Origin: Clostridia bacterium | GTDB lineage: Bacteria; Bacillota; Clostridia; Oscillospirales; CAG-272 | Reading direction: 5' to 3' | DNA length: 64,000 nt | NCBI GenBank assembly: GCA_017455975.1 | Contig: JAFTLK010000013.1 | Span: forward strand, 13,362 to 77,361 | Shown here: positions 1 through 64,000 of the stretch, piece by piece | How positions within the stretch are numbered: position 1 is the stretch's first letter | Layout of the letters: every line of letters starts with the position of its first letter | Notes under the pieces: model-generated | The model's database searches: none | The model's input: the letters and a program-made list of their open reading frames with translations, nothing else | What the model was told of the DNA's origin: nothing | Made by a program: the position numbers and the translations under genes

Positions 1-525
1 ATAACAGCCGGCAAGACCGTTTGTGTAGTCGCCGTTATCTGTTGTGATGTCTTCATAGTAGACCTGCGCTGCGGCAAAGCCCTGATCGGTGATTTCCTCA
101 AGCGGGAAATACTTGTCCGGAACGAGCGGACGGAAGTTGATGTGGATGACCAGCGGCACCTTCTGGCGGTTCAGCGGACGACCGGACGGAATCCCGATGG
201 GATGGTTCGGACGGAACAGGCAGACGGGGAAGGAAAATTCGCCCATCGGTGTCGGGACGCAGACGTCAAACCACTCGCCCGTGACCTTACCTGCACACAT
301 ATTGGTTTCGGTCTTGCGGGTTTCGCGGACAGTGACGACGGACGGATCGTCGAGCAGATTGGTGATCGCACCGCCGGGTGCATAGCCGTATTCATTCTCG
401 GACAGAATTGTGCGAAGCTCGGCACGGCGGGCTTCCCATGTTTCGGGGGTGACGGGCGTGCCGTCGATGTGTGTGTAAAGATCCGGCAGAGCACGGATAT
501 CGATTTCGTTTTTCAGAAGGGTCAT
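1..525 (-). CDS. CE15-like (glucuronoyl-esterase family) alpha/beta hydrolase, N-terminal 175 codons; the rest lies outside the window
   Basis: ATG at 525-523. The frame stays open to nt 1 (MTLLKNEIDIRALPDLYTHIDGTPVTPETWEARRA...YYEDITTDNGDYTNGLAGCY). It is a close nt and aa paralog of the N-terminus of ORF 611-1813. Confidence 0.7.
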   Translation of the reverse strand, partial: MTLLKNEIDIRALPDLYTHIDGTPVTPETWEARRAELRTILSENEYGYAPGGAITNLLDDPSVVTVRETRKTETNMCAGKVTGEWFDVCVPTPMGEFSFPVCLFRPNHPIGIPSGRPLNRQKVPLVIHINFRPLVPDKYFPLEEITDQGFAAAQVYYEDITTDNGDYTNGLAGCY

Positions 526-610
526 GATCTTTACCGGGGCTTCAGTTTCAGAAAGCCTTCCTTTCATTGGTTTCCCTTGTTTGTTGCTGCTGCTGCAGTG
601 ATAGCAGAGT

Positions 611-1813
611 TTAATGATAGAAACGGTGTTCAAAGTATGCCAGATACCGGTTCCAGTCTTCACGTGAGAAATAGTGAGTTCCGGGGCGGCAGTGATAGTG
701 AACCCGTCCGCCGCCAAGACGGAATATCTCATCCGCATTGGGATATCGATCGAGCGGCAGGCCGTTGTCCTGCGTCATATCGGCAAAATCGGTGATGACA
801 CCGGTATCCAAAAATTGATTCAGCTGAGCGATGAGTGCGGCGTTCATAAATTCTCTCGCCGGGTCAGCCCAGGAATCTTCCCATGCAGAGCCGATGCACA
901 GTGCACGCGGTGCGATCAGTGCCGTCAGAAAATGCTGGTCAAAGGGCATGTCATATTCATGATCCGCATACTGACGGTAATTCGGGCAGAACCAGAACGG
1001 GAAGACGCGCGAGATGACCTCGACGGTCTCACCGACCTTGTCGCGCGTGATGGCGGCGCCGGAACAGCCGGAGTCGTTGGAGCAGGCGCCGGCAAAGCGG
1101 TCGTCAAACGCGGCGGTGACAAGTGCGGTTTTACCAAGACGGGAGTGACCTGCGACAAAAATCTTGTCGGTATCAATATCGTCGCGGCGCTGCAGAACAT
1201 CCATCAGACGGGAAAGCGCATATGCCCACATGCGGATTTTGCCCCATGCGGTCGGTGTGCGGTTCGCTTCTTCCGTACCGTATTCGGGATAGTGTCCTGC
1301 AAGACCGTTGGTATAATCGCCGTTGTCGGAGGTGATATCCTCATAATAGACTTGAATGGCGGCATAGCCCTGATCGGTGATTTCTTCCAGCGGGAATAAT
1401 CTGTCGGGGACGAGCGGACGGAAGTTGATGTGAATCACCAGCGGAACCCGATCGTCGGTCTGCGGACGCTTTGACGGTCTGCCGACAGGATATTTCGGGC
1501 GGAACAGTCCGACGGGGAAGGAAAATTCTCCCATCGGTGTCGGAAAGCAAACATCAAACCACTCTCCGATGACCTTGCCTGCACACATGTTGGTATCGGG
1601 CTTGCGGGTCTGGCGGACAGTGACGACGGAAGGATCGTCGATCTGGTTGGTGATTGCACCGCCGGGTGCATAACCGTATTCGTGCTCGGACAGAATCGTG
1701 CGAAGTTCGGCACGGCGCCGCTCCCACGTTTCGGGAGTGACGGGTGTTCCGTCGATATGTGTATAAAGATCCGGCAGGGCGCGCAGATCTATTTCATTCT
1801 TCAGGAGCGTCAT
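611..1813 (-). CDS. CE15-like glucuronoyl esterase / alpha/beta hydrolase
   Basis: 400-aa ORF with a nucleophile-elbow motif VAGHSRLGKTAL resembling the CE15 G-x-S-R-x-G signature. GGAGAG RBS upstream of the ATG at 1813. Confidence 0.6.
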   Translation of the reverse strand: MTLLKNEIDLRALPDLYTHIDGTPVTPETWERRRAELRTILSEHEYGYAPGGAITNQIDDPSVVTVRQTRKPDTNMCAGKVIGEWFDVCFPTPMGEFSFPVGLFRPKYPVGRPSKRPQTDDRVPLVIHINFRPLVPDRLFPLEEITDQGYAAIQVYYEDITSDNGDYTNGLAGHYPEYGTEEANRTPTAWGKIRMWAYALSRLMDVLQRRDDIDTDKIFVAGHSRLGKTALVTAAFDDRFAGACSNDSGCSGAAITRDKVGETVEVISRVFPFWFCPNYRQYADHEYDMPFDQHFLTALIAPRALCIGSAWEDSWADPAREFMNAALIAQLNQFLDTGVITDFADMTQDNGLPLDRYPNADEIFRLGGGRVHYHCRPGTHYFSREDWNRYLAYFEHRFYH

Positions 1814-1831
1814 GGTATGCTCTCCATTGGA

Positions 1832-2125
1832 TCAGTCAAAACAAATGGGCGTGTTGGAAACAGCGGAACGCGGCTCTGCCATATAGTCAGCGACGGTCTC
1901 GCGCCACTTGTTGTAGTGCTCGGTCGTCTTGTGGAATGCCACGGCATCCGCATCAGCGAAGACCTCATACAGCGTGAAACGGGTCGGGTCGTCCTTGTTC
2001 CACAGCACGTCAAAGCGGACATTGCCGGGTTCCTTGCGGGTATTGTTGTGATTGTAGGTGGTGATTTCCTTGAACTGCTCGATATACTCGGGCTTGACGT
2101 GTACGGATACGAGATTGGCGATCAT
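1832..2125 (-). CDS. antibiotic-biosynthesis-monooxygenase (ABM) domain protein
   Basis: About 97 aa, MIANLVSVHVKPEYIEQFKEIT...RFDVLWNKDDPTRFTLYEVF, typical ABM ferredoxin-like fold sequence. AAAGGAGA RBS 7 nt before the ATG at 2125; the track ORF begins at an upstream TTG (2146). Confidence 0.6.
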   Translation of the reverse strand: MIANLVSVHVKPEYIEQFKEITTYNHNNTRKEPGNVRFDVLWNKDDPTRFTLYEVFADADAVAFHKTTEHYNKWRETVADYMAEPRSAVSNTPICFD

Positions 2126-2274
2126 AATGGGTATCTCCTTTGACAAAATTTTGTTGGTTTCAGTATATCACAGAATTGAAAAATTGGCAAGGGTTTGCGG
2201 AAAATAATACTTGATTTTTTTCATGCGGTATGATACTATATATATAATGAAATATCATCGGAAAAACAGGAGGA

Positions 2275-4245
2275 ATGTTCACGATGAAACTGCATAATTA
2301 CACGATCATGCCGCTGGATACCGACCACCTCGAGGAAATCTGTGAGGATATCCGTGCCCAGTATGAAAACGGAACCGCAACATGTGCGTTATTTATGATG
2401 ACGCTTGTTCCGGAGGGCAATCCGCCGGTGGACAAGGTCGGACTTCTTTGCAAAAAGTACGATTTGTTCCGTGCGCGTCTTGCGGCTATGGGGCTTGGCA
2501 GCGGCGTTCTGGTGCAGGCAAGCATCGGACACGGCTGGGTGCTCTCGGAAATGTATCCCTTCCAGTCGTATACCGGCATCGACAGCGGCGATACCCTCCG
2601 CGTGGTCTGCCCGTATGACGAGGGCTTCCGCGAATATATCAAAAACGCATTTACTGTGATTGCATCGCACAAGCCCGATACAATTATGCTTGACGACGAC
2701 TTCCGTTTGCTGTCCGCACGTCTCGGCGGATGCGGATGTCCCCTGCACGTCGCACGCTTCAACGAACTGTGGGGTGAGGGCGCATCCTTTACCCGCGAGG
2801 AAATCAGCGCAATGCTCGGCGATCCCGGTGAGATCGGTGACCGCGCAAACGAGATCTTCATCCATACCCAGCATGAGGCGATGCTTGACTGCGCACGCCT
2901 GATGCGGGAAGGCATTGACGAAGTCGATCCGACCCTGCCCGGTACCTTCTGCTGTGTCGGCAACAACGTCGAATGTGCCGCGGAAATCGCCGCGATTCTG
3001 GCAGGAGAGGGCAATCCGCGCGTTGTGCGTCTGAACAACGGGCATTATACCCAGCCGTGCAACCACAATTTCTCCAATGTCTTCCGAAACGCCGCGGAAT
3101 CGGTTGCAAAGCTGCGTGACCGCGTCGATGTGATTCTGGCCGAAACCGATACCTGTCCGCAGAACCGCTATTCCACGTCAGCAGCCTCTCTGCATACGCA
3201 CTTCACCGGGACGATTTTGGAGGGTGCGCGCGGTGCAAAGCATTGGATTACGCGCCTGCATGCGTGGGAGCCGGAGTGCGGTGCTTCCTATCGCCGTCTG
3301 CTTGGCAAATACCGCGGCTTTTACGAAGCACTGGCAGAGCTGGTTCCGCATCTGCACCACCGCGGCTTCTGTATTCCCGTCACGGGAACGCCGCAGTTTG
3401 ACCGCCGCAAGATTTCCGGCGGCAGTGCGGGATGGTCATCCACCGTGCTCGAGCGTCTGGGACTTCCGATGTTCTTCTCTGCCGAGCCGCAGGGCATTGT
3501 CTGCTTTGACGGTGCGTCCGATGCCGTTTATACCGACGGGCAGCTTGAAAAAGCACTGTCCGGTGCGGTCATGCTGTCCTCAGATGCGGCAGCGCATCTG
3601 ATCGGACGCGGATACGGCGACGATCTCGGTGTTGCTGTCCGCGACTGGACGGGAGCGCAGCCCAGCTATGAAATTCTGCCGTTCAGAAGCAATGAATGCT
3701 CGGTACAGCAGCACATCCGTGAACTGGTTGTGCAAAGTGATGATGTAAAAGCACTCTCCGCCGTGTATCACTCTGTCGACCGCGTCAATCCGAAGTACCT
3801 GTTCCCCGGTGCAACGGCATACAAAAACGCACGCGGCGGCAATGCGTTTGTCTTCGCCGGAACGCCGAATGTCCCCTACGGACTGACGACCTCCTTTGCT
3901 TTCCTCAACCTGTCCCGCAAGCAGCAGCTGATCGATATCCTGCGCATGGCGGGAGAATGTCCCGTCTATTACGCAGGGGATGAAGAAGTGTACTTCCGTG
4001 CGGCAAATGTTGACACGGCGGCAGGCGCTGCTGACGGAACGCTGTTCTGCGCCGTGTTCAATCTCGGCATGGATCCGATTGAAGAAATCGTCCTCGGCTG
4101 CGAGACAATACCGCAGAGAATTGAGATGCTCGACTGTGACGGTACACGCAAGCCTCTGTCCTTTACCTGCAATCCGGAGAACGGTACTGTCACCGTTGAT
4201 GTGCCGGCGTATACGCTGATGCCGGTCGTCCTGCTGCTCTCCTGA
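2275..4245 (+). CDS. conserved hypothetical protein, function unknown (carbohydrate-utilisation context)
   Basis: 656-aa ORF with GC3-rich coding signal. AGGAGG precedes it; an alternative ATG lies at 2284. Directly upstream of the GH2 gene. No motif I can name. Confidence 0.5.
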   Translation: MFTMKLHNYTIMPLDTDHLEEICEDIRAQYENGTATCALFMMTLVPEGNPPVDKVGLLCKKYDLFRARLAAMGLGSGVLVQASIGHGWVLSEMYPFQSYTGIDSGDTLRVVCPYDEGFREYIKNAFTVIASHKPDTIMLDDDFRLLSARLGGCGCPLHVARFNELWGEGASFTREEISAMLGDPGEIGDRANEIFIHTQHEAMLDCARLMREGIDEVDPTLPGTFCCVGNNVECAAEIAAILAGEGNPRVVRLNNGHYTQPCNHNFSNVFRNAAESVAKLRDRVDVILAETDTCPQNRYSTSAASLHTHFTGTILEGARGAKHWITRLHAWEPECGASYRRLLGKYRGFYEALAELVPHLHHRGFCIPVTGTPQFDRRKISGGSAGWSSTVLERLGLPMFFSAEPQGIVCFDGASDAVYTDGQLEKALSGAVMLSSDAAAHLIGRGYGDDLGVAVRDWTGAQPSYEILPFRSNECSVQQHIRELVVQSDDVKALSAVYHSVDRVNPKYLFPGATAYKNARGGNAFVFAGTPNVPYGLTTSFAFLNLSRKQQLIDILRMAGECPVYYAGDEEVYFRAANVDTAAGAADGTLFCAVFNLGMDPIEEIVLGCETIPQRIEMLDCDGTRKPLSFTCNPENGTVTVDVPAYTLMPVVLLLS

Positions 4246-4288
4246 TATATGACAACAGAATCCATCCATACAGAAAGGAATACAAGAA

Positions 4289-6631
4289 ATGCTGAAAAAC
4301 TGTTTTGACCTTTGCGGCACATGGACGATGTTCTATGCCGAAAACCGCAATGTAAAGAAAATCAAAGAAGCCATTACCACGACCGCCGATGCCAAGCGTC
4401 TGATCTATTCCTCCGTCGAGGGAACTGTCCCCGGCAATTTTGAGCTTGATCTGCACCGTGCAGGTCTGATCGGCGACCTGTACTTCGGCACCAATACGCT
4501 CGAGATGCAGAAGCTGGAAAACCTGCATCTGTGGTACTGCCGCACCTTTACCTATCACGGTACAGCGGATGAAAACACGATGCTCCGCTTTGAGGGCATT
4601 GATACCGTCGCGGAAATTTATCTGAACGGCAAGCTCTTGCAGAAAGTCTCCAATATGTTCTTAACCTATGAGATTCCCGTACCGGATCTCATCGACGGCG
4701 AAAACGACCTTGTTGTTCATATTCTTCCCGCGACCATCGCTGTCCGCGAGCATGCCGTACCCGTGTCTGCCAACGCGCTGAAGTATAACTACGAATCGCT
4801 CTATATCCGCAAGGCCGCATCGATGTACGGCTGGGATATCATGCCGCGCATTGTGTCCGCCGGCATCTGGAAGCCTGTTTCGCTGATTCAGAAGAAGCCC
4901 GACCGCATCGACGATGTGTTCATTTATCCGAACTGGCTCGGAAGTGACGTGACCAACCTCTGCGTCTTCTTCAATCTGACGATTGACAAGGATTTCCTGC
5001 ACGACTTCAAGATCCGTGTCCGCGGTGTCTGCGGCGATTCCACCTTTGAAGGCGAGCGCGAAATTCTGCATACCTCCCACCGCTTTGATATCCGCGTGGC
5101 CAATCCGAAGCTGTGGTGGCCGAAGAATGCCGGCGAGCAGAATCTGTACGACGTGACCGTTGAGCTGCTCTACTGCGGACAGGTCGTCGATACGCACACG
5201 ATGCGCACCGGTATCCGCACGGTCGAGCTGTCCCGCACCTCTACCACCGACAAGGACGGCAACGGCGATTTCTGCTTCATCATCAACGGCAAGCGCGTCT
5301 TTGCTATGGGTACCAACTGGGTTCCGCTCGATGCGTTCCATTCCAATGATGTGAACCGCATTCAGCCTGCCATCGACATGGCGGTCGATCTCGGTTGCAA
5401 TATCATCCGTCTTTGGGGCGGCAATGTCTACGAAAATCAGAAGTTCTTTGATCTGTGCGACGAGCACGGCATCATGGTCTGGCAGGACTTCGGCATGGGA
5501 TGTGCGGCGTATCCGCAGGAGCAGAAGTTCCTTGATATGCTCGCGCCCGAAATTGAATTTGTGGTCAAGCAGTGCAGAAACCATCCGTCACTCGTTCTGT
5601 GGGCAGGTGACAATGAATGTGACTTTGCGTTCGGCTGGGCAGGCACAAAGCGCGACCCCAACGACAATGTTATCACACGCAAGCTGATTCCCGAGCTGCT
5701 CCGCATCCACGATTTCACACGTCCGTATCTGCCGTCCTCTCCTTACGTGGACGATTATGCATACAAGACGGGCGAGCCGATCTCCGAGGATCACCTGTGG
5801 GGACCGCGTGACTACTTCAAGGGTGAGTATTATAAAAATACCGTCTGTCATTTTGCATCGGAAACCGGCTATCACGGCTGCCCGTCGCCCAAATCCCTTG
5901 AAAAGTTTATGACCAAAGAAACGCTGTGGCCGATCTTTGACGAAAACGGCATCCCCGGCAAGGAATGGCTCGTGCACGCGGCTTGTATGCGTGCCGATAT
6001 GTCCGACCCGTATTCCTACCGCATCGGACTGATGGCAAAACAGGTTCAGACCTTGTTTGGGGAGATGCCCGACAATCTCGACGACTTTGCCCTGATGAGC
6101 CAGATTTCGCAGGCGGAGGCAAAGAAGTACTTCATCGAGCGCTTCCGCATCACGCGCGGACGCCGCAACGGCATCATCTGGTGGAATCTCGTCGACGGCT
6201 GGCCGCAGATCACCGACGCGATTGTCGATTACAACTACTGCAAGAAGCTCGCTTATCACTACATCAAGCGCTCTCAGCAGCCCGTCATGCTTGCCTTTGA
6301 CGAGCCGGAGAGCGATACCGCAATGACGCTGTACGGCATCAACGATACGACAAAGGACGTTACCGTTTCCTACCGTGTCCGCAATATTACCGACGGTACG
6401 GTCGTTGCCAAGGCATCCGCGGCACTTTCGGCAGAAAAGAGCAATCGCCTTCTGACCATCGACATTGAAAAGGACGAGAAGAAGTTCTACGTCATGGAAT
6501 GGGAATACACCGACGGCGAAACTGTCACGCGCGGCAAAAACCACTTCCACACGAATCTGATCGATGTTGATTACAAGGCTTACAGGACTGCCATGGAGAC
6601 GGCAGGTATGCTGGAGATCGAGGGATTCTGA
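4289..6631 (+). CDS. glycoside hydrolase family 2, beta-mannosidase-like
   Basis: 780 aa. GH2-type blocks include WWPKNAGEQNLYDVTVEL, NGKRVFAMGTNWVPLDAF and IRLWGGNVYENQKFFDLCDEHGIMVWQDF. GAAAGGAA RBS. Confidence 0.8.
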   Translation: MLKNCFDLCGTWTMFYAENRNVKKIKEAITTTADAKRLIYSSVEGTVPGNFELDLHRAGLIGDLYFGTNTLEMQKLENLHLWYCRTFTYHGTADENTMLRFEGIDTVAEIYLNGKLLQKVSNMFLTYEIPVPDLIDGENDLVVHILPATIAVREHAVPVSANALKYNYESLYIRKAASMYGWDIMPRIVSAGIWKPVSLIQKKPDRIDDVFIYPNWLGSDVTNLCVFFNLTIDKDFLHDFKIRVRGVCGDSTFEGEREILHTSHRFDIRVANPKLWWPKNAGEQNLYDVTVELLYCGQVVDTHTMRTGIRTVELSRTSTTDKDGNGDFCFIINGKRVFAMGTNWVPLDAFHSNDVNRIQPAIDMAVDLGCNIIRLWGGNVYENQKFFDLCDEHGIMVWQDFGMGCAAYPQEQKFLDMLAPEIEFVVKQCRNHPSLVLWAGDNECDFAFGWAGTKRDPNDNVITRKLIPELLRIHDFTRPYLPSSPYVDDYAYKTGEPISEDHLWGPRDYFKGEYYKNTVCHFASETGYHGCPSPKSLEKFMTKETLWPIFDENGIPGKEWLVHAACMRADMSDPYSYRIGLMAKQVQTLFGEMPDNLDDFALMSQISQAEAKKYFIERFRITRGRRNGIIWWNLVDGWPQITDAIVDYNYCKKLAYHYIKRSQQPVMLAFDEPESDTAMTLYGINDTTKDVTVSYRVRNITDGTVVAKASAALSAEKSNRLLTIDIEKDEKKFYVMEWEYTDGETVTRGKNHFHTNLIDVDYKAYRTAMETAGMLEIEGF

Positions 6632-6669
6632 CAGATAGGGACAGATAGGGTGACGGTTCGCACTCGAAC

Positions 6670-6902
6670 CAAGCCTTCCCTGGTGAGGGAAGGTGGATTT
6701 TGATAAAAATGCGGAAGCGTTTTTATCAAAAGACGGATGAGTCGTCTGCACGCCGGCAAGGCAGCACAACGAAAGATTACAAGATGCAAACATTGTATGT
6801 ATGGCAATTTTGGTATCATCTCATGAAAAAGCAACAGGAGAACGACTCATCCGTCACACGCCCTATGGGCGCGCGACACCTTCCCTCACCAGGGAAGGCT
6901 TG
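6670..6902. repeat. nested inverted-repeat element (REP/BIME- or MITE-like)
   Basis: Perfect 26-bp arms: CAAGCCTTCCCTGGTGAGGGAAGGTG (6670-6695) and its reverse complement (6877-6902). Perfect inner 14-bp arms at 6732-6745 / 6842-6855. A 12-bp AT hairpin at 6698-6709 / 6720-6731. Confidence 0.8.
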
Positions 6903-6977
6903 GATGCTGGTACGCCCGTCGTTGTCTCTCTGCTTTTATGATTATCGTATTCACAACTGATAAAAGGAAAAACAACC

Positions 6978-7985
6978 ATGAAATACATCGGACTGGATAT
7001 CGGCGGCACCAAATGTGCCGTCTGTATCGGTGAGGTCACGGACGGTGTCCTGACGCTCATCGACAAGGAAAAATTTGCAACAGGCAAGGGACGCGATCCC
7101 TATGAGGTCATGGGTGAGCTGTATGCCCATTCCGTATCCCTGCTTGAAAAACACGGCATGACCTTTTCGGACATTGCCGGCATCGGTATTTCCTGCGGAG
7201 GACCGCTCGATGCCAACGCCGGCGTGATTCTGTCCCCGCCCAATCTGCCCGGCTGGGATCATATTGAGATTGTCAAATATTTTGAAGAAAAGACAGGCGT
7301 GAAGACGTATCTGCAGAACGACGCCAACGCCTGTGCCGTTGCCGAGTGGAAATTCGGCGCGGGACGCGACCCCGAAACGGGCAAGTGCGTCGACAATATG
7401 GTCTTCTGCACATTTGGAACGGGACTTGGTGCCGGACTGATTCTCGGCGGACGGCTGTACTCCGGCACCTCCGACATGGCGGGCGAGGTCGGACACATCC
7501 GTCTGACCCCGGCAGATGCCGACTATCCGCAGCCCATCGGCTACGGCAAACGCGGCTCGGCGGAGGGCTATTGCTCCGGCGGCGGCATTGCACAGCTCGG
7601 CTGCATTGCTGTGGAGCGGACACTGGCAAACGGCGAGGAACCGCGTCTTTGGCTGGAGGCGGAGAAAAACTACGACAACATCACGGCAAAGCTGATTGCC
7701 GATCTGGCGGATGCGGGTGACGAACTGTGTCTTGGTATCTATCAGACCTGTGCAAACAAGCTCGGTCAGACGCTGTCCATTCTCATTGATTTATTGAATC
7801 CGCAGCTGATCGTCCTCGGCGGTATCTTCATGCGTTCCGCGCATCTGCTCCGTGAGACGATGGAGGACGTGATTGCACACGAAACGCTCGGTTTTGCAAG
7901 TGATGTCTGTAAGGTGGTTCCGGCAGGGCTGGGAGAGACCATCGGTGACTATGCCGCGCTGTCCGTTGCAACCGGAAATTTCTAA
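6978..7985 (+). CDS. ROK-family sugar kinase
   Basis: 335 aa. N-terminal MKYIGLDIGGTKCAV ATP-binding motif, ROK-like GAGLILGGRLYSGTSDMAGEVGH block. Confidence 0.75.
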   Translation: MKYIGLDIGGTKCAVCIGEVTDGVLTLIDKEKFATGKGRDPYEVMGELYAHSVSLLEKHGMTFSDIAGIGISCGGPLDANAGVILSPPNLPGWDHIEIVKYFEEKTGVKTYLQNDANACAVAEWKFGAGRDPETGKCVDNMVFCTFGTGLGAGLILGGRLYSGTSDMAGEVGHIRLTPADADYPQPIGYGKRGSAEGYCSGGGIAQLGCIAVERTLANGEEPRLWLEAEKNYDNITAKLIADLADAGDELCLGIYQTCANKLGQTLSILIDLLNPQLIVLGGIFMRSAHLLRETMEDVIAHETLGFASDVCKVVPAGLGETIGDYAALSVATGNF

Positions 7986-8012
7986 AGGAACATATATCAG
8001 GAGAAATAACAT

Positions 8013-8666
8013 ATGAAACAGTCTGTACGCGCACATTACGACCTGCTGCTTGAACGCTATCCCGCATTGGAAGCACAGGGCAAACACATTCTTTCCATGT
8101 TTGAGATCATGGCAGACGCTTACTACGCAGGCGGAAAACTGCTGGTCTGCGGCAACGGCGGCTCCTGTGCCGATGCCGAGCACATCGTCGGTGAGCTGAT
8201 GAAGTGCTTTCTGATCCGCCGCCCGATTTCCGATGCGCTGTATTCCGCACTTTCTGCGTACGGCAAAGACGGTGAGGCGCTGAAAGCCAACCTCGAGGGT
8301 GCGCTTCCGGCGATCTCCCTCTGCGGACATAACGCCCTGACAACGGCATATCTCAACGATACTGAGCCGACGATGACCTTTGCACAGCAGGTGGTCGGGT
8401 TCGGCCGCCGCGGTGATGTTCTGCTTGCCATCTCCACCTCGGGAAACTCCAAAAACTGCGTCTATGCGGCAACCGTTGCACGGGCAATGGGACTCAAAGT
8501 TCTTGCGCTGACGGGCGAAAAGCCGTCGAAGCTGTCGGAATTGGCTGACGTGACCGTGCAGGCACCGTCCTCGGAAACCTTCAAGATTCAAGAATATCAT
8601 CTTCCGATTTATCACGCACTCTGCGCGATGCTGGAAGCGGAATTCTTCGGCGATGCGGGGATGTGA
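8013..8666 (+). CDS. SIS-domain sugar-phosphate isomerase (GmhA/DiaA-like)
   Basis: 217 aa. Carries GGKLLVCGNGGSCADAEHIVGEL and LLAISTSGNSKN, typical of phosphoheptose-isomerase-type SIS domains. Confidence 0.7.
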   Translation: MKQSVRAHYDLLLERYPALEAQGKHILSMFEIMADAYYAGGKLLVCGNGGSCADAEHIVGELMKCFLIRRPISDALYSALSAYGKDGEALKANLEGALPAISLCGHNALTTAYLNDTEPTMTFAQQVVGFGRRGDVLLAISTSGNSKNCVYAATVARAMGLKVLALTGEKPSKLSELADVTVQAPSSETFKIQEYHLPIYHALCAMLEAEFFGDAGM

Positions 8667-8672
8667 TGACGG

Positions 8673-9743
8673 ATGACGAAACAGAAGACCTATGCAGAGC
8701 TCGATTGCTTCAATGCGATCGCGTGTCTGCTTGTGATCCTGATTCATGTGCTGTCCATCGGCATTACCTCGCTTGAGAAAACCTCCGTGCAGCTTGCTGT
8801 CATCTACCTGCCGTGGAAGCTGGCGGCTTATGTCGTGCCGGGCTTTCTGTTTACCGGGGCTGTCAAAATGGCACTCGGCTTTGATGACCGTGCGCTGACG
8901 CTGTCCGGATACGCAAAATACATCCGGCGGCGGATTCTGAAAATATATCTGCCGTATGTCCTGTGGGTCGGCATTTACTATCTGTATTTTCTGCGGATCG
9001 GCTGGGTCAAGCCGGGAATCGGCGTTTTTCTGCGGTATGTCTTTGTCGGGGATCTCTCCTCACCGTTTTACTATGTCGTAACGGTCATGCAGTTTTATCT
9101 GCTGATGCCGCTGTGGCGGTGGATGACGAAGCGGATTCCGTGGTTTGCGGCGATTCTGACCGCAGGCATCGTCACGCTCGGGATGCTGTATTCCGAGGGG
9201 ATCCTGTCGCAGATGGGAATTGCCTTTGCATACCGTGACCGCGTCTTTCCGTCGTATCTGATCTTCTGGGTAATCGGGCTGTATGCAGGAAAGTACTATG
9301 ACACCGTCCGTGAGGCGCTGAAACGGCATACCGCTTCTGTGTTTGCAATGCTGATTCCGGTTGCACTTTACGGCATCGGTATGCTGGTACAGCACGCAAA
9401 AGGCATCTGGCTGTTTGACGGCAATGTCATCAAGATGTTCTCCGACTGTATCACCATCTGCGTGATGCTCACACTCTGCATCCGCATTGCCGACGGGAAT
9501 TGTGCCGCGATCAGGAACCCGCTTGTGTGGATCTGCCGCGCATCGTTTACCGTTTATCTGTCGCACTGCCTGTTTCTGCAGCTCATCAGTGCGGAGATTG
9601 CCGAACACAGCATTACGGACATCGGCGTTCAGCTGATTCTGCGCGCGGCGGTCTGCTATACCGCACCGTTTGTGCTGTGGTACGGCTGGTACTGGGCAAA
9701 AAAGGGGATCCATATTCTTTGCAGGAAAAGAAAGGCGGCATAA
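8673..9743 (+). CDS. acyltransferase family 3 (AT3) integral membrane protein
   Basis: 356 aa, about 10 hydrophobic segments. The N-terminal DCFNAIACLLVILIHV resembles the AT3 conserved His region. Confidence 0.6.
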   Translation: MTKQKTYAELDCFNAIACLLVILIHVLSIGITSLEKTSVQLAVIYLPWKLAAYVVPGFLFTGAVKMALGFDDRALTLSGYAKYIRRRILKIYLPYVLWVGIYYLYFLRIGWVKPGIGVFLRYVFVGDLSSPFYYVVTVMQFYLLMPLWRWMTKRIPWFAAILTAGIVTLGMLYSEGILSQMGIAFAYRDRVFPSYLIFWVIGLYAGKYYDTVREALKRHTASVFAMLIPVALYGIGMLVQHAKGIWLFDGNVIKMFSDCITICVMLTLCIRIADGNCAAIRNPLVWICRASFTVYLSHCLFLQLISAEIAEHSITDIGVQLILRAAVCYTAPFVLWYGWYWAKKGIHILCRKRKAA

Positions 9744-9746
9744 GCT

Positions 9747-10370
9747 ATGCTGTATCACAATCTGATCTGGGACTTTGACGGAACGCTGTTTGACAGCTAT
9801 CCGCACATACAAGGGGCGTATCTGCAGGCACTTGCCGACTTTGGTCGGACGGCAGACCCCGACATTCTGATGGCGAAGCTGAAGATCAACTTCGGCGAGG
9901 CACACAAGTACATCGAGCCGTCGGACGAGCTGCGTGCACGGTTCACGCAGTATGAGCATGATATCGACTTTGCACCAAAAGCTGTCCTGTACGACGGCAT
10001 GAAGGAACTGCTCGCGGATACCCGTGCGGCTGGTGTGCGGCATTTTCTGTTCACGCACCGCAACAACCTTGCGCTGACGTACATGGAACGCGCGGGGATT
10101 CTCGGCTATTTTGATGGCTGGGTGACCTCCGACGATAAAGAACACTTTGCGCTCAAGCCCTCGCCTGCGTCCATTTTGTATCTGCTGGAGCACTACGGCA
10201 TCGACCCGCACGACTGCGCCATGATCGGCGACCGTGAGATCGATGTCGGTTCGGGCATTGCCGCGGGAACGAACGGGATTCTGTTTGATGAGTTTCATAA
10301 TCTCGGGGAGACCAAGGCACAGCACCGGGTGTATTCGGTGGAGGAGATGCGGGGGTTGTTGTTAAAATAA
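9747..10370 (+). CDS. HAD-superfamily phosphatase
   Basis: 207 aa. Motif I is LIWDFDGTLFDS; motif IV-like is MIGDREIDVGSGIAAG. Confidence 0.75.
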   Translation: MLYHNLIWDFDGTLFDSYPHIQGAYLQALADFGRTADPDILMAKLKINFGEAHKYIEPSDELRARFTQYEHDIDFAPKAVLYDGMKELLADTRAAGVRHFLFTHRNNLALTYMERAGILGYFDGWVTSDDKEHFALKPSPASILYLLEHYGIDPHDCAMIGDREIDVGSGIAAGTNGILFDEFHNLGETKAQHRVYSVEEMRGLLLK

Positions 10371-10375
10371 AAATA

Positions 10376-10416
10376 AACGGTACTGTTATCCTTACGGATG
10401 CAGTACCGTTTTTGTT
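10376..10416 (+). terminator. rho-independent terminator of the ROK-SIS-AT3-HAD operon
   Basis: Stem AACGGTACTG (10376-10385) / CAGTACCGTT (10401-10410) followed by TTTT. Confidence 0.75.
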
Positions 10417-10431
10417 GATTTGTAAAGATGT

Positions 10432-11059
10432 TATGTTGTTTTCACTCACGCGTGAATTGCAACTTGAGTATTTATGTACTCAATATCACGCTTGACGCTG
10501 GCAATCCACACTCACGCGTGAATTGCAACATACGAAACGGAATATTTGGGCGATAAAACAGGTACTGGCAATCCACACTCACGCGTGAATTGCAACCATC
10601 TCGTCAAGCAATTCGAGTGCATTTTTGTTGCTGGCAATCCACACTCACGCGTGAATTGCAACTTGTACATAATCATATAACTGATTATTAGCATAACTGG
10701 CAATCCACACTCACGCGTGAATTGCAACACGATCTCCGTGCATCACAGGGCAGCGACGAGTGCTGGCAATCCACACTCACGCGTGAATTGCAACGGCCGG
10801 AAGATGTGTTATAATGATAACAACCACCTGGCAATCCACACTCACGCGTGAATTGCAACAGCAAAGACCGCTAAAAAGACGGTTGAGGAGGTACTGGCAA
10901 TCCACACTCACGCGTGAATTGCAACAGCACACATTCAATATATTGTCAACATTGTTTGATCTGGCAATCCACACTCACGCGTGAATTGCAACTTTACCAC
11001 GGGCGCGGTTCGAGATATGCACGATGGCTGGCAATCCACACTCACGCGTGAATTGCAAC
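10432..11059 (-). CRISPR. CRISPR array: 9 identical 32-nt repeats plus 1 degenerate terminal repeat, 9 unique spacers of 33-35 nt
   Basis: Repeat on the + strand is CTGGCAATCCACACTCACGCGTGAATTGCAAC. Copies start at 10498, 10565, 10631, 10697, 10763, 10828, 10894, 10961 and 11028. The degenerate copy at 10432-10463 keeps only ...TCACTCACGCGTGAATTGCAAC. Within each repeat GCAAT can pair with ATTGC, and there is a TCAcgcgTGA core. The minus-strand orientation is inferred (see findings). Confidence 0.95.
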
Positions 11060-11307
11060 CGTGATACTGCGTTACAATTACGCTTATTTGGTTGTGTGGA
11101 GGCTCCGGTACTGCGATCCTTCTTTATTCCGATTGGAAAATCCCATCAAAAATACTACTGAAATCGGTTCCCGCGCCGTTTACTGTCGATATTCGATAAA
11201 ACGGATACCATATTGACAGTCGGGAGATGCCTGCTCCCGTTTTGCGATTGGAATTTTTCGTGCGAAAGGGTTGGTATTTTTCTGTGTACTTACGGTTCGC
11301 GCAGAAG
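11060..11307 (-). ncRNA. putative tracrRNA / leader region containing an anti-repeat (11071-11108)
   Basis: The + strand reads GTTACAATTACGC (11071-11083)...GTGTGGA (11094-11100) GGCTCCGG. This is a diverged inverted copy of the repeat, 11 nt from the last repeat. Extra hairpins at 11222-11238 and 11182-11192/11210-11220. No ORF. RNA ends are unknown. Confidence 0.45.
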
Positions 11308-12795
11308 TTACGCGACACCGAAACTGGATAAATGCGTTTTGTTTTCGCTCTTCAGGCGAGCAATTTCCATATCATGGAGTTGTTTGAATCGTTCGTAGGT
11401 TTGTTCGCAAAGGGTCTGATCCGGGGATTTTAAGTCGGTGCCTGCGTTCATCAGGAGAAATGCTGCATAAAGGTCGCGCTGAACGGTATCACCGTTTTCG
11501 AGATGTGTTGTTCTTTGACTGAGTTTTTTCTTGTGGTATTGCTTGCTGAGGTGGTCATACTGACTTGCTTTATATTCCCATTTGTCAACCTTATGAAGTC
11601 CTTCCATGCCGCTATTTTTTAACTTGGATTCCAAAATCAAAATCAAGGTGGCAGGCGCTTTGTTTGCAAGGGATTTTCCAAACCGTTTTTTGCGGTTGTA
11701 GCGTCCTTTTGCATTGACTGTGGTTTCTTTGGCGCGTTTCTGCAGGGCTTTGTATTCCATGGGTTCCACATAGATTTCGTTACCCATCTGCAGAATCTCA
11801 TTTGCCAATTCGTAATGCTGCAATTTTCGGATGTCCGCATTTTTGCGCTGTAATTGACGAACCTGCGCGGCGTACCGTTTGTAGTGATTGGAATACGTCC
11901 ATCGCAGTTTGATGCCTCGTTTGATGGTGCCGTCAGCATTGTAATTGTCGGGGTTGGTGCTTCTGCGGCTGGCATCCATTTTTCTCTGCAGATACAGCAT
12001 CCGCTTATGGTTGGTATTGACGCGGTCTGCAAGTTCATAGAGATGTACGCCGCGATCAGATACAATTGCAATACTTTGCGTACCGATGTCAATGCCGACA
12101 CGTCCTTCTTTGACCGTGTGTTTTTTCTTTACAACAGAATTGCCTGCTAAAGTGATCTGTAGATAGTATTTATATCTTGTTTTTACCCATTTTCTGACAA
12201 CACGATAATATTTGTGTTCCAATGAGAGCATTTCGCGTTCATAATCGGTTTGGGGATATGCAACTTTAATCGTTATATTGATAGGGTTCTTGCATTGCCC
12301 GCCGTTCCATGATAAGAGGTGTTCTTTATAGGACATCGAAGTCCCTGCTTTTTGATTGGCAAGGCTATCTAATGTACCGCGACGCTTAAAATGTACACTG
12401 TTTCCGTTTCCGAACAAATACTTATCAAAAGCGCGCCATACATCAGATGCGGTACGGTGGGCAATGTGGGTAGCGATATGTGCAACGAAGTGCTTCTGCA
12501 TTGTTGTAATATCATCTTTGAACGCAAATTCTGAAAAATGATTATCACGCAAAAGTTTGGTGCGTTTGTTATACAGCGGTTTGCGTTTATCTTTTGGAGT
12601 ATCCTGAATTAACTTATCAAGTTCGCGGTATTCCGGCGTTTGCTGTAGCCTGCGCAATTTCTTCAATTCAAAAGAAACGAGAGAATTGTACAGATGCTCC
12701 ATGATTTTGAAGCGTTTTTCAAGAATGTGTTCCTGCCACGGTTCTGTCAGCAAAGGAAGTGTCAGCACTGAACGGGGACCTTCTGATTTTGCCAT
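11308..12795 (-). CDS. TnpB/Cas12-like RuvC RNA-guided nuclease candidate (495 aa), CRISPR-adjacent
   Basis: AAAGGAGAG RBS 7 nt before the ATG at 12795 (MAKSEGPRSVLTLPLLTEPWQEHILEKRF...). RuvC-I is GRVGIDIGTQS (D236), RuvC-II is EIYVEPMEY (E344), RuvC-III is TVQRDLYAAFLL (D441). TnpB-like N-terminus. The track ORF (523 aa) starts further upstream, but that extension has no RBS. Confidence 0.7.
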   Translation of the reverse strand: MAKSEGPRSVLTLPLLTEPWQEHILEKRFKIMEHLYNSLVSFELKKLRRLQQTPEYRELDKLIQDTPKDKRKPLYNKRTKLLRDNHFSEFAFKDDITTMQKHFVAHIATHIAHRTASDVWRAFDKYLFGNGNSVHFKRRGTLDSLANQKAGTSMSYKEHLLSWNGGQCKNPINITIKVAYPQTDYEREMLSLEHKYYRVVRKWVKTRYKYYLQITLAGNSVVKKKHTVKEGRVGIDIGTQSIAIVSDRGVHLYELADRVNTNHKRMLYLQRKMDASRRSTNPDNYNADGTIKRGIKLRWTYSNHYKRYAAQVRQLQRKNADIRKLQHYELANEILQMGNEIYVEPMEYKALQKRAKETTVNAKGRYNRKKRFGKSLANKAPATLILILESKLKNSGMEGLHKVDKWEYKASQYDHLSKQYHKKKLSQRTTHLENGDTVQRDLYAAFLLMNAGTDLKSPDQTLCEQTYERFKQLHDMEIARLKSENKTHLSSFGVA

Positions 12796-12828
12796 CAATA
12801 TCTCTCCTTTCATTAAATATCTATGCTT

Positions 12829-12857
12829 ATTATAGCACGTTATGTAATGAATGTCAA
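12829..12857 (-). promoter_or_regulatory. sigma-70-type promoter of the nuclease gene
   Basis: On the minus strand: TTGACA (12857-12852), 17 nt, TATAAT (12834-12829). Exact consensus, about 27-nt 5' UTR. Confidence 0.7.
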
Positions 12858-12895
12858 GAAAAAGAACTGCCGAAAACATAACTGACGGCAGCTCT
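12858..12895 (-). terminator. rho-independent terminator of the cysteine desulfurase gene
   Basis: Stem AGAGCTGCCG / CGGCAGTTCT (12895-12886 / 12872-12863, one mismatch). It is followed on the minus strand by a TTTTT tract that runs into the -35 box of the nuclease promoter. Confidence 0.65.
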
Positions 12896-12916
12896 TCAAA
12901 TCAATGTTCGTTTTTC

Positions 12917-14101
12917 TCACCGCTTCATTCTCGCAAGCATCTTTATCCCCGTTTTCAGGGCATCGCAGAGGGCGGTGAGCTCCTCCTCGGTGTTGTCTGC
13001 GCACAGGCTGATGCGCAGCGTGGTGTCGGCCTCCGCCTCGGAAAGTCCGAAGCACAGAAGCGCACTCGAAATGCGTCCGCTCTGCGCCGAACATGCGGAG
13101 CCGGAGGAGACAGCAATGCCTTTTCCGGACAGGAAGTTCAGCATCGTTTCGCTCTTGATCTTCGGCATACGCAGGGAGACAATGTGCGGGGCGCGCGCCT
13201 CGGACTGCGGCACATTGACGGCAATGCCGGACAGCGCGGATTCTTCGGCGAGCATCGCGGGCAGACGGTCACGCAGTGCGGTCATGTGTGCGATGTCCGC
13301 ATCCATGGAGGCAGCCCCCTCGGCCGCCGCCGCACCGAAACCGGCGATTCCGGGCAGATTTTCGGTTCCCGAACGGAAGCCGCCCTCCTGTCCGCCGCCG
13401 AAAATGATCGGGGAGACCGCGCGGCGCTTGCACATGTACGGCGAGACGTACAGCGCACCGACGCCCTTCGGACCGTGGATCTTATGCGCCGAAACGGTGA
13501 CAAGATCCGCGCCGAGCGAGGTCGGAGTAAAGGGGATCTTCAGATACCCCTGCACCGCATCGGTATGCACGATGCAGTCGGGATTGACGGATTTTGCATA
13601 ATCGGAAATGGCGCGGATGTCATTGACGGCACCCGTTTCGTTGTTGACGAGCATGACTGTGACAAGGAACGTATCGCGCGTCATTTCGCGGCGGAACTGT
13701 TCCATGTCAAACACGCCGTGTTTTGTCGGAATATAAGCCGCACGGAAGCCCTCCGCCTCCAGTGCTTCCACGGTGCGCAGAACGGCGGGGTGCTCCGAAT
13801 CCGAGGTGATGATCTTGCCGCCGGCAAGCGCCCGTTTGGCATGGGCCGTGCCGGTAATGGCGAGGTTGTCGGCCTCTGTACCCGATGCGGTAAAGATCAG
13901 ATTTTCATCCTTTCCGCCGCGGATGCCGAGGGAGGAGAGTACCTGCTCGCGGGCACGCTTCAATACTGCATGTGCGGCAGTGCCCATTGTATGGCGCGAG
14001 GAGGGATTGCCCCAGATCTCGTCCATGACGGAAAGCATCGCCGCTCTTGCCGCAGGGCACAGGGCGGTCGTTGCGCTGTTGTCAAAATAAACGGTCTGCA
14101 T
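12917..14101 (-). CDS. nifS: cysteine desulfurase (class V aminotransferase, NifS/IscS-like)
   Basis: 394 aa. MQTVYFDNSATT N-terminus, PLP-lysine motif SAHKIHGPKGVGALY, C-terminal SSGSACS active-site Cys loop. Confidence 0.85.
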   Translation of the reverse strand: MQTVYFDNSATTALCPAARAAMLSVMDEIWGNPSSRHTMGTAAHAVLKRAREQVLSSLGIRGGKDENLIFTASGTEADNLAITGTAHAKRALAGGKIITSDSEHPAVLRTVEALEAEGFRAAYIPTKHGVFDMEQFRREMTRDTFLVTVMLVNNETGAVNDIRAISDYAKSVNPDCIVHTDAVQGYLKIPFTPTSLGADLVTVSAHKIHGPKGVGALYVSPYMCKRRAVSPIIFGGGQEGGFRSGTENLPGIAGFGAAAAEGAASMDADIAHMTALRDRLPAMLAEESALSGIAVNVPQSEARAPHIVSLRMPKIKSETMLNFLSGKGIAVSSGSACSAQSGRISSALLCFGLSEAEADTTLRISLCADNTEEELTALCDALKTGIKMLARMKR

Positions 14102-14113
14102 GTTTTTTCTCGA

Positions 14114-14692
14114 TCAGCGGAAATACAGATTTGCAAGGATGGCATTGACATCCTCAAGGTTGGATTCATACGCTTCTGCCGTGGAGGTGTAGGTGATGAT
14201 GTACATCGTAGCGCCGCGCAGGCAGAGCACCTGCATCCACTGGTACTTGACGCCGCCGACCGTTGCGGTATAACGGTACTTCATCGCGTCGGTATGACGG
14301 GTGGTATCCTCATAAGCCGAACCGACGACCACGTCGGAGGGCTCAGGGTCAACCATTGCGAAGTCTGCAAAGGTCGCCGCAAATTCTTCTGCGAACATAT
14401 CCCAGTATGCCTCAATGGAGGTGATCTCCGCCGTCAGCTCATTTGCCGTGACGGTGACGGAGGAGCGCGCCGTATCCTCGGCATATGCGCTGGTCATGCC
14501 GACCGTGGTTTCCACAAGCCAGCTTGCCGGAACGATCAGATCGTAGTCGCCCGCCTCCCCGGCAATGGCCTGCATATCGGATGGAATGGCGATGCCCGCC
14601 TCCGTGACCGACGGAGAACAGGAAACGACGGACAGCGATACGAGGATCACTGTGAGCAGCAGAGAAAGCATTCTTGTAATTTTCATAATCAT
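14114..14692 (-). CDS. hypothetical lipoprotein
   Basis: Signal peptide plus lipobox: MIMKITRMLSLLLTVILVSLSVVSC. No recognisable domain. The start could be 14692 or 14686. Confidence 0.55.
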   Translation of the reverse strand: MIMKITRMLSLLLTVILVSLSVVSCSPSVTEAGIAIPSDMQAIAGEAGDYDLIVPASWLVETTVGMTSAYAEDTARSSVTVTANELTAEITSIEAYWDMFAEEFAATFADFAMVDPEPSDVVVGSAYEDTTRHTDAMKYRYTATVGGVKYQWMQVLCLRGATMYIITYTSTAEAYESNLEDVNAILANLYFR

Positions 14693-14775
14693 TCGGTTTC
14701 CTTCACGAAAATAGTATTGTAACATATATTGTACCGCGATTTTTGCGCAAATTCAATGGGGATTTGTAAATTTTA

Positions 14776-15648
14776 TCAGAACAGCGTCATTTGGTCGGCG
14801 TTTTTCGGAAATTCGTGCAGATAATGAAAGATTTCATCCGGCCGATACAGCACACCGTGCCGCTCGCATTCCTCGTCAAAGATGCGGTACAGCCGGTCGC
14901 GGTTCGGTGAGGGAATATCATACGCATAGCCGAAGGTCGTATGATATTTCCGCTTCAGACCAGGGAAATGGCGGTCGAGCGCGGCGTAGAAGTATTCGCG
15001 GTCGCCCTCACGCAGGGTCAGCCCGAACCCGAAGGTCAGAATGCCCCTCACACCGGCGTCAAAGCAGTAGTCCAGCAGACCGCGCAGATTTTCCTCGGTG
15101 TCGTTGATGAACGGCAGAAACGGCGTCATCCAGACGACGGTCGGAACACCTGCTGAACGGAATCTGCACAGAACGTCATACCGCCGAGCCGTTGTGCAGA
15201 CGTGCGGCTCAAGGATTCTGCACAGCTGCTCGTCATAAGTGGTCAGCGTCATTTCAAGCACGGCTTTTGTGCGGCTGCCTATCTCCGCAAACAGGTCAAG
15301 ATCGCGCAGAACCAGATCGGACTTGGTCTGCACCGCCGCGCCGAAGCCGAGATCACAGATGATCTGCAGGCACTGCCGCGTCAGGCAGAGGTCCTTTTCG
15401 CAGTGCATATACGGGTCGCACATCGCGCCGGTACCGATCATACACGGCTTCCGACGGCGTGTCAGGGCATCGCGGAGCAGCTCCGGCGCGTTCTGCTTGA
15501 CTTCAATGTCCTCAAAGTCATGTGTAAACTGGTAACAGGTACTCCGACTGTCGCAGTAAATGCACCCGTGCGTACAGCCGCGGTAGAGATTCATCCCGCC
15601 GTTTTGCGAAAGGATGCCTTTGGCGTTGACAAAATGCATGGTGTTCAC
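14776..15648 (-). CDS. radical SAM protein (SPL/DNA-photolyase-like family)
   Basis: 290 aa. CxxxCxxC cluster motif in YRGCTHGCIYCDSR. GTG start at 15648, or ATG at 15639. Confidence 0.7.
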   Translation of the reverse strand: MNTMHFVNAKGILSQNGGMNLYRGCTHGCIYCDSRSTCYQFTHDFEDIEVKQNAPELLRDALTRRRKPCMIGTGAMCDPYMHCEKDLCLTRQCLQIICDLGFGAAVQTKSDLVLRDLDLFAEIGSRTKAVLEMTLTTYDEQLCRILEPHVCTTARRYDVLCRFRSAGVPTVVWMTPFLPFINDTEENLRGLLDYCFDAGVRGILTFGFGLTLREGDREYFYAALDRHFPGLKRKYHTTFGYAYDIPSPNRDRLYRIFDEECERHGVLYRPDEIFHYLHEFPKNADQMTLF

Positions 15649-15651
15649 CCG

Positions 15652-17826
15652 TTACAGAACCACAACGCCGAAGCGCTGTTCCATGGCCTCGCGCAGAAGT
15701 ACGTTTTCCGGCTTTTCCAGCATGGGATCAAATGCCGCGATTTCGTCCGCCGCACAGAACGCGCGCTGTAAAAATTCCATATCGTCGCAGAACGACGCAA
15801 TGGCAAACCGCAGTCCCCCCGACTGGCGGACATCATACGAGATCCCGTCCGGATTCGCCGCAAAGAAGTCGCCCGGACCGCGCAGCTCCAGATCCCGTTC
15901 GGCAATTTCGTAGCCGTTGTTCGTTTTGCACATGATCTCAAGCCGCTGCCGTGCCGTCTCGCCCTTGTTGTCGGAGACGAGAATACACCATGATTTATCC
16001 CGTCCGCGGCCGACACGTCCGCGCAGCTGATGCAGCTGGGAAAGCCCGAAATACTCCGCGTTTTCCACAACCATCAGCGTCGCCGTCGGAACGTTGACGC
16101 CGACCTCAATGACCGTGGTCGAGACCAAAATCAGAATCTCGCCCGTGGAGAAGCGGTGCATAATCGCATCCTTCTCGGCGGGCTTCATTTTTCCGTGCAG
16201 GAATCCGACGGGAAGATCGGAGAAAATCTCCTCGGCAAGCGTCTTTGCATAAGCGACGGCCGCCTTCATCGTCGGACGGTCGTCCTGTACCGTCTCCCCG
16301 CCGAGTCCGTCCATCTCCTCGTCCGCTTCATCAATCGCCGGACAGACAATGTAGGTCTGATGTCCCTCCTCCGCTTGCTTGCGGATAAAGCCGTTCAGCC
16401 GCTCACGGTAGGATTCATCGACGGCAAAGGTCGATACCTTTTGGCGTCCGGGCGGCATTTCATCGAGCACCGACATTTCCAGATCCCCGAACAGCATCAG
16501 CGCCATTGTCCGCGGAATCGGCGTGGCGGACATAATCAGCGTGTGGACATTTTCCGCTTTTTTTGCGAGCGCCGCACGCTGACCGACACCGAAGCGGTGC
16601 TGCTCATCCGTGATGACAAGACCGCAGTTGGCAAAGACAACATTGTCTTCAAGCAGAGCATGGGTTCCGATGACCAGCGGCAATGTACCGTCGGCAAGAC
16701 GCGATTTGATTGCGGTTTTCTCTTTTGCTTTCGTGCTGCCGACAAGCAGGGCGCAGTCAAACCCGAGTGTTTCAAACAGCGGCGCCAGGTCTTCATAATG
16801 CTGGGTCGCCAGAATCTCCGTCGGTGCCATGAGTGCCGCCTGATAGCCGTTTTTGAGCGCGATATACAGTGCCGCGGCGGCGCAGACGGTCTTGCCGGAG
16901 CCGACATCGCCCGACAGCAGTCGGTTCATCGGCGACGGCTTCTCCGTCATATCGTGCAGAAATTCACCAATGGAGCGCATCTGTGCACCGGTCAGCGCAT
17001 ACGGCAGCGCATCATAGAACGGGGCCATATCCGGTGCTGTCATCGGGATTGCCGTGCGCAGCTCCTTCCGTGCCCGGCGCTGCCGCAGTCCGAGCGCGAA
17101 CAGCAAGAGTTCCTCAAAGATCAGCCGCTTGCGTGCGGCGTCCAGCGCGGCTTCGTTTTCCGGGATGTGAATGTTGACAGCGGCATACCGTCTGCCGCAG
17201 AGGTTCTGTTCCTCCAAAAGCATCTGCGGGAGCGGGTCGGGAATCTCACGGTCCGCCGGATACACAACCGCCAGCGCCCGCTCGACCGACTGCGCAATCA
17301 GCTTCTGCGTCAGACCGGAGGTCACACGGTAGATCGGATAAATGGCGGGCAGGGTCGAGCCGTCACCTGGATCGGCGGCATTCAGCGGCTCATGCTTTGG
17401 AGAGGTCATGGACAGCCGTCCGCCGGTGGTCTTCTCACAGCGTCCGAAAAAGCGGTGTGATGCGCCGACGGCAAACGCGTCGCGCAGATACGGCTGATTG
17501 AAGTAGGTGATCTGCACCGTGCCCGTCTCGTCAAAGGCGGTAAAGCGCGTCAGCACCATGCCGCGGCGGATCGTCGTGACCTTCGGCTGGGTTCCGATGG
17601 TCAGAACGAGCGACACAGGCTCGCCGTGATTGCAGCCGCTCTCCAGCGCCTCCGCGACCGTCGTTGTCTTTCCTCGGTTTTCATAGGTGCGCGGATAATG
17701 GCGGCACAAATCAGACAGCGTCTCAATGCCGAGCTTTGCAAACAGCGCGGCGCGTGTCTCGGAAATGCCGGGCAGCGCATATACCGGACTGTCCGGTGTC
17801 AGGGTTGTCGGTTTTTTCGGCGGCAT
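15652..17826 (-). CDS. recG: ATP-dependent DNA helicase RecG
   Basis: AGGAGG RBS before the ATG at 17826 (MPPKKPTT...). Helicase motif I is GDVGSGKT, then DEQHRFGV and SATPIPRT. RecG wedge-domain N-terminus. The track ORF extends to 17991 without support. Confidence 0.9.
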   Translation of the reverse strand: MPPKKPTTLTPDSPVYALPGISETRAALFAKLGIETLSDLCRHYPRTYENRGKTTTVAEALESGCNHGEPVSLVLTIGTQPKVTTIRRGMVLTRFTAFDETGTVQITYFNQPYLRDAFAVGASHRFFGRCEKTTGGRLSMTSPKHEPLNAADPGDGSTLPAIYPIYRVTSGLTQKLIAQSVERALAVVYPADREIPDPLPQMLLEEQNLCGRRYAAVNIHIPENEAALDAARKRLIFEELLLFALGLRQRRARKELRTAIPMTAPDMAPFYDALPYALTGAQMRSIGEFLHDMTEKPSPMNRLLSGDVGSGKTVCAAAALYIALKNGYQAALMAPTEILATQHYEDLAPLFETLGFDCALLVGSTKAKEKTAIKSRLADGTLPLVIGTHALLEDNVVFANCGLVITDEQHRFGVGQRAALAKKAENVHTLIMSATPIPRTMALMLFGDLEMSVLDEMPPGRQKVSTFAVDESYRERLNGFIRKQAEEGHQTYIVCPAIDEADEEMDGLGGETVQDDRPTMKAAVAYAKTLAEEIFSDLPVGFLHGKMKPAEKDAIMHRFSTGEILILVSTTVIEVGVNVPTATLMVVENAEYFGLSQLHQLRGRVGRGRDKSWCILVSDNKGETARQRLEIMCKTNNGYEIAERDLELRGPGDFFAANPDGISYDVRQSGGLRFAIASFCDDMEFLQRAFCAADEIAAFDPMLEKPENVLLREAMEQRFGVVVL

Positions 17827-18001
17827 GGAATCCCTCCTTTTCCGAATTTTTGTTCTGATATTATTATAACATAAATGCGGAGAAATTGCAAGGGGATTGG
17901 AAAAGAAATGTGCTGACGGATTGTGATCGCTGCGGCTTCCATCCGCGTCCGGGTAAACTCCCGGTTGGATTTGGACATCGTCAAACAACACAAATGCGAT
18001 A

Positions 18002-18030
18002 TTGTATTTCTGCGCATTCTATGCTATAAT
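18002..18030 (+). promoter_or_regulatory. sigma-70-type promoter upstream of the HTH-fusion gene
   Basis: TTGTAT (18002-18007), 17 nt, TATAAT (18025-18030). Confidence 0.5.
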
Positions 18031-18075
18031 GAATATATAAGAAACCATTTTTACGTGTAGAAGGAGTGACACAGA

Positions 18076-19929
18076 ATGGATTTAGCCAGCCGTATCCGCA
18101 GTCTGAGAAAAAAAGCGCAGATGACGCAGGCACAGCTTGCCGAGGCGCTGTCCGTTTCCGAGCAGTCGGTATCCAAGTGGGAAAACGCGCAGTCCGCCCC
18201 CGACATTTCGCTTTTGCCGCGGATTGCCAAGCTGCTTGACACCTCAAACGATTATCTGCTGACGGGACAGGAGAATGTCCGGTATGTGACCCTGTCGCCG
18301 TACGATCTCTGCCGTACCGACAAGCAGGTGGTACGCAGAAAAGCCGACTATCCGAGTGCCGGGTACAACGGCATCGTGGAGCCAGCCGTTTTTCCGCCGA
18401 AGGGCATGCACAAGCCGGAAAGCTATGAGCCGCTCCCCGTCCCGTATCTGCGCAAGCCCCCGAAGGTGATCGATATTTCCATCGGCAGACAGCTGTTCGT
18501 CGATGATTTTCTGATTGACAAGTCGGATTTCATCCGGCAGTATCATCAGCCGCGCCGCCATCCCGGCAACCCGATTTTCTATCCGGAAACCGAGCTGGAG
18601 TGCGGACGGGACGGTCACGCTCCGATGGCGGCACCGTTCAGCGACGGTGTATTCTACGACGGAAAAGAACAGAAATTCAAAATGTGGTACCACGCGGGCT
18701 GGTTTGACGGCACCGCCTATGCGGAAAGCGAGGACGGTCTGCACTGGGAGCGTCCGCAGCTCGGGGAAGGGGACGGCAACCGCTGTATCCCTGTGCGTCC
18801 TGGGATCATGCGAGACGGCTGTGCAGTGGTTCTCAACCGCTATTACGAGGAAGAACGCCCCTATAAAATGTTCCTGTTTGTCCGACCGGGCGAGGGCGAA
18901 ATCTGGGATTCCGCGGACGGACGGGCGTGGAACCGCATCGGTCCGACCGGTCCAATCGGTGACCGCTCCACGGTGTTTTACAATCCGTTCCGCAAAAAAT
19001 GGGTCTACAGCATGCGCACGGATTTCGGTCCGAATTACCGCGGCGTGAGAGCACGTTCCTATCAGGAGGCAGATACCTTTGAGGAGGGCGCCGCGCTGGA
19101 TCACCCGGTATACTGGGCGCGCGCCGACCGCTATGACCCGATCGAGCCGACCATCGGGGACAAGCCGACACTGTATAATCTGGATGCGATTGCCTACGAA
19201 TCGATCATGCTCGGCGCATTTTCGATCTTCCTCGGTCCGGAAAACGATGTATCGGTCAAAACGGGCATCCCCAAGCACACCGAGCTGCATCTGGCATACA
19301 GCCGCGACGGCTTCCACTGGTCGCGTCCGGAAAAGCGCATTCCGTTCCTTGCGCCGAACCGTGCCGATCCCGGTTCGTGGGAACGCGGTTATATCCACTC
19401 CAACAATGGCATCTGCATCATTCACGGTGATGAGCTGTGGTTCTACTACACCGCATTCCGCGGAGACAGCACGAAGATTTTTGAACACGGTTACGCGTCC
19501 GGCATGTATGCCAACGCCTCCATGGGACTGGCTGTCCTGCGCCGCGACGGCTTTGCATCGCTGAATGCATACGGATATACGGGACATATGACAACACGGC
19601 CGCTGTGGTTTTCCGGCGAATATCTCTTTGTCAATGCGGATTTCCACACCGGCGGCATGCGCGTTGCGGTTCTGGATGAAAACGGCGATGTCATTCCCGG
19701 CTACGGCTTTGACGACTGCGTCCGCTATACCGGGGATTCCACCTGCGCACGCATCACATGGAACGGTCATTCCGATCTGGCACAGCTGTCGGAAACGGTG
19801 ATCCGCCTGCAGTTTGAAGGCACCAACGGTGCGCTGTATGCCTTCTGGATCACCGATGACGCCGCAGGCAAGAGCCATGGCTGTCTGGCCGGCGGTGCGG
19901 TCGGATGTAACTCCATATGGGATAACTGA
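18076..19929 (+). CDS. XRE-family HTH domain fused to a beta-propeller glycosidase-like domain (GH32/43/130-clan-like) plus a C-terminal beta-sandwich
   Basis: The N-terminal 65 aa (IRSLRKKAQMTQAQLAEALSVSEQSVSKWENAQSAPDISLLPRIAKLL) are a classic HTH_3. The rest carries repeated xxDGxxW blade motifs (SEDGLHWERP, SADGRAWNR, SRDGFHWSRP) and LRRDGFASL. Confidence 0.6.
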   Translation: MDLASRIRSLRKKAQMTQAQLAEALSVSEQSVSKWENAQSAPDISLLPRIAKLLDTSNDYLLTGQENVRYVTLSPYDLCRTDKQVVRRKADYPSAGYNGIVEPAVFPPKGMHKPESYEPLPVPYLRKPPKVIDISIGRQLFVDDFLIDKSDFIRQYHQPRRHPGNPIFYPETELECGRDGHAPMAAPFSDGVFYDGKEQKFKMWYHAGWFDGTAYAESEDGLHWERPQLGEGDGNRCIPVRPGIMRDGCAVVLNRYYEEERPYKMFLFVRPGEGEIWDSADGRAWNRIGPTGPIGDRSTVFYNPFRKKWVYSMRTDFGPNYRGVRARSYQEADTFEEGAALDHPVYWARADRYDPIEPTIGDKPTLYNLDAIAYESIMLGAFSIFLGPENDVSVKTGIPKHTELHLAYSRDGFHWSRPEKRIPFLAPNRADPGSWERGYIHSNNGICIIHGDELWFYYTAFRGDSTKIFEHGYASGMYANASMGLAVLRRDGFASLNAYGYTGHMTTRPLWFSGEYLFVNADFHTGGMRVAVLDENGDVIPGYGFDDCVRYTGDSTCARITWNGHSDLAQLSETVIRLQFEGTNGALYAFWITDDAAGKSHGCLAGGAVGCNSIWDN

Positions 19930-20007
19930 ATCAGAGATGACAGTATAAGCGATGTAATAAAAAATGAAAGGATACTTTCTCACAGAGAAAGTCACGGTAA
20001 TGAAACG

Positions 20008-21495
20008 ATGAAGCGAGTCAATCAATCCCGCATGGCGGTAATCCTGCTTCTGTCTGCACTTCTGGCATCCTGCGGCGGAGAAGGAGCCGCCGATACCACC
20101 GAAGCGGTAAGTACGGCGGACAGTCTGCAGACAACCGAGGCTGTCACGGAGGCAGGCCCGCAGTCCACAGTGGAGGCCAAGGACTTCGGAGGGGAAAATG
20201 TGCATTTCCTGCTGTACTCCAATTCCGATTACCAGAATTCCGCGATGGATGTGGCCGCCGAGGAAACCAACGGCGAGGCACTCAATGACGCGGTTTTCCA
20301 GAGAAACGACAGACTGATTGAGAAATTCAACATCGACATCACATGGGAAGACCCCGGAAACGCAACCATTGCCGCAAACAAACTGAAGCAGGCGGTGCTG
20401 GGCGGCGATGACAGCTATGATATTTCCTTTATCTCCACCTATGAGAGCACCCTTGCCGGCATTGACGGACGGATGCTCGATATGAATACGGTTCCGCATA
20501 TCACGCTGGAAAATCCGTGGTGGAACGGCCGTATGGCAAAGGATACCGCGATCATGGATGTCAACTACTTCTTTATCGGCGATATGAATCTGGACACATG
20601 GACGCAGAGCTATGTCACCTATTACAGCAAGACCGTCGCCGCAAATCACGACATCGACGGACTTTATGACATCGTCCGGAACGGCGAGTGGACGTTTGAC
20701 AAGCTGGACGAGCTGACCCGCACGGTATACAGAGACGTAAACGGCAACGGCGCCTATGACGAAAATGATCTGTACGGACTGACCGCCTGCTCGGTCTGCA
20801 TCGACTGCTTCTGGGCGGCAAGCGGCATCAATATGGTGGTCAAGGATGCAGAGGGCGTTCCGTCCTATTCCTTTGACAGTCAGTTCTACGATATGTATGA
20901 CAGAATCGTCAACCTGCTGCAGGCGCCCCAAATGCTGTACACCGACCGGCCGCAGTATACCTCCAAGCGCGATACATATGACCGCGGTGCCTTCATGGAA
21001 GACCGTGCGCTGTTCTTTATCGAAGGTTTATGTGTCGCCGGCAATCTGCTGCGCAGCATGGAGACGGATTACGGTATCCTGCCGCTTCCGAAGTATGACG
21101 CGGCGCAGGAGAACTACCGTACCTATTCGCATACCACACACAACTCCACGGTTTCCCTTCCGGTCACATCGGCTGGGAAGGTCGATATGCTCGGCATGAT
21201 TCTGGAGGACATGGCGTTTTATTCCATGGAGCTGGTCCGTCCCGCCTACTATGAAAACATGTTGAATGCAAAGCTGGCACGCGATGAGGAAAGCATTGAG
21301 ATGCTGGAAATCATCACCACCAATGTCTCCTATGACCTGATGTTTGTGCTCAATCATAACTTTGCGTTCCAGCAGCTGCGCGGTGCGCTGAACCGGAGCG
21401 ACAACGCCGCATCCTTTATTGAAAAACAGGAAAAGCTGCTGAATTCATCCATTGAAAAGCAGATAACCTCCATCCGGGAAAACCTAGCACAGTAA
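20008..21495 (+). CDS. ABC-transporter extracellular solute-binding lipoprotein (sugar type), orphan
   Basis: Lipobox LLSALLASCGG. 495 aa. Paralog of ORF 41659-43140 (shared blocks such as PWWN). No permease or ATPase gene nearby. Confidence 0.7.
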   Translation: MKRVNQSRMAVILLLSALLASCGGEGAADTTEAVSTADSLQTTEAVTEAGPQSTVEAKDFGGENVHFLLYSNSDYQNSAMDVAAEETNGEALNDAVFQRNDRLIEKFNIDITWEDPGNATIAANKLKQAVLGGDDSYDISFISTYESTLAGIDGRMLDMNTVPHITLENPWWNGRMAKDTAIMDVNYFFIGDMNLDTWTQSYVTYYSKTVAANHDIDGLYDIVRNGEWTFDKLDELTRTVYRDVNGNGAYDENDLYGLTACSVCIDCFWAASGINMVVKDAEGVPSYSFDSQFYDMYDRIVNLLQAPQMLYTDRPQYTSKRDTYDRGAFMEDRALFFIEGLCVAGNLLRSMETDYGILPLPKYDAAQENYRTYSHTTHNSTVSLPVTSAGKVDMLGMILEDMAFYSMELVRPAYYENMLNAKLARDEESIEMLEIITTNVSYDLMFVLNHNFAFQQLRGALNRSDNAASFIEKQEKLLNSSIEKQITSIRENLAQ

Positions 21496-21530
21496 TGTTT
21501 GCAGGATGTCAGAATTCCGGTCATATAACA

Positions 21531-21559
21531 TTGACATTCAAACAAATTCCTGCTATAAT
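21531..21559 (+). promoter_or_regulatory. sigma-70-type promoter of the GH29 gene
   Basis: TTGACA (21531-21536), 17 nt, TATAAT (21554-21559). Exact consensus. Confidence 0.6.
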
Positions 21560-21595
21560 AAAGACACGGAAAAACCGCCGTGTCTTTATTTTATT
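21560..21595 (+). terminator. rho-independent terminator of the solute-binding-protein gene
   Basis: Stem AAAGACACGG (21560-21569) / CCGTGTCTTT (21578-21587) followed by ATTTTATT. Confidence 0.7.
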
Positions 21596-21612
21596 GTCTG
21601 TGAGGTAGTTCC

Positions 21613-22659
21613 ATGAATCCCAATGTTGCCTATTTCAAAGAAGCCGGCTACGGCATGATGATGCACTTCGGTCTGTACTCGCTGCTTGCCGGCGAATACC
21701 GGGGCAAGCCGTCCTCGTCGTATGCCGAATGGATTGGTGCGTATCACGCGATTCCGATTGCCGAATATGAAAAGTTAGCATCCGTCTTCAATCCGATTTA
21801 TTTTGATGCGGAGGAGATCGTCTGCCTTGCACGCGATGCCGGAATGAAGTATCTCGTTGTCACGACCAAGCATCACGACGGCTTTGCCCTATTCCGCTCG
21901 TCGGTTGACCCGTATAACGTCTACGACGCGACACCGTGCAAGCGCGACCTGATCGCAGAACTTGCCGCGGCGTGCAGAAAATACGGTCTGAAGCTCGGCT
22001 TTTATTACTCGCAGGATCTGGACTGGCACGAATACCACGGCGGCGGTTATCTGTCGCGCCACATTCCGTGCGCCGGCGTGTCGTGGGACAACAGCTGGGA
22101 CTTCCCGTCGGTCGACGACAAGGACTTTTCGATCTGCTTTGAGAAGAAGATCCTGCCGCAGATCGAGGAGATCATGACAAACTACGGCGATGTCTTCCTT
22201 GCATGGTTTGACGTGCCGATGACGATTACCGCCGAGCAGTCGCTCAGTATTTACGAAACGGTCAAGCGCCTGCAGCCGAATTGCCTGATCAACTCGCGTC
22301 TCGGCAACGGTGCATATGACTACGTTTCCCTCGGCGACAATGAAATTCCCGCAAGCCGAGAAGAATGGGAGCGTCTGTCGAAGGTAGATCCCGAAACGAT
22401 CGACTATCAGAACATCTGCGGCTTCAAGCCGTCGAAATACGGGCTGTACGAATCCGCCTGTACGCTCAATCACTCCTGGGGCTTTGCCTACCGCGACCAC
22501 AACTGGGTCGCACCGGAAGCGCTCGCCGCAAACCGTGCGCGGCTGAACGAGCTCGGCATCAATTATCTTGTCAACGTCGGTCCCGACGGACTCGGACGGA
22601 TTCCCGGTCCCTCCGCCGATATTCTGCGCCGCGCGGCAGAGCTGTATGCCGAACGTTGA
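21613..22659 (+). CDS. alpha-L-fucosidase, GH29
   Basis: 348 aa. YGMMMHFGLYS and VVTTKHHDGFALFRS are typical GH29 blocks. Confidence 0.8.
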   Translation: MNPNVAYFKEAGYGMMMHFGLYSLLAGEYRGKPSSSYAEWIGAYHAIPIAEYEKLASVFNPIYFDAEEIVCLARDAGMKYLVVTTKHHDGFALFRSSVDPYNVYDATPCKRDLIAELAAACRKYGLKLGFYYSQDLDWHEYHGGGYLSRHIPCAGVSWDNSWDFPSVDDKDFSICFEKKILPQIEEIMTNYGDVFLAWFDVPMTITAEQSLSIYETVKRLQPNCLINSRLGNGAYDYVSLGDNEIPASREEWERLSKVDPETIDYQNICGFKPSKYGLYESACTLNHSWGFAYRDHNWVAPEALAANRARLNELGINYLVNVGPDGLGRIPGPSADILRRAAELYAER

Positions 22660-22689
22660 TACAATCAACCGATAAAGGACACCATTGCC

Positions 22690-24027
22690 ATGAAAATCGT
22701 AAAACGCGATCTCCCGTATGAAAAAGTCATTGCTCTGCCTAAGCCGAAGCATAAAAAACCGTGCAGGCCGAGCCGCCTGCTGCACGGTCTGATCCGGGTG
22801 CTGTCGATCCCCGATCTGATCGCGACAAAATTCACGGTCAACCGCATCGGTATGGAACGACTCGGGAAGAACGAACCGTGTCTGATCTTAATGAACCATT
22901 CATGCTTCCTCGATCTGAAGATCGCGTCGGCATGCCTGTTTCCGCGGCCGTTTCACATCGTCTGCACCTCGGACGGCTTCATCGGTATGAATTTCCTGAT
23001 GCGGCACATCGGCTGTATTCCGACGACAAAATTCGTCACGGATCTGACGCTGGTACGCGATATGCTGCACACGACAAAAAATCTCGGCGGCGCGATCCTG
23101 ATGTATCCCGAAGCCAGCTACAGCTTTGATGGGACCGCGACGACATTGCCCGATTCGCTCGGCAATCTGGTCAAAATGCTCGGCGTTCCGGTCATCATGA
23201 TCCGTACATACGGTGCTTTCACGCGCACGCCCCTGTACAACAACCTCCGTGCACGCAAAGTACGGGTTTCAGCCGACATGGAGTACCTGTTTTCACCGGA
23301 TGATATCCGCGAAAAAACGGCGGAGGAACTGATGGCGGTGCTGCAGGAGCGCTTCACCTTTGACAATTTCGCCTGGCAGCGCGACACCGGTGTGACCGTC
23401 GATCATCCTGAGCGCGCTGACGGCTTGTCCCGTGTGCTTTATAAATGTCCGCACTGTCTGTCCGAGGACGGAATGCAGGCCGCAGGGATTCATCTGACCT
23501 GTACCGCCTGCGGCAAGGTGTACACCCTGCGCGAGGACGGACAAATGGAAGCGGCCGACGGCCATACCGAATATCCCCACATTCCCGACTGGTATGCATG
23601 GGAGCGCAGCTGCGTGCGGCGTGAGCTGGAGGAGGGGACCTATCACCTTGACATTCCCGTTGAGATCCGCATGCAGGTCGATATGCGTGCGGTCTATCGG
23701 GTCGGACAGGGAAGACTGACACATGATGCGGAGGGGTTTCACCTGATCGGCTGTGCCGACGGGCGTGGTGTCCCGCAGCTTGATTACCGGCAGAAGCCGC
23801 TTGCGTCCTACAGCCTCTACTCCGATTATTACTGGTACGAGATCGGCGACATGATCTGCATCGGTGATACAAAAACACTGTACTACTGTTTCCCGCAGAC
23901 GGGGGGCGATGTCGTTGCAAAGACGCGTCTGGCGGCTGAAGAACTGTATAAGCTTGTGCGTCGGGAGAAGGTACGAAGCCGTACCTGCCGCACGGATGAC
24001 AGCATAGCCGATACCAAAACCGAATAA
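22690..24027 (+). CDS. lysophospholipid acyltransferase (PlsC/LPLAT family) with a C-terminal zinc-ribbon region
   Basis: HxxxxD motif in LILMNHSCFLDL; MYPEASYS block; CPHC...CTAC pair at residues about 254-275. Confidence 0.65.
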   Translation: MKIVKRDLPYEKVIALPKPKHKKPCRPSRLLHGLIRVLSIPDLIATKFTVNRIGMERLGKNEPCLILMNHSCFLDLKIASACLFPRPFHIVCTSDGFIGMNFLMRHIGCIPTTKFVTDLTLVRDMLHTTKNLGGAILMYPEASYSFDGTATTLPDSLGNLVKMLGVPVIMIRTYGAFTRTPLYNNLRARKVRVSADMEYLFSPDDIREKTAEELMAVLQERFTFDNFAWQRDTGVTVDHPERADGLSRVLYKCPHCLSEDGMQAAGIHLTCTACGKVYTLREDGQMEAADGHTEYPHIPDWYAWERSCVRRELEEGTYHLDIPVEIRMQVDMRAVYRVGQGRLTHDAEGFHLIGCADGRGVPQLDYRQKPLASYSLYSDYYWYEIGDMICIGDTKTLYYCFPQTGGDVVAKTRLAAEELYKLVRREKVRSRTCRTDDSIADTKTE

Positions 24028-24031
24028 ACGA

Positions 24032-24070
24032 AAAACCGACCGTATCATCATAGGTACGATCGGTTTTTTG
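24032..24070. terminator. bidirectional rho-independent terminator
   Basis: Stem AAAACCGACCGTA / TACGATCGGTTTT (one mismatch), flanked by A and T tracts, between convergent genes. Confidence 0.65.
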
Positions 24071-24108
24071 ATTGTTTCATTATCTGTTTGCATGTGGGCG
24101 AGGCAGCA

Positions 24109-24375
24109 TCAGAGTTCTGCAAGTCCGCTGTCGACAAGGCGGCCGATGAACTCGGCGTAATCCTGACGGAGGGTTGCTTCGCCCACCTCATATTCCGCAA
24201 GCAGCTCCGCGATGACGGTGTCCTCGTCCTTTCCCTGGGAAAGACGCTTCCAGATTTCGGCTCCGACCTCGGTCACGGCAAAAATGCCGGTCATTTTCAG
24301 TGCCGCCTCACCTGTCGGGATCAGAATATATTCGCCTGCGATTTCGCGTACAATGATATTTTTTTCCAGTTTCAT
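24109..24375 (-). CDS. PqqD-family protein (RiPP recognition element-like)
   Basis: 88 aa starting at the ATG at 24375, with a GAGGAA RBS. MKLEKNIIVREIAGEYILIP...EIWKRLSQGKDEDTVIAELLAEYEV matches the PqqD/RRE pattern. Confidence 0.7.
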   Translation of the reverse strand: MKLEKNIIVREIAGEYILIPTGEAALKMTGIFAVTEVGAEIWKRLSQGKDEDTVIAELLAEYEVGEATLRQDYAEFIGRLVDSGLAEL

Positions 24376-24453
24376 GACAATTTCCTCAGCTTCTTTCAGT
24401 CTCGGAAGCCTTCCTTTCATCTGGTGTTGGGGGATCGGTTTTGGGATCGGTGT

Positions 24454-25644
24454 TCAGCGCAGACCGAGTGTGTGCAGCATATCGGCCATGGCCGACGTTT
24501 CATCGGCGGTCAGCGCCTGTGTCGCCGCGAGCTCATTTGCGATGCGCCCGGCCGTGCGGCGGGAGAGCAGACGGAACCAGCGGTGGATCTGGCAGAATGG
24601 AAGAAGCAGCCTGTGCTTCTGCAGAATGGGATATTCGTATTTCAGACGGCTGTAGGGGGCAAAAAGCCGGGAGAGCAGATACCGGAGCTTTCCTCCTGTC
24701 TGCAGACGGCCGAGTGCCATGCGGTTTTTCACGCTGCCGTAAATACCGCCGGTCAGGATGTATTCCTGCATCATCCGGTACAGCGGAGCAGATTCCGGTG
24801 TGGGCTGTTCATCCGAAAACCATATGCCGCACAGCGTGCGCATGTGCGATTCAAACACGGCAATGCCGGCTTCCTCCAGCATCGGATCAAGGATCGCGCG
24901 GTCAAGCGGGGCGGCACGGTGCAGATAGACCCACAGATCCATAACGGTGCGGATGCCGCATCCGCCGTATTCGTAATGCTTGACCATATGAGCGATGTGA
25001 TAGAAATAGGCAAATTCGGGTGTCAGCGTCCGCTGACAGCTGTTCTCGCTGTCGGAAACTGTGTATTCCCAGACGCGGGAGAGCATCGGCTGCATCTGCG
25101 GATATGATTCCTCGTCGATCAGTGTGAAGTGCAGCTCAAGCAAAACGCCGGAGGGGGCGATGAACTGCACGTCATGGGAGCCTGCGCGCAGCCGCCGGTA
25201 TCCGGCATTACCGGTCAGAGCGTCCGTGATACGCGCAAGATCATCCTGCCGGATGAGAATGTCGATGTCGCAGCTGGTGCGCATTTCCGGATACGGATAA
25301 TACGGGCGCAGTGCCGATCCCTTGAGCGGGATATACGGCACACCGAGCGAGGTCAGCACGGTGCACAGCTGTCCCAGCTCTGCATGGAGCTGCTCGTACC
25401 GGGTGATCGACGCAATGCGTGCACGGCGGTAAATGGGATACCATGCGCTGTCGCGCGCAAGTCCCTGCTTCATCAGTGCCGCACCGACGATGTGCGTCAG
25501 ATCGTGCTTTTGTGCTGCGGTGTACAGCCGGGTCAGCAGATCGTTATCGGTGAGATCTATGGGATTCTGCGGGGGATCGGTTTCCGGTGCGCAGAGCTCG
25601 GACCGGATCAGCGAAAGCAGTTGTTGTTCCATATCCGACAGCAC
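24454..25644 (-). CDS. uncharacterised nucleotidyltransferase family protein (PF14907-like)
   Basis: 396 aa. The layout (LKGSALRPYYPYPEMRTSCDIDILI, HLELHFTL) is typical of the nucleotidyltransferases found with PqqD and HPrK-like genes. Confidence 0.6.
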   Translation of the reverse strand: MLSDMEQQLLSLIRSELCAPETDPPQNPIDLTDNDLLTRLYTAAQKHDLTHIVGAALMKQGLARDSAWYPIYRRARIASITRYEQLHAELGQLCTVLTSLGVPYIPLKGSALRPYYPYPEMRTSCDIDILIRQDDLARITDALTGNAGYRRLRAGSHDVQFIAPSGVLLELHFTLIDEESYPQMQPMLSRVWEYTVSDSENSCQRTLTPEFAYFYHIAHMVKHYEYGGCGIRTVMDLWVYLHRAAPLDRAILDPMLEEAGIAVFESHMRTLCGIWFSDEQPTPESAPLYRMMQEYILTGGIYGSVKNRMALGRLQTGGKLRYLLSRLFAPYSRLKYEYPILQKHRLLLPFCQIHRWFRLLSRRTAGRIANELAATQALTADETSAMADMLHTLGLR

Positions 25645-25674
25645 ACCTCCTGTATCGTGAATCTGTAAATGATG

Positions 25675-26127
25675 TTATCTGTGTCGGAGCACATGCACCA
25701 GCCGCCAGAACAGCGGGCGGACCGGGCGTGTCGGATACCAGAGCAGGTCCCGCAGTCTGATGAGGGGGCTGTCGGTGCTCCGCGTCCGACCGTTTTTCGT
25801 GACGGAAACAACCTCTGCCAGAACCTGTTCCGGCGCGACGGTTTCGCACCAGTCCTGTGCATCTCCGTTCATCAGAAACCGTCCGTCAGGCAATATCCTG
25901 CGCAGACGGTGCAGAATGAAGTCACCGTTTCTGCGTCGGAAGAACAGAATGCGGCCGCGGCGGTAGCGATCTTTCTTCTGCAGATGTACGGTGTCGCGTC
26001 CGTGGCGGAGAAAGGGCATCATGCTGGCACCGGTCACAACAAGCGGGATTGCGGCGCCGCTTTCCAGAATCGCAATCAGAGCATCCGCGTCGCGGACGGC
26101 ATCAATGGTGCGGATGTTGTATTCCAT
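25675..26127 (-). CDS. S24/S26-family (signal-peptidase/LexA-like) serine peptidase
   Basis: 150 aa. Nucleophile motif VTGASMMPFL. The downstream FILHRLRRI...NGD places a His where bacterial type I signal peptidases have the catalytic Lys (SipW/ER-type pattern). Confidence 0.55.
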   Translation of the reverse strand: MEYNIRTIDAVRDADALIAILESGAAIPLVVTGASMMPFLRHGRDTVHLQKKDRYRRGRILFFRRRNGDFILHRLRRILPDGRFLMNGDAQDWCETVAPEQVLAEVVSVTKNGRTRSTDSPLIRLRDLLWYPTRPVRPLFWRLVHVLRHR

Positions 26128-26206
26128 GCTCCGTTTGCTCCTCCTCCAAAAAGTTCAGCGGGCCCGGACACAGAAGTGCCGAAGCCCGGTGATATCGGCG
26201 CTCGCG

Positions 26207-27763
26207 TTAAAGACTGTCGCTGTTGTCTGTATCTGCGGTGGCGGCGTCCGTTTTGCCGGAACGTCTGCGGCGCAGGCTGCCTTTTTCGTGCTTTTCTCCG
26301 TAGCTGCCGTAGCTGTAGCCGTAACCGTATCCATATCCGTAGCCATACCCGTAACCGTAACGGCCGTATCCGTAGCCGTACCCCTCGCGGTGCGGCGCGG
26401 AGCCGTTGATGATACAGCCGAGCAGGGTGGTGCCGGCTGAGGTCAGCGCATCAATGGAGGCCTGAATACGGGAAATGCGGATGGTATCCTCGCGGATGAC
26501 AAGCACCGTCGAATCGACGACCGATGCGATGGCGACCGGGTCTGAGGTCAGACCGAGCGGCGAGGTGTCCACGATGATGTAATCGTATTCGCGGCGGAGC
26601 GTTTCAAAAAAGTTGATCAGATGCTCGTACTTGAGAATGTTCCAGATGGCATTTTTGACGTGTGTATTGAAGCTCAGTACGGAAAGTGCGGTTGTATTGC
26701 TGATGTTGTACTTTGTGATGCGCAGCATTTTGGAGCGTGCGTCCTCGGCAGCAGCCTCCGGGATGCCGAGGCGTGCGCAGACATTCGGGTTCCTCAGATC
26801 GGCGTCGACCAGAATGACGTTTTTGTTCATCATGGCAAGCGACATGGCCAGGTTGACAGCAACCGTGGTCTTGCCCTCACCCGGTGCGGTGCTGGTGACC
26901 ATGACGACCTTATTCTGACCGAGAGCGCTGACCAGAGAGTTTCTGCCGGCACGCAGTGCTTCTTTGTATCCCTCACCGACCATTGGATTGGTGAGCAGGA
27001 TCTCGCGATTGATTTCTGTATTGTATTTTTTGAAAGAAACCTGAGGCAGCACGCCGATGCAGTGCTGATTCAGCTTTTCGCGCACATCGCGGCGGGATCG
27101 GACGGTCTTTCGCAGTACCGCATACAGAACGATCAGTGCGGCACCTGCCGCAAAGCCGGCAAGCGCACCCTTGAGCACCTGTGACCGATAGGCAAGTGCA
27201 TTGGAGGGGGCGGTTGGAATCTCGGGCTTATTGAGAATATACAGATTTGTATTGCCGATGACGTATTCCGCAACGGACGGGTAGTTTTCAATCAGAGACA
27301 GCAGTACATCGTATGTCTGCTGCGGGTCACGTCCCGTGGCGGTGACGGTAAACATGTTGGTACCGGAAACCGAGGTCGAGGACAGCGAGCAGGGGAAATA
27401 GGACAGACCGAGATCATTGCAGATGATGTCCTGCAGAATGTTGCTGCGGACGATGCTCGGGAAGGTCGACGCAAGCTGGGATGCCGTCGCACGGTTATAG
27501 GAGAATGAGTACGAGGTGATGCCCATACTGCCGTAGCGCATATCCTGCGTCTGGACGGTAAAGGTGACCGACGACTGGTAGACCGGAGAGAAGCGGACAT
27601 AACTGCGGTAGAACATGACCGCAGCGCCGACGACCGCGAGAATCAGGCAGAGCCACCAGAATTTTCGGAAGGCACGGAGAATTTCCGGAAGCCGGATCTC
27701 CAGATACCCCTCCTGCTCGTCATGGGAGCTGCTTGTTTCATTGTTGGTTTTGTGTTCATTCAT
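26207..27763 (-). CDS. fused Wzz-type chain-length-determinant / BY tyrosine kinase
   Basis: 518 aa. N-terminal TM plus Wzz region. Walker A is VTSTAPGEGKTTVAVNLA, with a DADLRNP block. C-terminal Tyr cluster GYGYGYGRYGYGYGYGYGYGYGYSYGSYG. Confidence 0.8.
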   Translation of the reverse strand: MNEHKTNNETSSSHDEQEGYLEIRLPEILRAFRKFWWLCLILAVVGAAVMFYRSYVRFSPVYQSSVTFTVQTQDMRYGSMGITSYSFSYNRATASQLASTFPSIVRSNILQDIICNDLGLSYFPCSLSSTSVSGTNMFTVTATGRDPQQTYDVLLSLIENYPSVAEYVIGNTNLYILNKPEIPTAPSNALAYRSQVLKGALAGFAAGAALIVLYAVLRKTVRSRRDVREKLNQHCIGVLPQVSFKKYNTEINREILLTNPMVGEGYKEALRAGRNSLVSALGQNKVVMVTSTAPGEGKTTVAVNLAMSLAMMNKNVILVDADLRNPNVCARLGIPEAAAEDARSKMLRITKYNISNTTALSVLSFNTHVKNAIWNILKYEHLINFFETLRREYDYIIVDTSPLGLTSDPVAIASVVDSTVLVIREDTIRISRIQASIDALTSAGTTLLGCIINGSAPHREGYGYGYGRYGYGYGYGYGYGYGYSYGSYGEKHEKGSLRRRRSGKTDAATADTDNSDSL

Positions 27764-27840
27764 AATCGTAACCGTAACGCCGTCTGACAGACGGTCGTCA
27801 GTTCCTTGCTTTGTGGAATGTTGGGAGTGATGGGGCCGCT

Positions 27841-29304
27841 TTATTTCTGCTCGTTTTCGCCTTTTGAGGAGTAGCGGCTGTAGTAGCTGTAATTCTTCCC
27901 GTAGCTGCCGTAGTAGCCGGTCTCATCCAGACCGAACTGACCGAGGAAAGAGAATTCCTTATGTACCGCGTTGAGAATACAGCCGGCAAAGGTATTGGTC
28001 TTTTCACGCAGCGAGAGGATGCTGTCGTTGATGTCGGCCGCATAAACGCAGTCGGTGCGGACAACAACAAACGACTTGTCAGCAAAGCGCATGAACGTCG
28101 TGACATCGGCGGCAACCGAAAGCGGCGGGGTATCGATGAGAATGTAATCAAATCCGGCATCATCACGGAGCCGACGGAATATCTCCGATACACGGTCCTC
28201 GTAGATCCAGTTGACGTAATTGCTGTGGTTCTTGGAGTTGACAGCCAGCGCGACGTTGGTGTTTTTGTACGTTCTGAAACGGTATTCGTTCAAGGGGGTC
28301 TCGCCGATCAGCAGAGAGGCGAAATCCGGGCTGCCGTCGCGTTCCAGCTCGAAAATTTTATGAATGGCCGGCTTTTTGAAGTCCATATCCAGAAGTGCCA
28401 CACGGTTCCCGCGTTCGGCCAGTGCCAGTGCGATGTTGGCGATCGTTGTGGATTTGCCTTCGTTTTCCGCGATGCTGGTGACAAGGAAGACCTTTGCGTT
28501 TTCCGTACGGTGCATATATTCAAAACGGTTGGCGATCTTATGGAAGTTCTCCGCGAACTGGTGGCTGGTGCTCGGGTTGGTGGTCAGAAGCGAGACCTTC
28601 TCGCCCGACAGTATCTTTTTCAGCGTCTTTCCTGCGCGTTCATGCTGCACCGTTCCGACCAGCTTTGCGTCGATCTTTGTTTTGAACGATGCCTCGTCCT
28701 TGATGGTATCACGCATGACCGAGAGATAGACGATCAGCGCAAGCACAAGTGCGGCACAGCCGAAGACGGCCAGCGTCTTGTTGCGTTCGGAAATGGTATT
28801 GGACGGAGAGGAGGGGAGATTCGGTGAGCGCATGATCTCGATGACGGAGTCGGAGAAGACGACCTCGGAGATCTGCGGATAGACCTCAAGGATGGCGCAC
28901 AGCTCCCGGTAAGAGGTCTCCGGCGAGGAGGTCGTGACGCTGACGGTGAAGATGTTGGTGTTGTCCAGCACCGAGGAGGAAACGCTGCCTTCAAACCGGT
29001 CTGCGCCGAGATGGGAGGCTGCATACTGCTTCATCGTCGACTGCTTGAAGACCTCGGTGAAGATTTCCGCCATTTCGGATGAGGAGGACAGGTTGGTATA
29101 GGAATATGTGGCGGAATTGCGGATGTTTACAAGCAGCGTTGCCGTACTGGTATACATCGGCGTATGCATGCTGTGGTTCCAGATATTGACCGTCATCAGG
29201 CCGATCAGCGCAGCCAGCAGGATGACCCACAGGTTCAGAACAATATCCCGGATCAGGCTGTACGGCTCAATGTGCGGCGCGTTTTTGTTTTCGTAATCGT
29301 TCAT
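27841..29304 (-). CDS. fused Wzz-type chain-length-determinant / BY tyrosine kinase (second copy)
   Basis: 487 aa. TM plus Wzz region. Walker A is VTSIAENEGKSTTIANIA, with a DMDFKKP block. Tyr-rich tail GYYGSYGKNYSYYSRYSS. Confidence 0.8.
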   Translation of the reverse strand: MNDYENKNAPHIEPYSLIRDIVLNLWVILLAALIGLMTVNIWNHSMHTPMYTSTATLLVNIRNSATYSYTNLSSSSEMAEIFTEVFKQSTMKQYAASHLGADRFEGSVSSSVLDNTNIFTVSVTTSSPETSYRELCAILEVYPQISEVVFSDSVIEIMRSPNLPSSPSNTISERNKTLAVFGCAALVLALIVYLSVMRDTIKDEASFKTKIDAKLVGTVQHERAGKTLKKILSGEKVSLLTTNPSTSHQFAENFHKIANRFEYMHRTENAKVFLVTSIAENEGKSTTIANIALALAERGNRVALLDMDFKKPAIHKIFELERDGSPDFASLLIGETPLNEYRFRTYKNTNVALAVNSKNHSNYVNWIYEDRVSEIFRRLRDDAGFDYILIDTPPLSVAADVTTFMRFADKSFVVVRTDCVYAADINDSILSLREKTNTFAGCILNAVHKEFSFLGQFGLDETGYYGSYGKNYSYYSRYSSKGENEQK

Positions 29305-29344
29305 GTTTTTGTATCCATTCTATGCGGCATCGGACTGTGCCGGA

Positions 29345-30160
29345 TTATTCCTCAACAACGACCGTCAGGATCTCGTGTCCGGTGCGGTCAAACTGGTCAG
29401 TCACGCGGTAATGTACCTCATACATGCCCGGGGCCGCAGTATCGAGATTGGTGTCGATCTGTACATCGGCCAGAACATTCTGCCCCTGAGCATTCCGCGC
29501 GGAGACGATGTTTGCGGCGGTATCATAGGTATCGCCTGCATGCAGGTAAACCAGGTATTCGTTCAGCTCGATCTTCGGCGCGGACAGGCTCAGATCCTCA
29601 ACGTAAACAGGCAGCTGCAGCGCGATGCGGTCTCCCTTGCTGTTTGCGACCTTGGCCTGGATATAGAAAACACCGGCGACATTGGAGGAGTATTCGTTTG
29701 CCGTGATGATGACCTTGCTGCTGATATCGCCGTCGATCAGATCCTGTGCTCCGAGCAGGTTGCGGATGTTGATGTTCTGCGAAATACCGAAGATCAGAGA
29801 ATCGGACAGTGTGAACTTCGGCGGCTCATAATTGGAATATATAATTTTTCGCTGTGCCGAGGAGGCATGGTTATCGTTGTCGCAGACGGCATACTTGATG
29901 ACCGAAACACCGGGTTCGCTGAAGCGGGAGATGGATTCGATGATGATCTTATGTGTCAGATCGCCGTCCTTTTCGTCATACGCGGTGACACCCTGCAGCA
30001 GCTCCTCCTCGGTTGCGTCGAGGCTGACGGTGAGCATTTCGCCGTCGATGGTGATCTTCGGGACGGTACGGTCGGCGCTCATCTGCTGGATCCGGAACAG
30101 GATGAAAACGATCAGCACCAGAACAAATAAAACGGAAACGCATAAGCGGAGAATCTTCAT
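29345..30160 (-). CDS. membrane-anchored protein with Ig-like (DUF5011/HYR-like) repeats, function unknown
   Basis: N-terminal TM helix ILRLCVSVLFVLVLIVFILF followed by two or three repeats of about 80 aa ending in patterns like GxYxVxYxVxD. Confidence 0.45.
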   Translation of the reverse strand: MKILRLCVSVLFVLVLIVFILFRIQQMSADRTVPKITIDGEMLTVSLDATEEELLQGVTAYDEKDGDLTHKIIIESISRFSEPGVSVIKYAVCDNDNHASSAQRKIIYSNYEPPKFTLSDSLIFGISQNINIRNLLGAQDLIDGDISSKVIITANEYSSNVAGVFYIQAKVANSKGDRIALQLPVYVEDLSLSAPKIELNEYLVYLHAGDTYDTAANIVSARNAQGQNVLADVQIDTNLDTAAPGMYEVHYRVTDQFDRTGHEILTVVVEE

Positions 30161-30269
30161 GAATGTGCGACTCCTGTCACAAAAATAATATCGGTATACA
30201 CAAAGCGGATTCCGGTGTCGTTTGTCCCGAAAAGGAATTCTGCGCCGGAGAAATGTCCGCTACTTAATT

Positions 30270-30298
30270 ATTATATCACAATCGTGTGACTTTGTCAA
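30270..30298 (-). promoter_or_regulatory. sigma-70-type promoter of the 30160->24109 operon
   Basis: On the minus strand: TTGACA (30298-30293), 17 nt, TATAAT (30275-30270). Exact consensus. Confidence 0.65.
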
Positions 30299-30422
30299 CC
30301 GAATATCGGCGGTATTTGACGAATGCGGGGATGAAATATCCGGTAATTTCAGGGTAATTTCAGGGCGGTTTCGAAGCCGTCCGGGCGGTATGATTTTGTC
30401 CGTTCTTATTGCGGATTTGTGC

Positions 30423-30451
30423 TTGCAATTCTCATCCGGCTGTGATATAAT
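30423..30451 (+). promoter_or_regulatory. sigma-70-type promoter of the beta-helix gene
   Basis: TTGCAA (30423-30428), 17 nt, TATAAT (30446-30451). Confidence 0.55.
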
Positions 30452-30483
30452 GAGAAAAACAGTTCTCAAAGGAGGATATCATC

Positions 30484-32190
30484 ATGGCAAAAACAATTTA
30501 TCTTGCGGACTGCGGCATTCTGCCCGACAGCGGCGTTGATTGCTCCGCAGCGCTGCAGGCAGTTTTGGACGGTATTTCCTATGACGGTGAGGAGGTTACC
30601 GTCATGTTCAAGCGGGGAACCTATCGGATTTTCCGTCCTGTTTCTATCCGCGGTGCAAAGCATCTGACGGTGCGCGGTACCGCCTCCACCATTCTGGCAC
30701 ACTTTGACCCGACAGCACCGATCTCCGCCAATAATAATGTGTTTCTGTTAAATGACTGCGACGACATTGCGTTCCACGATCTTTTCTTTGACACCGACAA
30801 TCCCATCGGCGCGGCGGGACGCATCACCGCCATCAACCGCGAGGCAGGATATGCAGATTTGCAGATTTACGACGAATTTCCCGTCACCGGATTTGAGCAT
30901 TTCTGTGCCACCAACAGCTTTGACGAAAAAGGCTCTCCCGACTATGCGCTGACCTCGTATCACAATACGCCTGTGGAGCAGGTCTTCTGCGCACCCGACG
31001 GCACAGAGCAGAAGCGTCTGGTCGGTCTTGACTATGACGTCATCGGCGATCATCTGGTGCGCCTGAAGCTCGGCCGGATCCAGCCGGAGCTGACCGTCGG
31101 ACATCAGATCAATATCCGTTACGAGATCTACGGCAACTCGATCTTCTATTTTACTTCCTGCCGCCGTGTCCTGCTCAAGGACATTATTATCTACAGTGCC
31201 GCGAGCTTCGGCGCAACCATCAGCCCGCGCAGTGAGGACTTCACCTTTGACAACTTCTGCATCCGTGTGCCGGACGGCTCCACCCGTCTGAAGGCGGCCA
31301 ATGCGGACGGCATCCATGCGCTCGGTCTGGCGGGCAAGCTGGTTCTGCGCAACTGCAATATGGAGGGCATGGGCGACGATACGCTGAACATCCACGGTAC
31401 CGCCGGCGGTATTCACGTGCTGGACACCGAGGAGAAGACCGTGACCATGATCTGTCCGCGCCGTCATGAGGTACATCCGCTGCCGCGCGGCTGGGCAAAA
31501 CCGGGCGACACCATCTATGTCTACGATTCCGACACGTTTTTGCAGAAGGGTTCGTTTGTCATCGACACCGTAGACGAGAACAACAACGCACATTACCGGG
31601 ATGAGACGGGAGAACTCGCGGTCGGCGATACGCTTGCCAATGCCGAATATTTTGCATCCCTGCACATCGACGGCTGTACCGTGCGCAACACCCGCGCCCG
31701 CGGCTTCCTTGTGCAGACGCACGACGTTCTGATCGAGAACAGCTATATCTACGGCATGTCGCTGGCGGCACTCTTGTTTGCACCCGATATCCGCGTCTGG
31801 TGGGAGGTCGGTCCGTCAAAGAACGTCGAGATCCGCAACAACGTCATCGAGCACTGCGCGCATATCCGCAGCGGTGCCAATCAGGGCGCGATCATCTTCA
31901 AGGCATGCCACGACGGCAATACCGTTGAATATCCCGCCGGTGTTCATGAAAATCTGTATATCCACGACAACCGCTTCATCGACATTCCGCAGAGTGCGAT
32001 TTTCGTCTCCTCCGCAAAGAATGTCCGCATTGAAAACAATACCTTCACGCATTGCTGCCACAACCCGCAGGATCCGGCTGAATATGCAAAGTATGACATC
32101 GTTGCCGCCAACTGTGAAAACGTCACACTGGCGGGCAATGTTTCCGACCGCGGAGAGGAGACGCTGCAGATTCTGGTGGACTGCAAATAA
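30484..32190 (+). CDS. right-handed parallel beta-helix (pectate-lyase fold) protein, putative polysaccharide-active enzyme
   Basis: 568 aa. N-terminal 'ADCGILPDSGVDCSAALQAVLD' is typical of pectate_lyase_3/GH28-related proteins. Repeated NxxIxxC / IxNN coils. No signal peptide seen. Confidence 0.55.
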   Translation: MAKTIYLADCGILPDSGVDCSAALQAVLDGISYDGEEVTVMFKRGTYRIFRPVSIRGAKHLTVRGTASTILAHFDPTAPISANNNVFLLNDCDDIAFHDLFFDTDNPIGAAGRITAINREAGYADLQIYDEFPVTGFEHFCATNSFDEKGSPDYALTSYHNTPVEQVFCAPDGTEQKRLVGLDYDVIGDHLVRLKLGRIQPELTVGHQINIRYEIYGNSIFYFTSCRRVLLKDIIIYSAASFGATISPRSEDFTFDNFCIRVPDGSTRLKAANADGIHALGLAGKLVLRNCNMEGMGDDTLNIHGTAGGIHVLDTEEKTVTMICPRRHEVHPLPRGWAKPGDTIYVYDSDTFLQKGSFVIDTVDENNNAHYRDETGELAVGDTLANAEYFASLHIDGCTVRNTRARGFLVQTHDVLIENSYIYGMSLAALLFAPDIRVWWEVGPSKNVEIRNNVIEHCAHIRSGANQGAIIFKACHDGNTVEYPAGVHENLYIHDNRFIDIPQSAIFVSSAKNVRIENNTFTHCCHNPQDPAEYAKYDIVAANCENVTLAGNVSDRGEETLQILVDCK

Positions 32191-32244
32191 ACGGTTTTTT
32201 GTAATGCGGTGCAGGGCATAACACCGTCATCCGATGCACAATAT

Positions 32245-32290
32245 AAGCACACAGCCGATTGGTTTTCCACAAGCTGTGTGCTTTCTGTTT
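32245..32290 (+). terminator. rho-independent terminator of the beta-helix gene
   Basis: Stem AAGCACACAGC (32245-32255) / GCTGTGTGCTT (32273-32283) followed by a T-rich run. Confidence 0.65.
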
Positions 32291-32375
32291 CATGCATGAA
32301 ATACATGGCCGTATTCCTTTATCAATGTGTCGGCCAGCAGCTTGCATCCTACGGCATTGGGATGAGCACCACAAT

Positions 32376-32627
32376 ATAGCTGCATTCACCGCCGACAAAA
32401 AAGTACAGCTCACAGAAGTTATGGGAAAGCACGATATGCCGGCTCTGCATCGGGAGCTTCTGGAAATCTGGCTGCGTGCGTACTGCGACAGTTTCGATAA
32501 ATTACCCTTCGGGCAGGAATTTGATCCGATCACAGGGGAACCGAGTGAGGCCGCGCCGTGGTACTCATCAGCAATGCTGCTCTTCCTGCGCGGACTTGAT
32601 GAACTGGAACGCGCAAATCAGGAATGA
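32376..32627 (+). pseudogene. C-terminal remnant of an (alpha/alpha)6-barrel glycosidase-like gene (GH63/MGH1-like)
   Basis: Only the last ~80 codons look protein-like (LLEIWLRAYCDSFDKLPFGQEFDPITGEPSEAAPWYSSAMLLFLRGL). The upstream part of the ORF overlaps a terminator hairpin. No start or RBS. Confidence 0.35.
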
Positions 32628-32666
32628 TCCGCCGATGACCGTTCACGAAATACAAGGATAACAAAA

Positions 32667-32706
32667 AAGTGGTTGCTGCAAGCTGAAAACTTGTGGCAAC
32701 CACTTT
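32667..32706. terminator. bidirectional terminator hairpin
   Basis: Stem AAGTGGTTGC / GCAACCACTT with an A tract on the left and TTGTGTGTTT on the right, between convergent genes. Confidence 0.6.
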
Positions 32707-32721
32707 GTGTGTTTGCAAACG

Positions 32722-33921
32722 TTATTGGAACACCCAGTATCCGTCAAGCTCGTCCAGTGTTCCAAAGGTATACCCTTGGGCAATCAGATAATCAAGAATT
32801 TGCGGAAGTGCTTCCACGGTTTCATCCGCAGTATCATGCATCAGCATGATCTTGGGTGTTGTGGGACTCCAACTCAGGCTGTTCAGCGTCACAACGGTGG
32901 ATTCCAGCAGATATTCCACCAGTGTCTGATCCTCGGTCATACCGTTGAGGTAGCGGTCGTTGTTGGCGCATGTCCAGTCTATGGCGTAATAGCCGGCATC
33001 GGTGATCGCCCAGAAGATCTCCTCGTAGCGGAGCTTGTCCATATAGTAGGTGGTCGAGCCTCCGGGGAAGCGGAAGCAGATCTTTTCGGGAAGTGCGGCA
33101 CCGCTTTTCACCACGGCCTCCTCCCATGCATGGATCTCATCGAGCACGGATTCCGCCGACGCATACAGCGACAGATAATCATGGGAATATGAATGGCACG
33201 CCAGCAGGTGTCCGGCATCGGAGATCGCCCTGGTGCGCTCCTGATAATGGGAAACGTACATGCCGAGCGTGAAGAAGGTTGCGCGGACATCGTATTCATC
33301 GAGAATCTCAAGCACGCGGTCGGTGTTCGGATGCGGGCCGTCGTCAAAGGTCAGATAAATCCGCTTTTCGTCGACGGCAAGGGCATTGGTTTTGTAACGG
33401 ACACCGAGGCTTGCGACGACCTCGACCGGATATGCGGGATTGATATGGCAATAGGTATCGTCCACCACGCCGTAGAAGTGTACCGTGATGACCGTTCCCG
33501 CCGGATGGTCGGCGGAATACTGCTCGCGGACGGTATAGGAAATGCCTGCATCATCCAACAGCCCCAGTGCTTCCGTAAGCGTTTTTTTCCCCATGCGCGG
33601 AACGGCAATGCGGGTGGGTGCAGACGGTGCTTCGGTTTCATCGGGCGGTGGGGGTGTCTGTGTTTCCGTCGGCACTGCGGTCGTGGGCGGGAGGAGCATT
33701 TCCGTGGGCACGGTGGTTTCCGTTGGGGGGATGGACTGTTCTGCCGTCGTCGGCGGTTCTGCGTCGGATACGGATGCAGCCGTGAGCATGGTATCGGCCG
33801 GTTCGGCATCGGCATGCAGCCGGGCATCGGACAGCGTGCAGGCACAAAGCAATATCGCTGCAAGCATTGGCAGCAGGATCCGTGCGGCGTTTTTCAGCCG
33901 GAATATGCGCATTGTACCCAC
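32722..33921 (-). CDS. polysaccharide deacetylase (CE4, NodB homology) lipoprotein with a PASTA-like domain
   Basis: Lipobox AAILLCAC. Pro/Thr-rich linker. NodB motif IYLTFDDGPHPNTDRVLEIL followed by HSYSH. Confidence 0.75.
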   Translation of the reverse strand: MGTMRIFRLKNAARILLPMLAAILLCACTLSDARLHADAEPADTMLTAASVSDAEPPTTAEQSIPPTETTVPTEMLLPPTTAVPTETQTPPPPDETEAPSAPTRIAVPRMGKKTLTEALGLLDDAGISYTVREQYSADHPAGTVITVHFYGVVDDTYCHINPAYPVEVVASLGVRYKTNALAVDEKRIYLTFDDGPHPNTDRVLEILDEYDVRATFFTLGMYVSHYQERTRAISDAGHLLACHSYSHDYLSLYASAESVLDEIHAWEEAVVKSGAALPEKICFRFPGGSTTYYMDKLRYEEIFWAITDAGYYAIDWTCANNDRYLNGMTEDQTLVEYLLESTVVTLNSLSWSPTTPKIMLMHDTADETVEALPQILDYLIAQGYTFGTLDELDGYWVFQ

Positions 33922-34070
33922 CTCCGTTTCCCCGGTTAATCCGATGTTTGATTACAGTATCATTTTACACGTTTTGTCGGATTTTGTCAAGTGAATTTTT
34001 ACGGTTTTCCGGTCCGTGCGGTGTACGGTGGAAACCGCATCTGCAGCCGACGGAAAATTTGCAAAAAACC

Positions 34071-34099
34071 TTGACAGGAGAGGGAAAATGTTATATAAT
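34071..34099 (+). promoter_or_regulatory. sigma-70-type promoter of proS
   Basis: TTGACA (34071-34076), 17 nt, TATAAT (34094-34099). Exact consensus, about 45-nt leader. Confidence 0.7.
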
Positions 34100-34149
34100 T
34101 ATTTGTATATAACATCAAAATCTGATTCCGGAAGGAGAAAACAATAGAT

Positions 34150-35586
34150 ATGGCAAACGACAAGAAACTCGTTGAACAGATCACGTCCATGGACGAGGAT
34201 TTTGTTCAATGGTACACCGACATTGTAAAGAAGGCAGACCTCATTGATTATTCTTCGGTCAAGGGCTGCATGATCATCCGTCCCTACGGCTACGCCATCT
34301 GGGAAAACATCCAGTCCATTCTGGACAAGCGCTTCAAGGAGCTCGGCCATGAAAATGTCTACATGCCGATGTTCATCCCGGAGACCCTGCTCAACAAGGA
34401 AAAGGATCACGTCGAAGGCTTCGCGCCCGAAGTTGCATGGGTCACCCACGGCGGCTCCGAACCGCTCGGCGAGCGTCTCTGTGTCCGTCCGACCTCCGAG
34501 ACCCTGTTCTGTGAACATTACGCAAACCTGATCCGCTCCTGGCGCGATCTGCCCAAGCTCTATAACCAGTGGTGCTCTGTCGTCCGCTGGGAAAAGAACA
34601 CCCGCCCGTTCCTGCGCACCAGAGAATTCCTCTGGCAGGAAGGTCACACCATGCACGCAACCGCAGAAGAAGCAGAAGCAGAAACGCTGCAGATGCTCGA
34701 GGTCTATGCAAACTTCTACGAACAGTGCCTTGCTATCCCGGTTGTCCGCGGCCGCAAGACCGAAAAGGAAAAGTTTGCAGGTGCACTTGCAACCTATACC
34801 GTGGAAGCGATGATGCACGACGGTAAGGCGCTGCAGGGTGCAACGTCCCACAACTTCGGCGACGGCTTTGCACATGCATTTGACATCAAGTATCTTGACA
34901 AAGACAACCAGCTGAAGTACTGCCACCAGACCTCCTGGGGTATCACGACCCGTACCATCGGTGCGCTGATCATGGCACACGGCGACAACAACGGTCTTGT
35001 TCTCCCGCCGGCTGTCGCGCCGATTCAGGTCATTGTCGTTCCGGTTCAGCAGCACAAGGAAGGTGTTCTTGACAAGGCAAACGAAGTGACAAACAAGATC
35101 AATTCCTTTGTCCGTGCAAAGATCGACGATTCCGACAACACGCCCGGCTGGAAGTTCGCACAGTACGAAATGAAGGGTGTTCCGCTGCGTCTGGAGCTCG
35201 GTCCGAAGGACATCGCCAACAACCAGTGTGTCCTCGTCCGCCGCGACAACCGCCAGAAGTATTTCGTTTCCCTCGATGAACTGGAGACCGAGATTCCGAA
35301 GATCCTCGCAGAGCTCAATGAAGCACTCTACAACGCAGCGCTTGAGCGCCGTTCCGCGATGACCTACACCGTCGAAAATCTCGATGAGATGATCGAAGTT
35401 GCAAAGGAAAAGCCCGGCTTCATCCGTGCAATGTGGTGCGGTGAGCTCGAATGTGAACTGAAACTCAAGGAAGTGGCAGAGGTTTCCTCCCGCTGCATGC
35501 CGTTCGGCGAAGAAGGCTTCGGCGACAAGTGTGTCTGCTGCGGCAAGCCCGCCAAGCACCTCGTCTACTGGGGCAAGGCATATTAA
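34150..35586 (+). CDS. proS: proline--tRNA ligase (archaeal/eukaryotic-type class II)
   Basis: 478 aa. Blocks [35 protein letters not shown] and QTSWGITTR, with the C-terminal Zn-binding CCGKPA...YWGKAY. Confidence 0.9.
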
Positions 35587-35632
35587 CCTACTTTTTCTTG
35601 AAAGCCCTACTTTTTCTTGAAAGAAAAAGTAG

Positions 35633-35882
35633 GCAAAAAGAACTTTTTTCGTCGGATATTTATTGGCTGGATTGTCATGTTATACCACGAAACAAGTTGA
35701 TATTCTGCACTTCACCAGAAACAAAGCAAAAAGAACTTTTTTCGTCGGCTTTTTCTTGATTTTATTTTCGCGTTTTCCCACGAAACAGGTTGATATTCTG
35801 CATTTTACCAAAAAACAGGCAAAAAGAACTTTTTTCGTCGGGTATTTCTTGATTATATTTTCACGTTTTCCCACGAAACAGG
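35633..35882. repeat. 93-bp tandem repeat, about 2.7 copies
   Basis: GCAAAAAGAACTTTTTTCGTCGG starts at 35633, 35726 and 35819. Units share ...CCACGAAACA(A/G)GTTGATATTCTGCA... . The third copy is truncated. Confidence 0.85.
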
Positions 35883-35896
35883 GTGTTACTTCCAAG

Positions 35897-35950
35897 GCTC
35901 CCTCCCCGAGGGAGCTGTCAGCCGAATGCTTTCGGCTGACTGAGGGAGTT
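35897..35950. repeat. REP-like double-hairpin element
   Basis: GCTCCCTccccgAGGGAGC followed by GTCAGCCGAAtgctTTCGGCTGAC and then TGAGGGAG. Confidence 0.6.
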
Positions 35951-35970
35951 ATCCTTGATGTACAACCATT

Positions 35971-36008
35971 TTCCGCGGCGGCATCCTCTGCTTGCCGCGG
36001 AATTTTTC
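35971..36008 (+). terminator. rho-independent terminator
   Basis: Stem TTCCGCGGC (35971-35979) / GCCGCGGAA (35994-36002) followed by TTTTT. Confidence 0.7.
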
Positions 36009-36029
36009 TGATACGAAAGGAAACTGCGC

Positions 36030-37217
36030 ATGGAAAACTCCATCCGTTCCGTCATGGAATACATTTGCTCCTCACTTGCATATGAGAAAATCACCTTCTC
36101 AAAGTGCCGCGATCCCCATATTCTGCGGGCATCGGTGACACCGTTTGCGCGCCGCGGAGAAGCCTATATTCAGATTGAAACCTTCACCGATGACGGCAAA
36201 GCGCTCCATCGCAATTTGGCAGCATCGGAAGCGGCAGAGGTACTGTGTGAGATGGCAGAGCGGCAGTACAGGCAGACCAACATCCACACCGCACAGGGCG
36301 ACTGCGAGATCCGCTTCTCCAAAAAGGAACAGTGCACGATCCTCAACCGCATCAAGACCTCCTCCACCGTGACTCCGCGCACCCTGACTGCACACAACAA
36401 AAAGAAGCAGTACCTGCTCGATCCCACCGCCGATGACGGTGCGCGCGCGTTTCTCTACCACCTCGGCATCACCGACGAGGGTGGAAGAATTTTAGACAAA
36501 AAGCGTCCGAAGTACCGCCAGATCAACCGCTTTTTAGAGCTGGTCGATGACATCTACGACACACTGCCGTCCGGCGGCACCATCGTCATCTACGATCTCT
36601 GCTGCGGCAAAAGCTATCTGACCTTTGCGGTCTACCATTATTTTACTGCGATCAAGGGACGTACCGTCAAAATGCACGGCGTTGACTTAAAGCCCGATGT
36701 CATCGCCTACTGCAATGAAACAGCCTCGGCGCTTGGCATGACGGCGCTGTCGTTCTCCTGCGGCGACATCAATGCCTACGAGCCGCCCGCAGGGGAAACA
36801 CCCGATCTGGTGCTGTCCCTGCACGCCTGCGACATCGCAACGGACATTGTTCTCAAAAACGCCGTCCGCTTCGGTGCCAAAGCCGTCCTTTCCACGCCGT
36901 GCTGTCACCATGAGGTGTTCCACGCGATGAACTCCGAGCAGCTTGCGTTCATCAACCGCCATTCGATGCTGTCGCAGAAGCTGGCCGACGCTGCAACGGA
37001 TGCCCTGCGCTGTCTGTGGCTGGAGCTGCACGACTACGATGTGCAGACGATGGAGCTGATCGACCCCGAGGAAACACCGAAAAACATGATGATCCGTGCA
37101 CTCAAGCGCAAAAAGCCGCATACGCCTGCCGAAAAAGAAGCCATGCAGGCGGAATACCATGCTGCATGTGCGCTGATCGGATGTGTGCCGTATCTTGGGC
37201 GGAAGCAGGAAATATAA
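36030..37217 (+). CDS. class I SAM-dependent methyltransferase, substrate unknown
   Basis: 395 aa. Motif I-like is VIYDLCCGKSYLTFAVY; acidic-loop GVDLKPDV; LSLHACD. Confidence 0.6.
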   Translation: MENSIRSVMEYICSSLAYEKITFSKCRDPHILRASVTPFARRGEAYIQIETFTDDGKALHRNLAASEAAEVLCEMAERQYRQTNIHTAQGDCEIRFSKKEQCTILNRIKTSSTVTPRTLTAHNKKKQYLLDPTADDGARAFLYHLGITDEGGRILDKKRPKYRQINRFLELVDDIYDTLPSGGTIVIYDLCCGKSYLTFAVYHYFTAIKGRTVKMHGVDLKPDVIAYCNETASALGMTALSFSCGDINAYEPPAGETPDLVLSLHACDIATDIVLKNAVRFGAKAVLSTPCCHHEVFHAMNSEQLAFINRHSMLSQKLADAATDALRCLWLELHDYDVQTMELIDPEETPKNMMIRALKRKKPHTPAEKEAMQAEYHAACALIGCVPYLGRKQEI

Positions 37218-37235
37218 TGTCTTCTGTTTTATACT

Positions 37236-37372
37236 GTAGGGACAGGCGTCCTCGACTGTCCCCAAAATATAATCAGCCCGCATTTCTGCAAAGAAATGAT
37301 ATCAGAAGAAATCAGATACGGTTTGAAGGCAGAGCATGCCGGATCGGGACAGTCGGGGACGCCTGTCCCTAC
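37236..37372. repeat. inverted pair of REP-like hairpin elements (BIME-like)
   Basis: GTAGGGACAGGCGTCCTCGACTGTCCC (37236-37262) and GGGACAGTCGGGGACGCCTGTCCCTAC (37346-37372) are reverse complements with 1 mismatch. Each arm is itself a GGGACAG/CTGTCCC hairpin. Confidence 0.8.
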
Positions 37373-37413
37373 AACAAACCAGATGTCCGATTTTCATCAA
37401 AATCTACAAACAA

Positions 37414-37447
37414 GGGAATCTCCAAACCGTTCTTCGGTGGAGATTCC
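37414..37447. terminator. terminator hairpin between convergent methyltransferase and PBP genes
   Basis: Stem GGAATCTCCA (37415-37424) / TGGAGATTCC (37438-37447), with T-rich sequence on both sides. Confidence 0.6.
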
Positions 37448-37454
37448 CCATTTT

Positions 37455-39611
37455 TCATTTTCCAAACCACTCGTCAAACACATCGCGTACGCAAAGCCCT
37501 GCAGAAGTACCCGACGCACCGTTTTCGATGATGGATACGGCAAGCAGCTGCGGGTTGTTCAGCGGCGCAAAGCCTGCAAACACGGCATTGGGGCTTCCGC
37601 CGTCACCGACCTCGGCAGTACCGGTTTTGGCACCGACCGAAACACCGTAGCCGCGGAAGACGCGCGTTGCAGAACCGTTCTCGGCGACCTCGCGCATCGC
37701 GTCAATCAGTGTCGCATGGGTTTCCTCATCGAGCGCGATCTTATCAAGCACCGTTCCGACCAGAGAAAAGCGGGGCTTCGGATTGTCATGCTCGGCAATT
37801 CCCTTGACATAATGCGCCTGATAGCGTGTTCCGCCGTTGACAAGCGTGGACAGATAGACCGCCAGCTGCATCGGGGTATAGGCGTTGTAGCCCTGCCCGA
37901 TGGATGTCTGCAGTGTATCGGCACCGACCCACGGCAATCCTCTGGAATCGGTATATGCCTTGGAGGACAGAATCCCCGCCGCTTCGGGAAGCTCAACACC
38001 GGTCTTCTGACCGAGACCGAGCGAGGACATGAATGAGGACAGCTTGGAGATGCCGAGCTGCCGTCCGACATCAAAGAAGAAGTAGTTGCACGAATCGCGC
38101 AGGGCTTCCGTGACATTGATCGGACCGTGCGACAGTCCTGTTCTTGTAAACAGCCAGCAGCGCGGCTGATAGTCGTCATAATAGGTATAAACACCCTTGG
38201 TGTCGATCCGCGTATCGGGTTCGATGATGCCGTCTTCCATGGCCGCCGCCGCGACACCGACCTTGAATACAGAGCCGGGCGCATATGTTCCCATCAGCGC
38301 ACGGTTATACAGCGGAAGCAGCGGATCGGCAGACAGCGCGGTATAATCGTATGCCGTCAAGTCAAACGTCGGATAGGAGGCAGACGCCAGAATTGAGCCG
38401 TTGTCGGGGTCCATGACGACCAGCGCCCCGGCGTTGGCATCCTCGCCGTTCTGTTCTTCGCCGGAGGACAGCGCCGATTCCACGATATAGGCAATGTTGT
38501 CCGCCAGCGCCTGCTCTGCTTTGATCTGCAGGTTGATATCGACGGTCAGATAGACATCCTTTCCGGGGATGGCTTCCTTGAGTACGGTCTGCCGCAGGAT
38601 GCTGCCCTGTGCGTCCTCTTCGATCAGCATGGTGCCGTCTGTGCCGCGCAGCGCTTCCTCCATCGCGCCCTCAATGCCGTCGATGCCGACCACCGCATCC
38701 AGAGGATAACCCAGTGCGGTATAATAATCGACTTTGGAGGCCTGAATGGGACCTGTACGGCCGAGGATGTGCGATGCATATCCGGGGTAACAGTATTCGC
38801 GGTCGGTCTGCACGCGGAAGGTTACGCCGCGCAGGTTCTGCTCCCTGATCGGTGTGATCAGCGAAAGATCTGTGTCATCGGCCAGACGGTAGGGGGTGGC
38901 TGCATCGAAGGTCAAGACCTCCAGATCGTATCGGATGCATGCGATGCGATATGCCATATGGCTGTCGTAAAGCAGCGTTTTCGACGTTTCTGTTTCCGGG
39001 GCGCCGATGACCTCGGTTTCCGCCTCTTCGTACAGATGATAGCGGCTGTACATGGCATCGAGCACATCACCTGCCGCAAGCGATTCCGTGCCGTCCAGAC
39101 CGATCGTTGTCAGATATTCCTCAAAACGTGCTCTTGCCGCCGAGGATACCGTTTCCGGCTTCAGAAAATACAGATACCGATCGTCGGCATATCCCCATGT
39201 GATCGGCAGGGAAGAGGTGCGGATTGCGTCTCCGCTCTCATCGAGCAGGGTCAGCAGTGTGTAAAGCAGTGCATTGGCTGCTGCATCATCGGTCGGAAAG
39301 GACGCGGCATCCAGCTCCAGTTGATGGCGCATGACATCCTGCACCAGCGGCACACCGTTGGTGTCGAGAATGGAGCCGCGGCGCGCCTTGATGCTGACCG
39401 TACGGCGGGTGACGGCGACGCGCTCACCGCCGATGGTCACGGTGGTTCCCTCGGGCGGCGTCAGCTGCATCGAGACGAGCCGTACCGTATAAAACCCGAT
39501 GACCGACAGAAACAGCATTGCCAGAATGAGATAACGGAGGACACCCTCTTTGCGTGATTTGGTGCGGGCGGGAGACGTTTTTTGCTTATCTTTTGCCGGT
39601 GTCTTCGCCAT
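37455..39611 (-). CDS. penicillin-binding protein 2 (class B transpeptidase)
   Basis: AGGAGG RBS 8 nt before the ATG at 39611 (MAKTPAKDKQ...). TM anchor. Motifs SVFK (SxxK), SCN (SxN) and KTGT. Confidence 0.85.
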   Translation of the reverse strand: MAKTPAKDKQKTSPARTKSRKEGVLRYLILAMLFLSVIGFYTVRLVSMQLTPPEGTTVTIGGERVAVTRRTVSIKARRGSILDTNGVPLVQDVMRHQLELDAASFPTDDAAANALLYTLLTLLDESGDAIRTSSLPITWGYADDRYLYFLKPETVSSAARARFEEYLTTIGLDGTESLAAGDVLDAMYSRYHLYEEAETEVIGAPETETSKTLLYDSHMAYRIACIRYDLEVLTFDAATPYRLADDTDLSLITPIREQNLRGVTFRVQTDREYCYPGYASHILGRTGPIQASKVDYYTALGYPLDAVVGIDGIEGAMEEALRGTDGTMLIEEDAQGSILRQTVLKEAIPGKDVYLTVDINLQIKAEQALADNIAYIVESALSSGEEQNGEDANAGALVVMDPDNGSILASASYPTFDLTAYDYTALSADPLLPLYNRALMGTYAPGSVFKVGVAAAAMEDGIIEPDTRIDTKGVYTYYDDYQPRCWLFTRTGLSHGPINVTEALRDSCNYFFFDVGRQLGISKLSSFMSSLGLGQKTGVELPEAAGILSSKAYTDSRGLPWVGADTLQTSIGQGYNAYTPMQLAVYLSTLVNGGTRYQAHYVKGIAEHDNPKPRFSLVGTVLDKIALDEETHATLIDAMREVAENGSATRVFRGYGVSVGAKTGTAEVGDGGSPNAVFAGFAPLNNPQLLAVSIIENGASGTSAGLCVRDVFDEWFGK

Positions 39612-39636
39612 GGGCATGTCCTCCTTTCGATGATAT

Positions 39637-41499
39637 TTACAGATCTTCTTCCCGTGCGATGACCGCATTCATGACATCGTTGGCATAAAAATCGGACAGG
39701 ATCCAGAAGCTTCCGTCGGGGTCGATGACCGTATCATCGGTATACGTCACTGCGAGCTCATTGATGGCATCGATCATCGCATCGGGCAGAAGCATGGCCG
39801 TCTGACACAGGGTCTGGAATTCGGCCTGCTCGCGGCAGATGATATGCTTGAGCGCGGTATAATAAAGGTCATTGAGATGACGCACGAAGTTTTCGTAGGG
39901 ATCGTCGCAGGTGATGTCCTCCTGCTCCTCTGCGGCGGCTGCGGGCGGTGCGGAGGGAGGTACGTCTTCTGTTGGAGACGGCGTATCCGGCACGGATACC
40001 TCCGCCTGCGGGTGCGTGTCGGCGGCGGAGACCTCCTCTGGGACAAGCAGCTCGGTGTTTGCCCATGATGTCACCTCAAGGGCAAGTGCCGCCTCGGGTG
40101 ACAGGTCGGTTGACAGCGGTTCATACAGCGCGGCATACGCCGATTCTTCCTGTCTGCGTGCGATCTCGTCCTTTTGTGCCTTGGTCTGTACAGGCTTTCT
40201 CGGTGCCTTCTGCGGCGGCGGCAGCTCACGCGCAAAGTAATCCTTTACATAGGTTTTGAGTACTTCCGGAACACCGGATGCATTGAGCCGTGCCTTGATA
40301 CCGTAATGCGCACGGATGCAGTTTTCTGCGAGCTTGAACAGATCCGACAGAATGAATTTCAGCTGGTACGAGCGCGACAGCGACAGATACCGCACATCGA
40401 TGCGGCGTTTGCAGGAATACGTACAGAGTGCACCGGAGAAGGCGTTGCGCGATTGCTGCACCTCTGAAAAGCCGAGCAGGGAAACGAAATCCGGGTCGGT
40501 TTTCCAAGCGTGATGCAGTGCGCCGAGGACAGAAGCATACATGTGTGTTTCAAACACGGTGCGGTTATCCGGCGTCAGATACTTGGATTGCCGCCAGTTG
40601 TGTGTTGACAGCACGTCACACAGCTGCGGGGTGATCGGACATTCGTCGGCGGCGTTGAAATGGATATAGAATTCCCGGAAGGTCAGAATGGTGACCAGCG
40701 TCGGCAAAATGGACGAGAGCTGCTGCAGCGGTGCGGGCAGTGCATGGATCAGGCAGTAGTCACAGACCCATTCCCCAAGGTATCTGTCCAGCCGCGGGAA
40801 CTGCTCACGGTACGCAAGCCACAGATCGCACAGGATCGCAAGTCCCTGCACCGGCTTGATCTTTTCGGGCAGGTTGAGGATCTCGTAGATATATAAGAAA
40901 ATATAACTGTAGTCGGTGGACAGATACACACCGTGGCGCACATTGTCGCGCCAATAGAGATACCACCGCAGCTGATCCTGCGACATCTGGCTGTACTGCG
41001 GCATGTAGGCAAAGAAATTGACAAACGGGACCTCCGCCGAGGTTCGGTTGAAATACCGCTCGGCATCCGCCGTGAAGCGCTCATAATACTGATACCGCTG
41101 GGGCCACCGGAAAACCGAAACCTGTTTTATCATGCTGTTCTCCGGTGTATAGCTGCAGACCGGCTGTGCCATCTGCGGGGAAACGTCCCCCGGTGTATTG
41201 CCGTGGGACGGCATCGGTGATGTTCTGCTGCGGTCGGGGTTGCGGGCGGCACCATTGCGGTACTGCGCGGCGCGCTGCATCCGCGATGTGATATTCGGCA
41301 TCGGCGGGATGTGCAGCTCCCGTGCATCGTCCTGCTCCTCCTCACCAAAGGCAATTTCCACAGCCTCGGTATCGCGCGGACCGTCGGTCGTGGTCGGCGC
41401 CTGTCGAAGTACGGATTGCGGGAGCATGCTGTCAAGATCCCAGAAATCGTCACGCATTTCCCGCTGTTCTGTTTTTTTGTTGTCCGTCTTATCGCTCAT
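39637..41499 (-). CDS. TerB-N / TerB-C domain-containing protein
   Basis: 620 aa. QLRWYLYWRDNVRHGVYLSTDYSYIFLYIYEILN matches the TerB N-terminal domain pattern. Acidic Pro-rich linker and TerB-C-like C-terminus. Confidence 0.55.
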   Translation of the reverse strand: MSDKTDNKKTEQREMRDDFWDLDSMLPQSVLRQAPTTTDGPRDTEAVEIAFGEEEQDDARELHIPPMPNITSRMQRAAQYRNGAARNPDRSRTSPMPSHGNTPGDVSPQMAQPVCSYTPENSMIKQVSVFRWPQRYQYYERFTADAERYFNRTSAEVPFVNFFAYMPQYSQMSQDQLRWYLYWRDNVRHGVYLSTDYSYIFLYIYEILNLPEKIKPVQGLAILCDLWLAYREQFPRLDRYLGEWVCDYCLIHALPAPLQQLSSILPTLVTILTFREFYIHFNAADECPITPQLCDVLSTHNWRQSKYLTPDNRTVFETHMYASVLGALHHAWKTDPDFVSLLGFSEVQQSRNAFSGALCTYSCKRRIDVRYLSLSRSYQLKFILSDLFKLAENCIRAHYGIKARLNASGVPEVLKTYVKDYFARELPPPQKAPRKPVQTKAQKDEIARRQEESAYAALYEPLSTDLSPEAALALEVTSWANTELLVPEEVSAADTHPQAEVSVPDTPSPTEDVPPSAPPAAAAEEQEDITCDDPYENFVRHLNDLYYTALKHIICREQAEFQTLCQTAMLLPDAMIDAINELAVTYTDDTVIDPDGSFWILSDFYANDVMNAVIAREEDL

Positions 41500-41619
41500 T
41501 GCCGTCTGACCGTCCTTTCTCCAAAAAGGTTTCTTATCTTATTATTGTACCATGGAATGAACGGAAAGTCAACGGAAGTTTGTTAAAATTGTGTGATTTG
41601 CATTTCCTGCCAAAATATC

Positions 41620-41645
41620 AAAACCACCGGCTGTCCGGTGGTTTT
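41620..41645. terminator. terminator hairpin downstream of the solute-binding-protein gene
   Basis: Stem AAAACCACCGG (41620-41630) / CCGGTGGTTTT (41635-41645). Confidence 0.7.
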
Positions 41646-41658
41646 GAATGCATGAACA

Positions 41659-43140
41659 TCAATATTCATCAAGAATCTTCTTGGATTTTTCGACTGCCTT
41701 TTCAATGCCCTTTTGTTGGGATGCAACCGTGGACGCAAAGGTGTTGGTTCCGGTGTTCAGGGACAGCAGCGGGATGTTGATCGGGTACGACCAGGATTCA
41801 TAGATTGCAAAGCACGGGTCGTAATACATTGTATCCAGTACAATGTTGATCATTTCGGCAGATTCCTCGTCGCGGATATAACGGTTTTCCAGATACGTTT
41901 CCGCAAAGGTCGGCTCAACATCAACGTAAGAAAGGAACGACAGTGCATCGAGCACAATACCGATGTCCTCGTCCGACGCCGTTGTGACACGCGGAATACA
42001 CAGCGCACTGGTATGCCAGAGGTTGGTCATCGTGCGGTAGTTGTCCTGTTCGCGGCTGTACTTGGGCATCGGAAGGACAGCATAATCGTCCTCCATGTTC
42101 GTGTAAGCGGAGAAGTTGCCCGGGAATTCCAGCATGAACAGCGATTCGCCGTTCAAAAACTTCGAGCCCCAGTAATCCCAGTCAATGCCGTCGTACAAAC
42201 CGACACAGTAAACATACGTCTCATCGTTGAAAAGGTTAAAGAGCGTCTCAAACTTATTGGTATTTTCCTCGTTGTTCAACGTAAAGACCGGCATATCGTC
42301 GGCATCCTTTTCAAAGAACGTCATACCGCACGCGATGGAAGCGGCGGCAACGTCCTGTGCCTGACCGACCAGACCGACAATGTCGGTGTGATCCATCTTG
42401 CCGTCACCGTTGGAGTCAGTCGGCAGCTGCTTCATCATGGTGTGCATCATTTCCCATGTCCACGCGCCGTCGCGAACCGCCTGATACGGCACCTCCAGAT
42501 CGAGATCTTCGGCAATACGCTTGTTCATCATAACCAGTTCACAGACGGTATCGGCACGGTGACAGAGTGCGGACAGACCGCAGTACCGGACACCGCCGAA
42601 GGACATATTCAGATTGGCCGTCTGATTCCACCACGGCTGATCGAGCTGCAATGCGGAAAATTCATTGAGATCGCGCAGATAGCTGCCGGAGAACATGGAT
42701 GCGATCATATACGTACGTGTAGAGACGACATCGTATGCACCGTCGCCGGACATGACACTCTGCTTGACCTTGGTCGGGGTATTGGCTTCGCTGTCCTCGG
42801 GCAGATCGACGATTTTGTAACCGAGTTTTTCTTCAATTTCAATATTGCGGCGATACATGGCATCGTTGAGTTTTTCACCGTTTTCCGCCTCAACTGCAAT
42901 ATCACCGGTATCGGAGATAAAGGTGATGGTGATGGGTTCATCGGGCAGTGTGCGGTTCAGTGCCGCATAATAGTCCGTTTTCTGTTGGATGCGCGGGTCG
43001 ACCGCTTCCGTGGTCTGCGCCGCTGTTTCCGTGCCGGCATTGCCGGTATCCACGGCGGAGGTATCACCGTCGCCGCTGCATGCGGTCATGGTTTGTGCAA
43101 GCACGAGCAGTGCAAGCAATGTTTGCAGTGTTTTCTTCAT
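41659..43140 (-). CDS. ABC-transporter extracellular solute-binding lipoprotein (sugar type), orphan
   Basis: AAAGGGA RBS before the ATG at 43140. Lipobox LAQTMTACSG. Paralog of ORF 20008-21495. Confidence 0.7.
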   Translation of the reverse strand: MKKTLQTLLALLVLAQTMTACSGDGDTSAVDTGNAGTETAAQTTEAVDPRIQQKTDYYAALNRTLPDEPITITFISDTGDIAVEAENGEKLNDAMYRRNIEIEEKLGYKIVDLPEDSEANTPTKVKQSVMSGDGAYDVVSTRTYMIASMFSGSYLRDLNEFSALQLDQPWWNQTANLNMSFGGVRYCGLSALCHRADTVCELVMMNKRIAEDLDLEVPYQAVRDGAWTWEMMHTMMKQLPTDSNGDGKMDHTDIVGLVGQAQDVAAASIACGMTFFEKDADDMPVFTLNNEENTNKFETLFNLFNDETYVYCVGLYDGIDWDYWGSKFLNGESLFMLEFPGNFSAYTNMEDDYAVLPMPKYSREQDNYRTMTNLWHTSALCIPRVTTASDEDIGIVLDALSFLSYVDVEPTFAETYLENRYIRDEESAEMINIVLDTMYYDPCFAIYESWSYPINIPLLSLNTGTNTFASTVASQQKGIEKAVEKSKKILDEY

Positions 43141-43185
43141 GTTATGTCCCTTTCTCTCTGATTGTTCCACTTGTCTGTAGCAATG

Positions 43186-44046
43186 TTACATGGTTTCGGC
43201 AATACGGTCAAGATACTGCATCGCAATCCGCACACCGTCCTCAAACGGCTCGGGATGGCACAGTTCCAGCGCATAAGCACCGTCGTAGCCAACATCGTGC
43301 AGTACCTTCATGCAGGCGGGAATGTCGATGATACCCGCGCCGACCGTCGTGTCGCGCAGATACTGTCCGTGCGCCGTCGGATACCAGCCACCTACGGGAA
43401 CCGCACCGTCAAAGTTTTTGCGCAGATAGTCCTTGACGTGGACATGGCGGATATCGGATGCAAACGCCGTAAGGAACGCCGCCGGGTCTTCGTCGACAAA
43501 CAGAATGTTGCCGAAATCCCCGCAGACACCGGTGTTGTCACAGACGCGGTGCACCTCGCGATAAAACCGTCCGAACGGTTCGACACCGTTTGCATACATG
43601 CCCTGATCCTCATAGATACAGGTTACGCCGAGCGGCTTGGCACGGCTTGCAATGCGGATGGCGGCAGCGGTAATTTCGTCGAGAACCGCATCCATCGCAG
43701 GCGCATCGGCAGACTTTGTCAGCCCGGTTTTCAGCGTATGATGCAGATACGGACAGCCGAGCGCCGCCGCGATCTCTGCGTGATGCACAAGCGCATCCTC
43801 CGCTGTCGGATTGCCGTATACATCGCATCCGACGGAATAGCAGGCGACGGTAATTCCGTTTGCATCAAAGATGCGTTTTACTTCTTTGGCTGTTTGGATA
43901 TCCGGAATCACACGCGGATGACCCGCGCCGATGCTTTCAAGAACCTCAACCGAGGAAAAGCCGAGTGCCTTTGCATATGCGGCAGTTTTTTCCGCGCCGT
44001 CGCGTTCCAGCATTTCGATAAAGTATGTATAGAATGTATAATTCAT
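43186..44046 (-). CDS. sugar phosphate isomerase/epimerase (xylose-isomerase-like TIM barrel)
   Basis: 286 aa. Typical AP-endonuclease-2/TIM pattern (GFSSVE..., YEDQGMY, HVHVKD, ALEL). Confidence 0.65.
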   Translation of the reverse strand: MNYTFYTYFIEMLERDGAEKTAAYAKALGFSSVEVLESIGAGHPRVIPDIQTAKEVKRIFDANGITVACYSVGCDVYGNPTAEDALVHHAEIAAALGCPYLHHTLKTGLTKSADAPAMDAVLDEITAAAIRIASRAKPLGVTCIYEDQGMYANGVEPFGRFYREVHRVCDNTGVCGDFGNILFVDEDPAAFLTAFASDIRHVHVKDYLRKNFDGAVPVGGWYPTAHGQYLRDTTVGAGIIDIPACMKVLHDVGYDGAYALELCHPEPFEDGVRIAMQYLDRIAETM

Positions 44047-44143
44047 CGGTAATTTTCCTCTCTGTCTGTTTTATTATTCGTTGTATTTATTATATAACGA
44101 AAGGGTGTAAATGTCAACCGCAATCCGAATTTTCGATCTCCGA

Positions 44144-44172
44144 TTGACAGAAAAACGCAGGTATGATATAAT
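44144..44172 (+). promoter_or_regulatory. sigma-70-type promoter of the GH16 gene
   Basis: TTGACA (44144-44149), 17 nt, TATAAT (44167-44172). Exact consensus. Confidence 0.7.
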
Positions 44173-44202
44173 AAGAAAAAACAAACAAAGGGGACACCTG
44201 CC

Positions 44203-45069
44203 ATGAAATCCAAACTGTTTCGCATTCTTCCGCTGCTGCTGTGCGGCGCCTTACTGATCGGCTGCGGCGGTACCGCTTCTTCTGCTGATACAACCGCTTC
44301 AACCGACACCGGGACTGCGGCACCGACAGAGACCGCCCTGCAGACCGAAGCTGTCACAGAAGAGCCGCAATCCAATCTGCTGTTTGAGGACAACTTCGAC
44401 GGCACGGAGCTTGACGACAGCAACTGGGAGCTTTGTCCCGAATGGGAACGTCAGGGGACATACTGCATCTGGGACAACGGAATGACCTCGCTGGACGGTG
44501 AGGGACATCTCGTTCTGCGTGCGGAATGGGATGCCGAAAACAACCGCGTCAAGTCGGGTGCTGTGCGTACCAACGGCCGTTTTTGGGGTGACTACGGCTA
44601 TTACGAAGCCGCAATCAAATTCCCGGTTGCGCCCGGTACATGGGGTGCGTTCTGGATGATGTGCGGGGACGTCAGCGGCGAAGACCTCGGCGCGGAGGAC
44701 GGCGTGGAAATCGACATCATCGAATCGATCGGCAATGACTGGGGTGCTTCCAACCACGCCCTGCACTGGGACGGCTACGGTGACAACCACAAGCAGTTAA
44801 GCTCGGGTGAGCTTTACTACGGTCTCTATGACGGCAATTTCCACACCTTCGGTCTGGAACGCACCGAAGAAGCGTATGTCTTCTATATCGACGGCAAGGA
44901 ATCCTGGCGCGTCACGCCCGATCAGTGTGCACCGTGTCCGGAATACGGCTACATGAAGCTGACAATTGAAGCCGCCGAGTGGGCAGGCGCCGGTACGGAT
45001 GCCAGTATCAGCGCGCTCCCCGGTGAAATGCTCGTCGATTATGTCCGCGTTTACAGAGAAAAACCGTAA
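44203..45069 (+). CDS. GH16 beta-glucanase-like lipoprotein
   Basis: Lipobox LLIGCGG. GH16 catalytic motif EIDIIE (ExDxxE) preceded by GTWGAFWMM. Confidence 0.8.
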   Translation: MKSKLFRILPLLLCGALLIGCGGTASSADTTASTDTGTAAPTETALQTEAVTEEPQSNLLFEDNFDGTELDDSNWELCPEWERQGTYCIWDNGMTSLDGEGHLVLRAEWDAENNRVKSGAVRTNGRFWGDYGYYEAAIKFPVAPGTWGAFWMMCGDVSGEDLGAEDGVEIDIIESIGNDWGASNHALHWDGYGDNHKQLSSGELYYGLYDGNFHTFGLERTEEAYVFYIDGKESWRVTPDQCAPCPEYGYMKLTIEAAEWAGAGTDASISALPGEMLVDYVRVYREKP

Positions 45070-45104
45070 CCCTCGATCCTTGCAATATCCATCATAAAAC
45101 AGCA

Positions 45105-45160
45105 AAACGCTGTCGGAAGTCCCGGAACTGCATTTTCCGGGTCCGACAGCGTTTGTTTTT
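45105..45160. terminator. bidirectional terminator hairpin
   Basis: Stem AAACGCTGTCGGA (45105-45117) / TCCGACAGCGTTT (45142-45153) followed by GTTTTT. It contains an inner CCCGGAA...TTCCGGG hairpin. Confidence 0.7.
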
Positions 45161-45163
45161 CAA

Positions 45164-45586
45164 TCAGTGTTTGCAAGCTCCGCCGCAGCTGTGTCCGTGA
45201 CCGTCATGTTCGCCATGGCCGCCGCAGTTGTGTCCATCACCGTGTCCTTCACCGTGATGATTGCAGCGGACATCGGGATCGTAGGCAAGGGTTCCATCGA
45301 CAAAGGCCTTTGCTGCTGCATCGGCATCACCTGTGACGCCGCCGTACAGCTGAATGCCGGCTTGGGCGAGTGCTTCCTGTGCACCGCCGCCGATCCCGCC
45401 GCAGATCAGTGCATCCGCGCCGATTCCGGCAAGGAAGCCGGCAAGTGCGCCGTGTCCCTGTCCGAGGGTCGGCATGATGCGGGAGGAGACGATGACGCCG
45501 TCCTCGATCTCATAGACCTTAAAGGCTTTGGTATGGCCGAAATGACCGAAAATCTGACCGTTTTCGTATGTGATTGCAAGTTTCAT
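45164..45586 (-). CDS. NifB/NifX-type dinitrogenase FeMo-cofactor-binding domain protein with a His/Gly/Cys-rich tail
   Basis: 140 aa. MKLAITYENGQIFGHFGHTKAFKVYEI is typical of the family. Tail is CNHHGEGHGDGHNCGGHGEHDGHGHSCGGACKH. Confidence 0.7.
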   Translation of the reverse strand: MKLAITYENGQIFGHFGHTKAFKVYEIEDGVIVSSRIMPTLGQGHGALAGFLAGIGADALICGGIGGGAQEALAQAGIQLYGGVTGDADAAAKAFVDGTLAYDPDVRCNHHGEGHGDGHNCGGHGEHDGHGHSCGGACKH

Positions 45587-45739
45587 TATGATTACCGTGG
45601 CTTTCGCTTGTCGAAAGCCTTCCTTTCAAGAATTTCGTCCCGAACTTCGGGAATTGGGGCAGGGTTTTGAATGCGGTATGATCGCGGCAAAATCGATGAT
45701 GAAAACATCGAAAGCCGCAAAACCCGCGTGAAAAATTTA

Positions 45740-46540
45740 TTATGCAAAAATCTCCTGATTGAGTAATACGGTTTGACCGCCTGCGAGATAATGCAGGCGA
45801 GGCATGACGGATTTCATGTAGGTGTACTGTGCGTATCCGGTACAATGGCACGTATAATAGTCGGTGTTATAGCATGCAAGTGCGGCGGCATGGGCAGACA
45901 GTATCGCCCCCGGTGCGATACCGGAAAAATGGAAGCCGCCAATCAGCACATCCGGGGCAAAGCGGTGCATGATGTTCAGAATGCCGCGGTGGGAGCAGCC
46001 GCTGAACAGGACCCGCTGACCGCCGTCCTCCAACATAAGGTATTGCTCATGTATGAAGTCCTCCGGACAATGGACGCCGTCCCGCAAAACCGTAAGTCCT
46101 GCCGGATCGATCGGTACAGCACCGCCGCAGCTGATCCCGGGACAGAGCGTCAGACCGTCGCTGAGCGCGGTTTCCGTGTCCCCGGTCAGACAAATGCGGG
46201 GATGTGCGGCAAGCGCTGGGTCAAGCCCGATGTATTTCTGCGGACCGTGCCAATGCGCTTCAAACGCATGGCGGCTGACAAAGACCGGCGCATCGGCATT
46301 CAGATCGAGAAAGACGGACAGACCGCCGCCATGGTCGTAATGACCGTGGGACAGAACGGCCAGATCCACTCCCGACAGATCCACGCCGAGAGCGGCGGCA
46401 TTGCGTGCAAACAGGTCCCCCTGTCCCATGTCAAACAGGATCCTGTGCCGGGATGTCTCAATGTACAGACTCAGCCCGTGTTCGGCGCCGACGGAGGGAT
46501 CGGCGGCGGTGTTTTCCGCAAGACAGACGATTTTAATCAT
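45740..46540 (-). CDS. MBL-fold metallo-hydrolase
   Basis: ATG at 46540, overlapping the upstream stop as ATGA. MIKIVCLAEN...; metal motif LSHGHYDHGGG. The track ORF extends to 46921 without support. Confidence 0.75.
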   Translation of the reverse strand: MIKIVCLAENTAADPSVGAEHGLSLYIETSRHRILFDMGQGDLFARNAAALGVDLSGVDLAVLSHGHYDHGGGLSVFLDLNADAPVFVSRHAFEAHWHGPQKYIGLDPALAAHPRICLTGDTETALSDGLTLCPGISCGGAVPIDPAGLTVLRDGVHCPEDFIHEQYLMLEDGGQRVLFSGCSHRGILNIMHRFAPDVLIGGFHFSGIAPGAILSAHAAALACYNTDYYTCHCTGYAQYTYMKSVMPRLHYLAGGQTVLLNQEIFA

Positions 46541-47187
46541 GGCAGGGACTCCTTTCCGGCATCGGAGACGGCGGGGCGCTGTTCGGTGAATGTCATGACA
46601 CCGCAACGGATCAGATACAGCGCAACGATGGCAGAGCCGATGCGGTCGACCCAGTAAGCTGCCGGGGAGGCCGGTGCAGCAAGAACGGTCAGGAGAGCCG
46701 CGGTCACACAGAAGTCCACCAGACTTTTTGCGCGGTAAAGCCGCGCCTGCACAGCGAGGATCGCATTGGGCTCTGTACGGTTGAGGCGGCGGTATTTCAG
46801 CCAGAAAAGTGTGTTGGCGATTACGCCGAGCAGCGCGATCACCAGCCCAGGAATAACATTGCCCTTGTCCGTGTTTTCGGACAGAATTGCAAGCAAGAGC
46901 ATGATTGCACCGCCCAGACACATCATGGCGCCGACAAAACAGGCAGAGCGGCGCTCAAGTTGCCGGCGGCGTTCCGTGTCGAAGGCCGGATCGCCGGCGG
47001 TCATCCGATAGACGATGTACGATGCAATGATGCCGAGCAGCTCCGCACTCCGTCGGACAAAGTCAGCAATCTGTGTTGCGCTCCGTCCGACGAGAAGTCC
47101 CGCACCGATGATCAGCGGGCCGGGGGCACTCATCAGCACGGACAGAAATAGCGTCTGCGTGCCGGATTTTCTTGTTGTTTGTTTCAT
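46537..47187 (-). CDS. cation-efflux (CDF-like) membrane protein
   Basis: 216 aa with six hydrophobic segments. The pattern resembles the cation diffusion facilitator TM domain; no cytoplasmic C-terminal domain. Confidence 0.45.
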   Translation of the reverse strand: MKQTTRKSGTQTLFLSVLMSAPGPLIIGAGLLVGRSATQIADFVRRSAELLGIIASYIVYRMTAGDPAFDTERRRQLERRSACFVGAMMCLGGAIMLLLAILSENTDKGNVIPGLVIALLGVIANTLFWLKYRRLNRTEPNAILAVQARLYRAKSLVDFCVTAALLTVLAAPASPAAYWVDRIGSAIVALYLIRCGVMTFTEQRPAVSDAGKESLP

Positions 47188-47897
47188 CAGAGACCTCCGA
47201 ATGCCGACAGCATCGGCAGAAGTACGACCGCTGCCGCCGCAGGACAGCTGACCGTGTCATAACCGCCCGGCGTGTACAGCTCAACCGCCGCGCAGACAGC
47301 ACCTGTTACCGTCGCGGTCAGCAGACATGCACCGACGGACAAGCCGCCGCGCAGCATCAGAATGGCACAGACCGTGACGGCAGAAACGCAGAGCATTGCC
47401 GCACTTCCTTCGATGCTCTTTTTGCTGTTGGGAAAGTGGTGACGGCCAAAGCGTTTTCCGATCAGAGCCGCAGCTGCATCGCCCGGTCCCCATGCATAAA
47501 CGGCAGCCAGCACAAGCAGACGGTCACCGAAGATGCCCCAAAAGACGGCAATGACGGCGGCAAACATCGAGAAGACGAGCAGCAGACTTGCCTTCAGCTC
47601 ACCCGGGCGGCGCTCTGTGACCGTTTTGGAAAAACCGCGGATATGCTCAAACGCCCATAAAATCGGAAATACGACTGCAGCGAATACCAACGCCGATGCA
47701 GAGGCATAGTACCATGTATCAAAAGCGAAGACATACACGGGAAGCGAGCCGAGCAGAATCGTGTGCAGCAGCTTGCGGAAGATCTCGTCCGGAATGCGGA
47801 TGAGAAACCGGAGCAGAAGTGCGGCCGATGCACAGATCAGAAAATAGAGTATCGTATCGGCACTGCCCCAAAAAAATTGTGTCATTGTAATCTCCAT
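47187..47897 (-). CDS. CdsA/dolichol-kinase-family polyprenol or phosphatidate cytidylyltransferase-like membrane protein
   Basis: 236 aa polytopic protein. C-terminal signature GDAAAALIGKRFGRHHF...KSIEGSAAM. Confidence 0.55.
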   Translation of the reverse strand: MEITMTQFFWGSADTILYFLICASAALLLRFLIRIPDEIFRKLLHTILLGSLPVYVFAFDTWYYASASALVFAAVVFPILWAFEHIRGFSKTVTERRPGELKASLLLVFSMFAAVIAVFWGIFGDRLLVLAAVYAWGPGDAAAALIGKRFGRHHFPNSKKSIEGSAAMLCVSAVTVCAILMLRGGLSVGACLLTATVTGAVCAAVELYTPGGYDTVSCPAAAAVVLLPMLSAFGGL

Positions 47898-47902
47898 TCT
47901 GT

Positions 47903-49936
47903 CTATAGGATGCGGAACATGTCGAACATGACAAGCCCCTGCACGCGGAAGGTGACAGAACCGTCGGCATAGTCGAACGGAATGTCGGCATCGGCGCGAT
48001 CCTTTCCGCCGAGGCGGATCACGCGGGCTGGCATGTCACAGCGGACGGAAACCGTGAAATCCGGAACAGGCAGCAGCTCATCCGTACAGAGCAGATCGAC
48101 CGCGCTGACAAGCAGATCGTCCTCCCGTCGGAATGTGACCAGCTCCACCTGACGGGGGGCAGTCGATGTAACGGTAAGTGCAGACAGATCGAGATATCCG
48201 CCGATGAGTGCATGCAGCAGACGGCGGTGAGAACGGCGGTCGTCGCATTCAATCGGTGCGGCACACCACAGCACGGTTCCGCGGCCGCGTTTCTTTGCAA
48301 GCAGCGCGGGAATCACGGTCGGAATGCCCGGAGGGTTGGAATGGATCGAAGCAAACTGCCGCGCGCCCGGCACGGTATACGGCATGGTCATGGTTGCCAG
48401 AATGTCGGCGTCCTCCACCGAGATAACGGGGAGGCTTGTCTCGGTCGGGAACGGATAGGCTTCGTTGAACGGACCGAAATACGGTGCACCATCCGGTGTC
48501 GGTGCCATATAAACCGCGTTTTCCTCGGTGTAACGGAGCAGCTTTGCGCCGAGCAGCGCATCGAGCAGCGCTGCATCCTCCGCACCGGACAGGTACAGAA
48601 TACCGCCCGCCTCAACATAGCGGACGAAATTGTCCACCGTTTCCGTATCGGTGAATGCCATCTGCGGTGCGAAGACCATACGGTATTTGGAAAGATCACG
48701 GGTCTGTCGGGTACCGATGACACCGACCGGAATGTTTTCTTCGATCAGTGCGCGCGTGAGACCGATGGCGCAGGTTTTGTTGTCATACGGCAGACCACGG
48801 CTGTTGTAGTGCCCGGCGGTCGAATAGCAGACCGCAACATCCGTTACCATGTCGCCGGAGAAATACGGCTCATACGGCATCTGCCGCTCAAAGACACGGC
48901 CGATCAGATCATAAACACGCGTATCCAGCGTACCGACGGGGTCGATTGCATCAATGATGAACGAGGCTCCGTGATGCGCTGCCGTCAGAAGCACCTCAGT
49001 CGACAGATGCTCCTCGGTTTTGGAAATGGTATGCACCAGAAGGCGGTTGTCACAGCGGCAGGTCATATATTCAAACGGCTGATTGCGTGTGACGGTATAG
49101 AAATACTTCGCTGTGAAGGAATGGTTGTACAGATCGCCGTACAGGTCGCCGCCGGCATAGTCGCACTGATCGTTGACAAGCTCCGTGCTGCACAGAAGGG
49201 AGGGCCCCGCGACCGCGTTTGCATAGTTATGCTCGACGGTCACGCCGGGCGCGCAGGCTTTGGCTGTCCCGGTGACCAGCGCGGCAAATTCGCCCATCCA
49301 GCGGATGCGCAGGGACTGAAATTCGAGCCAATCGGGATCGTTCCAGTTCACCGACGGCAGTGCTCCGCCGGGAAGTGCGTCTCTGCCCGTTTCCGAAAGA
49401 TACCGTGCCCGGCAATGCGGACAGTGGCAGATCTCCGGCCAGAAGGTCATATCAAAGAAAAAGCCGTCAAGATCAAAATAATCCGCCATTTCGGCAATCT
49501 GCGCCTGTACAAATGCGCGGTAATCGGGGTTGTTCGGACAGCAGAGACCGTAGCGGCTGCCGTGCTCGCGGCGGGAGCGCCCGTCGGACGTCACAATGCG
49601 CCAATCGGGGTGGCGATCCTCCTCGACGGTGTTGTAGATCAAGCTGTAGTAGCCGACGACATACATGCCCTCGGCATGACAGCGATCGACGAGCTGCCGC
49701 ATCAGATCCTCTCTGCCGCGCAGGGCATTGTGCATGTGCCCGGTTCGGGTCGGAAAATAGCAATGCCCGACGTGGGACTGCAGATAGAGCATGGGTGCCT
49801 GAATGTGCGCTTTTTTCAGATTGTCCGCATACGCGGCGGGATCAAACGCCGACAGAAAGCGATCGTCCCAATCCTCGATGTGCATATCGACGAGATTGCG
49901 ACGGAAGGCCTGACGGTACCAGAATGCATGTGCCAT
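47903..49936 (-). CDS. putative glycoside hydrolase (GHL6/GH42-like TIM barrel plus trimerisation-like domain)
   Basis: AGGAGGG RBS before the ATG at 49936 (MAHAFWYRQAFRRNLVDMHIEDWD...). Family assignment is by recollection of this N-terminal pattern only. Confidence 0.45.
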   Translation of the reverse strand: MAHAFWYRQAFRRNLVDMHIEDWDDRFLSAFDPAAYADNLKKAHIQAPMLYLQSHVGHCYFPTRTGHMHNALRGREDLMRQLVDRCHAEGMYVVGYYSLIYNTVEEDRHPDWRIVTSDGRSRREHGSRYGLCCPNNPDYRAFVQAQIAEMADYFDLDGFFFDMTFWPEICHCPHCRARYLSETGRDALPGGALPSVNWNDPDWLEFQSLRIRWMGEFAALVTGTAKACAPGVTVEHNYANAVAGPSLLCSTELVNDQCDYAGGDLYGDLYNHSFTAKYFYTVTRNQPFEYMTCRCDNRLLVHTISKTEEHLSTEVLLTAAHHGASFIIDAIDPVGTLDTRVYDLIGRVFERQMPYEPYFSGDMVTDVAVCYSTAGHYNSRGLPYDNKTCAIGLTRALIEENIPVGVIGTRQTRDLSKYRMVFAPQMAFTDTETVDNFVRYVEAGGILYLSGAEDAALLDALLGAKLLRYTEENAVYMAPTPDGAPYFGPFNEAYPFPTETSLPVISVEDADILATMTMPYTVPGARQFASIHSNPPGIPTVIPALLAKKRGRGTVLWCAAPIECDDRRSHRRLLHALIGGYLDLSALTVTSTAPRQVELVTFRREDDLLVSAVDLLCTDELLPVPDFTVSVRCDMPARVIRLGGKDRADADIPFDYADGSVTFRVQGLVMFDMFRIL

Positions 49937-50079
49937 GGTGGTTCCCTCCTGAATGGACTTTGATATCTTCATTATACCCGATTGGCGGGTGTATGTCAAG
50001 TGGCAGGGGAGAAAAAGAGGTGGCGCAAACACTTGCAGCACCTCTGGGGGGATATAAGCTTGTGAAAATCACACCGGGA

Positions 50080-53000
50080 TCAGACGACGGGAACGGTCAC
50101 GATGACGCTGCTGCCGTAGCTGACGTAGGTGGGGATCGGCCAGATCACGCGGGCACCGGCGGGCGCCTGGGATCTGATTTCGGATGCCGGAATGACGGCA
50201 TAGCCGGCTTTGGTCTGGACACGGGTGATGACCACGGTGTCAAGCTTTCTGCCGAACAGGTTCATGTAGACAACACGGAGGGTTGCGACACGGCCGATCT
50301 GAACGGTGACGGTTTCGCTCTCGCCGCAGGCGACGATCGCGTCGGTGACGCTGTCAGCATCGACAAACGCATATCTTGCGGGCATGGAAGCCGCGCCGAG
50401 GATGTCGGATGCGGAGAAGGTCATATCGGTGCCTGTGACGCCGTTTGCCGTGAGCGAACCGGAGGAGATCACGCGGCCGGTGTAGTCGACGAAGCGGACA
50501 TTCAGTTCAGCGTCTGCGTAGGTGATGACGGGTTCTTCGGGAACGCCTGCGATGGAGGAGAGGACATTCTCGATGTCTGCCTGCGTCAGCGGAACAAACG
50601 CCGCGTTCGGGTCGTCACAGATCTTCAGGTCGGTGACGGAGAGGAGGCCTTTGGTGACACGAATAATGACATCATATTCCTTTGCATCCGTTGCTGTTCC
50701 GTCAGCGTTTGTCAGCTTGTCAGCGATCTTGTAGAACATATCAACAGACGTAGACAGGCTTGCGGGAGCAACTGGGGTGCCATCAACGGTCAGTTCGAAT
50801 TCCGCAGAACCGATCGGGGATTTCAGACCGAGCTGCATGACACGGTTGGTCTTGACTTTGAATGTCAATGTCTGACCGGGGTAGAGATACAGTTCGTTCT
50901 TGGGGCCGTTTTTCAGAAGATCAGCGGCTGTATTGTCGTCCAGTTCTGTGTTTTCATCCAGAAGAACAGCGGATGTCTGACTCTGTCCTTCGACAGTAGA
51001 AATCGCTTTGTAAACCTGTTCAGAGGTTGCACCGCTGACACCAACAGCGCTCAGAACCATATCGCGAATCTGGTAGAAACTGGGATTATCTTCCAGATCT
51101 TCTACATAAATGCTGCTGTCTTTGATGGTGTTGATGATACGGACACCGTCGATCTGAATCGGGTTGTTCGTTTCATTACTTGCCGATCTCTTGATCGTAA
51201 CGGTATAAGTACCGTAGGGAAGAGCCTTTTCGGAAATGAACGGCAGGCTGTAATAGGTACCGGACTGCTGACTTGTAGCATCAGTCGTGCCTGTGCTCAG
51301 TTTGGTGTCGATCATGTAGATCTTATTCACCTTTTCGGCGTTATCTGCATTCGCCTGGCTCAATACGGAGACAATACCGGTAGAACCGTTGCTGTTGCCG
51401 TAGAGTTCGAAGCCTGTACCGGTGAAGGTAAAGGATGCGGTTGCGCCTGCGGTTGTGGTGTATGCATAGGTTCCGTTGGAACCGATGGCATCATTCTCTT
51501 GGGTATACGCAAAATCATAACCGTAGTTGCCATTCTTTCCACCGAGTACAGCGGTTGTCTGCGTCTTGGTGGGAGCGGTGGTATGACCTTTCCAACTGCC
51601 TTCGTATTGGAGGAACGATTCTTCGTAGTAGACAGTGGTGGCGGGAGTTATACCGACATTAGTTGTTGATGTTGTACCTGCAACGGTCAAGGTAATTGAA
51701 AGGACATCCAGATTCTGTAAAATCTTTGTCGGAACATAAGTGAATGTTTTAGTAGTAGAATTATAACTGACAGTACCATAACGTGCGGAGTGATTACCGA
51801 CATTATCGACAGTACCAGTATTAGTTACAATATCACTCAGCTTAAATGTAACCGGCAGGCCAAAGTCAACAACAAGATTCGGTTTGAGAATTTGAGTGTT
51901 GATATTATAATACAGATAAAGTATTGTTTTATCTTCGGAAATGACCGAACCCGTGTAGGAGTAAAGTTCGCTTGAATACTTACCTACAGCTTCGGGGACT
52001 TTGGTTAAGTCGGTCTGGAATTTATCTGTCTGTCCATAAAAATTCGTGATGCCACAACCAGATACATTGATACGGCCAGCATTTCCGGAGAACGCAGAAG
52101 GTGTAGGTGTAATATTTTCAAATGTTACATTGTCAGCGACCTGAATTGAATATGTGTAGAGTTCATCGCCGAACTTTTCATCATAATATACAACAGAAAG
52201 TGAATCCTGTTTTTCAACAGCCTTAACATAAATTCGAACAAGAATAGCTTCCTTATTCTCATCCCACATCAGGTTATCATAAGGATCTTCAGAACTCGGA
52301 TTTTTTGCATTATTATATATTGTAACTTCTCTTGTATAATCACCTTCCCAGACGGTTTTTTCATTTCTATCCCAAGTGAGATTTGTGACATTAACGCCCG
52401 AAGTGGAACTTTGCATGGTAGCAGTAACACTACCGGTCTCTGCAGTAACCTTATAAATGTCGAACTCTTCGAGACCGCTGAATTTATATGTACCGATACC
52501 TCTGCCGTCTGACCAATAACCAAATACGAGTGTTTTATCTTTAAGATTGGCAGCCGTAGTATCAACCGGGTTTGTAGTACCACTTTCATAAACAATTTGA
52601 ATTGAGATGGAACAATAGTTATTTACATCCATCCAATCCGAATTGGGGGTATTATCTCCTTTTTTACCCCAGTCTGCTGCATTAATATGTAATTCTGTTG
52701 TAAGATTTTCGTTCTTAATATCAACAATTTCCATATAGTATGCAACTAACTGCATACGGCTTCTTTCTGCATATGTTGTATTGTTGCTACTGTCAACATA
52801 TTTTGCTGATACTGTACTGGTATCAACCAATACCCAATCTGTATTTGAAAGAACTTGCCAATTGCCATTCCAATAACGGATTTTTTGTACAAGAGTACCG
52901 CTATTAGTATCGTCATCACCAGGGCCGTTTGTTTGATGTTCAGTTGCACTAGAGGAATCATTTTCTTTCAGAACATCCAGAAGCCTAACCTGCCAGTATT

Positions 53001-55761
53001 CGATACTACGTTCATTACGAATAATCGTAGAGGGGATAAGGTCAGAGAAAGCAATACCGTTTTCAGTATGTACATCCTGTGCCTTTATTTCGAGATTGTT
53101 TAACGTTGTATTGGGATCTGTGACTTGTTGGTTAGTAATCCAATACTCAACCGTCAACGGAGCAACACTGCTCAAATTTTCTTCTGTTTCTGTAACAGTT
53201 ACAGTATACTCTTTTACCGTAGCCGGAGTAATAGCAAGGGTTGTATCTTCAACAATATAGAATTTGTTGTTTGCATTGAAGCTTTTAACAGTAACACTTG
53301 TATCTTTTTCGGATACAGGACGGGTTTCTGTCTTAATCGGTGTATCGTTGCCTGTTACAACATATTTGATTGTAATCGTAACAGCCTTTTCAAGTGCATT
53401 CTTTGCAGTTTCAAGAGCATTAACTGCGGCTTTCAGCTCATTAAGTGCTGTATTTGCAGCAGTTTCGCTGGTATACGAAGCACCCTCAACGGTGGTGAAC
53501 TTATTTTCCGCAGCTTTCAGCGCGGATTCATATGCAGTCCAACTTGCATCTGTGTAGTTGTCATTTTCAACAGTCAAAGCTGCGATGCGGCTTTCTTGCA
53601 GGGAGGCATCAACTGTATATGTAGAGGTTCCGGGGGTATATTCATACAAGATAACACTTTGAGAAGAAGAGTTACTTCCTCCCCAAACGCCGTCGTCTTT
53701 TTTATATACTACATAAGTGTAATTTGCGTAGATAGTATATGCGTTATTACTGGAGCTAATAGTTAAATCTATCGCATCTTCTGATAAGGATAAATTGTAT
53801 TTGCGGGGGTAAGTGCTCGTTCTGTTGGGGTAAAGATAATATCCATTGTTGGATAAATATCGGTAGGTAGTAAAAACAGATCTTGAACTTGAATATGTCC
53901 ATAGACTATCTTGTACATCTGAAGCAGGAATTGCCTTAGTTCCATTTATATCGACGTTTGTACTGGAAATGGAACCATTATTGTTTGTTATAGCGACACC
54001 TTGAGTATCATTTAGTTTATAAACAATTAAATATTGGCTATTATTTGTTAATGAGGATGCTGTATATTGGTCGTAACTATCAGGAGTTCCACCGTTAGTC
54101 GAAATACTATCTTTTAATTCCTCAGCTGCCGTCTCCAATTCATAAAGACCACCAACGGAGAAGTGCGGCATGACAAATTCATACATGCCGTTGGCAACAT
54201 TACCGATAATCGTTTCGATGGTGTTGTCAGCATTGACAACAAATGCGCGTACCTTTGCGGTGTCCCAACCCTCGGGAATGGGAAGTGCTACGGTTGCTTC
54301 ACCGGTGTACTTACCATTTGCCGTTGCGGGTGTCAGATCCCATGCTTTGACATTCTTTGCGCCATCAATCGCAGTGGGAGCGGACGTCTCGGTTACCGTG
54401 ATCGCGGTCAGACCGGGAGCAGTGACAGAAATACCGTTATCGGTCAGAGTAACATTTTCCGGTTCTTCGGGCGTAACGGGAACATCGGGTTCTTCCGGAT
54501 CAACAACGTTGATCGTGCCGTCGGCATTGAAGCCGCCTGCAACGATGGAATCTACTTCGTAGTCATTGGAATCCTGCATGCGGGCAGCAATGACACGCAT
54601 GATGGGACGGATGTATTTTGCTACTTCGGTTTCCGTTTCTGCACCGGGATAGTCAGCCCAGACACAGAAAACAGAACCTGCAGGGTCTGATACTGTGCTG
54701 CCCATAAAAGCAGTATTGGAGAAACCCTCTGCAGCAGTGTGATATCCGTCAGCATGTGTTGTACCGGTTCCGGGAGTAAATGTATCATTTACGCCAAGAA
54801 TATAATAATAATCACCATTGGTGTTGTACATGGGGTGACCGAGTCCGGCCATGGTCGAGGCGGATGCGGACTTATATGCAGTTGAACCGGAACCCCAACC
54901 GGAAGACCAGAACGAAATCAGGATGTCCTTATCAAACGCATACGATGTATTGTTTTGGAAGTAAATACCGTCATTGAACGCCATGGTTTTCATACCGGCT
55001 GCTTTGATGATGGTGTTCAGTTCATTGACATAATCAACGAACAGCGGGTACTTTCCGCTGGAAAGCAGATGACCAAAGCCCATGGAGCCGCTGCTATAAT
55101 TATCATTTGCGTATTCGTCTGCGCCGATATTGAAAATCGAACAGCCCTTGTTCGCAAAATAAGAAATATACTTCTGCAGCAGTTCTTTCATGAATGCGAC
55201 CGCAGTGGAGTCGTCCAGATCGATCGTGCTTGCAGAGCCGTTATAACCCGGTGTCATGCCCAGAGAGGTCATAGCAGTGATCATCGTATACATATGACCG
55301 GGGTTATTGAACAACGGGATAATTTCGATGCCTGTTGTATTGGCATGCGCAATGATCTCATCCATTTCACTTTGGGTGAGTTCATTCAGTTCGGTTGTAT
55401 AAGTCTTTTTTGCATTATACGCAATATTGCCGTTATGTACCGCTGCGGTGACATCTGCATCGGAGTAAGAACCGACTGTCATATCATCCAGCAGGAAGCG
55501 CAGACCGTCATTACCGAACGCGAGCTGCAGATGTGTAAATCCGGCAGCCTTCATTTCGGTAATCAGCGCCTTGATCCAATCCACGGTATAATACTTACGT
55601 CCGCAGTCCAGATGCAGGATGCGTTGAAAGTCGTTGTCAACGGCTGTCGTTTGTACATCGGCAGTACCCGCCGTGTCATCCGCGAAAACCGTCATCGGTA
55701 CGATGCTGAACATCATGCACAGTACCATGAACATTGCCAGGGTTCGCTTTAGCATTTTCAT
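50080..55761 (-). CDS. 1893-aa secreted multidomain GH20 beta-N-acetylhexosaminidase / lacto-N-biosidase-like protein
   Basis: Signal peptide MKMLKRTLAMFMVLCMMFSIVPMTVFA. GH20 blocks ILHLDCGRKYY, IPLFNNPGHM and FNIGADEY. Long Ser/Thr/Asn/Tyr-rich C-terminal domains. No sortase motif seen. Confidence 0.8.
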   Translation of the reverse strand: MKMLKRTLAMFMVLCMMFSIVPMTVFADDTAGTADVQTTAVDNDFQRILHLDCGRKYYTVDWIKALITEMKAAGFTHLQLAFGNDGLRFLLDDMTVGSYSDADVTAAVHNGNIAYNAKKTYTTELNELTQSEMDEIIAHANTTGIEIIPLFNNPGHMYTMITAMTSLGMTPGYNGSASTIDLDDSTAVAFMKELLQKYISYFANKGCSIFNIGADEYANDNYSSGSMGFGHLLSSGKYPLFVDYVNELNTIIKAAGMKTMAFNDGIYFQNNTSYAFDKDILISFWSSGWGSGSTAYKSASASTMAGLGHPMYNTNGDYYYILGVNDTFTPGTGTTHADGYHTAAEGFSNTAFMGSTVSDPAGSVFCVWADYPGAETETEVAKYIRPIMRVIAARMQDSNDYEVDSIVAGGFNADGTINVVDPEEPDVPVTPEEPENVTLTDNGISVTAPGLTAITVTETSAPTAIDGAKNVKAWDLTPATANGKYTGEATVALPIPEGWDTAKVRAFVVNADNTIETIIGNVANGMYEFVMPHFSVGGLYELETAAEELKDSISTNGGTPDSYDQYTASSLTNNSQYLIVYKLNDTQGVAITNNNGSISSTNVDINGTKAIPASDVQDSLWTYSSSRSVFTTYRYLSNNGYYLYPNRTSTYPRKYNLSLSEDAIDLTISSSNNAYTIYANYTYVVYKKDDGVWGGSNSSSQSVILYEYTPGTSTYTVDASLQESRIAALTVENDNYTDASWTAYESALKAAENKFTTVEGASYTSETAANTALNELKAAVNALETAKNALEKAVTITIKYVVTGNDTPIKTETRPVSEKDTSVTVKSFNANNKFYIVEDTTLAITPATVKEYTVTVTETEENLSSVAPLTVEYWITNQQVTDPNTTLNNLEIKAQDVHTENGIAFSDLIPSTIIRNERSIEYWQVRLLDVLKENDSSSATEHQTNGPGDDDTNSGTLVQKIRYWNGNWQVLSNTDWVLVDTSTVSAKYVDSSNNTTYAERSRMQLVAYYMEIVDIKNENLTTELHINAADWGKKGDNTPNSDWMDVNNYCSISIQIVYESGTTNPVDTTAANLKDKTLVFGYWSDGRGIGTYKFSGLEEFDIYKVTAETGSVTATMQSSTSGVNVTNLTWDRNEKTVWEGDYTREVTIYNNAKNPSSEDPYDNLMWDENKEAILVRIYVKAVEKQDSLSVVYYDEKFGDELYTYSIQVADNVTFENITPTPSAFSGNAGRINVSGCGITNFYGQTDKFQTDLTKVPEAVGKYSSELYSYTGSVISEDKTILYLYYNINTQILKPNLVVDFGLPVTFKLSDIVTNTGTVDNVGNHSARYGTVSYNSTTKTFTYVPTKILQNLDVLSITLTVAGTTSTTNVGITPATTVYYEESFLQYEGSWKGHTTAPTKTQTTAVLGGKNGNYGYDFAYTQENDAIGSNGTYAYTTTAGATASFTFTGTGFELYGNSNGSTGIVSVLSQANADNAEKVNKIYMIDTKLSTGTTDATSQQSGTYYSLPFISEKALPYGTYTVTIKRSASNETNNPIQIDGVRIINTIKDSSIYVEDLEDNPSFYQIRDMVLSAVGVSGATSEQVYKAISTVEGQSQTSAVLLDENTELDDNTAADLLKNGPKNELYLYPGQTLTFKVKTNRVMQLGLKSPIGSAEFELTVDGTPVAPASLSTSVDMFYKIADKLTNADGTATDAKEYDVIIRVTKGLLSVTDLKICDDPNAAFVPLTQADIENVLSSIAGVPEEPVITYADAELNVRFVDYTGRVISSGSLTANGVTGTDMTFSASDILGAASMPARYAFVDADSVTDAIVACGESETVTVQIGRVATLRVVYMNLFGRKLDTVVITRVQTKAGYAVIPASEIRSQAPAGARVIWPIPTYVSYGSSVIVTVPVV

Positions 55762-55792
55762 ATTGTTTTACCTCCTCGGTAATTCGTTCTTT

Positions 55793-56956
55793 TTATATCT
55801 CTTCGCCGTGCGGCGAGGGGGTTCTGTTTTCGGGGGGCGGCAGCGTGCACGCGATCCGGTGCAGTGCCTGTGTCATGCGGCACATGTAGGTTGGAATGCC
55901 CGCACAGCTGCCTGTCTCCGCATACGCGATCGCCGCGCAGGGGTGGCAGACATTGAGGTTCGGGCAGCTGTCACACACGCCGGAGAGGGTCAGCTTCGCC
56001 GCCGTTTCCGTCAGCGCATGCCAGCTGTCGGCAAATGACAGCTTCCGCAGATCGACCTTCGGCTCCGGCATCATGCCGCAGGGGGTCATATAACCGTCCC
56101 ATGTGATCCAGTACGAGGCCTTGCCCGCCCGGCAGTGGATCTTACCGTCCACCGGGTCGATACAGCTCTCATCCAGACCGCGCGGCTCGGCGTATCCGTC
56201 GCGGATTGCCTGCATATGCTTCAGATATGCGTCGCGGCCGTGGTTCTTTTCCCAGAACCGGGCAGTGTAGTGCGCGCTCTCCTCGGGGGTGAAGCGTTCG
56301 TTTTGTCCGGTCATCGTCGGATCACGCCGGATCGGCGGGAACATGTAAGCCGCGACCGACAGCTGTGCACCGCGCGCCTTGGCATACTCGACGATGAAAT
56401 CAAGGTCGGAGGCGTTTTCCGGTGTCAGCGAGCAGTTGATCTTGACGCGGATGCCGGCTTCCGTCAGCATGCGGATGGCGCGGTCAACGCGGGAAAATAC
56501 ACCGTCTGCACCGCACAGGCGGCGGTAGGTTGCGTCGTTTGCGCCGTACAGCGTGATGTTGATCTTCTGCGGCGGCTTTGCAAGGAACCGTGCGGCGGCG
56601 GTCTCGTCGATCAGCGAGCCGTTTGTGTTGACGGAGATGAGGAATCCCATGTCGATCAGCGTATCGTACAGGGTGAAAAACTGCGGCCAGAGCAGCGGTT
56701 CTCCTCCGGTCAGAAGCAGGTACAGCGTGCCTGCGTCCCGTGCCTGTTCTGCTAACGACAGCCAATCGTCGAGGGTCATCGGCCTGCGGGGCGAGGCATC
56801 GACCTCGGCCTGTGTCTTCCGGACATAGCACATCCGGCACGCAAAGTTGCAGACGGGGGATAATTCAAAGGTTCCGCTCAGCGGGACACGCATCGATATC
56901 GCCTTGTAGGCGAGGAAATCGGACAGCGTCCGCGGCGGGGATTGGGGTTTGTTCAT
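55793..56956 (-). CDS. radical SAM / SPASM-domain peptide-modifying enzyme
   Basis: ATG at 56956, overlapping the upstream stop as ATGA. The rSAM cluster is SPVCNFACRMCY. SPASM cysteines: CRAGKASYWITWDGYMTPC then CDSCPNLNVCHPC...C. No N-terminal RRE domain. The track ORF (543 aa) is over-extended. Confidence 0.8.
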   Translation of the reverse strand: MNKPQSPPRTLSDFLAYKAISMRVPLSGTFELSPVCNFACRMCYVRKTQAEVDASPRRPMTLDDWLSLAEQARDAGTLYLLLTGGEPLLWPQFFTLYDTLIDMGFLISVNTNGSLIDETAAARFLAKPPQKINITLYGANDATYRRLCGADGVFSRVDRAIRMLTEAGIRVKINCSLTPENASDLDFIVEYAKARGAQLSVAAYMFPPIRRDPTMTGQNERFTPEESAHYTARFWEKNHGRDAYLKHMQAIRDGYAEPRGLDESCIDPVDGKIHCRAGKASYWITWDGYMTPCGMMPEPKVDLRKLSFADSWHALTETAAKLTLSGVCDSCPNLNVCHPCAAIAYAETGSCAGIPTYMCRMTQALHRIACTLPPPENRTPSPHGEEI

Positions 56957-57825
56957 ATGCGGCCCTCCTTTGCAAGGGCGTCTTCCAGAGATGTCACCGC
57001 ACGCTCGTCCGGTGTACACGACAGCGCATATACCGGGATGTCCGCGGCCAGGCCGGCCGTCAGCGCGCTTGCCTGCGCGACAAAATCGGGATCCCAGCTG
57101 TGGACGGTCATGCCCGGCCAGAGACCGCGAAAGGCCTGTGCTGGAGAAAGCCGCCGGACGGTGCAGGTATCGGCCTGCGCCAGAAGCACAATGGCCGTGA
57201 TGGGGCAGCTTGCGTTGACGTGGTATTTCGATGATCCGGCATACGGGGAGCCCCATGCCAGCCATCTGCCGTCGTCGCAGGACAGGATCGGGCGATCGCC
57301 GTTGATCTGTTCCGCGCCGCGCGTGCTGCACCACAGCTCTGCCTGCGTGGACTTGCCGATGCCGGACACGCCGGAAAACAGAAGTCCGCCGAGGTGTGTC
57401 CGCACACAGGATGCATGCAGGCACAGCCGGTTCCTTTGCAGGAGAATCGCCTCAAAGCCCAGATGATAAAAGCTGTTGGACAGCTCCGAGACGCATCGGA
57501 CGTATTCAGGCCGATAATCGACGCAGATCTTGCCGTGTGCGGCATCAAAGGTCGAGACGGCGTAATGCACCGGGTCTTCCGGAATCTCAAAGAAAAACTT
57601 CTGCGGATTGCCCGCAGCGTCCCGCCCGATTCTGTATGCGCGGTCTGTAAACAGCGGAGAATGAGGGAGCGGCGGCAGGGAGTCGGTCGCAGAGAAAACC
57701 GCCTCGATGTCGGGCTCCGTTTCTTCTGTCAGAAACGGGAGAAAGGCTTTGCTTTCCTTGAGCGGATGGTCTGTCGCAAGACAGATGGAAATGTCGGAGA
57801 CTGTTATGTATGTGCGGGTGGGCAT
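56953..57825 (-). CDS. HPr-kinase-related P-loop protein (HprK-like, RiPP/SCM-cassette type)
   Basis: 290 aa. Walker A is LLFSGVSGIGKSTQAELW in the C-terminal half, as in the HPrK/P catalytic domain. Its start overlaps the stop of the small peptide gene (TGATG). Confidence 0.65.
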   Translation of the reverse strand: MPTRTYITVSDISICLATDHPLKESKAFLPFLTEETEPDIEAVFSATDSLPPLPHSPLFTDRAYRIGRDAAGNPQKFFFEIPEDPVHYAVSTFDAAHGKICVDYRPEYVRCVSELSNSFYHLGFEAILLQRNRLCLHASCVRTHLGGLLFSGVSGIGKSTQAELWCSTRGAEQINGDRPILSCDDGRWLAWGSPYAGSSKYHVNASCPITAIVLLAQADTCTVRRLSPAQAFRGLWPGMTVHSWDPDFVAQASALTAGLAADIPVYALSCTPDERAVTSLEDALAKEGRI

Positions 57826-58058
57826 CAGGAGTTGAAGATGCTATGACCGCCGGTGCTACCGTGATAACAATAATCTTCTATATAAGTATCGCACATATCT
57901 GTAAGTACGATTAGCCCCGGAAAGTCTGAATCCTCGCCACCAATAAAGGTATTGCAATCTTCTGACTTGGTATGATTAAGATCGTATTGGCAGATTGCCA
58001 CCTGCTGCGTCAGCTCAAAGTTCTCGTAAAAGAGCTCGGGCTTGACATACTTTTTCAT
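57825..58058 (-). CDS. 77-aa candidate RiPP precursor peptide
   Basis: MKKYVKPELFYENFELTQQVAICQYDLNHTKSEDCNTFIGGEDSDFPGLIVLTDMCDTYIEDYCYHGSTGGHSIFNS. GAGAGGT RBS. First gene of the operon, behind a consensus promoter. 4 Cys, strongly acidic, internal GG, C-terminal Ser. Confidence 0.6.
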   Translation of the reverse strand: MKKYVKPELFYENFELTQQVAICQYDLNHTKSEDCNTFIGGEDSDFPGLIVLTDMCDTYIEDYCYHGSTGGHSIFNS

Positions 58059-58244
58059 GTTTTCTACCTCTCTTCAAATTGTTATATTGCTGCTTCCGAA
58101 AATATTTGGAAGTTCTGTTTCTGCGATCTTACCCGACACGGGGATACCGCTGAAATATTCGGGGTATATATGCGGAGAATGCGCAGATTTATCTGCTGAT
58201 CAATTTCTTTGGTATGTTGAAAATACTCCGATAATACATAATAT

Positions 58245-58273
58245 ATTATAACACTATGTAAAGAGTTTGTCAA
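58245..58273 (-). promoter_or_regulatory. sigma-70-type promoter of the peptide-HprK-rSAM operon
   Basis: On the minus strand: TTGACA (58273-58268), 17 nt, TATAAT (58250-58245). Exact consensus. The ~185-nt leader contains a CTTCCaaatattttcGGAAG hairpin just before the RBS. Confidence 0.65.
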
Positions 58274-58530
58274 CAATATAAAAGAATTTTTTCGCCGTTT
58301 CCGGCAAATTATTATACAGCGCTTATAATAGATTGTCCCGAAGACGAGCGGTCTCCTCATATACCTGCTTTGTGTTAATAAACTCCTATAAATCATATTA
58401 TATCATTTTCGGAAAGCTTTGTCAATGTTATCTCGTTGATCATCATGGCTTTGCTTGTCGAAAGCATCAAAACCCGCGTGGAAAATCGATTTTTCACGCA
58501 AAAATTCCGGATAAGATTCACGTTTTCAGA

Positions 58531-58577
58531 ACAAAAACAACCCCGTAACAGACGAAATACCATCGTCCGTTACGGGG
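58531..58577 (-). terminator. rho-independent terminator of the sigma/anti-sigma/phosphatase operon
   Basis: Stem CCCCGTAACGGACG / CGTCTGTTACGGGG (one mismatch) followed on the minus strand by TTGTTTTTG. Confidence 0.75.
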
Positions 58578-58587
58578 CTTGATTTGT

Positions 58588-59211
58588 TTATGCTCCGAAT
58601 AAATTCCATGCAAGGAGCTTCCATTTTCCGTTGGAGAATTCAAACACAAAAACACCGCAGTTGGGGCATGCAAATGCGGGCTTGTCGATGCCGATGACAT
58701 CCGGTACAGGTGCTCCGTCGTTCAGCGTTCCGGAGAACAGCATTTCCAGAACCGCATGAATGACACCGCCGTGACAGAATGCGGCAGCACGCGCACAATC
58801 TGTCTGCTCCATATCACGCAGAAACGCAAGGATCCGTGTGCAGAACTCGCTGTAATTTTCGCCGCCCCACGCATGAAAGTCAAACACGCGTCTCGCCGCC
58901 TGATAGGGTTCCCCGAGCGTCTCGCGGCATTCGGCGACACGCCGTCCGGCAAGCGCGCCGACATTGACCTCGCGGATCAGCGGTGTTGTCTCGGCTGCTG
59001 TATCCGGCAGTGCAAGCGCATGGGTCTGGCGGGCACGGCGCAGATCACTTGTATAAATGCGGTCAAATGTCAGATTTTCCAGACGCAGACGCGCTCCGAC
59101 CGCACGCGCCTCCCCCTCGCCTTTTTCCGTCAGTGAAACCTGTGCCCAGCCGGCGTGCGAGGATGTGCTGTTGGCTTCACTTTCGCCATGGCGGATGAGG
59201 TACAGCTTCAC
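58588..59211 (-). CDS. histidine phosphatase family protein (phosphoglycerate-mutase-like)
   Basis: GGAGGAGGAG RBS before the GTG at 59211 (GTGA overlap with the upstream stop). LYLIRHGESEAN catalytic RHG motif. Confidence 0.75.
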   Translation of the reverse strand: MKLYLIRHGESEANSTSSHAGWAQVSLTEKGEGEARAVGARLRLENLTFDRIYTSDLRRARQTHALALPDTAAETTPLIREVNVGALAGRRVAECRETLGEPYQAARRVFDFHAWGGENYSEFCTRILAFLRDMEQTDCARAAAFCHGGVIHAVLEMLFSGTLNDGAPVPDVIGIDKPAFACPNCGVFVFEFSNGKWKLLAWNLFGA

Positions 59212-59555
59212 GGCTTCTCCTCCTCCGTCGGATTGAGCAGCTTCGTCAGGCTCCATGCCCCGACCATGGCGGACAGCACCATCACGCCAAGCATTGCCGC
59301 ATCGGTGAACAGCTGCTGACTGCGCATGTGCTTTGCGAGCGCGGCAAATCTGTCCTCCTGCACAGTCGGCAGATCCGGAATAGCCGCACGTACATCCTGC
59401 GATACACGGTATTCGGCATACAGCCGACGGCAGGACGGGCAGGTACGCAGGTGTGAGCGGACAAGCGCACGGGTATCGTCACTGGCGTACCCATCCTTAT
59501 AGATCGCAACAAGATCCAGAACAACATCACAGCTGATTTCAGAATTGGTATTCAC
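59208..59555 (-). CDS. anti-sigma factor with zf-HC2 zinc finger and a C-terminal TM helix
   Basis: GGAGGAG RBS before the GTG at 59555. Zinc-finger pattern H-x3-C-x2-C in VRSHLRTCPSCRRLYAEY. Hydrophobic segment AAMLGVMVLSAMVGAW. Confidence 0.65.
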   Translation of the reverse strand: MNTNSEISCDVVLDLVAIYKDGYASDDTRALVRSHLRTCPSCRRLYAEYRVSQDVRAAIPDLPTVQEDRFAALAKHMRSQQLFTDAAMLGVMVLSAMVGAWSLTKLLNPTEEEKP

Positions 59556-60048
59556 GCTTAATCTCCTCCAAAAGCATCTTTTTCGCACGGTGGTACAGCA
59601 CCTTCGCGGAATTTTCGCTGATACCGAGCGCCAGCGCGACCTGTGCAAACGGCAGATCGGCGTACAGGCGCAGCATGACGACATCCCGGTATTTATCCGG
59701 GATCTTTTTCAAAAGCCGACGCACCGATTCCTGCACGGCGTGCCGTTCGGCCACAGCCGCCGGGTCATCGCTCTCATCAGCACACATGACATCCGACACA
59801 ACGTCGAGATTGATCGCTTCCAGCTCCAGCCTGTGCCGCCGCAGATATGTAAAAAAGGTGTATTTTGCGATGGACGCAAGCCATGTGAACAGCTCGCTGT
59901 CACCGCGGAACCGGTGAAACGACTTGAATGCCTGCAGAAATGTCTCCTGCGTCAGCTCCTCCGCAAGGCTTTCGTTCTTACAGAGCCGGTATAAAAACGC
60001 ATATACGCGCGCGAAATTTTCTTCATATATTACAGCAAAGGTATCCAT
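59539..60048 (-). CDS. ECF-type RNA polymerase sigma-70 family factor
   Basis: 169 aa. Region 2 is LAEELTQETFLQAFKSFHRFRGDS; region 4 is DLPFAQVALALGISENSAKVLYHRAKKML. Confidence 0.85.
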   Translation of the reverse strand: MDTFAVIYEENFARVYAFLYRLCKNESLAEELTQETFLQAFKSFHRFRGDSELFTWLASIAKYTFFTYLRRHRLELEAINLDVVSDVMCADESDDPAAVAERHAVQESVRRLLKKIPDKYRDVVMLRLYADLPFAQVALALGISENSAKVLYHRAKKMLLEEIKREYQF

Positions 60049-60154
60049 GTCATCACCTGCCCCAATTATCCGTCATACCTATATATAGGTTAGTGCCGCA
60101 GAAACGGAAAAGGTTACAGAAAAAATGAAGCTTTTTCAAAAAAATTCTGTACCT

Positions 60155-60183
60155 ATTATAATACGCATGAGACGATTTGTCAA
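60155..60183 (-). promoter_or_regulatory. sigma-70-type promoter of the ECF sigma operon
   Basis: On the minus strand: TTGACA (60183-60178), 17 nt, TATAAT (60160-60155). Exact consensus. Confidence 0.65.
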
Positions 60184-60312
60184 GAGGGAGGAGGAAGCAG
60201 AAATTTTCGGATTTTTTGAAAATCGTTGTAACCTTTTCCAAAATACACGACACTTACTTGACAGAACCCCAAGGAAAGGAACCGTCCACGACGGGCGGTA
60301 ACGGTCAGCTGC

Positions 60313-61266
60313 ATGAGCTTTTCAATTCTGGGAACGGGTATGTACGTTCCCCCACATACCGTGACAAACGACGATCTCTCCGCGTTGGTGGAAACAAACG
60401 ATGAATGGATTCGACGCCGCGTCGGAATCGCAGAGCGACACATCGCCGTGACGGAAAGCACGGCCGGGATGGCTGCTGCCGCCGCGCGCAATGCGCTTGA
60501 CAATGCAGGCATCGCAGCGGAGGATCTGGATCTGATCCTGTGTGCAACCGTCAGTGCCGACAACGTCTCCCCCTCGCTTGCCTGCATGGTACAAGCCGCG
60601 CTCGGAGCCGTCTGCCCGGCATATGACATCAATGCGGCTTGTTCTGCATTCCTGTTTCTGCTTGAAACGGCGGCCGGCTGGTTTGCACGCGGACGCGCAA
60701 AGAAGATCCTGGTCGTCGGTTCGGAACGCATGAGCCGGATCGTCGATTGGTCCGACCGCGGTACCTGCGTCATTTTCGGCGACGGTGCCGGAGCGGCAGT
60801 GCTCGGTGCGGGCGACGGCTATCTCGATTCCGTCATCACCGTCCGCGGCGGCGACAGTGTCATCAAGATTCCCTGCAGCGCCGGGAAATCTCCGTTCTGG
60901 CAGGGCAGCTGTGAGGAGCCTTACATTCAGATGAACGGTCAGGAGACCTTCAAATATGCCGTCAACGCCATGTGCGGCGACATTCAGACGCTGTTTAACA
61001 GAAACGGACTGACACATGACGACCTTGCATGGATTGTCCCGCATCAGGCAAACTACCGCATCATCGAATCCGCTGCCAAGCGTTCCGGCATTCCGCAGGA
61101 GAAGTTCTATCTGAACATCGACCGGGTCGGCAATACATCCTCGGCCTCCGTTCCGATCGCTCTGGATGAACTCAACCGCTCCGGCAGGCTGCAGCGCGGC
61201 GACAAGATCATTCTCACAGCATTCGGCGGCGGACTTGCAAACGCAGCCTGCCTGCTCACCTGGTAA
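60313..61266 (+). CDS. fabH: beta-ketoacyl-ACP synthase III
   Basis: 317 aa. Active-site Cys in DINAACSAF, then VPHQAN and GNTSSASVP. Confidence 0.9.
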   Translation: MSFSILGTGMYVPPHTVTNDDLSALVETNDEWIRRRVGIAERHIAVTESTAGMAAAAARNALDNAGIAAEDLDLILCATVSADNVSPSLACMVQAALGAVCPAYDINAACSAFLFLLETAAGWFARGRAKKILVVGSERMSRIVDWSDRGTCVIFGDGAGAAVLGAGDGYLDSVITVRGGDSVIKIPCSAGKSPFWQGSCEEPYIQMNGQETFKYAVNAMCGDIQTLFNRNGLTHDDLAWIVPHQANYRIIESAAKRSGIPQEKFYLNIDRVGNTSSASVPIALDELNRSGRLQRGDKIILTAFGGGLANAACLLTW

Positions 61267-61310
61267 TATCAGCCAAACAAAAAATTCAAATAAAGAAAGA
61301 GGTAACCACC

Positions 61311-61544
61311 ATGACAAACGAAAAAATTCTCGAAACACTCGCATCCATCATCGCAGACAAGATCGACACAGATGCAGCCGAAATCAAGCCGGAAACCACC
61401 TTTGAGGAGCTCGGCATTGACTCTCTTGATATCACGGACATCGCCATGAGCGTGGAAGATGCATTCGGTATCGAAGTCGAAGTTTCCGGCGAACTCAAGT
61501 CCGTCGGCGATCTCGTCAATCTCGTCGCTTCCCTGACTGCATAA
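61311..61544 (+). CDS. acpP: acyl carrier protein
   Basis: 77 aa. Phosphopantetheine site LGIDSLD. Confidence 0.9.
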   Translation: MTNEKILETLASIIADKIDTDAAEIKPETTFEELGIDSLDITDIAMSVEDAFGIEVEVSGELKSVGDLVNLVASLTA

Positions 61545-61548
61545 ATCC

Positions 61549-62499
61549 ATGCTGAAAACACAAATTACTGACCTGCTTTCCATCCGTTATCCGATCTTTC
61601 AAGGCGGCATGGCTTGGATCGCAGACGGAACCCTTGCCGCTGCCGTCTCCGAGGGCGGCGGACTTGGGATCATTTCCGCAATGAACGCAGACGGTGATTA
61701 TCTGCGCGGACAGATCGCGCTTGCCCGCCGTCTGACCGATCGGCCCTTTGGCGTCAATATCATGCTGATGAGTCCCCACGCGGACGAGGTCGCACGGATC
61801 GCCGCCGAGGAGGGGGTCGCCGTTGTCACCACCGGAGCCGGTTCACCCGTCAAGTACATGCCGGTATGGAAATCCGCCGGTATCCGCGTCATTCCGGTCG
61901 TCGCATCTGTTTCCATGGCCGTCATGTGTGAACGTGCGGGTGCTGATGCCGTGATCGCAGAGGGACAGGAATCCGGCGGTCATATCGGAGAGGCGACCAC
62001 GATGGCACTTGTCCCGCAGGTCGTCGATGCCGTACACATTCCCGTGCTTGCCGCGGGCGGTATTGCCGACGGACGCGGACTTGCCGCCGCGCTGATGCTC
62101 GGTGCACAGGGGGTGCAGATGGGCACACGCTTCCTCGCTGCCGCCGAATGCGGTGTGCACGAAAATTACAAGCAAATGGTACTCGGTGCCTCCGATACCT
62201 CCACGATCGTCACAGGACGTCGTTTCGGCGGTTCCGCCTGCCGTCAGATCAAAAACAATTTCAGCCGCAGCTTTGCAAAGTTTGAATACTCCGCCGATGC
62301 CACGGCGGAAGCTGTTGCAGAACGCGGTGTCGGTGCGCTCCGACGTGCGGCTCTGGACGGCGACACAAAGGAGGGCTGCTTCCTTGCAGGACAGATCGCA
62401 GGACTTGTCACGCGTGAGCAGCCTGCCGCCGAGATCCTCTCCGAGGTCTCGGAAGAAGCGCAAACCATTCTGAAAGGAGCTTCTCAATGGCTCGTATAG
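61549..62499 (+). CDS. fabK: enoyl-ACP reductase II (FMN-dependent, nitronate-monooxygenase fold)
   Basis: 316 aa. IRYPIFQGGMAWI, EGQESGGHIG and AAGGIADGRG, in fab operon context. Confidence 0.8.
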   Translation: MLKTQITDLLSIRYPIFQGGMAWIADGTLAAAVSEGGGLGIISAMNADGDYLRGQIALARRLTDRPFGVNIMLMSPHADEVARIAAEEGVAVVTTGAGSPVKYMPVWKSAGIRVIPVVASVSMAVMCERAGADAVIAEGQESGGHIGEATTMALVPQVVDAVHIPVLAAGGIADGRGLAAALMLGAQGVQMGTRFLAAAECGVHENYKQMVLGASDTSTIVTGRRFGGSACRQIKNNFSRSFAKFEYSADATAEAVAERGVGALRRAALDGDTKEGCFLAGQIAGLVTREQPAAEILSEVSEEAQTILKGASQWLV

Positions 62500-63398
62500 C
62501 TTTTGTCTTCGCCGGTCAGGGTGCCCAGCATCCCGGCATGGGCGAGGGACTTTACAATCAAAATTCCCGTGTCAGAGCTTTGTTTGACGCATCTGACGCC
62601 ATCCGTCCCGGTACGCGCGCAATGTGCTTCTCCGGCTCTGACGCAGAGCTGCGTCAGACCGAAAACACCCAGCCCTGCCTGTTTCTGTGCGATCTCGCCG
62701 CCGCATTTGCGCTGGAGGATGCCGGTATTCATGCATCCGCTGCAGCCGGTTTTTCGCTCGGCGAGCTTCCGGCGCTGACGTTTGCCGGTGCAATGGAACC
62801 GATGACCGGATTTTCCGTTACGGCAAAGCGCGGTGAACTGATGGGCGCGGCCTGCGGCAATGCCGACACGGCTATGTGCGCCGTACTGAAGCTGGAAAAC
62901 GGGACGGTCGAGGAGATCTGTGCGCGCTATGCGCATGTCACACCGGTCAACTACAACGCCCCAGGTCAACTGGTCATCTCCGGTGACAGGACCGAGCTGG
63001 ACGCGGCAGCAGCTGACATCAAGGCGGTCGGCGGACGCTGTATTCCGCTTGCCGTTGCTGGTGCGTTTCATTCCCCATACATGGATGTACCGGCCGAAGC
63101 CTTCGGCGCATATCTGCATACGGTCACACTCACCCCGTCAAGGATTCCGGTATACGCCAACCGTACCGCCGCCCCCTATGACGGCGAGATCATCGGCACA
63201 TTGGCCGATCAGATGAACCATCCCGTCCTCTGGGAGCAGACCGTCCGCCGTATGACCGACGACGGCATCGATGTCTTCATCGAATGCGGTCCCGGCAATA
63301 CTTTATCCAAGCTGATCACAAAGATCGCTCCTGCTGCAAAGGTCTTCTGCTGTGAAACACCGGAGGATGTTGAAAAAATACGGGGGGAGCTGTTATGA
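62487..63398 (+). CDS. fabD: malonyl-CoA:ACP transacylase
   Basis: 303 aa. FAGQGAQ, active site GFSLGE, and AFHSPYM. Confidence 0.9.
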   Translation: MARIAFVFAGQGAQHPGMGEGLYNQNSRVRALFDASDAIRPGTRAMCFSGSDAELRQTENTQPCLFLCDLAAAFALEDAGIHASAAAGFSLGELPALTFAGAMEPMTGFSVTAKRGELMGAACGNADTAMCAVLKLENGTVEEICARYAHVTPVNYNAPGQLVISGDRTELDAAAADIKAVGGRCIPLAVAGAFHSPYMDVPAEAFGAYLHTVTLTPSRIPVYANRTAAPYDGEIIGTLADQMNHPVLWEQTVRRMTDDGIDVFIECGPGNTLSKLITKIAPAAKVFCCETPEDVEKIRGELL

Positions 63399-64000
63399 AT
63401 CTGCATCTGAGCGGCCATGTTGCCATTGTCACCGGCGGAAGCCGCGGCATCGGTGCGGCCATCTGCCGTGCACTCGCCGCAGAGGGGGCCGATATCGCAC
63501 TGCTTTATGCTTCCAATGCGGAAAAAGCAGAGGAAACGGCCGCGGCCTGTGCGGCATACGGCGTCTGTGCGAAAGCCTATGCATGCCATGTTGAAAACGA
63601 AGAGGAAGCCGCACAGACGGTACGGGACATCCTGTCTGCGTTTGGCCGCATCGATATTCTCGTCAACAATGCCGGAATCACCCGCGACAAGCTGGTCAAC
63701 GGCATGCGCGCATCGGATTTTGACGATGTCATCGATGTCAATCTGCGCGGCGCCTTCCATATGCTTCGCGCCGTCTACCCGCTGATGGCAAAACAGCGTT
63801 CCGGACGTATTCTCAATATCAGCTCCGTTGCCGGTCTGTCGGGAAACGCAGGTCAGGTCAATTATGCCGCTTCAAAGGCAGGTCTGATCGGCATGACAAA
63901 ATCGGCCGCAAAAGAGCTTGCCGCACGCGGCGTCACCTGCAATGCCATCGCACCCGGCTTTATTTCGACCGATATGACAGAAAAATTCGCACAGGATGAG
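63395..64000 (+). CDS. fabG: 3-oxoacyl-ACP reductase (SDR), 3' end outside the window
   Basis: ATGA overlap with fabD. TGGSRGIG cofactor motif, NNAG, and YAASKAG catalytic YxxxK. The frame is open to the window end. Confidence 0.9.
   Translation, partial: MNLHLSGHVAIVTGGSRGIGAAICRALAAEGADIALLYASNAEKAEETAAACAAYGVCAKAYACHVENEEEAAQTVRDILSAFGRIDILVNNAGITRDKLVNGMRASDFDDVIDVNLRGAFHMLRAVYPLMAKQRSGRILNISSVAGLSGNAGQVNYAASKAGLIGMTKSAAKELAARGVTCNAIAPGFISTDMTEKFAQDE

Follow-up and report, generated by a model that had tools for sequence, protein, structure and literature searches.

A candidate tracrRNA between a TnpB-like nuclease gene and a CRISPR array in a Clostridia bacterium, with features of a split omegaRNA

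Introduction

In a Clostridia bacterium contig, of which a 64-kb stretch (the window, 54% G+C) was analysed here, a gene for a TnpB-like nuclease is followed on its own strand by 248 nt of DNA (11060-11307) and then by a CRISPR array. The question raised by this locus is whether the 248-nt region encodes a tracrRNA, and if so from which strand it is read and with what kind of effector it works. The original prediction, made from the letters of this one locus, had recognized an anti-repeat next to the array and interpreted the region as a tracrRNA transcribed from the minus strand; this interpretation is supported by the comparative evidence presented below. Taking all evidence together we judge it likely (probability roughly 85%) that 11060-11307, read on the minus strand, encodes the tracrRNA for a miniature type V CRISPR system which has a domesticated TnpB of the IS200/IS605 type as its nuclease.

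Systems of this general kind have precedents. Altae-Tran et al. (2023; PMC10691335) catalogued 40 CRISPR-linked branches of TnpB (V-U6 to V-U45), in most of which the array lies downstream and adaptation genes are lacking, and noted TnpB branches that have no zinc finger. Jin et al. (Cell 2025, doi 10.1016/j.cell.2025.09.004), in the account that PMC13565253 gives of that work, named TranC, the transposon-CRISPR intermediates, and proposed the split of omegaRNA into tracrRNA and crRNA as the founding event. The omegaRNA-split principle is therefore already published for other lineages, in systems described in 2023-2025.

Results

Anti-repeat in the window

The features of the locus are collected in Table 1. 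On the plus strand GTTACAATTACGC stands at 11071-11083, 11 nt past the repeat at 11028-11059, and GTGTGGA stands at 11094-11100, 10 nt past the first block, exactly as the original prediction had described; together the two blocks form a diverged copy, in inverted orientation, of the 32-nt repeat, which reads CTGGCAATCCACACTCACGCGTGAATTGCAAC on the plus strand and has GTTGCAATTCACGCGTGAGTGTGGATTGCCAG as its reverse complement. The two-block pairing proposed from these positions holds for the perfect 7 bp and for the one bulged C (C10), while the first block, which had been given as 11 bp, covers 13 positions, 12 of them Watson-Crick pairs and one a G-U pair. An alternative reading of 11071-11100 as a degenerate direct repeat was dropped, since the inverted-copy match (12/13 plus 7/7) is far better than the direct one; the spacing is also at odds with the period of the array.

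Table 1. Positions in the 64-kb window of the nuclease gene, the candidate tracrRNA, the array and the predicted transcription signals
Feature	Position	Strand	Description
Promoter-like site	12829-12857	minus	TTGACA, 17 nt, TG-TATAAT; 12/12 sigma-70 consensus matches; function predicted
TnpB-like RuvC nuclease gene	11308-12795	minus	495 aa; TnpB model match, invariant columns, AlphaFold2 model
Structured scaffold (putative tracrRNA body)	11093-11302	minus	210 nt; conserved helices, covariance model R1
Scaffold helix	11296-11302 with 11260-11266	minus	covariance alignment
Scaffold helix	11234-11239 with 11221-11226	minus	covariance alignment
Scaffold helix	11210-11219 with 11183-11192	minus	covariance alignment
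Long-range scaffold helices	around GGGAA (11168-11172), AGAAGG (11118-11123) and AGUAC (11108-11112)	minus	
Anti-repeat block A	11094-11100	minus	UCCACAC; pairs with repeat nt 19-25 (GUGUGGA), perfect 7 bp
Anti-repeat block B	11071-11083	minus	GCGUAAUUGUAAC; pairs with repeat nt 1-14 over 13 bp
Linker from anti-repeat to first repeat	11060-11070	minus	11 nt
CRISPR array	10432-11059	minus	10 repeats of 32 nt (GUUGCAAUUCACGCGUGAGUGUGGAUUGCCAG) and 9 spacers of 33-35 nt
Bidirectional terminator-like hairpin	10365-10421		inverted repeat with T/A runs on both sides, just past the array; terminator function predicted

Co-folding of the anti-repeat region with the repeat, one of the checks suggested at the outset, gives a duplex energy of -26.9 kcal/mol as compared with -17.7 ± 3.2 kcal/mol for shuffles of the same 60 nt, and 6 of 1000 shuffles reach the observed value. 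Elsewhere in the 64 kb the same energy is matched by 113 of 4214 60-nt windows (2.7%); many G+C-rich windows pair with the repeat equally well, and uniqueness by duplex energy was dropped as an argument for this reason. Judged from this sequence by itself, the anti-repeat is beyond chance only moderately, and because its duplex energy is unremarkable in the window, the case for it rests on other loci.

Array-bearing relatives and covariation

Scans of genome and metagenome collections yielded 160 loci. In every one of the 41 full-length relatives with at least 48% identity to the nuclease (the locus of the window included), an array on the strand of the gene follows the stop codon at a distance of 191-316 nt; none of the 87 relatives below 48% has one. 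The predicted order of nuclease gene, structured RNA, anti-repeat and array recurs in 41/41 loci, over a range of 48-100% protein identity. The 41 array-bearing loci are from gut and rumen Clostridia. The array-less relatives (29-47% identity) are multicopy 1.9-kb elements that carry tnpB only, with TTAC at the left end and ...TCAG at the right.

Block A was compared with the repeat of its own locus in 25 non-redundant orthologous loci, in 20 of which it starts 7 nt after a conserved AGUAC. Pairing is possible in 160 of 175 cells, as compared with 139 ± 3 (maximum 149) in 2000 permutations of the repeats. In alignment A2, 80% of cells are paired, with double changes in all ten pairs (slid controls, 27-50%), and the covariation score of 0.558 (0.290 for shuffles) is as high in none of 500 shuffles. 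The two strands of the pairing are, for example, UCCACAC/GUGUGGA, CAUACGC/GCGUAUG, CCUACAU/AUGUAGG and CUUACACAUAU/AUAUGUGUAAG. For block B the energy against own repeats is -9.98 kcal/mol and against permuted repeats -7.78 ± 0.43 kcal/mol, none of 5000 permutations being as low; this significance is group-wise, and only about one locus in two has a strong block B, which in several orthologues is weak or missing. The covariation in orthologous loci that the original prediction had named as a check is thus present, and across these loci the anti-repeat pairing lies far beyond chance; the 7-bp block A is the universal, ancestral contact, and the 13-bp block B a lineage-variable extension of the duplex. 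Two loci have duplicated cassettes: L111 contains two scaffold-and-array cassettes with different repeats, in which each block A fits the repeat of its own array, and L091 likewise contains a second cassette. Gene conversion from the 5' arm of the repeat was considered as a source of the covariation of block A and was dropped on reading the sequences, because block A differs from the 5' arm exactly where the arm wobble-pairs (UCCACAC as against UUCACGC in the window, CUUACACAUAU as against CUUAUAUAUAU in L111).

The repeat can also fold upon itself, and this fold (-16.0 kcal/mol on the minus strand) competes with the tracrRNA pairing, a counterpoint to the tracrRNA reading. Its internal hairpin of 11 bp has 84% of cells pairable across 25 orthologous repeats (slid controls, 23-54%), as would be expected if a crRNA of the Cas12a type were the sole guide, there were no tracrRNA, and the 248-nt region were a 3' UTR or leader. 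However, across the same 25 repeats the hairpin has no covariation above shuffles (262/500), whereas the pairing of block A with the repeat has it (0/500); moreover, the region is a conserved structured RNA related to the omegaRNA scaffold that is obligatory for TnpB, and duplicated arrays carry their own matched copy of the scaffold. A guide consisting of the repeat hairpin and spacer only is therefore considered improbable.

Strand of transcription

The original prediction had pointed out that the single substituted position of the first block gives a G-U pair if both RNAs come from the minus strand and an A-C pair if they come from the plus strand. This argument is correct and extends to the other loci, where the non-Watson-Crick positions of block A comprise 23 G-U and 3 A-C pairs on the minus strand, which fixes the nuclease-sense strand as the one transcribed. 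The degenerate distal repeat (10432-10463) does keep its first 21 nt on the minus-strand reading and lose the remainder, as had been noted, and together with the polarity of spacer gain described below it suggests a leader at the nuclease side. The minus-strand fold of the repeat is stronger than that of the plus strand (-16.0 vs -8.2 kcal/mol), a promoter-like site precedes the nuclease gene, and no terminator-like site is found between the nuclease stop codon and the array, in agreement with the earlier observation that no terminator follows the gene. Because of the G-U and A-C counts, the stronger minus-strand fold and the promoter-like site, and because of the orientation of the 5'-TTC flank in orthologues and nuclease-proximal spacer gain (see below), the array and its partner RNA are most probably transcribed from the minus (nuclease-sense) strand. 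Plus-strand transcription of both, in antisense to the nuclease gene, would be compatible with the plus-strand co-fold of anti-repeat and repeat, whose binding energy is also negative (-7.1 kcal/mol), and with a single promoter-like site on that strand inside the array (10788-10815); against it stand the 23 G-U pairs on the minus strand versus 3 on the plus, a 5'-TTC flank that suits a nuclease-sense crRNA only, and the degenerate repeat and spacer polarity, which put the leader at the nuclease side. Plus-strand transcription is, in our judgment, scarcely credible.

Scaffold RNA and its relation to omegaRNA

The structured scaffold begins 6 nt after the stop codon of the nuclease gene. Alignment of 23 orthologous regions, that of the window among them, reveals several helices with compensatory changes, and from this alignment the covariance model R1 (210 positions) was built. 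R1 scores 129.7 bits at 11093-11302 on the minus strand, a sequence that is one of its 23 training sequences; it also detects loci L107 and L001, which are absent from the training set, and it finds a single copy of the scaffold within the window. On 32 sequences, 90.4% of scaffold cells pair (slid controls, at most 49%) and 24 of the 32 pairs have compensatory double changes. The hairpins named in the original prediction (11221-11239, and 11183-11192 with 11210-11219) exist and are helices of the conserved scaffold. An Rfam search of 9000-14000 in E-value mode matched no family.

The array-less, transposon-borne relatives have after their stop codon a small hairpin, a CTATC...GATAG helix, TTAGGGAA and AGAAG...AGTAC, and their RNA ends in AGTAC, 7 nt, CCCCAC, a loop, GTGGGAG and TTTCAG, exactly where the copies of the element diverge from one another. 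In the CRISPR-linked clade the motifs follow one another in that same order as far as AGTAC, 7 nt and a C-rich block, and the matching G-rich block, followed by TTGCCAG, is found at the end of the repeat. It follows from this shared motif order, together with the matching G-rich end of the repeat, that block A and the repeat 3' end correspond to the two strands of the final hairpin of omegaRNA, carried here by separate RNAs: block A is the 5' strand of the ancestral terminal hairpin, and the repeat 3' end (GUGUGGA plus UUGCCAG) its other strand and the guide-adjacent tail. A profile of 76 omegaRNAs had no nhmmer match in the 64-kb window; since homology to omegaRNA is not demonstrable by sequence only, a structure-aware search was needed. 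With R1, the transposon locus L145 gives E = 9e-6, L132 0.011 and L126 0.048, in each case directly after the tnpB stop codon, the link thus reaching significance in just 3 of the roughly 35 transposon loci to which the model was applied. Motif position and the covariance model both argue that scaffold 11093-11302 is homologous to the omegaRNA scaffold, and that the guide RNA is an omegaRNA split into tracrRNA and crRNA, with a structural equivalence that we infer.

Spacer turnover and targets

The syntenic strain locus L161, whose nuclease is 88% identical, agrees with the window in scaffold, anti-repeat, repeat and degenerate last repeat but carries 15 different spacers. In close strains the distal spacers of the array are common and the scaffold-proximal spacers differ, which suggests that new spacers enter at the end of the array proximal to the nuclease and scaffold.

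The nine spacers of the window have no match (all nine against INPHARED; exact 24-mers of spacers 1-3 against IMG/VR). When 159 spacers of orthologous arrays were pooled as a query, matches were obtained in phage contigs from human faeces (gut): protospacers were identified for eight distinct spacers, which belong to the arrays of L085, L086, L090 and L105, and each follows immediately on a 5'-TTC when read in the nuclease-sense orientation. In one phage variant TTC is replaced by CTC, and two orthologue spacers overlap on the same phage region, where each begins after its own TTC. The orthologues that yield the TTC have nucleases 54-55% identical. A 5'-TTC PAM on the non-target strand, beside the repeat-derived handle, is the geometry of Cas12 and TnpB, and it applies to the orthologues from which it was derived.

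These results also bear on whether the region could be a relic, the decaying omegaRNA of a TnpB transposon that inserted beside an unrelated or orphan array, its complementarity to the repeat being a functionless leftover. Such decay would agree with the failure of the window's own spacers to match, with the lack of cas1, cas2 or cas4 near the locus and with the NCBI annotation of the nuclease as a transposase. A relic would not, however, be expected to keep its architecture in 41/41 loci of 48-100% protein identity, to accumulate compensatory changes in scaffold and anti-repeat, or to have the end of its omegaRNA as the 3' end of the repeat itself; spacer content, moreover, turns over between strains, and orthologue spacers target phages beside a uniform PAM. 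Decay of this kind is thus regarded as a shade less probable still than the hairpin-only guide, and the reading as a working tracrRNA is retained.

The nuclease and its nearest relatives

The nuclease open reading frame (minus strand) extends over 11308-12879; its most likely start is the ATG at 12795, upstream of which lies a GGAGAG ribosome-binding site. Residues D236, E344 and D441 are invariant in the alignment of the nuclease. Of the zinc-finger cysteines, four of which are usual in TnpB, the nuclease has none, and its clade has lost them. NCBI names the protein 'transposase', and no mention of its accessions was found in the literature searched. Sequence searches place it with difficulty: the NCBIfam model guided_TnpB gives 64 bits, below its cut-off of 100; the Pfam search returned no meaningful family; neither NCBIfam nor Pfam gave a Cas12f match; and in PDB sequence searches with the single protein and two profiles there was no match to TnpB, Cas12f or TranC, the only match being RdCas12n (9j09, E = 0.013), limited to the RuvC half. 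PADLOC reports Cas12u4 at 42 bits and Cas12f at 39 bits, both for the RuvC part only. The AlphaFold2 model (pLDDT 89), on the other hand, has as its top Foldseek matches the ISFba1 and ISDra2 TnpBs, Cas12p, AsCas12f, Fanzor2 and LaTranC at 12-16% identity, and the model shares its fold with TnpB and Cas12f. The nearest relatives of the effector are transposon-borne TnpBs of equal length (about 490-510 aa), among which it is nested as a separate TnpB lineage.

The locus itself does not resemble a mobile TnpB-omegaRNA element of the IS200/IS605 type: an array takes the place of the single guide, the locus lies in a syntenic position in different strains, and only one scaffold copy is present in the 64 kb. 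The neighbouring genes are those for GH2, ROK, SIS, acyltransferase, HAD, aminotransferase, radical SAM and RecG proteins.

Discussion

Comparison with known systems

IS200/IS605 TnpB has the same fold (ISDra2; PDB 8h1j), and the nuclease's own transposon-borne relatives (at most 47% identity, Bacillaceae and Clostridia), with proteins of about 490-510 aa, share with the locus the scaffold motifs that follow the gene as well as the terminal stem and the guide-adjacent tail. Those relatives, however, are multicopy elements with a single fixed guide derived from the flank and a TTAC flank motif, whereas at the present locus the terminal hairpin is opened, copies of its 3' strand alternate with exchangeable spacers in an array, and the motif is TTC.

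The original prediction had likened the gene order to type V-F and V-K systems. The arrangement is indeed analogous, but the nuclease belongs to neither type and represents the separate TnpB lineage described above. Cas12f (V-F) is likewise a miniature RuvC effector, with a tracrRNA between effector gene and array, an anti-repeat at the 3' end of that RNA and a T-rich 5' PAM. It has a zinc finger and acts as a dimer, and is an independent capture of a TnpB. Identity to the present nuclease is about 13% in structural alignments, and with no Pfam, NCBIfam or PDB sequence match and the PADLOC score of 39 bits for the RuvC part, assignment to V-F was rejected. Cas12k (V-K) also has its tracrRNA between the effector gene and a short array; its RuvC is inactive and it sits in a Tn7-like transposon. 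Assignment to V-K was rejected on the invariant D236, E344 and D441 and on the housekeeping character of the neighbouring genes. Cas12n (V-U4), which is TnpB-like and tracrRNA-dependent, gives the best though weak sequence matches (Cas12u4 at 42 bits, 9j09 at E = 0.013), but these cover the RuvC half only. Its tracrRNA overlaps an unstructured C-terminal tail of the open reading frame (bioRxiv 10.64898/2026.03.27.714800), whereas the RNA described here starts 6 nt past the stop codon.

The design agrees with that of TranC, in which a TnpB-sized effector is followed by the array and adaptation genes are lacking, the guide RNA consists of an omegaRNA/reRNA divided into tracrRNA and crRNA, the repeats measure 32-36 nt, gut Clostridia are among the hosts and the PAM is 5'-TTC. 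LaTranC/TranC11a has the PAM 5'-TTC (bioRxiv 10.1101/2025.09.28.678669), and OsTranC3 has a TTC/TTTN PAM, 32-36-nt repeats and Ruminococcaceae or Oscillospiraceae hosts (bioRxiv 10.64898/2026.03.27.714800). The present clade differs from TranC in having lost the zinc-finger cysteines, and LaTranC (PDB 9jfq, 9jfo) is only 16% identical in structural alignment and is not detected by sequence-profile search, which therefore makes the present nuclease another lineage. With its 32-nt repeats, TTC PAM and Oscillospiraceae-type hosts, the system fits the description of TranC clade 3 (bioRxiv 10.64898/2026.03.27.714800), a lead that compares the two by description only. It works in the manner of the TranC and V-U type V systems already published, with whose clades it is compared here by description.

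Proposed mechanism

At the level of system class, a single RuvC effector of TnpB/Cas12 fold stands beside a CRISPR array, as in type V, together with a non-coding RNA whose anti-repeat pairs with the repeat (predicted pairing, covariation in 25 loci, matched duplicated cassettes). The following sequence of events may be proposed. Judging from consensus sites, one transcript would probably run from 12857-12829 through the nuclease gene, scaffold, anti-repeat and array to the hairpin at 10421-10365. Past the stop codon the RNA would fold into the scaffold, whose conservation and covariation are shown above. The 3' end of the scaffold would then pair with every repeat, UCCACAC and GUGUGGA remaking the ancestral terminal stem of omegaRNA, a pairing shown by the covariation, while GCGUAAUUGUAAC would clamp the repeat in its 5' part. 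In place of the guide-adjacent tail of omegaRNA (UUUCAG) would stand the final 7 nt of the repeat (UUGCCAG), and therefore the spacer would sit where the guide of TnpB, the transposon flank, sits, if the three-dimensional arrangement is equivalent. An RNase may cut the duplex into units. The ribonucleoprotein would finally cleave DNA that matches the spacer and is flanked by 5'-TTC, the PAM being that of the orthologues, through the RuvC residues D236, E344 and D441. Only 11 nt separate the anti-repeat from the first repeat, and an unprocessed transcript would therefore serve directly as a single guide for spacer 1, the linker 11060-11070 forming the loop of a natural single-guide hairpin in the read-through RNA.

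A further-reaching interpretation is also conceivable, although we hold it to be unlikely as a whole: that the zinc-finger-less clade is an independent domestication of TnpB to CRISPR outside the published TranC and V-U catalogues, in which the repeat hairpin serves as a built-in switch, cassettes duplicate and co-evolve, and spacer uptake is linked to TTC without adaptation genes at the locus. The repeat hairpin would in that case be a cis copy of the terminal stem of omegaRNA that competes with the better-matched strand of the tracrRNA.

Compact nucleases such as this one of 495 aa are sought for delivery in genome editing, and a guide for it may be designed from the scaffold (11302-11071), the 3' part of the repeat and a spacer, with a TTC PAM. 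The locus also offers a clean, sequence-level view of how the guide RNA of a transposon may become a CRISPR guide: the last hairpin of the omegaRNA would have been opened, with one strand staying on the scaffold and the other multiplied in the array.

Nuclease segment, array-less relatives and phage targets

In TnpB proteins, four zinc-finger cysteines usually lie between RuvC-II and RuvC-III. All four are absent from the window nuclease and from all 45 aligned relatives; the sequence of the segment, at approximately residues 405-445, is ASQYDH...NGDxVQRD, with S411, Q412 and H415 invariant. The array-less relatives (below 48% identity) are tnpB-only elements of 1.9 kb without tnpA (L016, L017, L023, L061; L120, L121, L123), bounded on the left after a conserved TTAC and on the right by the end of the omegaRNA (...TCAG). 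TTAC is likely the TAM of these elements, whereas the CRISPR clade has TTC instead as its 5' PAM. Within that clade, three spacers of a single array (spacers 1, 2 and 4 of locus L085) match one phage lineage (MT835997, L170; MT835739, L171); in one phage variant CTC replaces TTC beside the protospacer of spacer 2, a substitution resembling PAM changes of the escape type.

Scaffold copies and the motif preceding the array

The scaffold is present in the window as one copy only. In two related loci, L091 and L111, a complete second copy lacking a nuclease gene follows the first array, and after it comes another array, whose repeat is a distinct variant; cassettes of tracrRNA plus array appear to duplicate as one unit. 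A further copy in L007, beyond the arrays, is joined to the 3' end of a single repeat (...TGTATGTTGCCAG) and then to unique sequence, and looks like a one-guide, omegaRNA-like module adjoining a CRISPR array. Immediately 5' of the first repeat, within the last 12-15 nt, orthologous loci (for example L085, L086, L088, L091, L093 and L108) conserve the motif GTGCA(G/T)TTTTGC(C/A/T), which is distinct from the anti-repeat and could be either the 3' U-tract of the tracrRNA or part of a leader, used when spacers are integrated; at this position in the window only ...GCAGTATCACG is present.

Genomic setting and spacer turnover

The locus is flanked by housekeeping genes that are syntenic in another strain (L161). 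The 623-aa plus-strand ORF at 12851-14722 matches no family and is probably spurious; the real genes there lie on the minus strand.

Positions of features (window coordinates unless a locus is named)
Feature	Position	Strand	Remark
CRISPR-nuclease locus	10432-12860		
Nuclease gene	11308-12795	minus	
Probably spurious ORF	12851-14722	plus	
Class-V aminotransferase gene	12917-14101	minus	as in syntenic contig L161
Gene	14114-14725	minus	as in syntenic contig L161
Short tandem repeat	35587-35623		19-nt unit, 1.9 copies
Tandem repeat	35633-35882		93-nt unit, 2.7 copies, 85% matches; flanked by prolyl-tRNA synthetase and methyltransferase genes
1893-aa ORF	50080-55761	minus	N-terminal GH20 glycosidase domain
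Second scaffold copy, L091	4902-5300		
Second scaffold copy, L111	4809-5330		
Further scaffold copy, L007	6279-6480		

Horizontal acquisition of the locus is suggested by its G+C content, which is 43% in the nuclease gene, 45% in the scaffold and 47% in the array, compared with 54% for the whole 64-kb window. Spacer sets are almost wholly different between near-identical strains, both among human-gut Ruminococcoides (L013, L094-L101, L106, L109, L110) and between L161 and the window, with only distal spacers in common. Neither cas1 nor cas2 lies near the array, and spacer adaptation presumably proceeds via the machinery of another system.

Follow-up and report, generated by a model that had tools for sequence, protein, structure and literature searches.

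The nuclease gene studied here raises the question of how a TnpB-family protein that lies beside a CRISPR array has come to lack every cysteine of the TNB zinc ribbon, and what lineage such a protein belongs to. What the zinc finger of the TNB domain does in TnpB and Cas12 proteins is itself called unclear in the main survey. An earlier note on the window (the whole stretch of DNA that was analyzed, 64,000 nucleotides) had read the cysteine-less segment as a structurally distinct, zinc-independent bridging domain that may mark a separate clade. We consider it probable that the nuclease is instead a CRISPR-associated descendant of an IS200/IS605 TnpB, similar to TranC or type V-U effectors, and that it stems from a TnpB family of Bacillota in which the cysteines are generally absent.

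The nuclease and its cysteine-less TNB segment

The features of the gene are as follows.

11308 to 12795, minus strand: TnpB-family RuvC nuclease gene, 495 aa (open reading frame; single copy in its genome)
12088 to 12090, minus strand: codon of RuvC-I Asp236 (GIDIG), at least 90% conserved
11764 to 11766, minus strand: codon of RuvC-II Glu344 (YVEPM), at least 90% conserved
11476 to 11571, minus strand: TNB segment (residues 409-440), free of Cys where a CxxC...CxxC zinc ribbon would be expected (placed by profile alignment, spacing and predicted strands)
11473 to 11475, minus strand: codon of RuvC-III Asp441 (QRDLY), D in 131 of 139 aligned relatives

The start codon at 12795 (MAKSEGP) is the start common to the homologues in the alignment; a longer open reading frame reaching 12879 was rejected, as the alignment gives it no support. 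The neighbors of this single-copy gene in the window are metabolic and housekeeping genes, and no TnpA was seen at the locus. The protein matches the NCBIfam model guided_TnpB (NF040570) with E 1.1e-17 and 64.5 bits, a score under the 100-bit cut-off of that model, and the TnpB Pfam domains (OrfB_IS605 and OrfB_Zn_ribbon) gave no match at E 1. The PADLOC models for Cas12u4 (E 9.9e-12) and Cas12f (E 1.4e-10) match the RuvC half alone, residues 228-453. The family alignment bears out a split RuvC fold that keeps its D-E-D triad, as the earlier note had stated, with D236, E344 and D441 each at least 90% conserved, and this intact site makes it most likely that the protein is an active RNA-guided DNA nuclease.

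The TNB domain lies between RuvC-II and RuvC-III. Residues 409-441 read KASQYDHLSKQYHKKKLSQRTTHLENGDTVQRD and contain no cysteine; the protein as a whole has only C168 and C463, 295 residues apart. A zinc ribbon elsewhere in the protein was therefore rejected, since these two cysteines cannot make one. Two comparisons agree on the register of the segment: the family profile places SQ, R428, G435 and RD441 on the SQ..C..C..R..C..CG..RD of RdCas12n (PDB 9j09), and the four cysteines of ISDra2 TnpB, which lie 30, 27, 10 and 7 residues ahead of the RuvC-III Asp, fall by their spacing inside the cysteine-less stretch. The segment is about as long as the 33-aa TNB domain of ISDra2 and differs from RdCas12n by a single 2-residue gap, at the first knuckle, so that the cysteines were substituted rather than deleted. 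On all these points (missing cysteines, register, substitution) the earlier observation was correct.

The predicted structure argues against the claim that the domain is structurally distinct. The full-length AlphaFold2 model has a pLDDT of 95.5, and residues 401-440 (pLDDT 95-97) form two hairpins, with strands at 413-414/419-420 and 429-431/437-439. Aligned to ISDra2 TnpB with VIA-align, the model reaches Z 22.9 and an rmsd of 3.0 Å over 327 of 341 chain residues, which means that the TNB domain of ISDra2 (residues 327-359) is largely superposed. ISFba1 TnpB follows with Z 20.8, both TnpBs rank above every Cas12 entry, and the WED/REC/RuvC/TNB architecture of solved TnpBs is present in the model. 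The same strands are retained when the 50-aa domain is folded alone (pLDDT 76), and the best PDB matches of this lone domain are again the TNB regions of zinc-bearing or related TnpBs: ISDra2 (41 columns, rmsd 2.2 Å, probability 0.92, weak E of 0.23) and then ISFba1 (44 columns, rmsd 2.1 Å, weak E of 0.27). The domain is thus predicted to keep its length and the usual two-hairpin ribbon, in models into which AlphaFold could have copied the ribbon from distant zinc-bearing relatives in its training set.

The segment could still bind a metal through His, Asp or Glu, as a re-ligated site rather than a metal-free one; we regard this as improbable. D414, H415, H421, H431 and E433 of the 495-aa protein all lie inside it, 130 of 139 relatives keep H415, and D or N nearly always stands at position 414. 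H415 is, however, the sole good ligand that is conserved: 51 of the 139 have Asn at position 414, positions 421, 431 and 433 vary freely, and the columns matching the third and fourth cysteines of RdCas12n hold Leu/Ile/Val and Asn or a gap. The part of the earlier claim that concerned zinc independence is supported insofar as the conserved four-ligand metal site is gone, while the structural distinctness attached to it is not. Judged from sequence and predicted models, it is probably the conserved aromatic and aliphatic residues, and not zinc, that stabilize the TNB domain.

Relatives and probable transposon ancestry

The nuclease belongs to a family with 552 relatives in species genomes, almost all of them Bacillota. 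CxxC occurs in none of the 139 aligned relatives within columns 405-441, where 111 have no cysteine at all, 22 have one and six have two. A QRD-type motif was found by regular expression in 240 of 270 retrieved proteins (the remaining 30 gave no match to the expression), and none of these 240 has a CxxC in the 45 residues ahead of the motif. The family shares a replacement motif, [KR]ASQ[YF][DN]H..Y.KK.L.R...G..QRD, of which A410, S411, Q412, H415, R428, Q439, R440 and D441 are each at least 90% conserved among the 139, and the motif occurs in every TnpA-linked and every solo relative (31-47% identity). The TnpB Pfam domains, including OrfB_Zn_ribbon, match none of 25 close family members at E 0.01. 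Members go under the names 'transposase' or 'hypothetical protein', as do those on 140 plasmid records. By these alignments the absence of the cysteines is not a matter of chance.

The genomic setting of the relatives is that of a mobile element. In 30 of the 80 loci examined, the gene immediately upstream, in the same orientation, encodes an IS200-type TnpA (Y1_Tnp, PF01797), which by gene content identifies the relatives as IS200/IS605 elements. One genome carries three identical element copies with common ends and differing flanks; the stretch that they share begins with TTAC and ends with GAGTTTCAG, and one element copy interrupts a GerA gene. Arrays were found in 18 of the 80 loci in addition to the window, beginning 191-311 nt past the stop codon, and no TnpA was found in these 18 loci or in the window. 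In a FastTree phylogeny with SH-like support and midpoint rooting, all array-bearing loci fall within one clade of 20 rows (support 99), and TnpA is present in 16 of the 17 rows of its sister. Every array-bearing relative for which the tree gives a family is labeled Oscillospiraceae.

The cysteine-less segment that the earlier note had proposed to look for in orthologs, together with array association, is thus shared by the orthologs, with an array beside a minority of them. It does mark a clade, as had been suggested; this clade is the IS200/IS605 TnpB family of Bacillota and not a Cas12 lineage. The array loci form one clade nested within a family whose aligned members all lack the cysteines, so the cysteines appear to have been lost before CRISPR capture, and the trait accordingly appears to be one of the family rather than an adaptation of the array-linked effector. 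According to the explanation that we favor, the four TNB cysteines are replaced by another conserved motif in every aligned member of a large Bacillota TnpB family, cysteine loss apparently coming first and capture of the nuclease by a CRISPR array later.

Loss of the zinc ribbon might alternatively reflect loss of nuclease activity, leaving a protein that only binds DNA in an RNA-guided manner, like Cas12m or the TldR repressors. Some TnpB/Cas12 lineages have indeed become binding-only (PMC10691335 and PMC13565253), and the score of our protein against the curated TnpB model is under its cut-off. In such lineages, however, the decay hits the RuvC site and not the finger, according to PMC10691335, and here all three catalytic residues are conserved across the family; the TnpA-linked relatives, moreover, are multi-copy mobile elements, a setting in which TnpB cleavage is expected. 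We therefore hold the binding-only explanation to be very improbable. The earlier reading in full treats the cysteine-less bridging domain as a new structure that came into being together with a separate small Cas12 clade and serves to define it. In favor of this reading, every array-linked member lacks the cysteines, all of these fall in one clade and the PDB offers no near sequence relative (RdCas12n comes first, with a profile E of 1.4e-8), yet the reading retains hardly any likelihood against the same motif in all TnpA-linked and solo relatives, the usual predicted fold and the published loss of the zinc finger in TnpB branches.

The array, its proposed scaffold RNA and the spacers

Downstream of the nuclease gene, the following features were annotated.

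10443 to 11059, minus strand: CRISPR array with nine 32-nt repeats, all identical, nine spacers (33-35 nt) and a terminal repeat truncated to 21 nt
11060 to 11307, minus strand: 248-nt spacer between stop codon and first repeat, a tracrRNA-like scaffold (conserved blocks in 19 loci)
11094 to 11102, minus strand: anti-repeat (CCTCCACAC), pairing with GTGTGG of the repeat (covariation across loci)
11071 to 11079, minus strand: candidate for a second anti-repeat (AATTGTAAC), facing the 5' part of the repeat (found by eye; paired in the single-sequence MFE fold)

The array starts 248 nt past the stop codon of the nuclease gene, and its repeat was not found elsewhere in the genome. Adaptation genes are absent from the locus; the only Cas1 of the genome is encoded on another contig. 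Homologous scaffold blocks occur downstream of related IS copies, in the region of the right-end RNA. RNAalifold on the scaffold region of nine loci gave 38 pairs, 21 of them with compensatory change. The anti-repeat helix has six pairs, four of which are changed on both sides, with 86.5% of cells paired; for the two tested helices together, 89.7% were observed paired versus 23-47% when the partner was slid. Folding scaffold and repeat as a single sequence gave a z-score of -1.27, which is not significant alone, and an Rfam search of the scaffold, including TnpB RNAs of the RAGATH-18 type, returned nothing at E 1 except a spurious miRNA row. A plain inverted-repeat scan of positions 10300-13000 had yielded no convincing anti-repeat; the anti-repeat came to light later, through the comparison of loci.

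These features are consistent with a guide system in two parts, a scaffold RNA and crRNAs. The scaffold RNA, of about 250 nt, would be encoded between gene and array and derive from the transposon right-end RNA, and the repeat of the crRNA would provide the 3' half of the last scaffold helix, with the guide directly after it. In its organization, the locus looks like a TranC or type V-U system.

As hints of activity, contigs from public metagenomes and RNA libraries match spacers 1, 8 and 3 and then continue into non-repeat sequence. Directly 5' of these three matches lies TTC in two cases and TGT in the third. In one RNA library the repeat and trailer recur together with different spacers, and contigs from two RNA libraries of one study span the first repeat, the scaffold and the 3' end of the nuclease gene; such matches are contigs, which cannot show transcription, RNA ends or strand, and their depth is not read as expression level. 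The flanks of the three spacer-matching contigs were not found among viral contigs, and none of the three could be identified as phage or plasmid. No match came from a phage collection, whether it was queried with the arrays of two relatives (L010 and L006) or, in a near and a distant mode, with that of the window, nor from viral contigs searched with 25-nt parts of spacers 4 and 6. The matches of a 20-nt part of a flank to three metagenome contigs were attributed to chance (6-13 of 38 matching the spacer), as was the best match of spacer 4 in 401 genomes of the family (28/33), because its site is the start of an HPr kinase gene.

Significance and comparison with known systems

The family keeps its catalytic triad, its mobility as a multi-copy IS and one CRISPR-array branch, all without the four cysteines. 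It thereby offers a natural experiment, which suggests that the TNB zinc site serves structure and can be replaced. It is also a family that is invisible to Pfam and scores under the NCBI TnpB cut-off, and the transposon-to-CRISPR transition is clear at this locus, a single tree holding both mobile sisters and array-bearing cousins. Since finger loss and TranC-type intermediates have both been published already, the locus is a useful example and not a surprise. A bolder proposal, which we think unlikely, is that in the array-linked clade CRISPR captured an IS605 TnpB independently, in an event so far uncatalogued, which would make this clade a new TranC or type V subtype. Together with its hundreds of mobile relatives, the clade would then show that RNA-guided DNA cleavage can do without the TNB zinc site, whose structural task would be taken over by a conserved aromatic/His core (ASQ[YF][DN]H...Y...L...). 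If a new subtype with a dispensable zinc site were indeed at hand, it would provide a natural metal-free template for miniature editors.

For the captured TnpB that we prefer, ISDra2 TnpB of IS200/IS605 (PDB 8exa and 8h1j) is the best structural match. Both proteins have the WED/REC/RuvC/TNB layout and the D-E-D site, and in both a TNB domain of about 33 aa is found as an insert ahead of the RuvC-III helix; ISDra2 TnpB adjoins a Y1 TnpA, as do the array-less relatives of our nuclease. They differ in that ISDra2 TnpB binds zinc by C331, C334, C351 and C354, where the 495-aa protein has no cysteine; ISDra2 TnpB is shorter (408 aa), identity is about 13%, and the window has a CRISPR array and no TnpA. 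Zinc-finger loss in large TnpB branches, for example RIIIr-4, was described by Altae-Tran et al. (PNAS 2023), whose SI Fig. S3D gives the fraction of representatives without the full four-Cys motif. The possibility that the cysteine-less form had been catalogued before, which the earlier note had raised against itself, is thus partly borne out. In RIIIr-4, finger loss is accompanied by a relocated RuvC-III residue, whereas RuvC-III is canonical here (QRD).

Cas12n (type V-U4), in the form of RdCas12n, is by sequence profile the nearest of all solved proteins. It is likewise a miniature, tracrRNA-dependent effector, and it is the PADLOC Cas12u4 model that matches the 495-aa protein. RdCas12n is known from actinobacterial hosts and has a purine-rich PAM. 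Unlike our nuclease it keeps CxxC...CxxC; the RuvC half alone aligns by sequence, and the structural Z, obtained over the N-terminal part, is 11.8, lower than for TnpB. The Cas12f proteins (AsCas12f, OsCas12f and Un1Cas12f1) are similar in size and have a TnpB-derived fold (Z about 13-18), and they are no closer to the 495-aa protein than TnpB is. They have a CxxC...CxxC TNB domain plus an extra zinc-finger domain and work as dimers. Neither full-length similarity nor a CxxC...CxxC TNB domain, the features of the Cas12n and Cas12f subtypes, was found in the 495-aa protein.

At the level of the locus there is a parallel with the TranC systems (Jin et al., Cell 2025), which pair a TnpB-like nuclease with a short array, lack cas1/cas2 and draw both tracrRNA and crRNA from a right-end RNA that was split. 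The TranC descriptions drawn on here do not mention a missing zinc finger. Membership of the clade of LaTranC (PDB 9jfo and 9jfq) was rejected on distance, with a profile E of 0.0025, Z 15.6 and 16-17% identity. TranC clade 3 (e.g. OsTranC3) is described (bioRxiv 10.64898/2026.03.27.714800) as ISDra2-like and found in Oscillospiraceae, with 32- or 36-bp repeats, 3-20 repeats per array and a TTC/TTTN PAM. By these described features alone, the locus resembles clade 3: its repeats are of 32 nt and number nine plus a truncated one, its array-bearing relatives with a family label are all Oscillospiraceae, and TTC precedes two of the three spacer matches.

Register and predicted fold of the cysteine-free segment

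The nuclease is encoded by a minus-strand ORF that starts at 12795 (MAKSEGP..., a start shared by its homologues) and ends at 11308, yielding 495 aa. Translation confirms the earlier note's reading of residues 409-441 as free of cysteine, C168 and C463 being the only two in the protein. The D-E-D RuvC triad is likewise kept, each residue being ≥ 90% conserved in an alignment of 139 relatives:

D236 in GIDIG, RuvC catalytic Asp
E344 in YVEPM, RuvC catalytic Glu
D441 in QRDLY, RuvC catalytic Asp

A possible mis-registration of the segment was checked by profile alignment and by cysteine spacing. In the family profile, SQ, R428, G435 and RD441 fall on the SQ.C..C...R...C..CG...RD pattern of RdCas12n (PDB 9j09, a Cas12n according to its entry title and a partial bioRxiv text). 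The TNB domain of ISDra2 TnpB, located between RuvC-II and RuvC-III, spans residues 327-359 and binds zinc through C331, C334, C351 and C354, just ahead of D361 (PMC10097598); counted back from D441, this spacing falls within residues 411-434 of the nuclease. Judged by these alignments, the segment is correctly placed at the position of the zinc ribbon. As it is about as long as a zinc-bearing TNB (nearly equal to that of ISDra2, with a single 2-residue gap at the first knuckle against RdCas12n), the cysteines were substituted rather than deleted, as proposed earlier.

A Pfam search of the nuclease gave no matches, the NCBIfam model guided_TnpB covered residues 22-449 (E 1.1e-17) with 64.5 bits, under its cut-off of 100, and the PADLOC models Cas12u4 and Cas12f matched only the RuvC half. 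No PDB chain was found with phmmer; by profile, the best PDB match was RdCas12n, whose E-value was 0.017 when 25 sequences were used and 1.4e-8 when 139 were; next came an AI-designed nuclease and then LaTranC, a TranC of solved structure. The AlphaFold2 model built from the 139 relatives was very confident (pLDDT 95.5, pTM 0.89). Foldseek placed ISFba1 TnpB on top among PDB entries, while VIA-align gave the top rank to ISDra2 TnpB (Z 22.9 and rmsd 3.0 Å, with 327 of the chain's 341 residues aligned), above ISFba1 TnpB (Z 20.8), Cas12f entries (approximately 13-18) and LaTranC (15.6). Based on both rankings, the nuclease is a TnpB by its predicted fold, nearer to the transposon TnpBs than to any solved Cas12.

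Residues 401-440 of this model (pLDDT 95-97) form two short hairpins (413-414/419-420 and 429-431/437-439) ahead of the RuvC-III helix, so the predicted segment is laid out like a zinc ribbon. Since only 14 ISDra2 chain residues are left unaligned by VIA-align, most of the 33-residue TNB must superpose. When residues 398-447 were folded alone (67 sequences), the pLDDT went down to 76 with the strands unchanged. Against 350,542 PDB chains, Foldseek matched this domain best to ISDra2 TnpB (41 columns, rmsd 2.2 Å, 34% identity, probability 0.92) and second to ISFba1 TnpB (44 columns, rmsd 2.1 Å), with AsCas12f and Fanzor2 further down the list; the E-values of the first two are weak (0.23 and 0.27), which is normal for a domain of 50 residues. 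The 'structurally distinct' domain of the earlier note is thus not borne out.

In agreement with the earlier note, the segment is almost certainly a zinc-free version of the ribbon. A metal site built without cysteines is unlikely in the family, in which H415 is the only conserved good ligand; the nuclease itself carries D414, H415, H421, H431 and E433 in the segment and may have such a site. Inferred from sequence, the obvious candidates for holding the zinc-free fold together are Y/F413, H415, Y420, L425, L/I432, V/I438 and position 429, which is usually aromatic.

Distribution of the trait in a transposon family

A word-indexed protein search scored 8000 sequences, 4675 of them at E ≤ 0.001. 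The best 120 of these 4675 share 53-100% identity, nearly all measure approximately 490-510 aa (a few are shorter or longer) and, where named at all, they are labeled 'transposase [Clostridia bacterium]'. An exhaustive search of 50%-identity cluster representatives returned 2261 clusters at E 0.001, of which 622 reached 1e-30. In the columns for residues 405-441, CxxC occurs in 0 of the 139 aligned relatives (no Cys in 111, one in 22, two in 6). A different motif is conserved there, comprising A410 (132 of 139), S411, Q412 and H415 (130 each), Y420 (110), R428 (129) and G435 (97), together with Y/F413, D/N414, K422, K423, L425, Q439, R440 and D441. As the earlier note suggested, the Cys-less form marks a lineage. 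A regular expression, cruder than the alignment, retrieved the motif from 240 of 270 proteins, none of the 240 with CxxC; several of the other 30 are fragments. Neither OrfB_Zn_ribbon nor another TnpB Pfam domain was detected in 25 close relatives at E 0.01. Relatives on plasmids (140 records, approximately 40% identity; 98 from Bacillus and 19 from Clostridium, including large C. botulinum plasmids) are mostly annotated as 'hypothetical protein', and annotation pipelines do not recognize the family as TnpB.

A scan of one genome per species yielded at least 552 relatives, of which 80 loci were kept for a census based on tblastn and a k-mer repeat test, with Pfam backing on 79 neighboring ORFs from 30 loci. 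A Y1 transposase of the IS200 type (TnpA) lies directly upstream on the same strand in 30 loci, a CRISPR-like array starts 191-311 nt past the stop codon in 18, and none has both; the 32 loci with neither include L007, which is cut at a contig end. Where TnpA is linked, the elements are genuinely mobile. In three identical copies from a single genome (L030, L032 and L034), the 533 nt before the gene and the 169 nt after it are shared between unrelated flanks, and the shared stretch starts with TTAC and ends with GAGTTTCAG. Another copy, with TnpA and TnpB (L024:1357-4978), sits inside a GerA spore-germination gene, the N- and C-terminal parts of which lie on either side. TTAC is the target site of IS608, which inserts 3' of it; its presence at the start of the three copies suggests that the transposon relatives in the sister group of the CRISPR clade have a TAM of the TTAC type.

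All but one of the 80 loci (79) carry a Bacillota label. The exception, L058, is labeled Flavobacteriaceae bacterium CP2B; in the tree it is tightly nested among sequences from Bacillus and Lysinibacillus, a sign of assembly contamination or recent transfer.

In a FastTree phylogeny of 76 sequences (midpoint root only; L023, L028, L061, L075 and L079, with ORFs < 430 aa, left out), one clade of 20 rows (support 99) takes in all 18 array-bearing rows, the window included; L007, which is truncated, and L035, which has no array, make up the remainder. Its sister (support 99) comprises 17 rows, 16 with TnpA. Every tree row has a Cys-less TNB, so the simplest reading of these sequences has the transposon family losing its cysteines first and one of its lineages gaining an array afterwards. 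The trait had wrongly been tied to the CRISPR nuclease: its relatives are indeed without the CxxC (0 of 139 have it), but most are not array-associated (18 of 80 loci have an array).

L035 (Clostridiales bacterium GWF2_38_85) is the only complete array-less member of the array clade. Past its gene (L035:5512-5800) it has the blocks of the scaffold and one repeat-like unit (GTTGCAATACACGC...) but no array, and it may represent a one-guide intermediate between the IS and CRISPR forms.

The array, its putative guide RNA and public sequencing runs

The array of the window holds nine identical 32-nt repeats, nine spacers of 33-35 nt and, in addition, a truncated repeat at its end. The 248 nt from the stop codon to the first repeat are conserved among array loci, the blocks including a GGGA...TCCC hairpin and a CTGTC/GACAG stem; Rfam has no family for this scaffold. 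RNAalifold predicts 38 pairs for the scaffold of nine loci, with compensatory change in 21. Near the scaffold 3' end, CCACAC (in the window) pairs with GTGTGG of the repeat; across nine loci, four of the six pairs of this helix have changed on both sides and pairing holds in 86.5% of cells. Taken jointly, the two helices tested reach 89.7%, versus 23-47% with the partner slid. Past their stop codon, the IS relatives have matching blocks that end in a hairpin and then GAGTTTCAG at the right end of the element, and the window repeats have ATTGCCAG at their end with the spacer directly after; the repeat thus resembles the 3' half of the final helix in the right-end RNA of the transposon. The array form would have arisen by 'RNA splitting', a route described for TranC systems.

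In the window's genome (94% complete), the nuclease gene is single-copy, the repeat is confined to its array and the sole Cas1 lies on another contig (G000:C39:903-1775). A HAD hydrolase gene and a cysteine desulfurase-like gene flank the locus, one on each side. Elsewhere in the window, a 93-nt unit is repeated 2.7 times with 85% matches (35633-35882), and ahead of it a 19-nt unit occurs 1.9 times in tandem (35587-35623); 52001-54000 has a GC content of 0.385 versus 0.51-0.59 in the rest and may be acquired DNA.

Parts of the locus occur in 20 public runs from 12 studies, most labeled as gut, feces or ruminant metagenomes; four runs were compared in detail. One study has two RNA libraries whose contigs (11030-11502 and 11033-11583) cover the scaffold together with the first repeat and the 3' end of the gene; this is evidence of presence in RNA libraries rather than of transcription. 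In three contigs, a spacer match gives way to non-repeat sequence (letters directly 5' of the match, in spacer sense):

10993-11027, spacer 1, two differences, 5' letters ending TTTC
10530-10562, spacer 8, 5' letters ending TTC
10856-10893, spacer 3, in an RNA run and a DNA run, 5' letters ending TGT

Phage and viral collections gave no match for any spacer. As signs of locus activity, the public contigs are hints.

In run X18, an RNA library of another study, the window's repeat and trailer (10400-11059) are joined to different spacers, so spacer content differs between strains, although the locus is without cas1/cas2. In run X1, a DNA contig of 3370 nt runs straight from 10496 to 11027, with the join inside a repeat, and skips eight of the nine spacers, which is either an assembly collapse or a minimal-array strain.

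Comparison with known systems

Among the papers listed on the lack of a zinc finger in TnpB/Cas12 and on the TNB domain, titles and abstract openings contained no description of this family, and the portions available of texts on TranC and TnpB contained no statement that it or any TranC clade lacks the finger. Altae-Tran et al. (PNAS 2023) have already described large branches of TnpB that lost the zinc finger; their SI Fig. S3D gives the fraction of representatives without the four-Cys motif, and 40 Cas12-U groups are listed. The TranC concept (Jin et al., Cell 2025) is taken here as described in three other texts. TranC clade 3 of a 2026 preprint (bioRxiv 10.64898/2026.03.27.714800) is described as ISDra2-like and found in Oscillospiraceae, its arrays having 3-20 repeats of 32 or 36 bp and its PAM being TTC/TTTN; going by this published description, the window locus fits it well. 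LaTranC, in contrast, is only a distant relative of the nuclease (profile E 0.0025; VIA-align Z 15.6). The nuclease exemplifies, on good evidence, something already known in broad terms, with some added value in the clean transposon-to-CRISPR series and in the poor annotation of the family.

Follow-up and report, generated by a model that had tools for sequence, protein, structure and literature searches.

Linear polyphosphorylated peptides (LPPs) are encoded by the LppA/K/B/S/D/N clusters of Bacilli (Popov et al., Nat Commun 2026, PMC13381572). These clusters lie in capsule loci, and their core comprises a discrete RRE, an SpI-like leader peptidase, an HprK-like kinase, a PF14907 transferase and a MsbA-like exporter (PMC13381572). 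The leader carries the motif YxxPxVLxHQxIxFETxxS and is cut after FET; its cleavage by LppS has been shown experimentally and depends on the RRE protein (LppB), and LppK polyphosphorylates Ser (PMC13381572). LppS, of the SipW/archaeal signal peptidase I type, has the catalytic residues S29 and H68 and the acidic D93, and D70 of LppB fixes the leader Tyr (PMC13381572). The product is linear, with polyphosphorylation of core Ser3 as its primary modification and no other core-modifying enzyme, and LppN had no detectable activity in the sole LPP reconstitution (PMC13381572). Radical SAM (rSAM) enzymes are unmentioned in that paper, and its supplement contains a single Oscillospiraceae peptidase (PMC13381572). 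In the pseudomycoidin system, the kinase PsmK phosphorylates the C-terminal Ser, and PsmN, which was modelled on ANT(2'')-Ia, is required for hexose addition to the phosphate (PMC6993621), as the initial annotation of the DNA studied here had stated.

We analyzed a 64-kb stretch of Oscillospirales DNA (the window, 64,000 nucleotides). The initial annotation had read three co-directional genes in it as a PqqD-like RRE, a PF14907 nucleotidyltransferase and an S24/S26-type peptidase. All three are present on the minus strand, these identities were upheld, and the trio forms the end of a six-gene operon in which an Ig-like gene and two Wzz/BY-kinase genes precede the peptidase, transferase and PqqD genes (Table 1).

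Table 1. Features of the trio operon and of the precursor cassette, in window coordinates
Feature	Position	Strand	Basis
Bidirectional intrinsic terminator ending the operon (A-tract, 9-bp stem, T-tract)	about 24032..24070	.	between convergent genes
PqqD-like RRE, discrete, 88 aa, LppB counterpart	24109..24375	-	PF05402 E 7.5e-15
PF14907 nucleotidyltransferase-fold enzyme, LppN/PsmN counterpart	24454..25644	-	PF14907 E 1.4e-42
Peptidase, SipW/archaeal-type S26-like Ser/His, cytosolic, LppS counterpart, predicted leader peptidase	25675..26127	-	motifs, model, LppS profile
Wzz/BY-kinase fusion 2, (GY)n tyrosine-rich C-terminal tail	26207..27763	-	domain models
Wzz/BY-kinase fusion 1 (chain-length-determinant domain + tyrosine autokinase)	27841..29304	-	Pfam ParA/AAA_31/Wzz; TIGR01007 E 2.2e-27
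Membrane-anchored Ig-like surface protein, first operon gene	29345..30160	-	PF16403 E 2.6e-18; synteny
Operon promoter, TTGACA-17-TATAAT, 12/12 sigma-70 match, extended -10 TG	30270..30298	-	sequence read, upstream of Ig-like gene
Secreted giant GH20 glycosidase, separated by 31 nt from the rSAM gene upstream of it	50080..55761	-	domain models
Radical SAM/SPASM maturase without N-terminal RRE	55793..56956	-	domain match, SkfB alignment
HprK-like P-loop kinase, ScmC (PF27840) type; invariant His137, Walker A SGxGKST, NGD	56953..57825	-	homologues, profile matches
77-aa precursor peptide, leader MKKYVKPELFYENFELT, four conserved Cys, invariant C-terminal Ser	57825..58058	-	precursor-family alignment
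Two sigma-70 promoters, both 12/12 with TG (58425..58397; 58273..58245), ahead of precursor cassette	58245..58425	-	sequence read

For the PqqD-like protein, we preferred the start at 24375 because a GAGGA Shine-Dalgarno sequence lies 7 nt upstream and the homologues have 88-89 aa. Its profile aligned with that of LppB at 95.5% probability, and Asp72 (at least 90% conserved), the predicted contact of the leader Tyr, aligns with LppB Asp70. The transferase has the invariant residues K108-G109, D126-x-D128 (DxD), E170 and H172. A sequence search of the PDB gave no match for this enzyme; by structure, the best PDB folds for its AlphaFold model (pLDDT 91) are MenT1, ANT(2'')-Ia and LnuA.

Curated models identify the peptidase only weakly, with scores under their cut-offs (Peptidase_S24, E 3.7e-4; TIGR02228, the archaeal-type signal peptidase I model, E 1.8e-4). 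Its identity was confirmed by the TGxSMxP, LHR and GDAQ motifs, which are invariant in 24-26 homologues, as are Ser35, His73, the GDAQ box (Asp89) and E95. The AlphaFold model (pLDDT 88) has an S24/S26 fold, with UmuD'/LexA/SpsB/SipA as the best PDB matches. Comparison with LppS by hhalign gave a probability of 98% (E 1.7e-13), with Ser35 aligned to Ser29 and His73 to His68, and with either D92 or E95 as the ambiguous equivalent of D93. A bacterial type I signal peptidase (S26A; Ser/Lys dyad plus N-terminal anchor) was rejected as an identity for this enzyme. As noted in the initial annotation, a His (His73) takes the position of the catalytic Lys, as general base, and no N-terminal membrane anchor is evident: the sequence contains no clear hydrophobic segment and the model shows only a short helix at residues 14-22.

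The operon that hosts the trio was initially described as having gaps of 30-80 nt and no terminator before 24032-24070. Both points are borne out by intergenic gaps of 40, 77, 79, 30 and 78 nt and by the hairpin at that position, which is the sole convincing terminator of the operon. It is a capsule regulatory module of the cpsABCD type of Firmicutes (LCP, the PHP tyrosine phosphatase CpsB, the Wzz-like CpsC and the BY-kinase CpsD). It differs from the canonical form in that the kinases are Wzz-kinase fusions in two tandem copies with an Ig-like surface protein ahead of them, an order that is kept in relatives, and in that CpsB, LCP and sugar-synthesis genes are absent from the window. Many cassettes come with an 'X' membrane protein; the window has no homologue of it, nor of the MsbA-like exporter (tblastn with the exporter of locus L052). 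The gene set seen in the window is therefore incomplete. Compared with L177, the region is rearranged, with PBP and TerB genes on the opposite side and strand.

The second locus described in the initial annotation, with a 77-aa peptide, an HprK-like protein and an rSAM enzyme, is real and lies ~31 kb from the trio. Its three genes have overlapping stop and start codons, with the rSAM gene translationally coupled to the kinase gene, and a strong terminator (58579..58539) is located upstream of both cassette promoters. The rSAM domain begins at residue ~30 and the alignment with SkfB starts at SkfB residue 104, past the SkfB N-terminal region, and therefore the enzyme has no RRE of its own, as had been proposed. 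In the precursor family, M1, K2, Y4, K6, P7, C23, C56, C64 and the C-terminal Ser are invariant over 20 diverse members. The window leader resembles the LPP leaders MKKLTYKAPEVLNHKPITFET and ..LYARPMVLSQQPVRFET. The peptide contains YVKPELFYENFELT, with YxxPx[L], F-E-x-T and a predicted cleavage site; compared with the LPP motif, the spacing is 2 residues shorter, the HQ/I positions differ, and the core has no Ser at +3. An HMM search and a six-frame motif search of the 64-kb window for precursors with a YxxP leader returned 57825-58058 alone, and PqqD, transferase, peptidase, kinase and rSAM likewise occur once each in the window.

The initial annotation had called for a co-occurrence comparison across genomes, and this was carried out on gene neighbourhoods. 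The peptidase profile matches 166 cluster representatives at E<=1e-30. We scanned around the peptidase in 80 genomes (one per species), reading neighbours within 10 kb of the match, and defined as well-flanked the 48 of these 80 loci with at least 8 kb on either side. Within 10 kb, the well-flanked loci contain a BY-kinase in 40/48, the HprK-like kinase in 39/48, PqqD in 39/48, rSAM in 38/48, the transferase in 37/48 and an ABC exporter in 33/48. In two thirds of them (32/48), BY-kinases, kinase plus rSAM, transferase and PqqD are all found together, whereas BY-kinases without kinase plus rSAM, transferase or PqqD in reach are seen in 8/80 loci (3/48 of the well-flanked). The usual order in relatives is BYK-BYK-ABC-PqqD-rSAM-precursor-kinase-peptidase-transferase. 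Kinase, peptidase and transferase follow each other in 37/80 loci, with the kinase adjoining the peptidase, and PqqD lies directly 5' of the rSAM gene 38 times, with a stop/start overlap in L052. There are also natural (Rosetta-stone) fusions of kinase to peptidase (P0352), of transferase to peptidase (P0396, P0417 and P0428) and of kinase to PqqD (L037-type loci).

Because of these neighbourhood counts, the usual gene order and the natural fusions, we assign the trio, by gene content, to the cassette of HprK-like kinase, rSAM and YxxP precursor; a place after the BY-kinases is normal for it. The initial annotation had presented the trio as sitting 31 kb from its usual partner at the end of a BY-kinase operon. 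The separation is real, while the position behind the BY-kinases is the rule. The window has a minority, split layout, and its oddity is limited to the missing kinase/rSAM/precursor genes and exporter beside the trio.

Several features of the window and its relatives are shared with LPP clusters: a PqqD-type RRE that retains the predicted Tyr-binding Asp, a Ser-His signal-peptidase-like leader peptidase (a detectable LppS homologue with both catalytic residues aligned) without a lasso B2 protease, an HprK-like kinase, a PF14907 transferase and, in the relatives, a MsbA-like exporter, together with the YxxP leader motif, the F-E-(L)-T cleavage-site motif and the capsule-locus setting. There are differences as well. 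The window group belongs to Clostridia (Oscillospirales) rather than Bacilli, has a radical SAM/SPASM maturase as a constant member and a kinase of the ScmC/PF27840 type, and occupies a fixed place after two fused Wzz/BY-kinase genes. Its precursor core is rich in Cys, ends in an invariant Ser and has no AQS phospho-site. In the window itself, the HprK-like kinase lies outside the trio operon, the set is split over two loci and there is no exporter. The LppS similarity cluster was defined by network edges at E below 1e-23 (PMC13381572), and the window peptidase, with 28% identity to LppS over 102 residues (pairwise BLASTP, E 1e-9), is far from that cut-off and falls outside the cluster. We regard the window system as a new, rSAM-containing variant of the LPP-type pathway.

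In the paeninodin and pseudomycoidin clusters, as in the window, a discrete PqqD RRE accompanies an HprK-like kinase and a PF14907-type transferase. Ser is the last residue of every window-type precursor, and ANT(2'')-Ia is among the best fold matches of the window transferase. In contrast to those systems, the window has an rSAM enzyme, and a Ser/His peptidase is predicted to remove the leader. A lasso cluster was rejected, since no asparagine-synthetase-like macrolactam cyclase or transglutaminase-like B2 protease turned up when the neighbouring genes and most of the large window ORFs were searched with Pfam. The initial annotation had also pointed to the HPr-rel-A set, but the window proteins miss those models (TIGR04352 for kinase A, and TIGR04353, which we take to be the PqqD partner model). 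The window kinase matches only TIGR04355 (HprK_rel_B), at 25 bits against a cut-off of 200, and the window PqqD matches only the lasso, GeoRSP and WgkC chaperone models, all under cut-off. In SynChlorMet (ScmC with the rSAM/SPASM enzymes ScmE/ScmF; TIGR04249-04251), the rSAM/SPASM enzyme likewise has an HprK-like P-loop protein as its partner. Precomputed matches to Pfam PF27840 'ScmC', some marked weak or faint, exist for homologues of the window kinase, and the kinase itself is a distant relative of this type. Membership of SynChlorMet was rejected: the kinase has no TIGR04249 match, and the rSAM enzyme scores 74 bits with ScmF and 57 bits with ScmE against cut-offs of 400. A full-text literature search on PF14907, SynChlorMet, HprK-related proteins and the combination of rSAM, PqqD, capsule and tyrosine kinase returned nothing relevant.

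The initial annotation had suggested that the two loci form one split pathway. One part of this holds, in that an HprK-like kinase, an rSAM enzyme and a YxxP precursor are the normal partners of the trio and are contiguous with it in relatives. The lineage of the PqqD protein argues against a simple displacement. Close homologues of the window cassette have their own PqqD upstream of the peptide in every case where the upstream flank was read (L010/L011, L012, L174, L175 and L176), whereas the window cassette has none there. The window PqqD is only 31-38% identical to the PqqDs beside cassettes of the window subtype, but 75%, 64% and 56% identical to those of another cassette subtype, '2b' (L020, L018 and L017, respectively). 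The window peptide, kinase and rSAM enzyme are 37-47%, 54-62% and 62-69% identical, respectively, to their counterparts in same-subtype cassettes, and peptidase and transferase also track the host/BY-kinase lineage. Since the PqqD protein is closer to another subtype, there was no simple move away from the window cassette, and it is not that cassette's displaced native RRE. It is nevertheless plausible that the trio is supplied in trans to the cassette at 57-58 kb, because the leaders of the subtypes are very alike (MKKYVKPEL.YE.FELT and MKK.Y.KPEI.FE.FKMT).

The same mismatch speaks for an alternative pairing, in which the true partner of the trio is a second precursor/kinase/rSAM cassette of subtype 2b outside the window, and the cassette at 55.8-58.1 kb was independently acquired and works with a different RRE or without one. 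In relatives, a single capsule module can be surrounded by two cassettes (L007, L010 and L015 are on the same contig). Separate acquisition is hinted at by a 38.5% GC stretch in the GH20 gene and by L177, in which cassette and GH20 are missing from the syntenic place beside a GH42-like gene. However, a search of the window gave no second cassette, and the ~3 kb of sequence gained by extending it to the left contained nothing relevant. The near identity of the two leaders also weighs against this alternative; specificity in LPP and lasso systems is determined mainly by the Tyr/Trp choice. In addition, a single peptidase-transferase pair accompanies two precursor types in the L015 genome. We regard such an outside partner as possible but rather unlikely.

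Our preferred reading, to which we give a little better than even confidence, is that the trio is the RRE, leader-peptidase and tailoring part of an LPP-like RiPP pathway with an rSAM enzyme, set in a capsule operon, split in this genome and acting in trans on the 77-aa peptide. We infer the chemical steps, the pairing of the two loci and any link to the capsule as follows. The pathway would be one of gut Oscillospirales, built into a capsule regulatory operon (CpsB, Ig-like protein and two BY-kinases), with an extra radical SAM/SPASM maturase. The PqqD protein would bind Y-x-K-P-E-L of the precursor leader and hand the precursor to the RRE-less rSAM enzyme, which may crosslink the four conserved Cys, and also to the HprK-like kinase for Ser phosphorylation. 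By analogy with paeninodin and pseudomycoidin, the best candidate for phosphorylation is the invariant C-terminal Ser. The PF14907 enzyme might then decorate the phosphate, possibly with a sugar, and the Ser/His peptidase would dock on the RRE-leader complex and cut after ...FELT. In the window, RRE, peptidase and transferase would have remained behind the BY-kinases, with precursor, kinase and rSAM as a strongly promoted unit of their own with GH20, 31 kb away. The trio would serve that distant peptide, the sole such precursor in the window, in trans.

This pathway could be extended to a single machine with the capsule regulatory module. The rSAM-crosslinked, Ser-phosphorylated peptide would then serve capsule or glycan assembly as a primer, anchor or signal, rather than being a free antimicrobial, the PF14907 enzyme would attach a capsule-pathway sugar-phosphate or glycan to the phospho-Ser, and the BY-kinases, LCP and the giant GH20/sialidase-type enzymes whose genes adjoin the cassette would act on, or be controlled by, the glycopeptide. 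In canonical relatives, the peptide cassette has the kinase genes on one side and the priming sugar transferase on the other, and under this extension that fixed place, found in dozens of species, would reflect coupling. We consider the extension improbable.

Alternatively, peptidase and transferase, with PqqD as an accessory, could act on the capsule machinery or the polysaccharide itself, for instance by processing a BY-kinase, Ig-like or LCP component or by modifying the polymer with a phospho-sugar. In 16/80 loci, the second BY-kinase gene is followed by that of the peptidase, and in 7 of these 16 LCP comes directly after the peptidase gene, with no transferase between them. Transferase homologues (38-42% identity) are found within capsule sugar-synthesis loci with no PqqD called among their neighbours (L003-L006 and L009), in Intestinibacter more distant relatives of the peptidase are encoded behind a VanZ gene and an LtaS-like sulfatase-domain gene, and the NTase-fold search weakly touches FKRP, a ribitol-phosphate transferase. 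Against such a substrate, the operon includes a discrete RRE with the conserved Asp expected to bind the leader Tyr, the fusions of kinase to peptidase and to PqqD place the peptidase in the peptide pathway, RRE-dependent leader cleavage is proven for its homologue LppS, and kinase and rSAM are close by in most well-flanked loci. A capsule substrate is, in our judgment, quite improbable.

That the trio is a functionless remnant, left after loss or movement of the remaining cassette, would fit the missing exporter, CpsB and LCP and the rearrangement relative to L177, but is very improbable given the intact reading frames with every invariant catalytic residue retained, the tight gene spacing behind a perfect promoter, and the S24-NT-PqqD arrangement kept intact at 56-78% protein identity in four other contigs (L001, L002, L177 and L178).

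The description of LPP-type pathways dates only from 2026 and concerns Bacilli. Together, the window and its relatives form a large, uncurated sister group of LPP in gut Oscillospirales. This sister group is set apart by the added radical SAM maturase, by precursors with four fixed Cys and a C-terminal Ser, and by the constant capsule-operon position, and offers a second, chemically richer entry to what such peptides are and why they are tied to capsule genes. The natural split in the window is a ready-made case for asking whether one RRE/peptidase/transferase set can serve a distant, non-cognate cassette. A giant glycosidase of the GH20 or BNR type lies downstream of the cassette in relatives too.

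The genes for the S24-like peptidase, the PF14907 nucleotidyltransferase (hereafter transferase) and the PqqD-like RRE protein close a six-gene operon that begins with an Ig-like surface protein and two Wzz/BY-kinase fusions. All six genes are co-directional on the minus strand, and the gaps between them are 40, 77, 79, 30 and 78 nt. The 88-aa PqqD reading, starting at 24375, is preceded by a GAGGA ribosome-binding site and agrees in length with its homologues. Gene calls, Pfam matches, gaps and terminator all confirm that the trio sits where the initial annotation had placed it, behind the BY-kinases.

Features of the BY-kinase operon and of the second locus, with positions in the window
Feature	Position	Strand	Remarks
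Operon promoter	30298..30270	minus	TTGACA-17-TATAAT with TG, perfect sigma-70 match
Ig-like surface protein, operon gene 1	29345-30160	minus	PF16403
Wzz/BY-kinase fusion 1, operon gene 2	27841-29304	minus	
Wzz/BY-kinase fusion 2, operon gene 3	26207-27763	minus	(GY)n tail
150-aa peptidase-like protein, operon gene 4	25675-26127	minus	
PF14907 nucleotidyltransferase, operon gene 5	24454-25644	minus	E 1.4e-42
PqqD protein, operon gene 6	24109-24375	minus	PF05402, E 7.5e-15
Bidirectional terminator, operon end	~24032-24070		faces convergent acyltransferase gene
Precursor peptide	57825-58058	minus	
HprK-like P-loop protein	56953-57825	minus	
rSAM/SPASM enzyme	55793-56956	minus	
GH20 gene, 1893 aa	50080-55761	minus	starts 31 nt after rSAM gene

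To place the trio among its relatives, we used the peptidase alignment to search a set of genomes, one for each species, kept the best 80 of 114 confirmed matches and annotated these loci with profiles built in this analysis. Partner counts were based on the 48 loci in which 8 kb or more of sequence flank the peptidase gene on both sides. BY-kinases lie within reach of the peptidase in 40 of these 48 loci, so a position that had seemed odd is normal for the family. The HprK-like kinase (39), PqqD (39), the rSAM enzyme (38), the transferase (37) and an MsbA-like ABC exporter (33) follow, and 32 loci contain BY-kinases, kinase/rSAM, transferase and PqqD together. The commonest layout (for instance in locus L052) is (LCP), CpsB, Ig, BY-kinase, BY-kinase, ABC, PqqD, rSAM, ~90-aa precursor, kinase, peptidase, transferase and priming sugar transferase. 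Flavonifractor hominis CLA-AP-H34 (L081) is a relative that can be cultured and has the peptidase together with its partners. Among the best 80 of the 114 loci, the order kinase, peptidase, transferase occurs in 37, the window's own order (BY-kinase, peptidase, transferase) in 8, and BY-kinase, peptidase, LCP in 7; PqqD is directly 5' of the rSAM gene 38 times. Neighborhoods of transferase homologues read CpsB, Ig-like, BY-kinase, BY-kinase, small protein, transferase, then PqqD or LCP, and those of kinase homologues form uninterrupted blocks, as in L012: transferase, peptidase, PqqD, X (an uncharacterized membrane protein), peptide, kinase, rSAM. A kinase-centered metagenome scan recovered these gene families in different arrangements; for instance, human-gut contigs have kinase, X, rSAM, transferase, peptidase, ABC, CpsB, Ig, BY-kinase, BY-kinase.

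Gene fusions provide independent evidence that kinase, peptidase, transferase and PqqD belong to one pathway. A search of 1.84 billion cluster representatives with the peptidase profile returned 166 relatives at E<=1e-30; at E<=1e-10 the number rises to 3880. Among these, three proteins are transferase::peptidase fusions (P0396, P0417 and P0428) and one (P0352) joins a kinase (profile match at residues 6-286, 99.96% probability) to a peptidase domain (299-444). Kinase::PqqD fusions occur in loci of the L037 type.

The peptidase falls short of the curated thresholds for Peptidase_S24 (E 3.7e-4) and for TIGR02228, the model of archaeal-type signal peptidase I (E 1.8e-4), but its family assignment is clear. 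TGxS35MxP, LH73R, GD89AQ and E95 are invariant among 24-26 homologues, the AlphaFold model (pLDDT 88) has UmuD', LexA, SpsB and SipA as top PDB matches, and no N-terminal membrane anchor is evident in the sequence. These observations identify a cytosolic enzyme and bear out the proposed SipW-like Ser/His type. In the transferase family, the NTase-fold signature K108-G109, D126-x-D128, E170 and H172 is invariant. The transferase model (pLDDT 91) matches MenT1, ANT(2'')-Ia and LnuA; PsmN from the pseudomycoidin cluster is reported to have been modeled on ANT(2'')-Ia as well (PMC6993621).

The closest described system is that of the linear polyphosphorylated peptides (LPPs) of Bacilli (Popov et al., Nat Commun 2026, PMC13381572). 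LPP clusters are located inside capsule loci and encode an HprK-like kinase (LppK), a discrete RRE (LppB), a SipW-type peptidase (LppS), an MsbA-like exporter (LppD) and an NTP transferase (LppN). The precursor leader is YxxPxVLxHQxIxFETxxS; LppK polyphosphorylates core Ser3, leader removal by LppS requires LppB and is lost in the S29A, H68A and D93A variants, no activity was seen for LppN, and the biological role of LPPs is unknown (PMC13381572). The window peptidase is a distant homologue of LppS (28% identity, E 1e-9, with the LppS sequence from the supplement of PMC13381572); its profile aligns with LppS at 98% probability, pairing Ser35 with Ser29 and His73 with His68. Likewise, the PqqD family profile matches LppB with a probability of 95.5%, and its Asp72 falls on LppB Asp70, the residue that binds the leader Tyr. 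In LppS-LppB, the RRE is contacted by the N-terminal helix of the peptidase. The system described here is a sister variant of LPP. Unlike LPP, it includes an rSAM/SPASM maturase and a ScmC-type kinase, its genes occupy a constant position after two BY-kinase genes, and its cores are Cys-rich with a C-terminal Ser, reminiscent of paeninodin and pseudomycoidin, whose C-terminal Ser is phosphorylated (PMC6993621). PMC13381572 mentions neither radical SAM enzymes nor Clostridia, and its supplement includes one Oscillospiraceae peptidase. The HPr-rel-A membership raised earlier fails, as the window kinase matches HprK_rel_B weakly in NCBIfam, at 25 bits against a cut-off of 200. This kinase retains His137, Walker A SGxGKST and NGD, and PF27840 'ScmC' matches are found on its homologues.

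Synteny, fusions and LPP homology support in kind the main inference of the split-pathway proposal: in a peptide pathway with a kinase and an rSAM enzyme, the trio supplies the RRE, the leader peptidase and the tailoring enzyme. That it works with the cassette at 57-58 kb in particular is plausible but unproven. Each component is present in single copy within the window, and a search of all six reading frames of the window found no ORF with a precursor-type leader other than 57825-58058. The peptide, kinase and rSAM genes have overlapping stop and start codons and two perfect promoters of their own, 3' of a strong terminator. The rSAM domain begins at residue ~30, and its alignment with SkfB does not start until SkfB residue 104; this enzyme therefore has no RRE of its own. 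Every close cassette homologue with upstream flank read (L010/L011, L012, L174, L175 and L176) has its own PqqD just 5' of the peptide, and L175 even has a single run of LCP, ABC, peptidase, CpsB, Ig, BY-kinase, BY-kinase, PqqD, X, peptide, kinase, rSAM, GH20. Upstream of the window's cassette there are promoters only and no PqqD.

The RRE did not move away from this cassette, because the window PqqD shares only 31-38% identity with PqqDs that neighbor window-subtype cassettes, compared with 37-47%, 54-62% and 62-69% for peptide, kinase and rSAM. It shares 75, 64 and 56% identity with the PqqDs from L020, L018 and L017, which flank a different cassette subtype with a kinase of ~250 aa. Judged by these identities, the window's cassette is without its native RRE, and the sole RRE in view is that of another lineage. 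Possibly, a second cassette is present beyond the window. Cross-service by the other lineage's RRE is plausible, as the two subtypes have almost identical leaders. The window's clade (L001, L002, L177 and L178) keeps the unbroken arrangement of peptidase, transferase and PqqD (56-78% identity) and has no cassette closer than 10 kb, which argues for function with a distant partner. The L007 genome has a window-type cassette 5' of its capsule module, a further precursor (MKKTYAKPEIFFENFKMT...LFAS, 20770-21009), which belongs to the other subtype, ~9 kb downstream, and only one peptidase-transferase pair in view, which suggests that the two precursor types share tailoring enzymes.

All precursors start MKKxY(V/I)xP. 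Across 20 diverse window-type members, M1, K2, Y4, K6, P7, A21, C23, C56, C64 and the C-terminal Ser are invariant, E12, F14 and C35 nearly so, and the remaining core is hypervariable.

Several variants were seen among the relatives. X often lies between PqqD and precursor (L010 8922-9734, L012 8700-9737, L175 8930-9730; 44 of 80 kinase-centered loci). X combines a membrane helix at its N-terminus with a low-complexity linker and a C-terminal domain of ~190 aa, gives no Pfam or NCBIfam match and is absent from the window. Between BY-kinases and main cassette, L037, L038, L039, L041, L048, L051 and L056 have a second small cassette (at about 4900-7500), which encodes a further rSAM, a peptide of 54-64 aa (MKKAYATPVAEKIEFRY...CSHTVAVPDSGF) and an HprK-like::PqqD fusion protein of ~377 aa. 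Kinase-transferase pairs near which rSAM, PqqD and peptidase were not detected (L150, L151, L153-L158, L160 and L163, mostly human gut metagenome contigs) may represent a reduced or different system. Distant peptidase relatives (37-39% identity; L077, L082, L084, L085, L087 and L091, from Intestinibacter and related) have no profiled partner gene beside them; in L087, the one locus looked at, VanZ and 765-aa sulfatase-domain (LtaS-like) genes precede the peptidase gene.

Within the window, a tandem direct repeat (CCTGAAATTAC x2, ~30340-30365, minus strand) just 5' of the -35 hexamer of the operon promoter may be a regulator binding site. The motif CTTTTCGGGACAAAC / GTCTTCGGGACAATC occurs 3' of the operon promoter (30220-30234) and of the distal cassette promoter (58331-58345, both minus) and nowhere else in the window; at least two matches arose in 3 of 100 shuffles, and it may be a regulatory element or chance. 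The C-terminal tyrosine cluster of the second BY-kinase is an unusually regular GY repeat (GYGYGYGRYGYGYGYGYGYGYGYSYGSYG). PBP, TerB and GH42-like genes, which flank the operon in L177/L178, occur at 37455-41499 and 47903-50041; their order and orientation relative to the operon differ, and CpsB is missing in the window. The region was rearranged.

A giant secreted glycosidase directly follows the window-subtype cassette in every relative with enough sequence, either GH20 (1842-1958 aa; window, L011, L174 and L175) or BNR/sialidase-like (BNR_2, 2418-3053 aa; L012 and L176). This linkage is conserved. Inside the window's GH20 gene, 52001-54000 has a GC content of 38.5%, against about 55% elsewhere, and may be a foreign or repetitive domain block.
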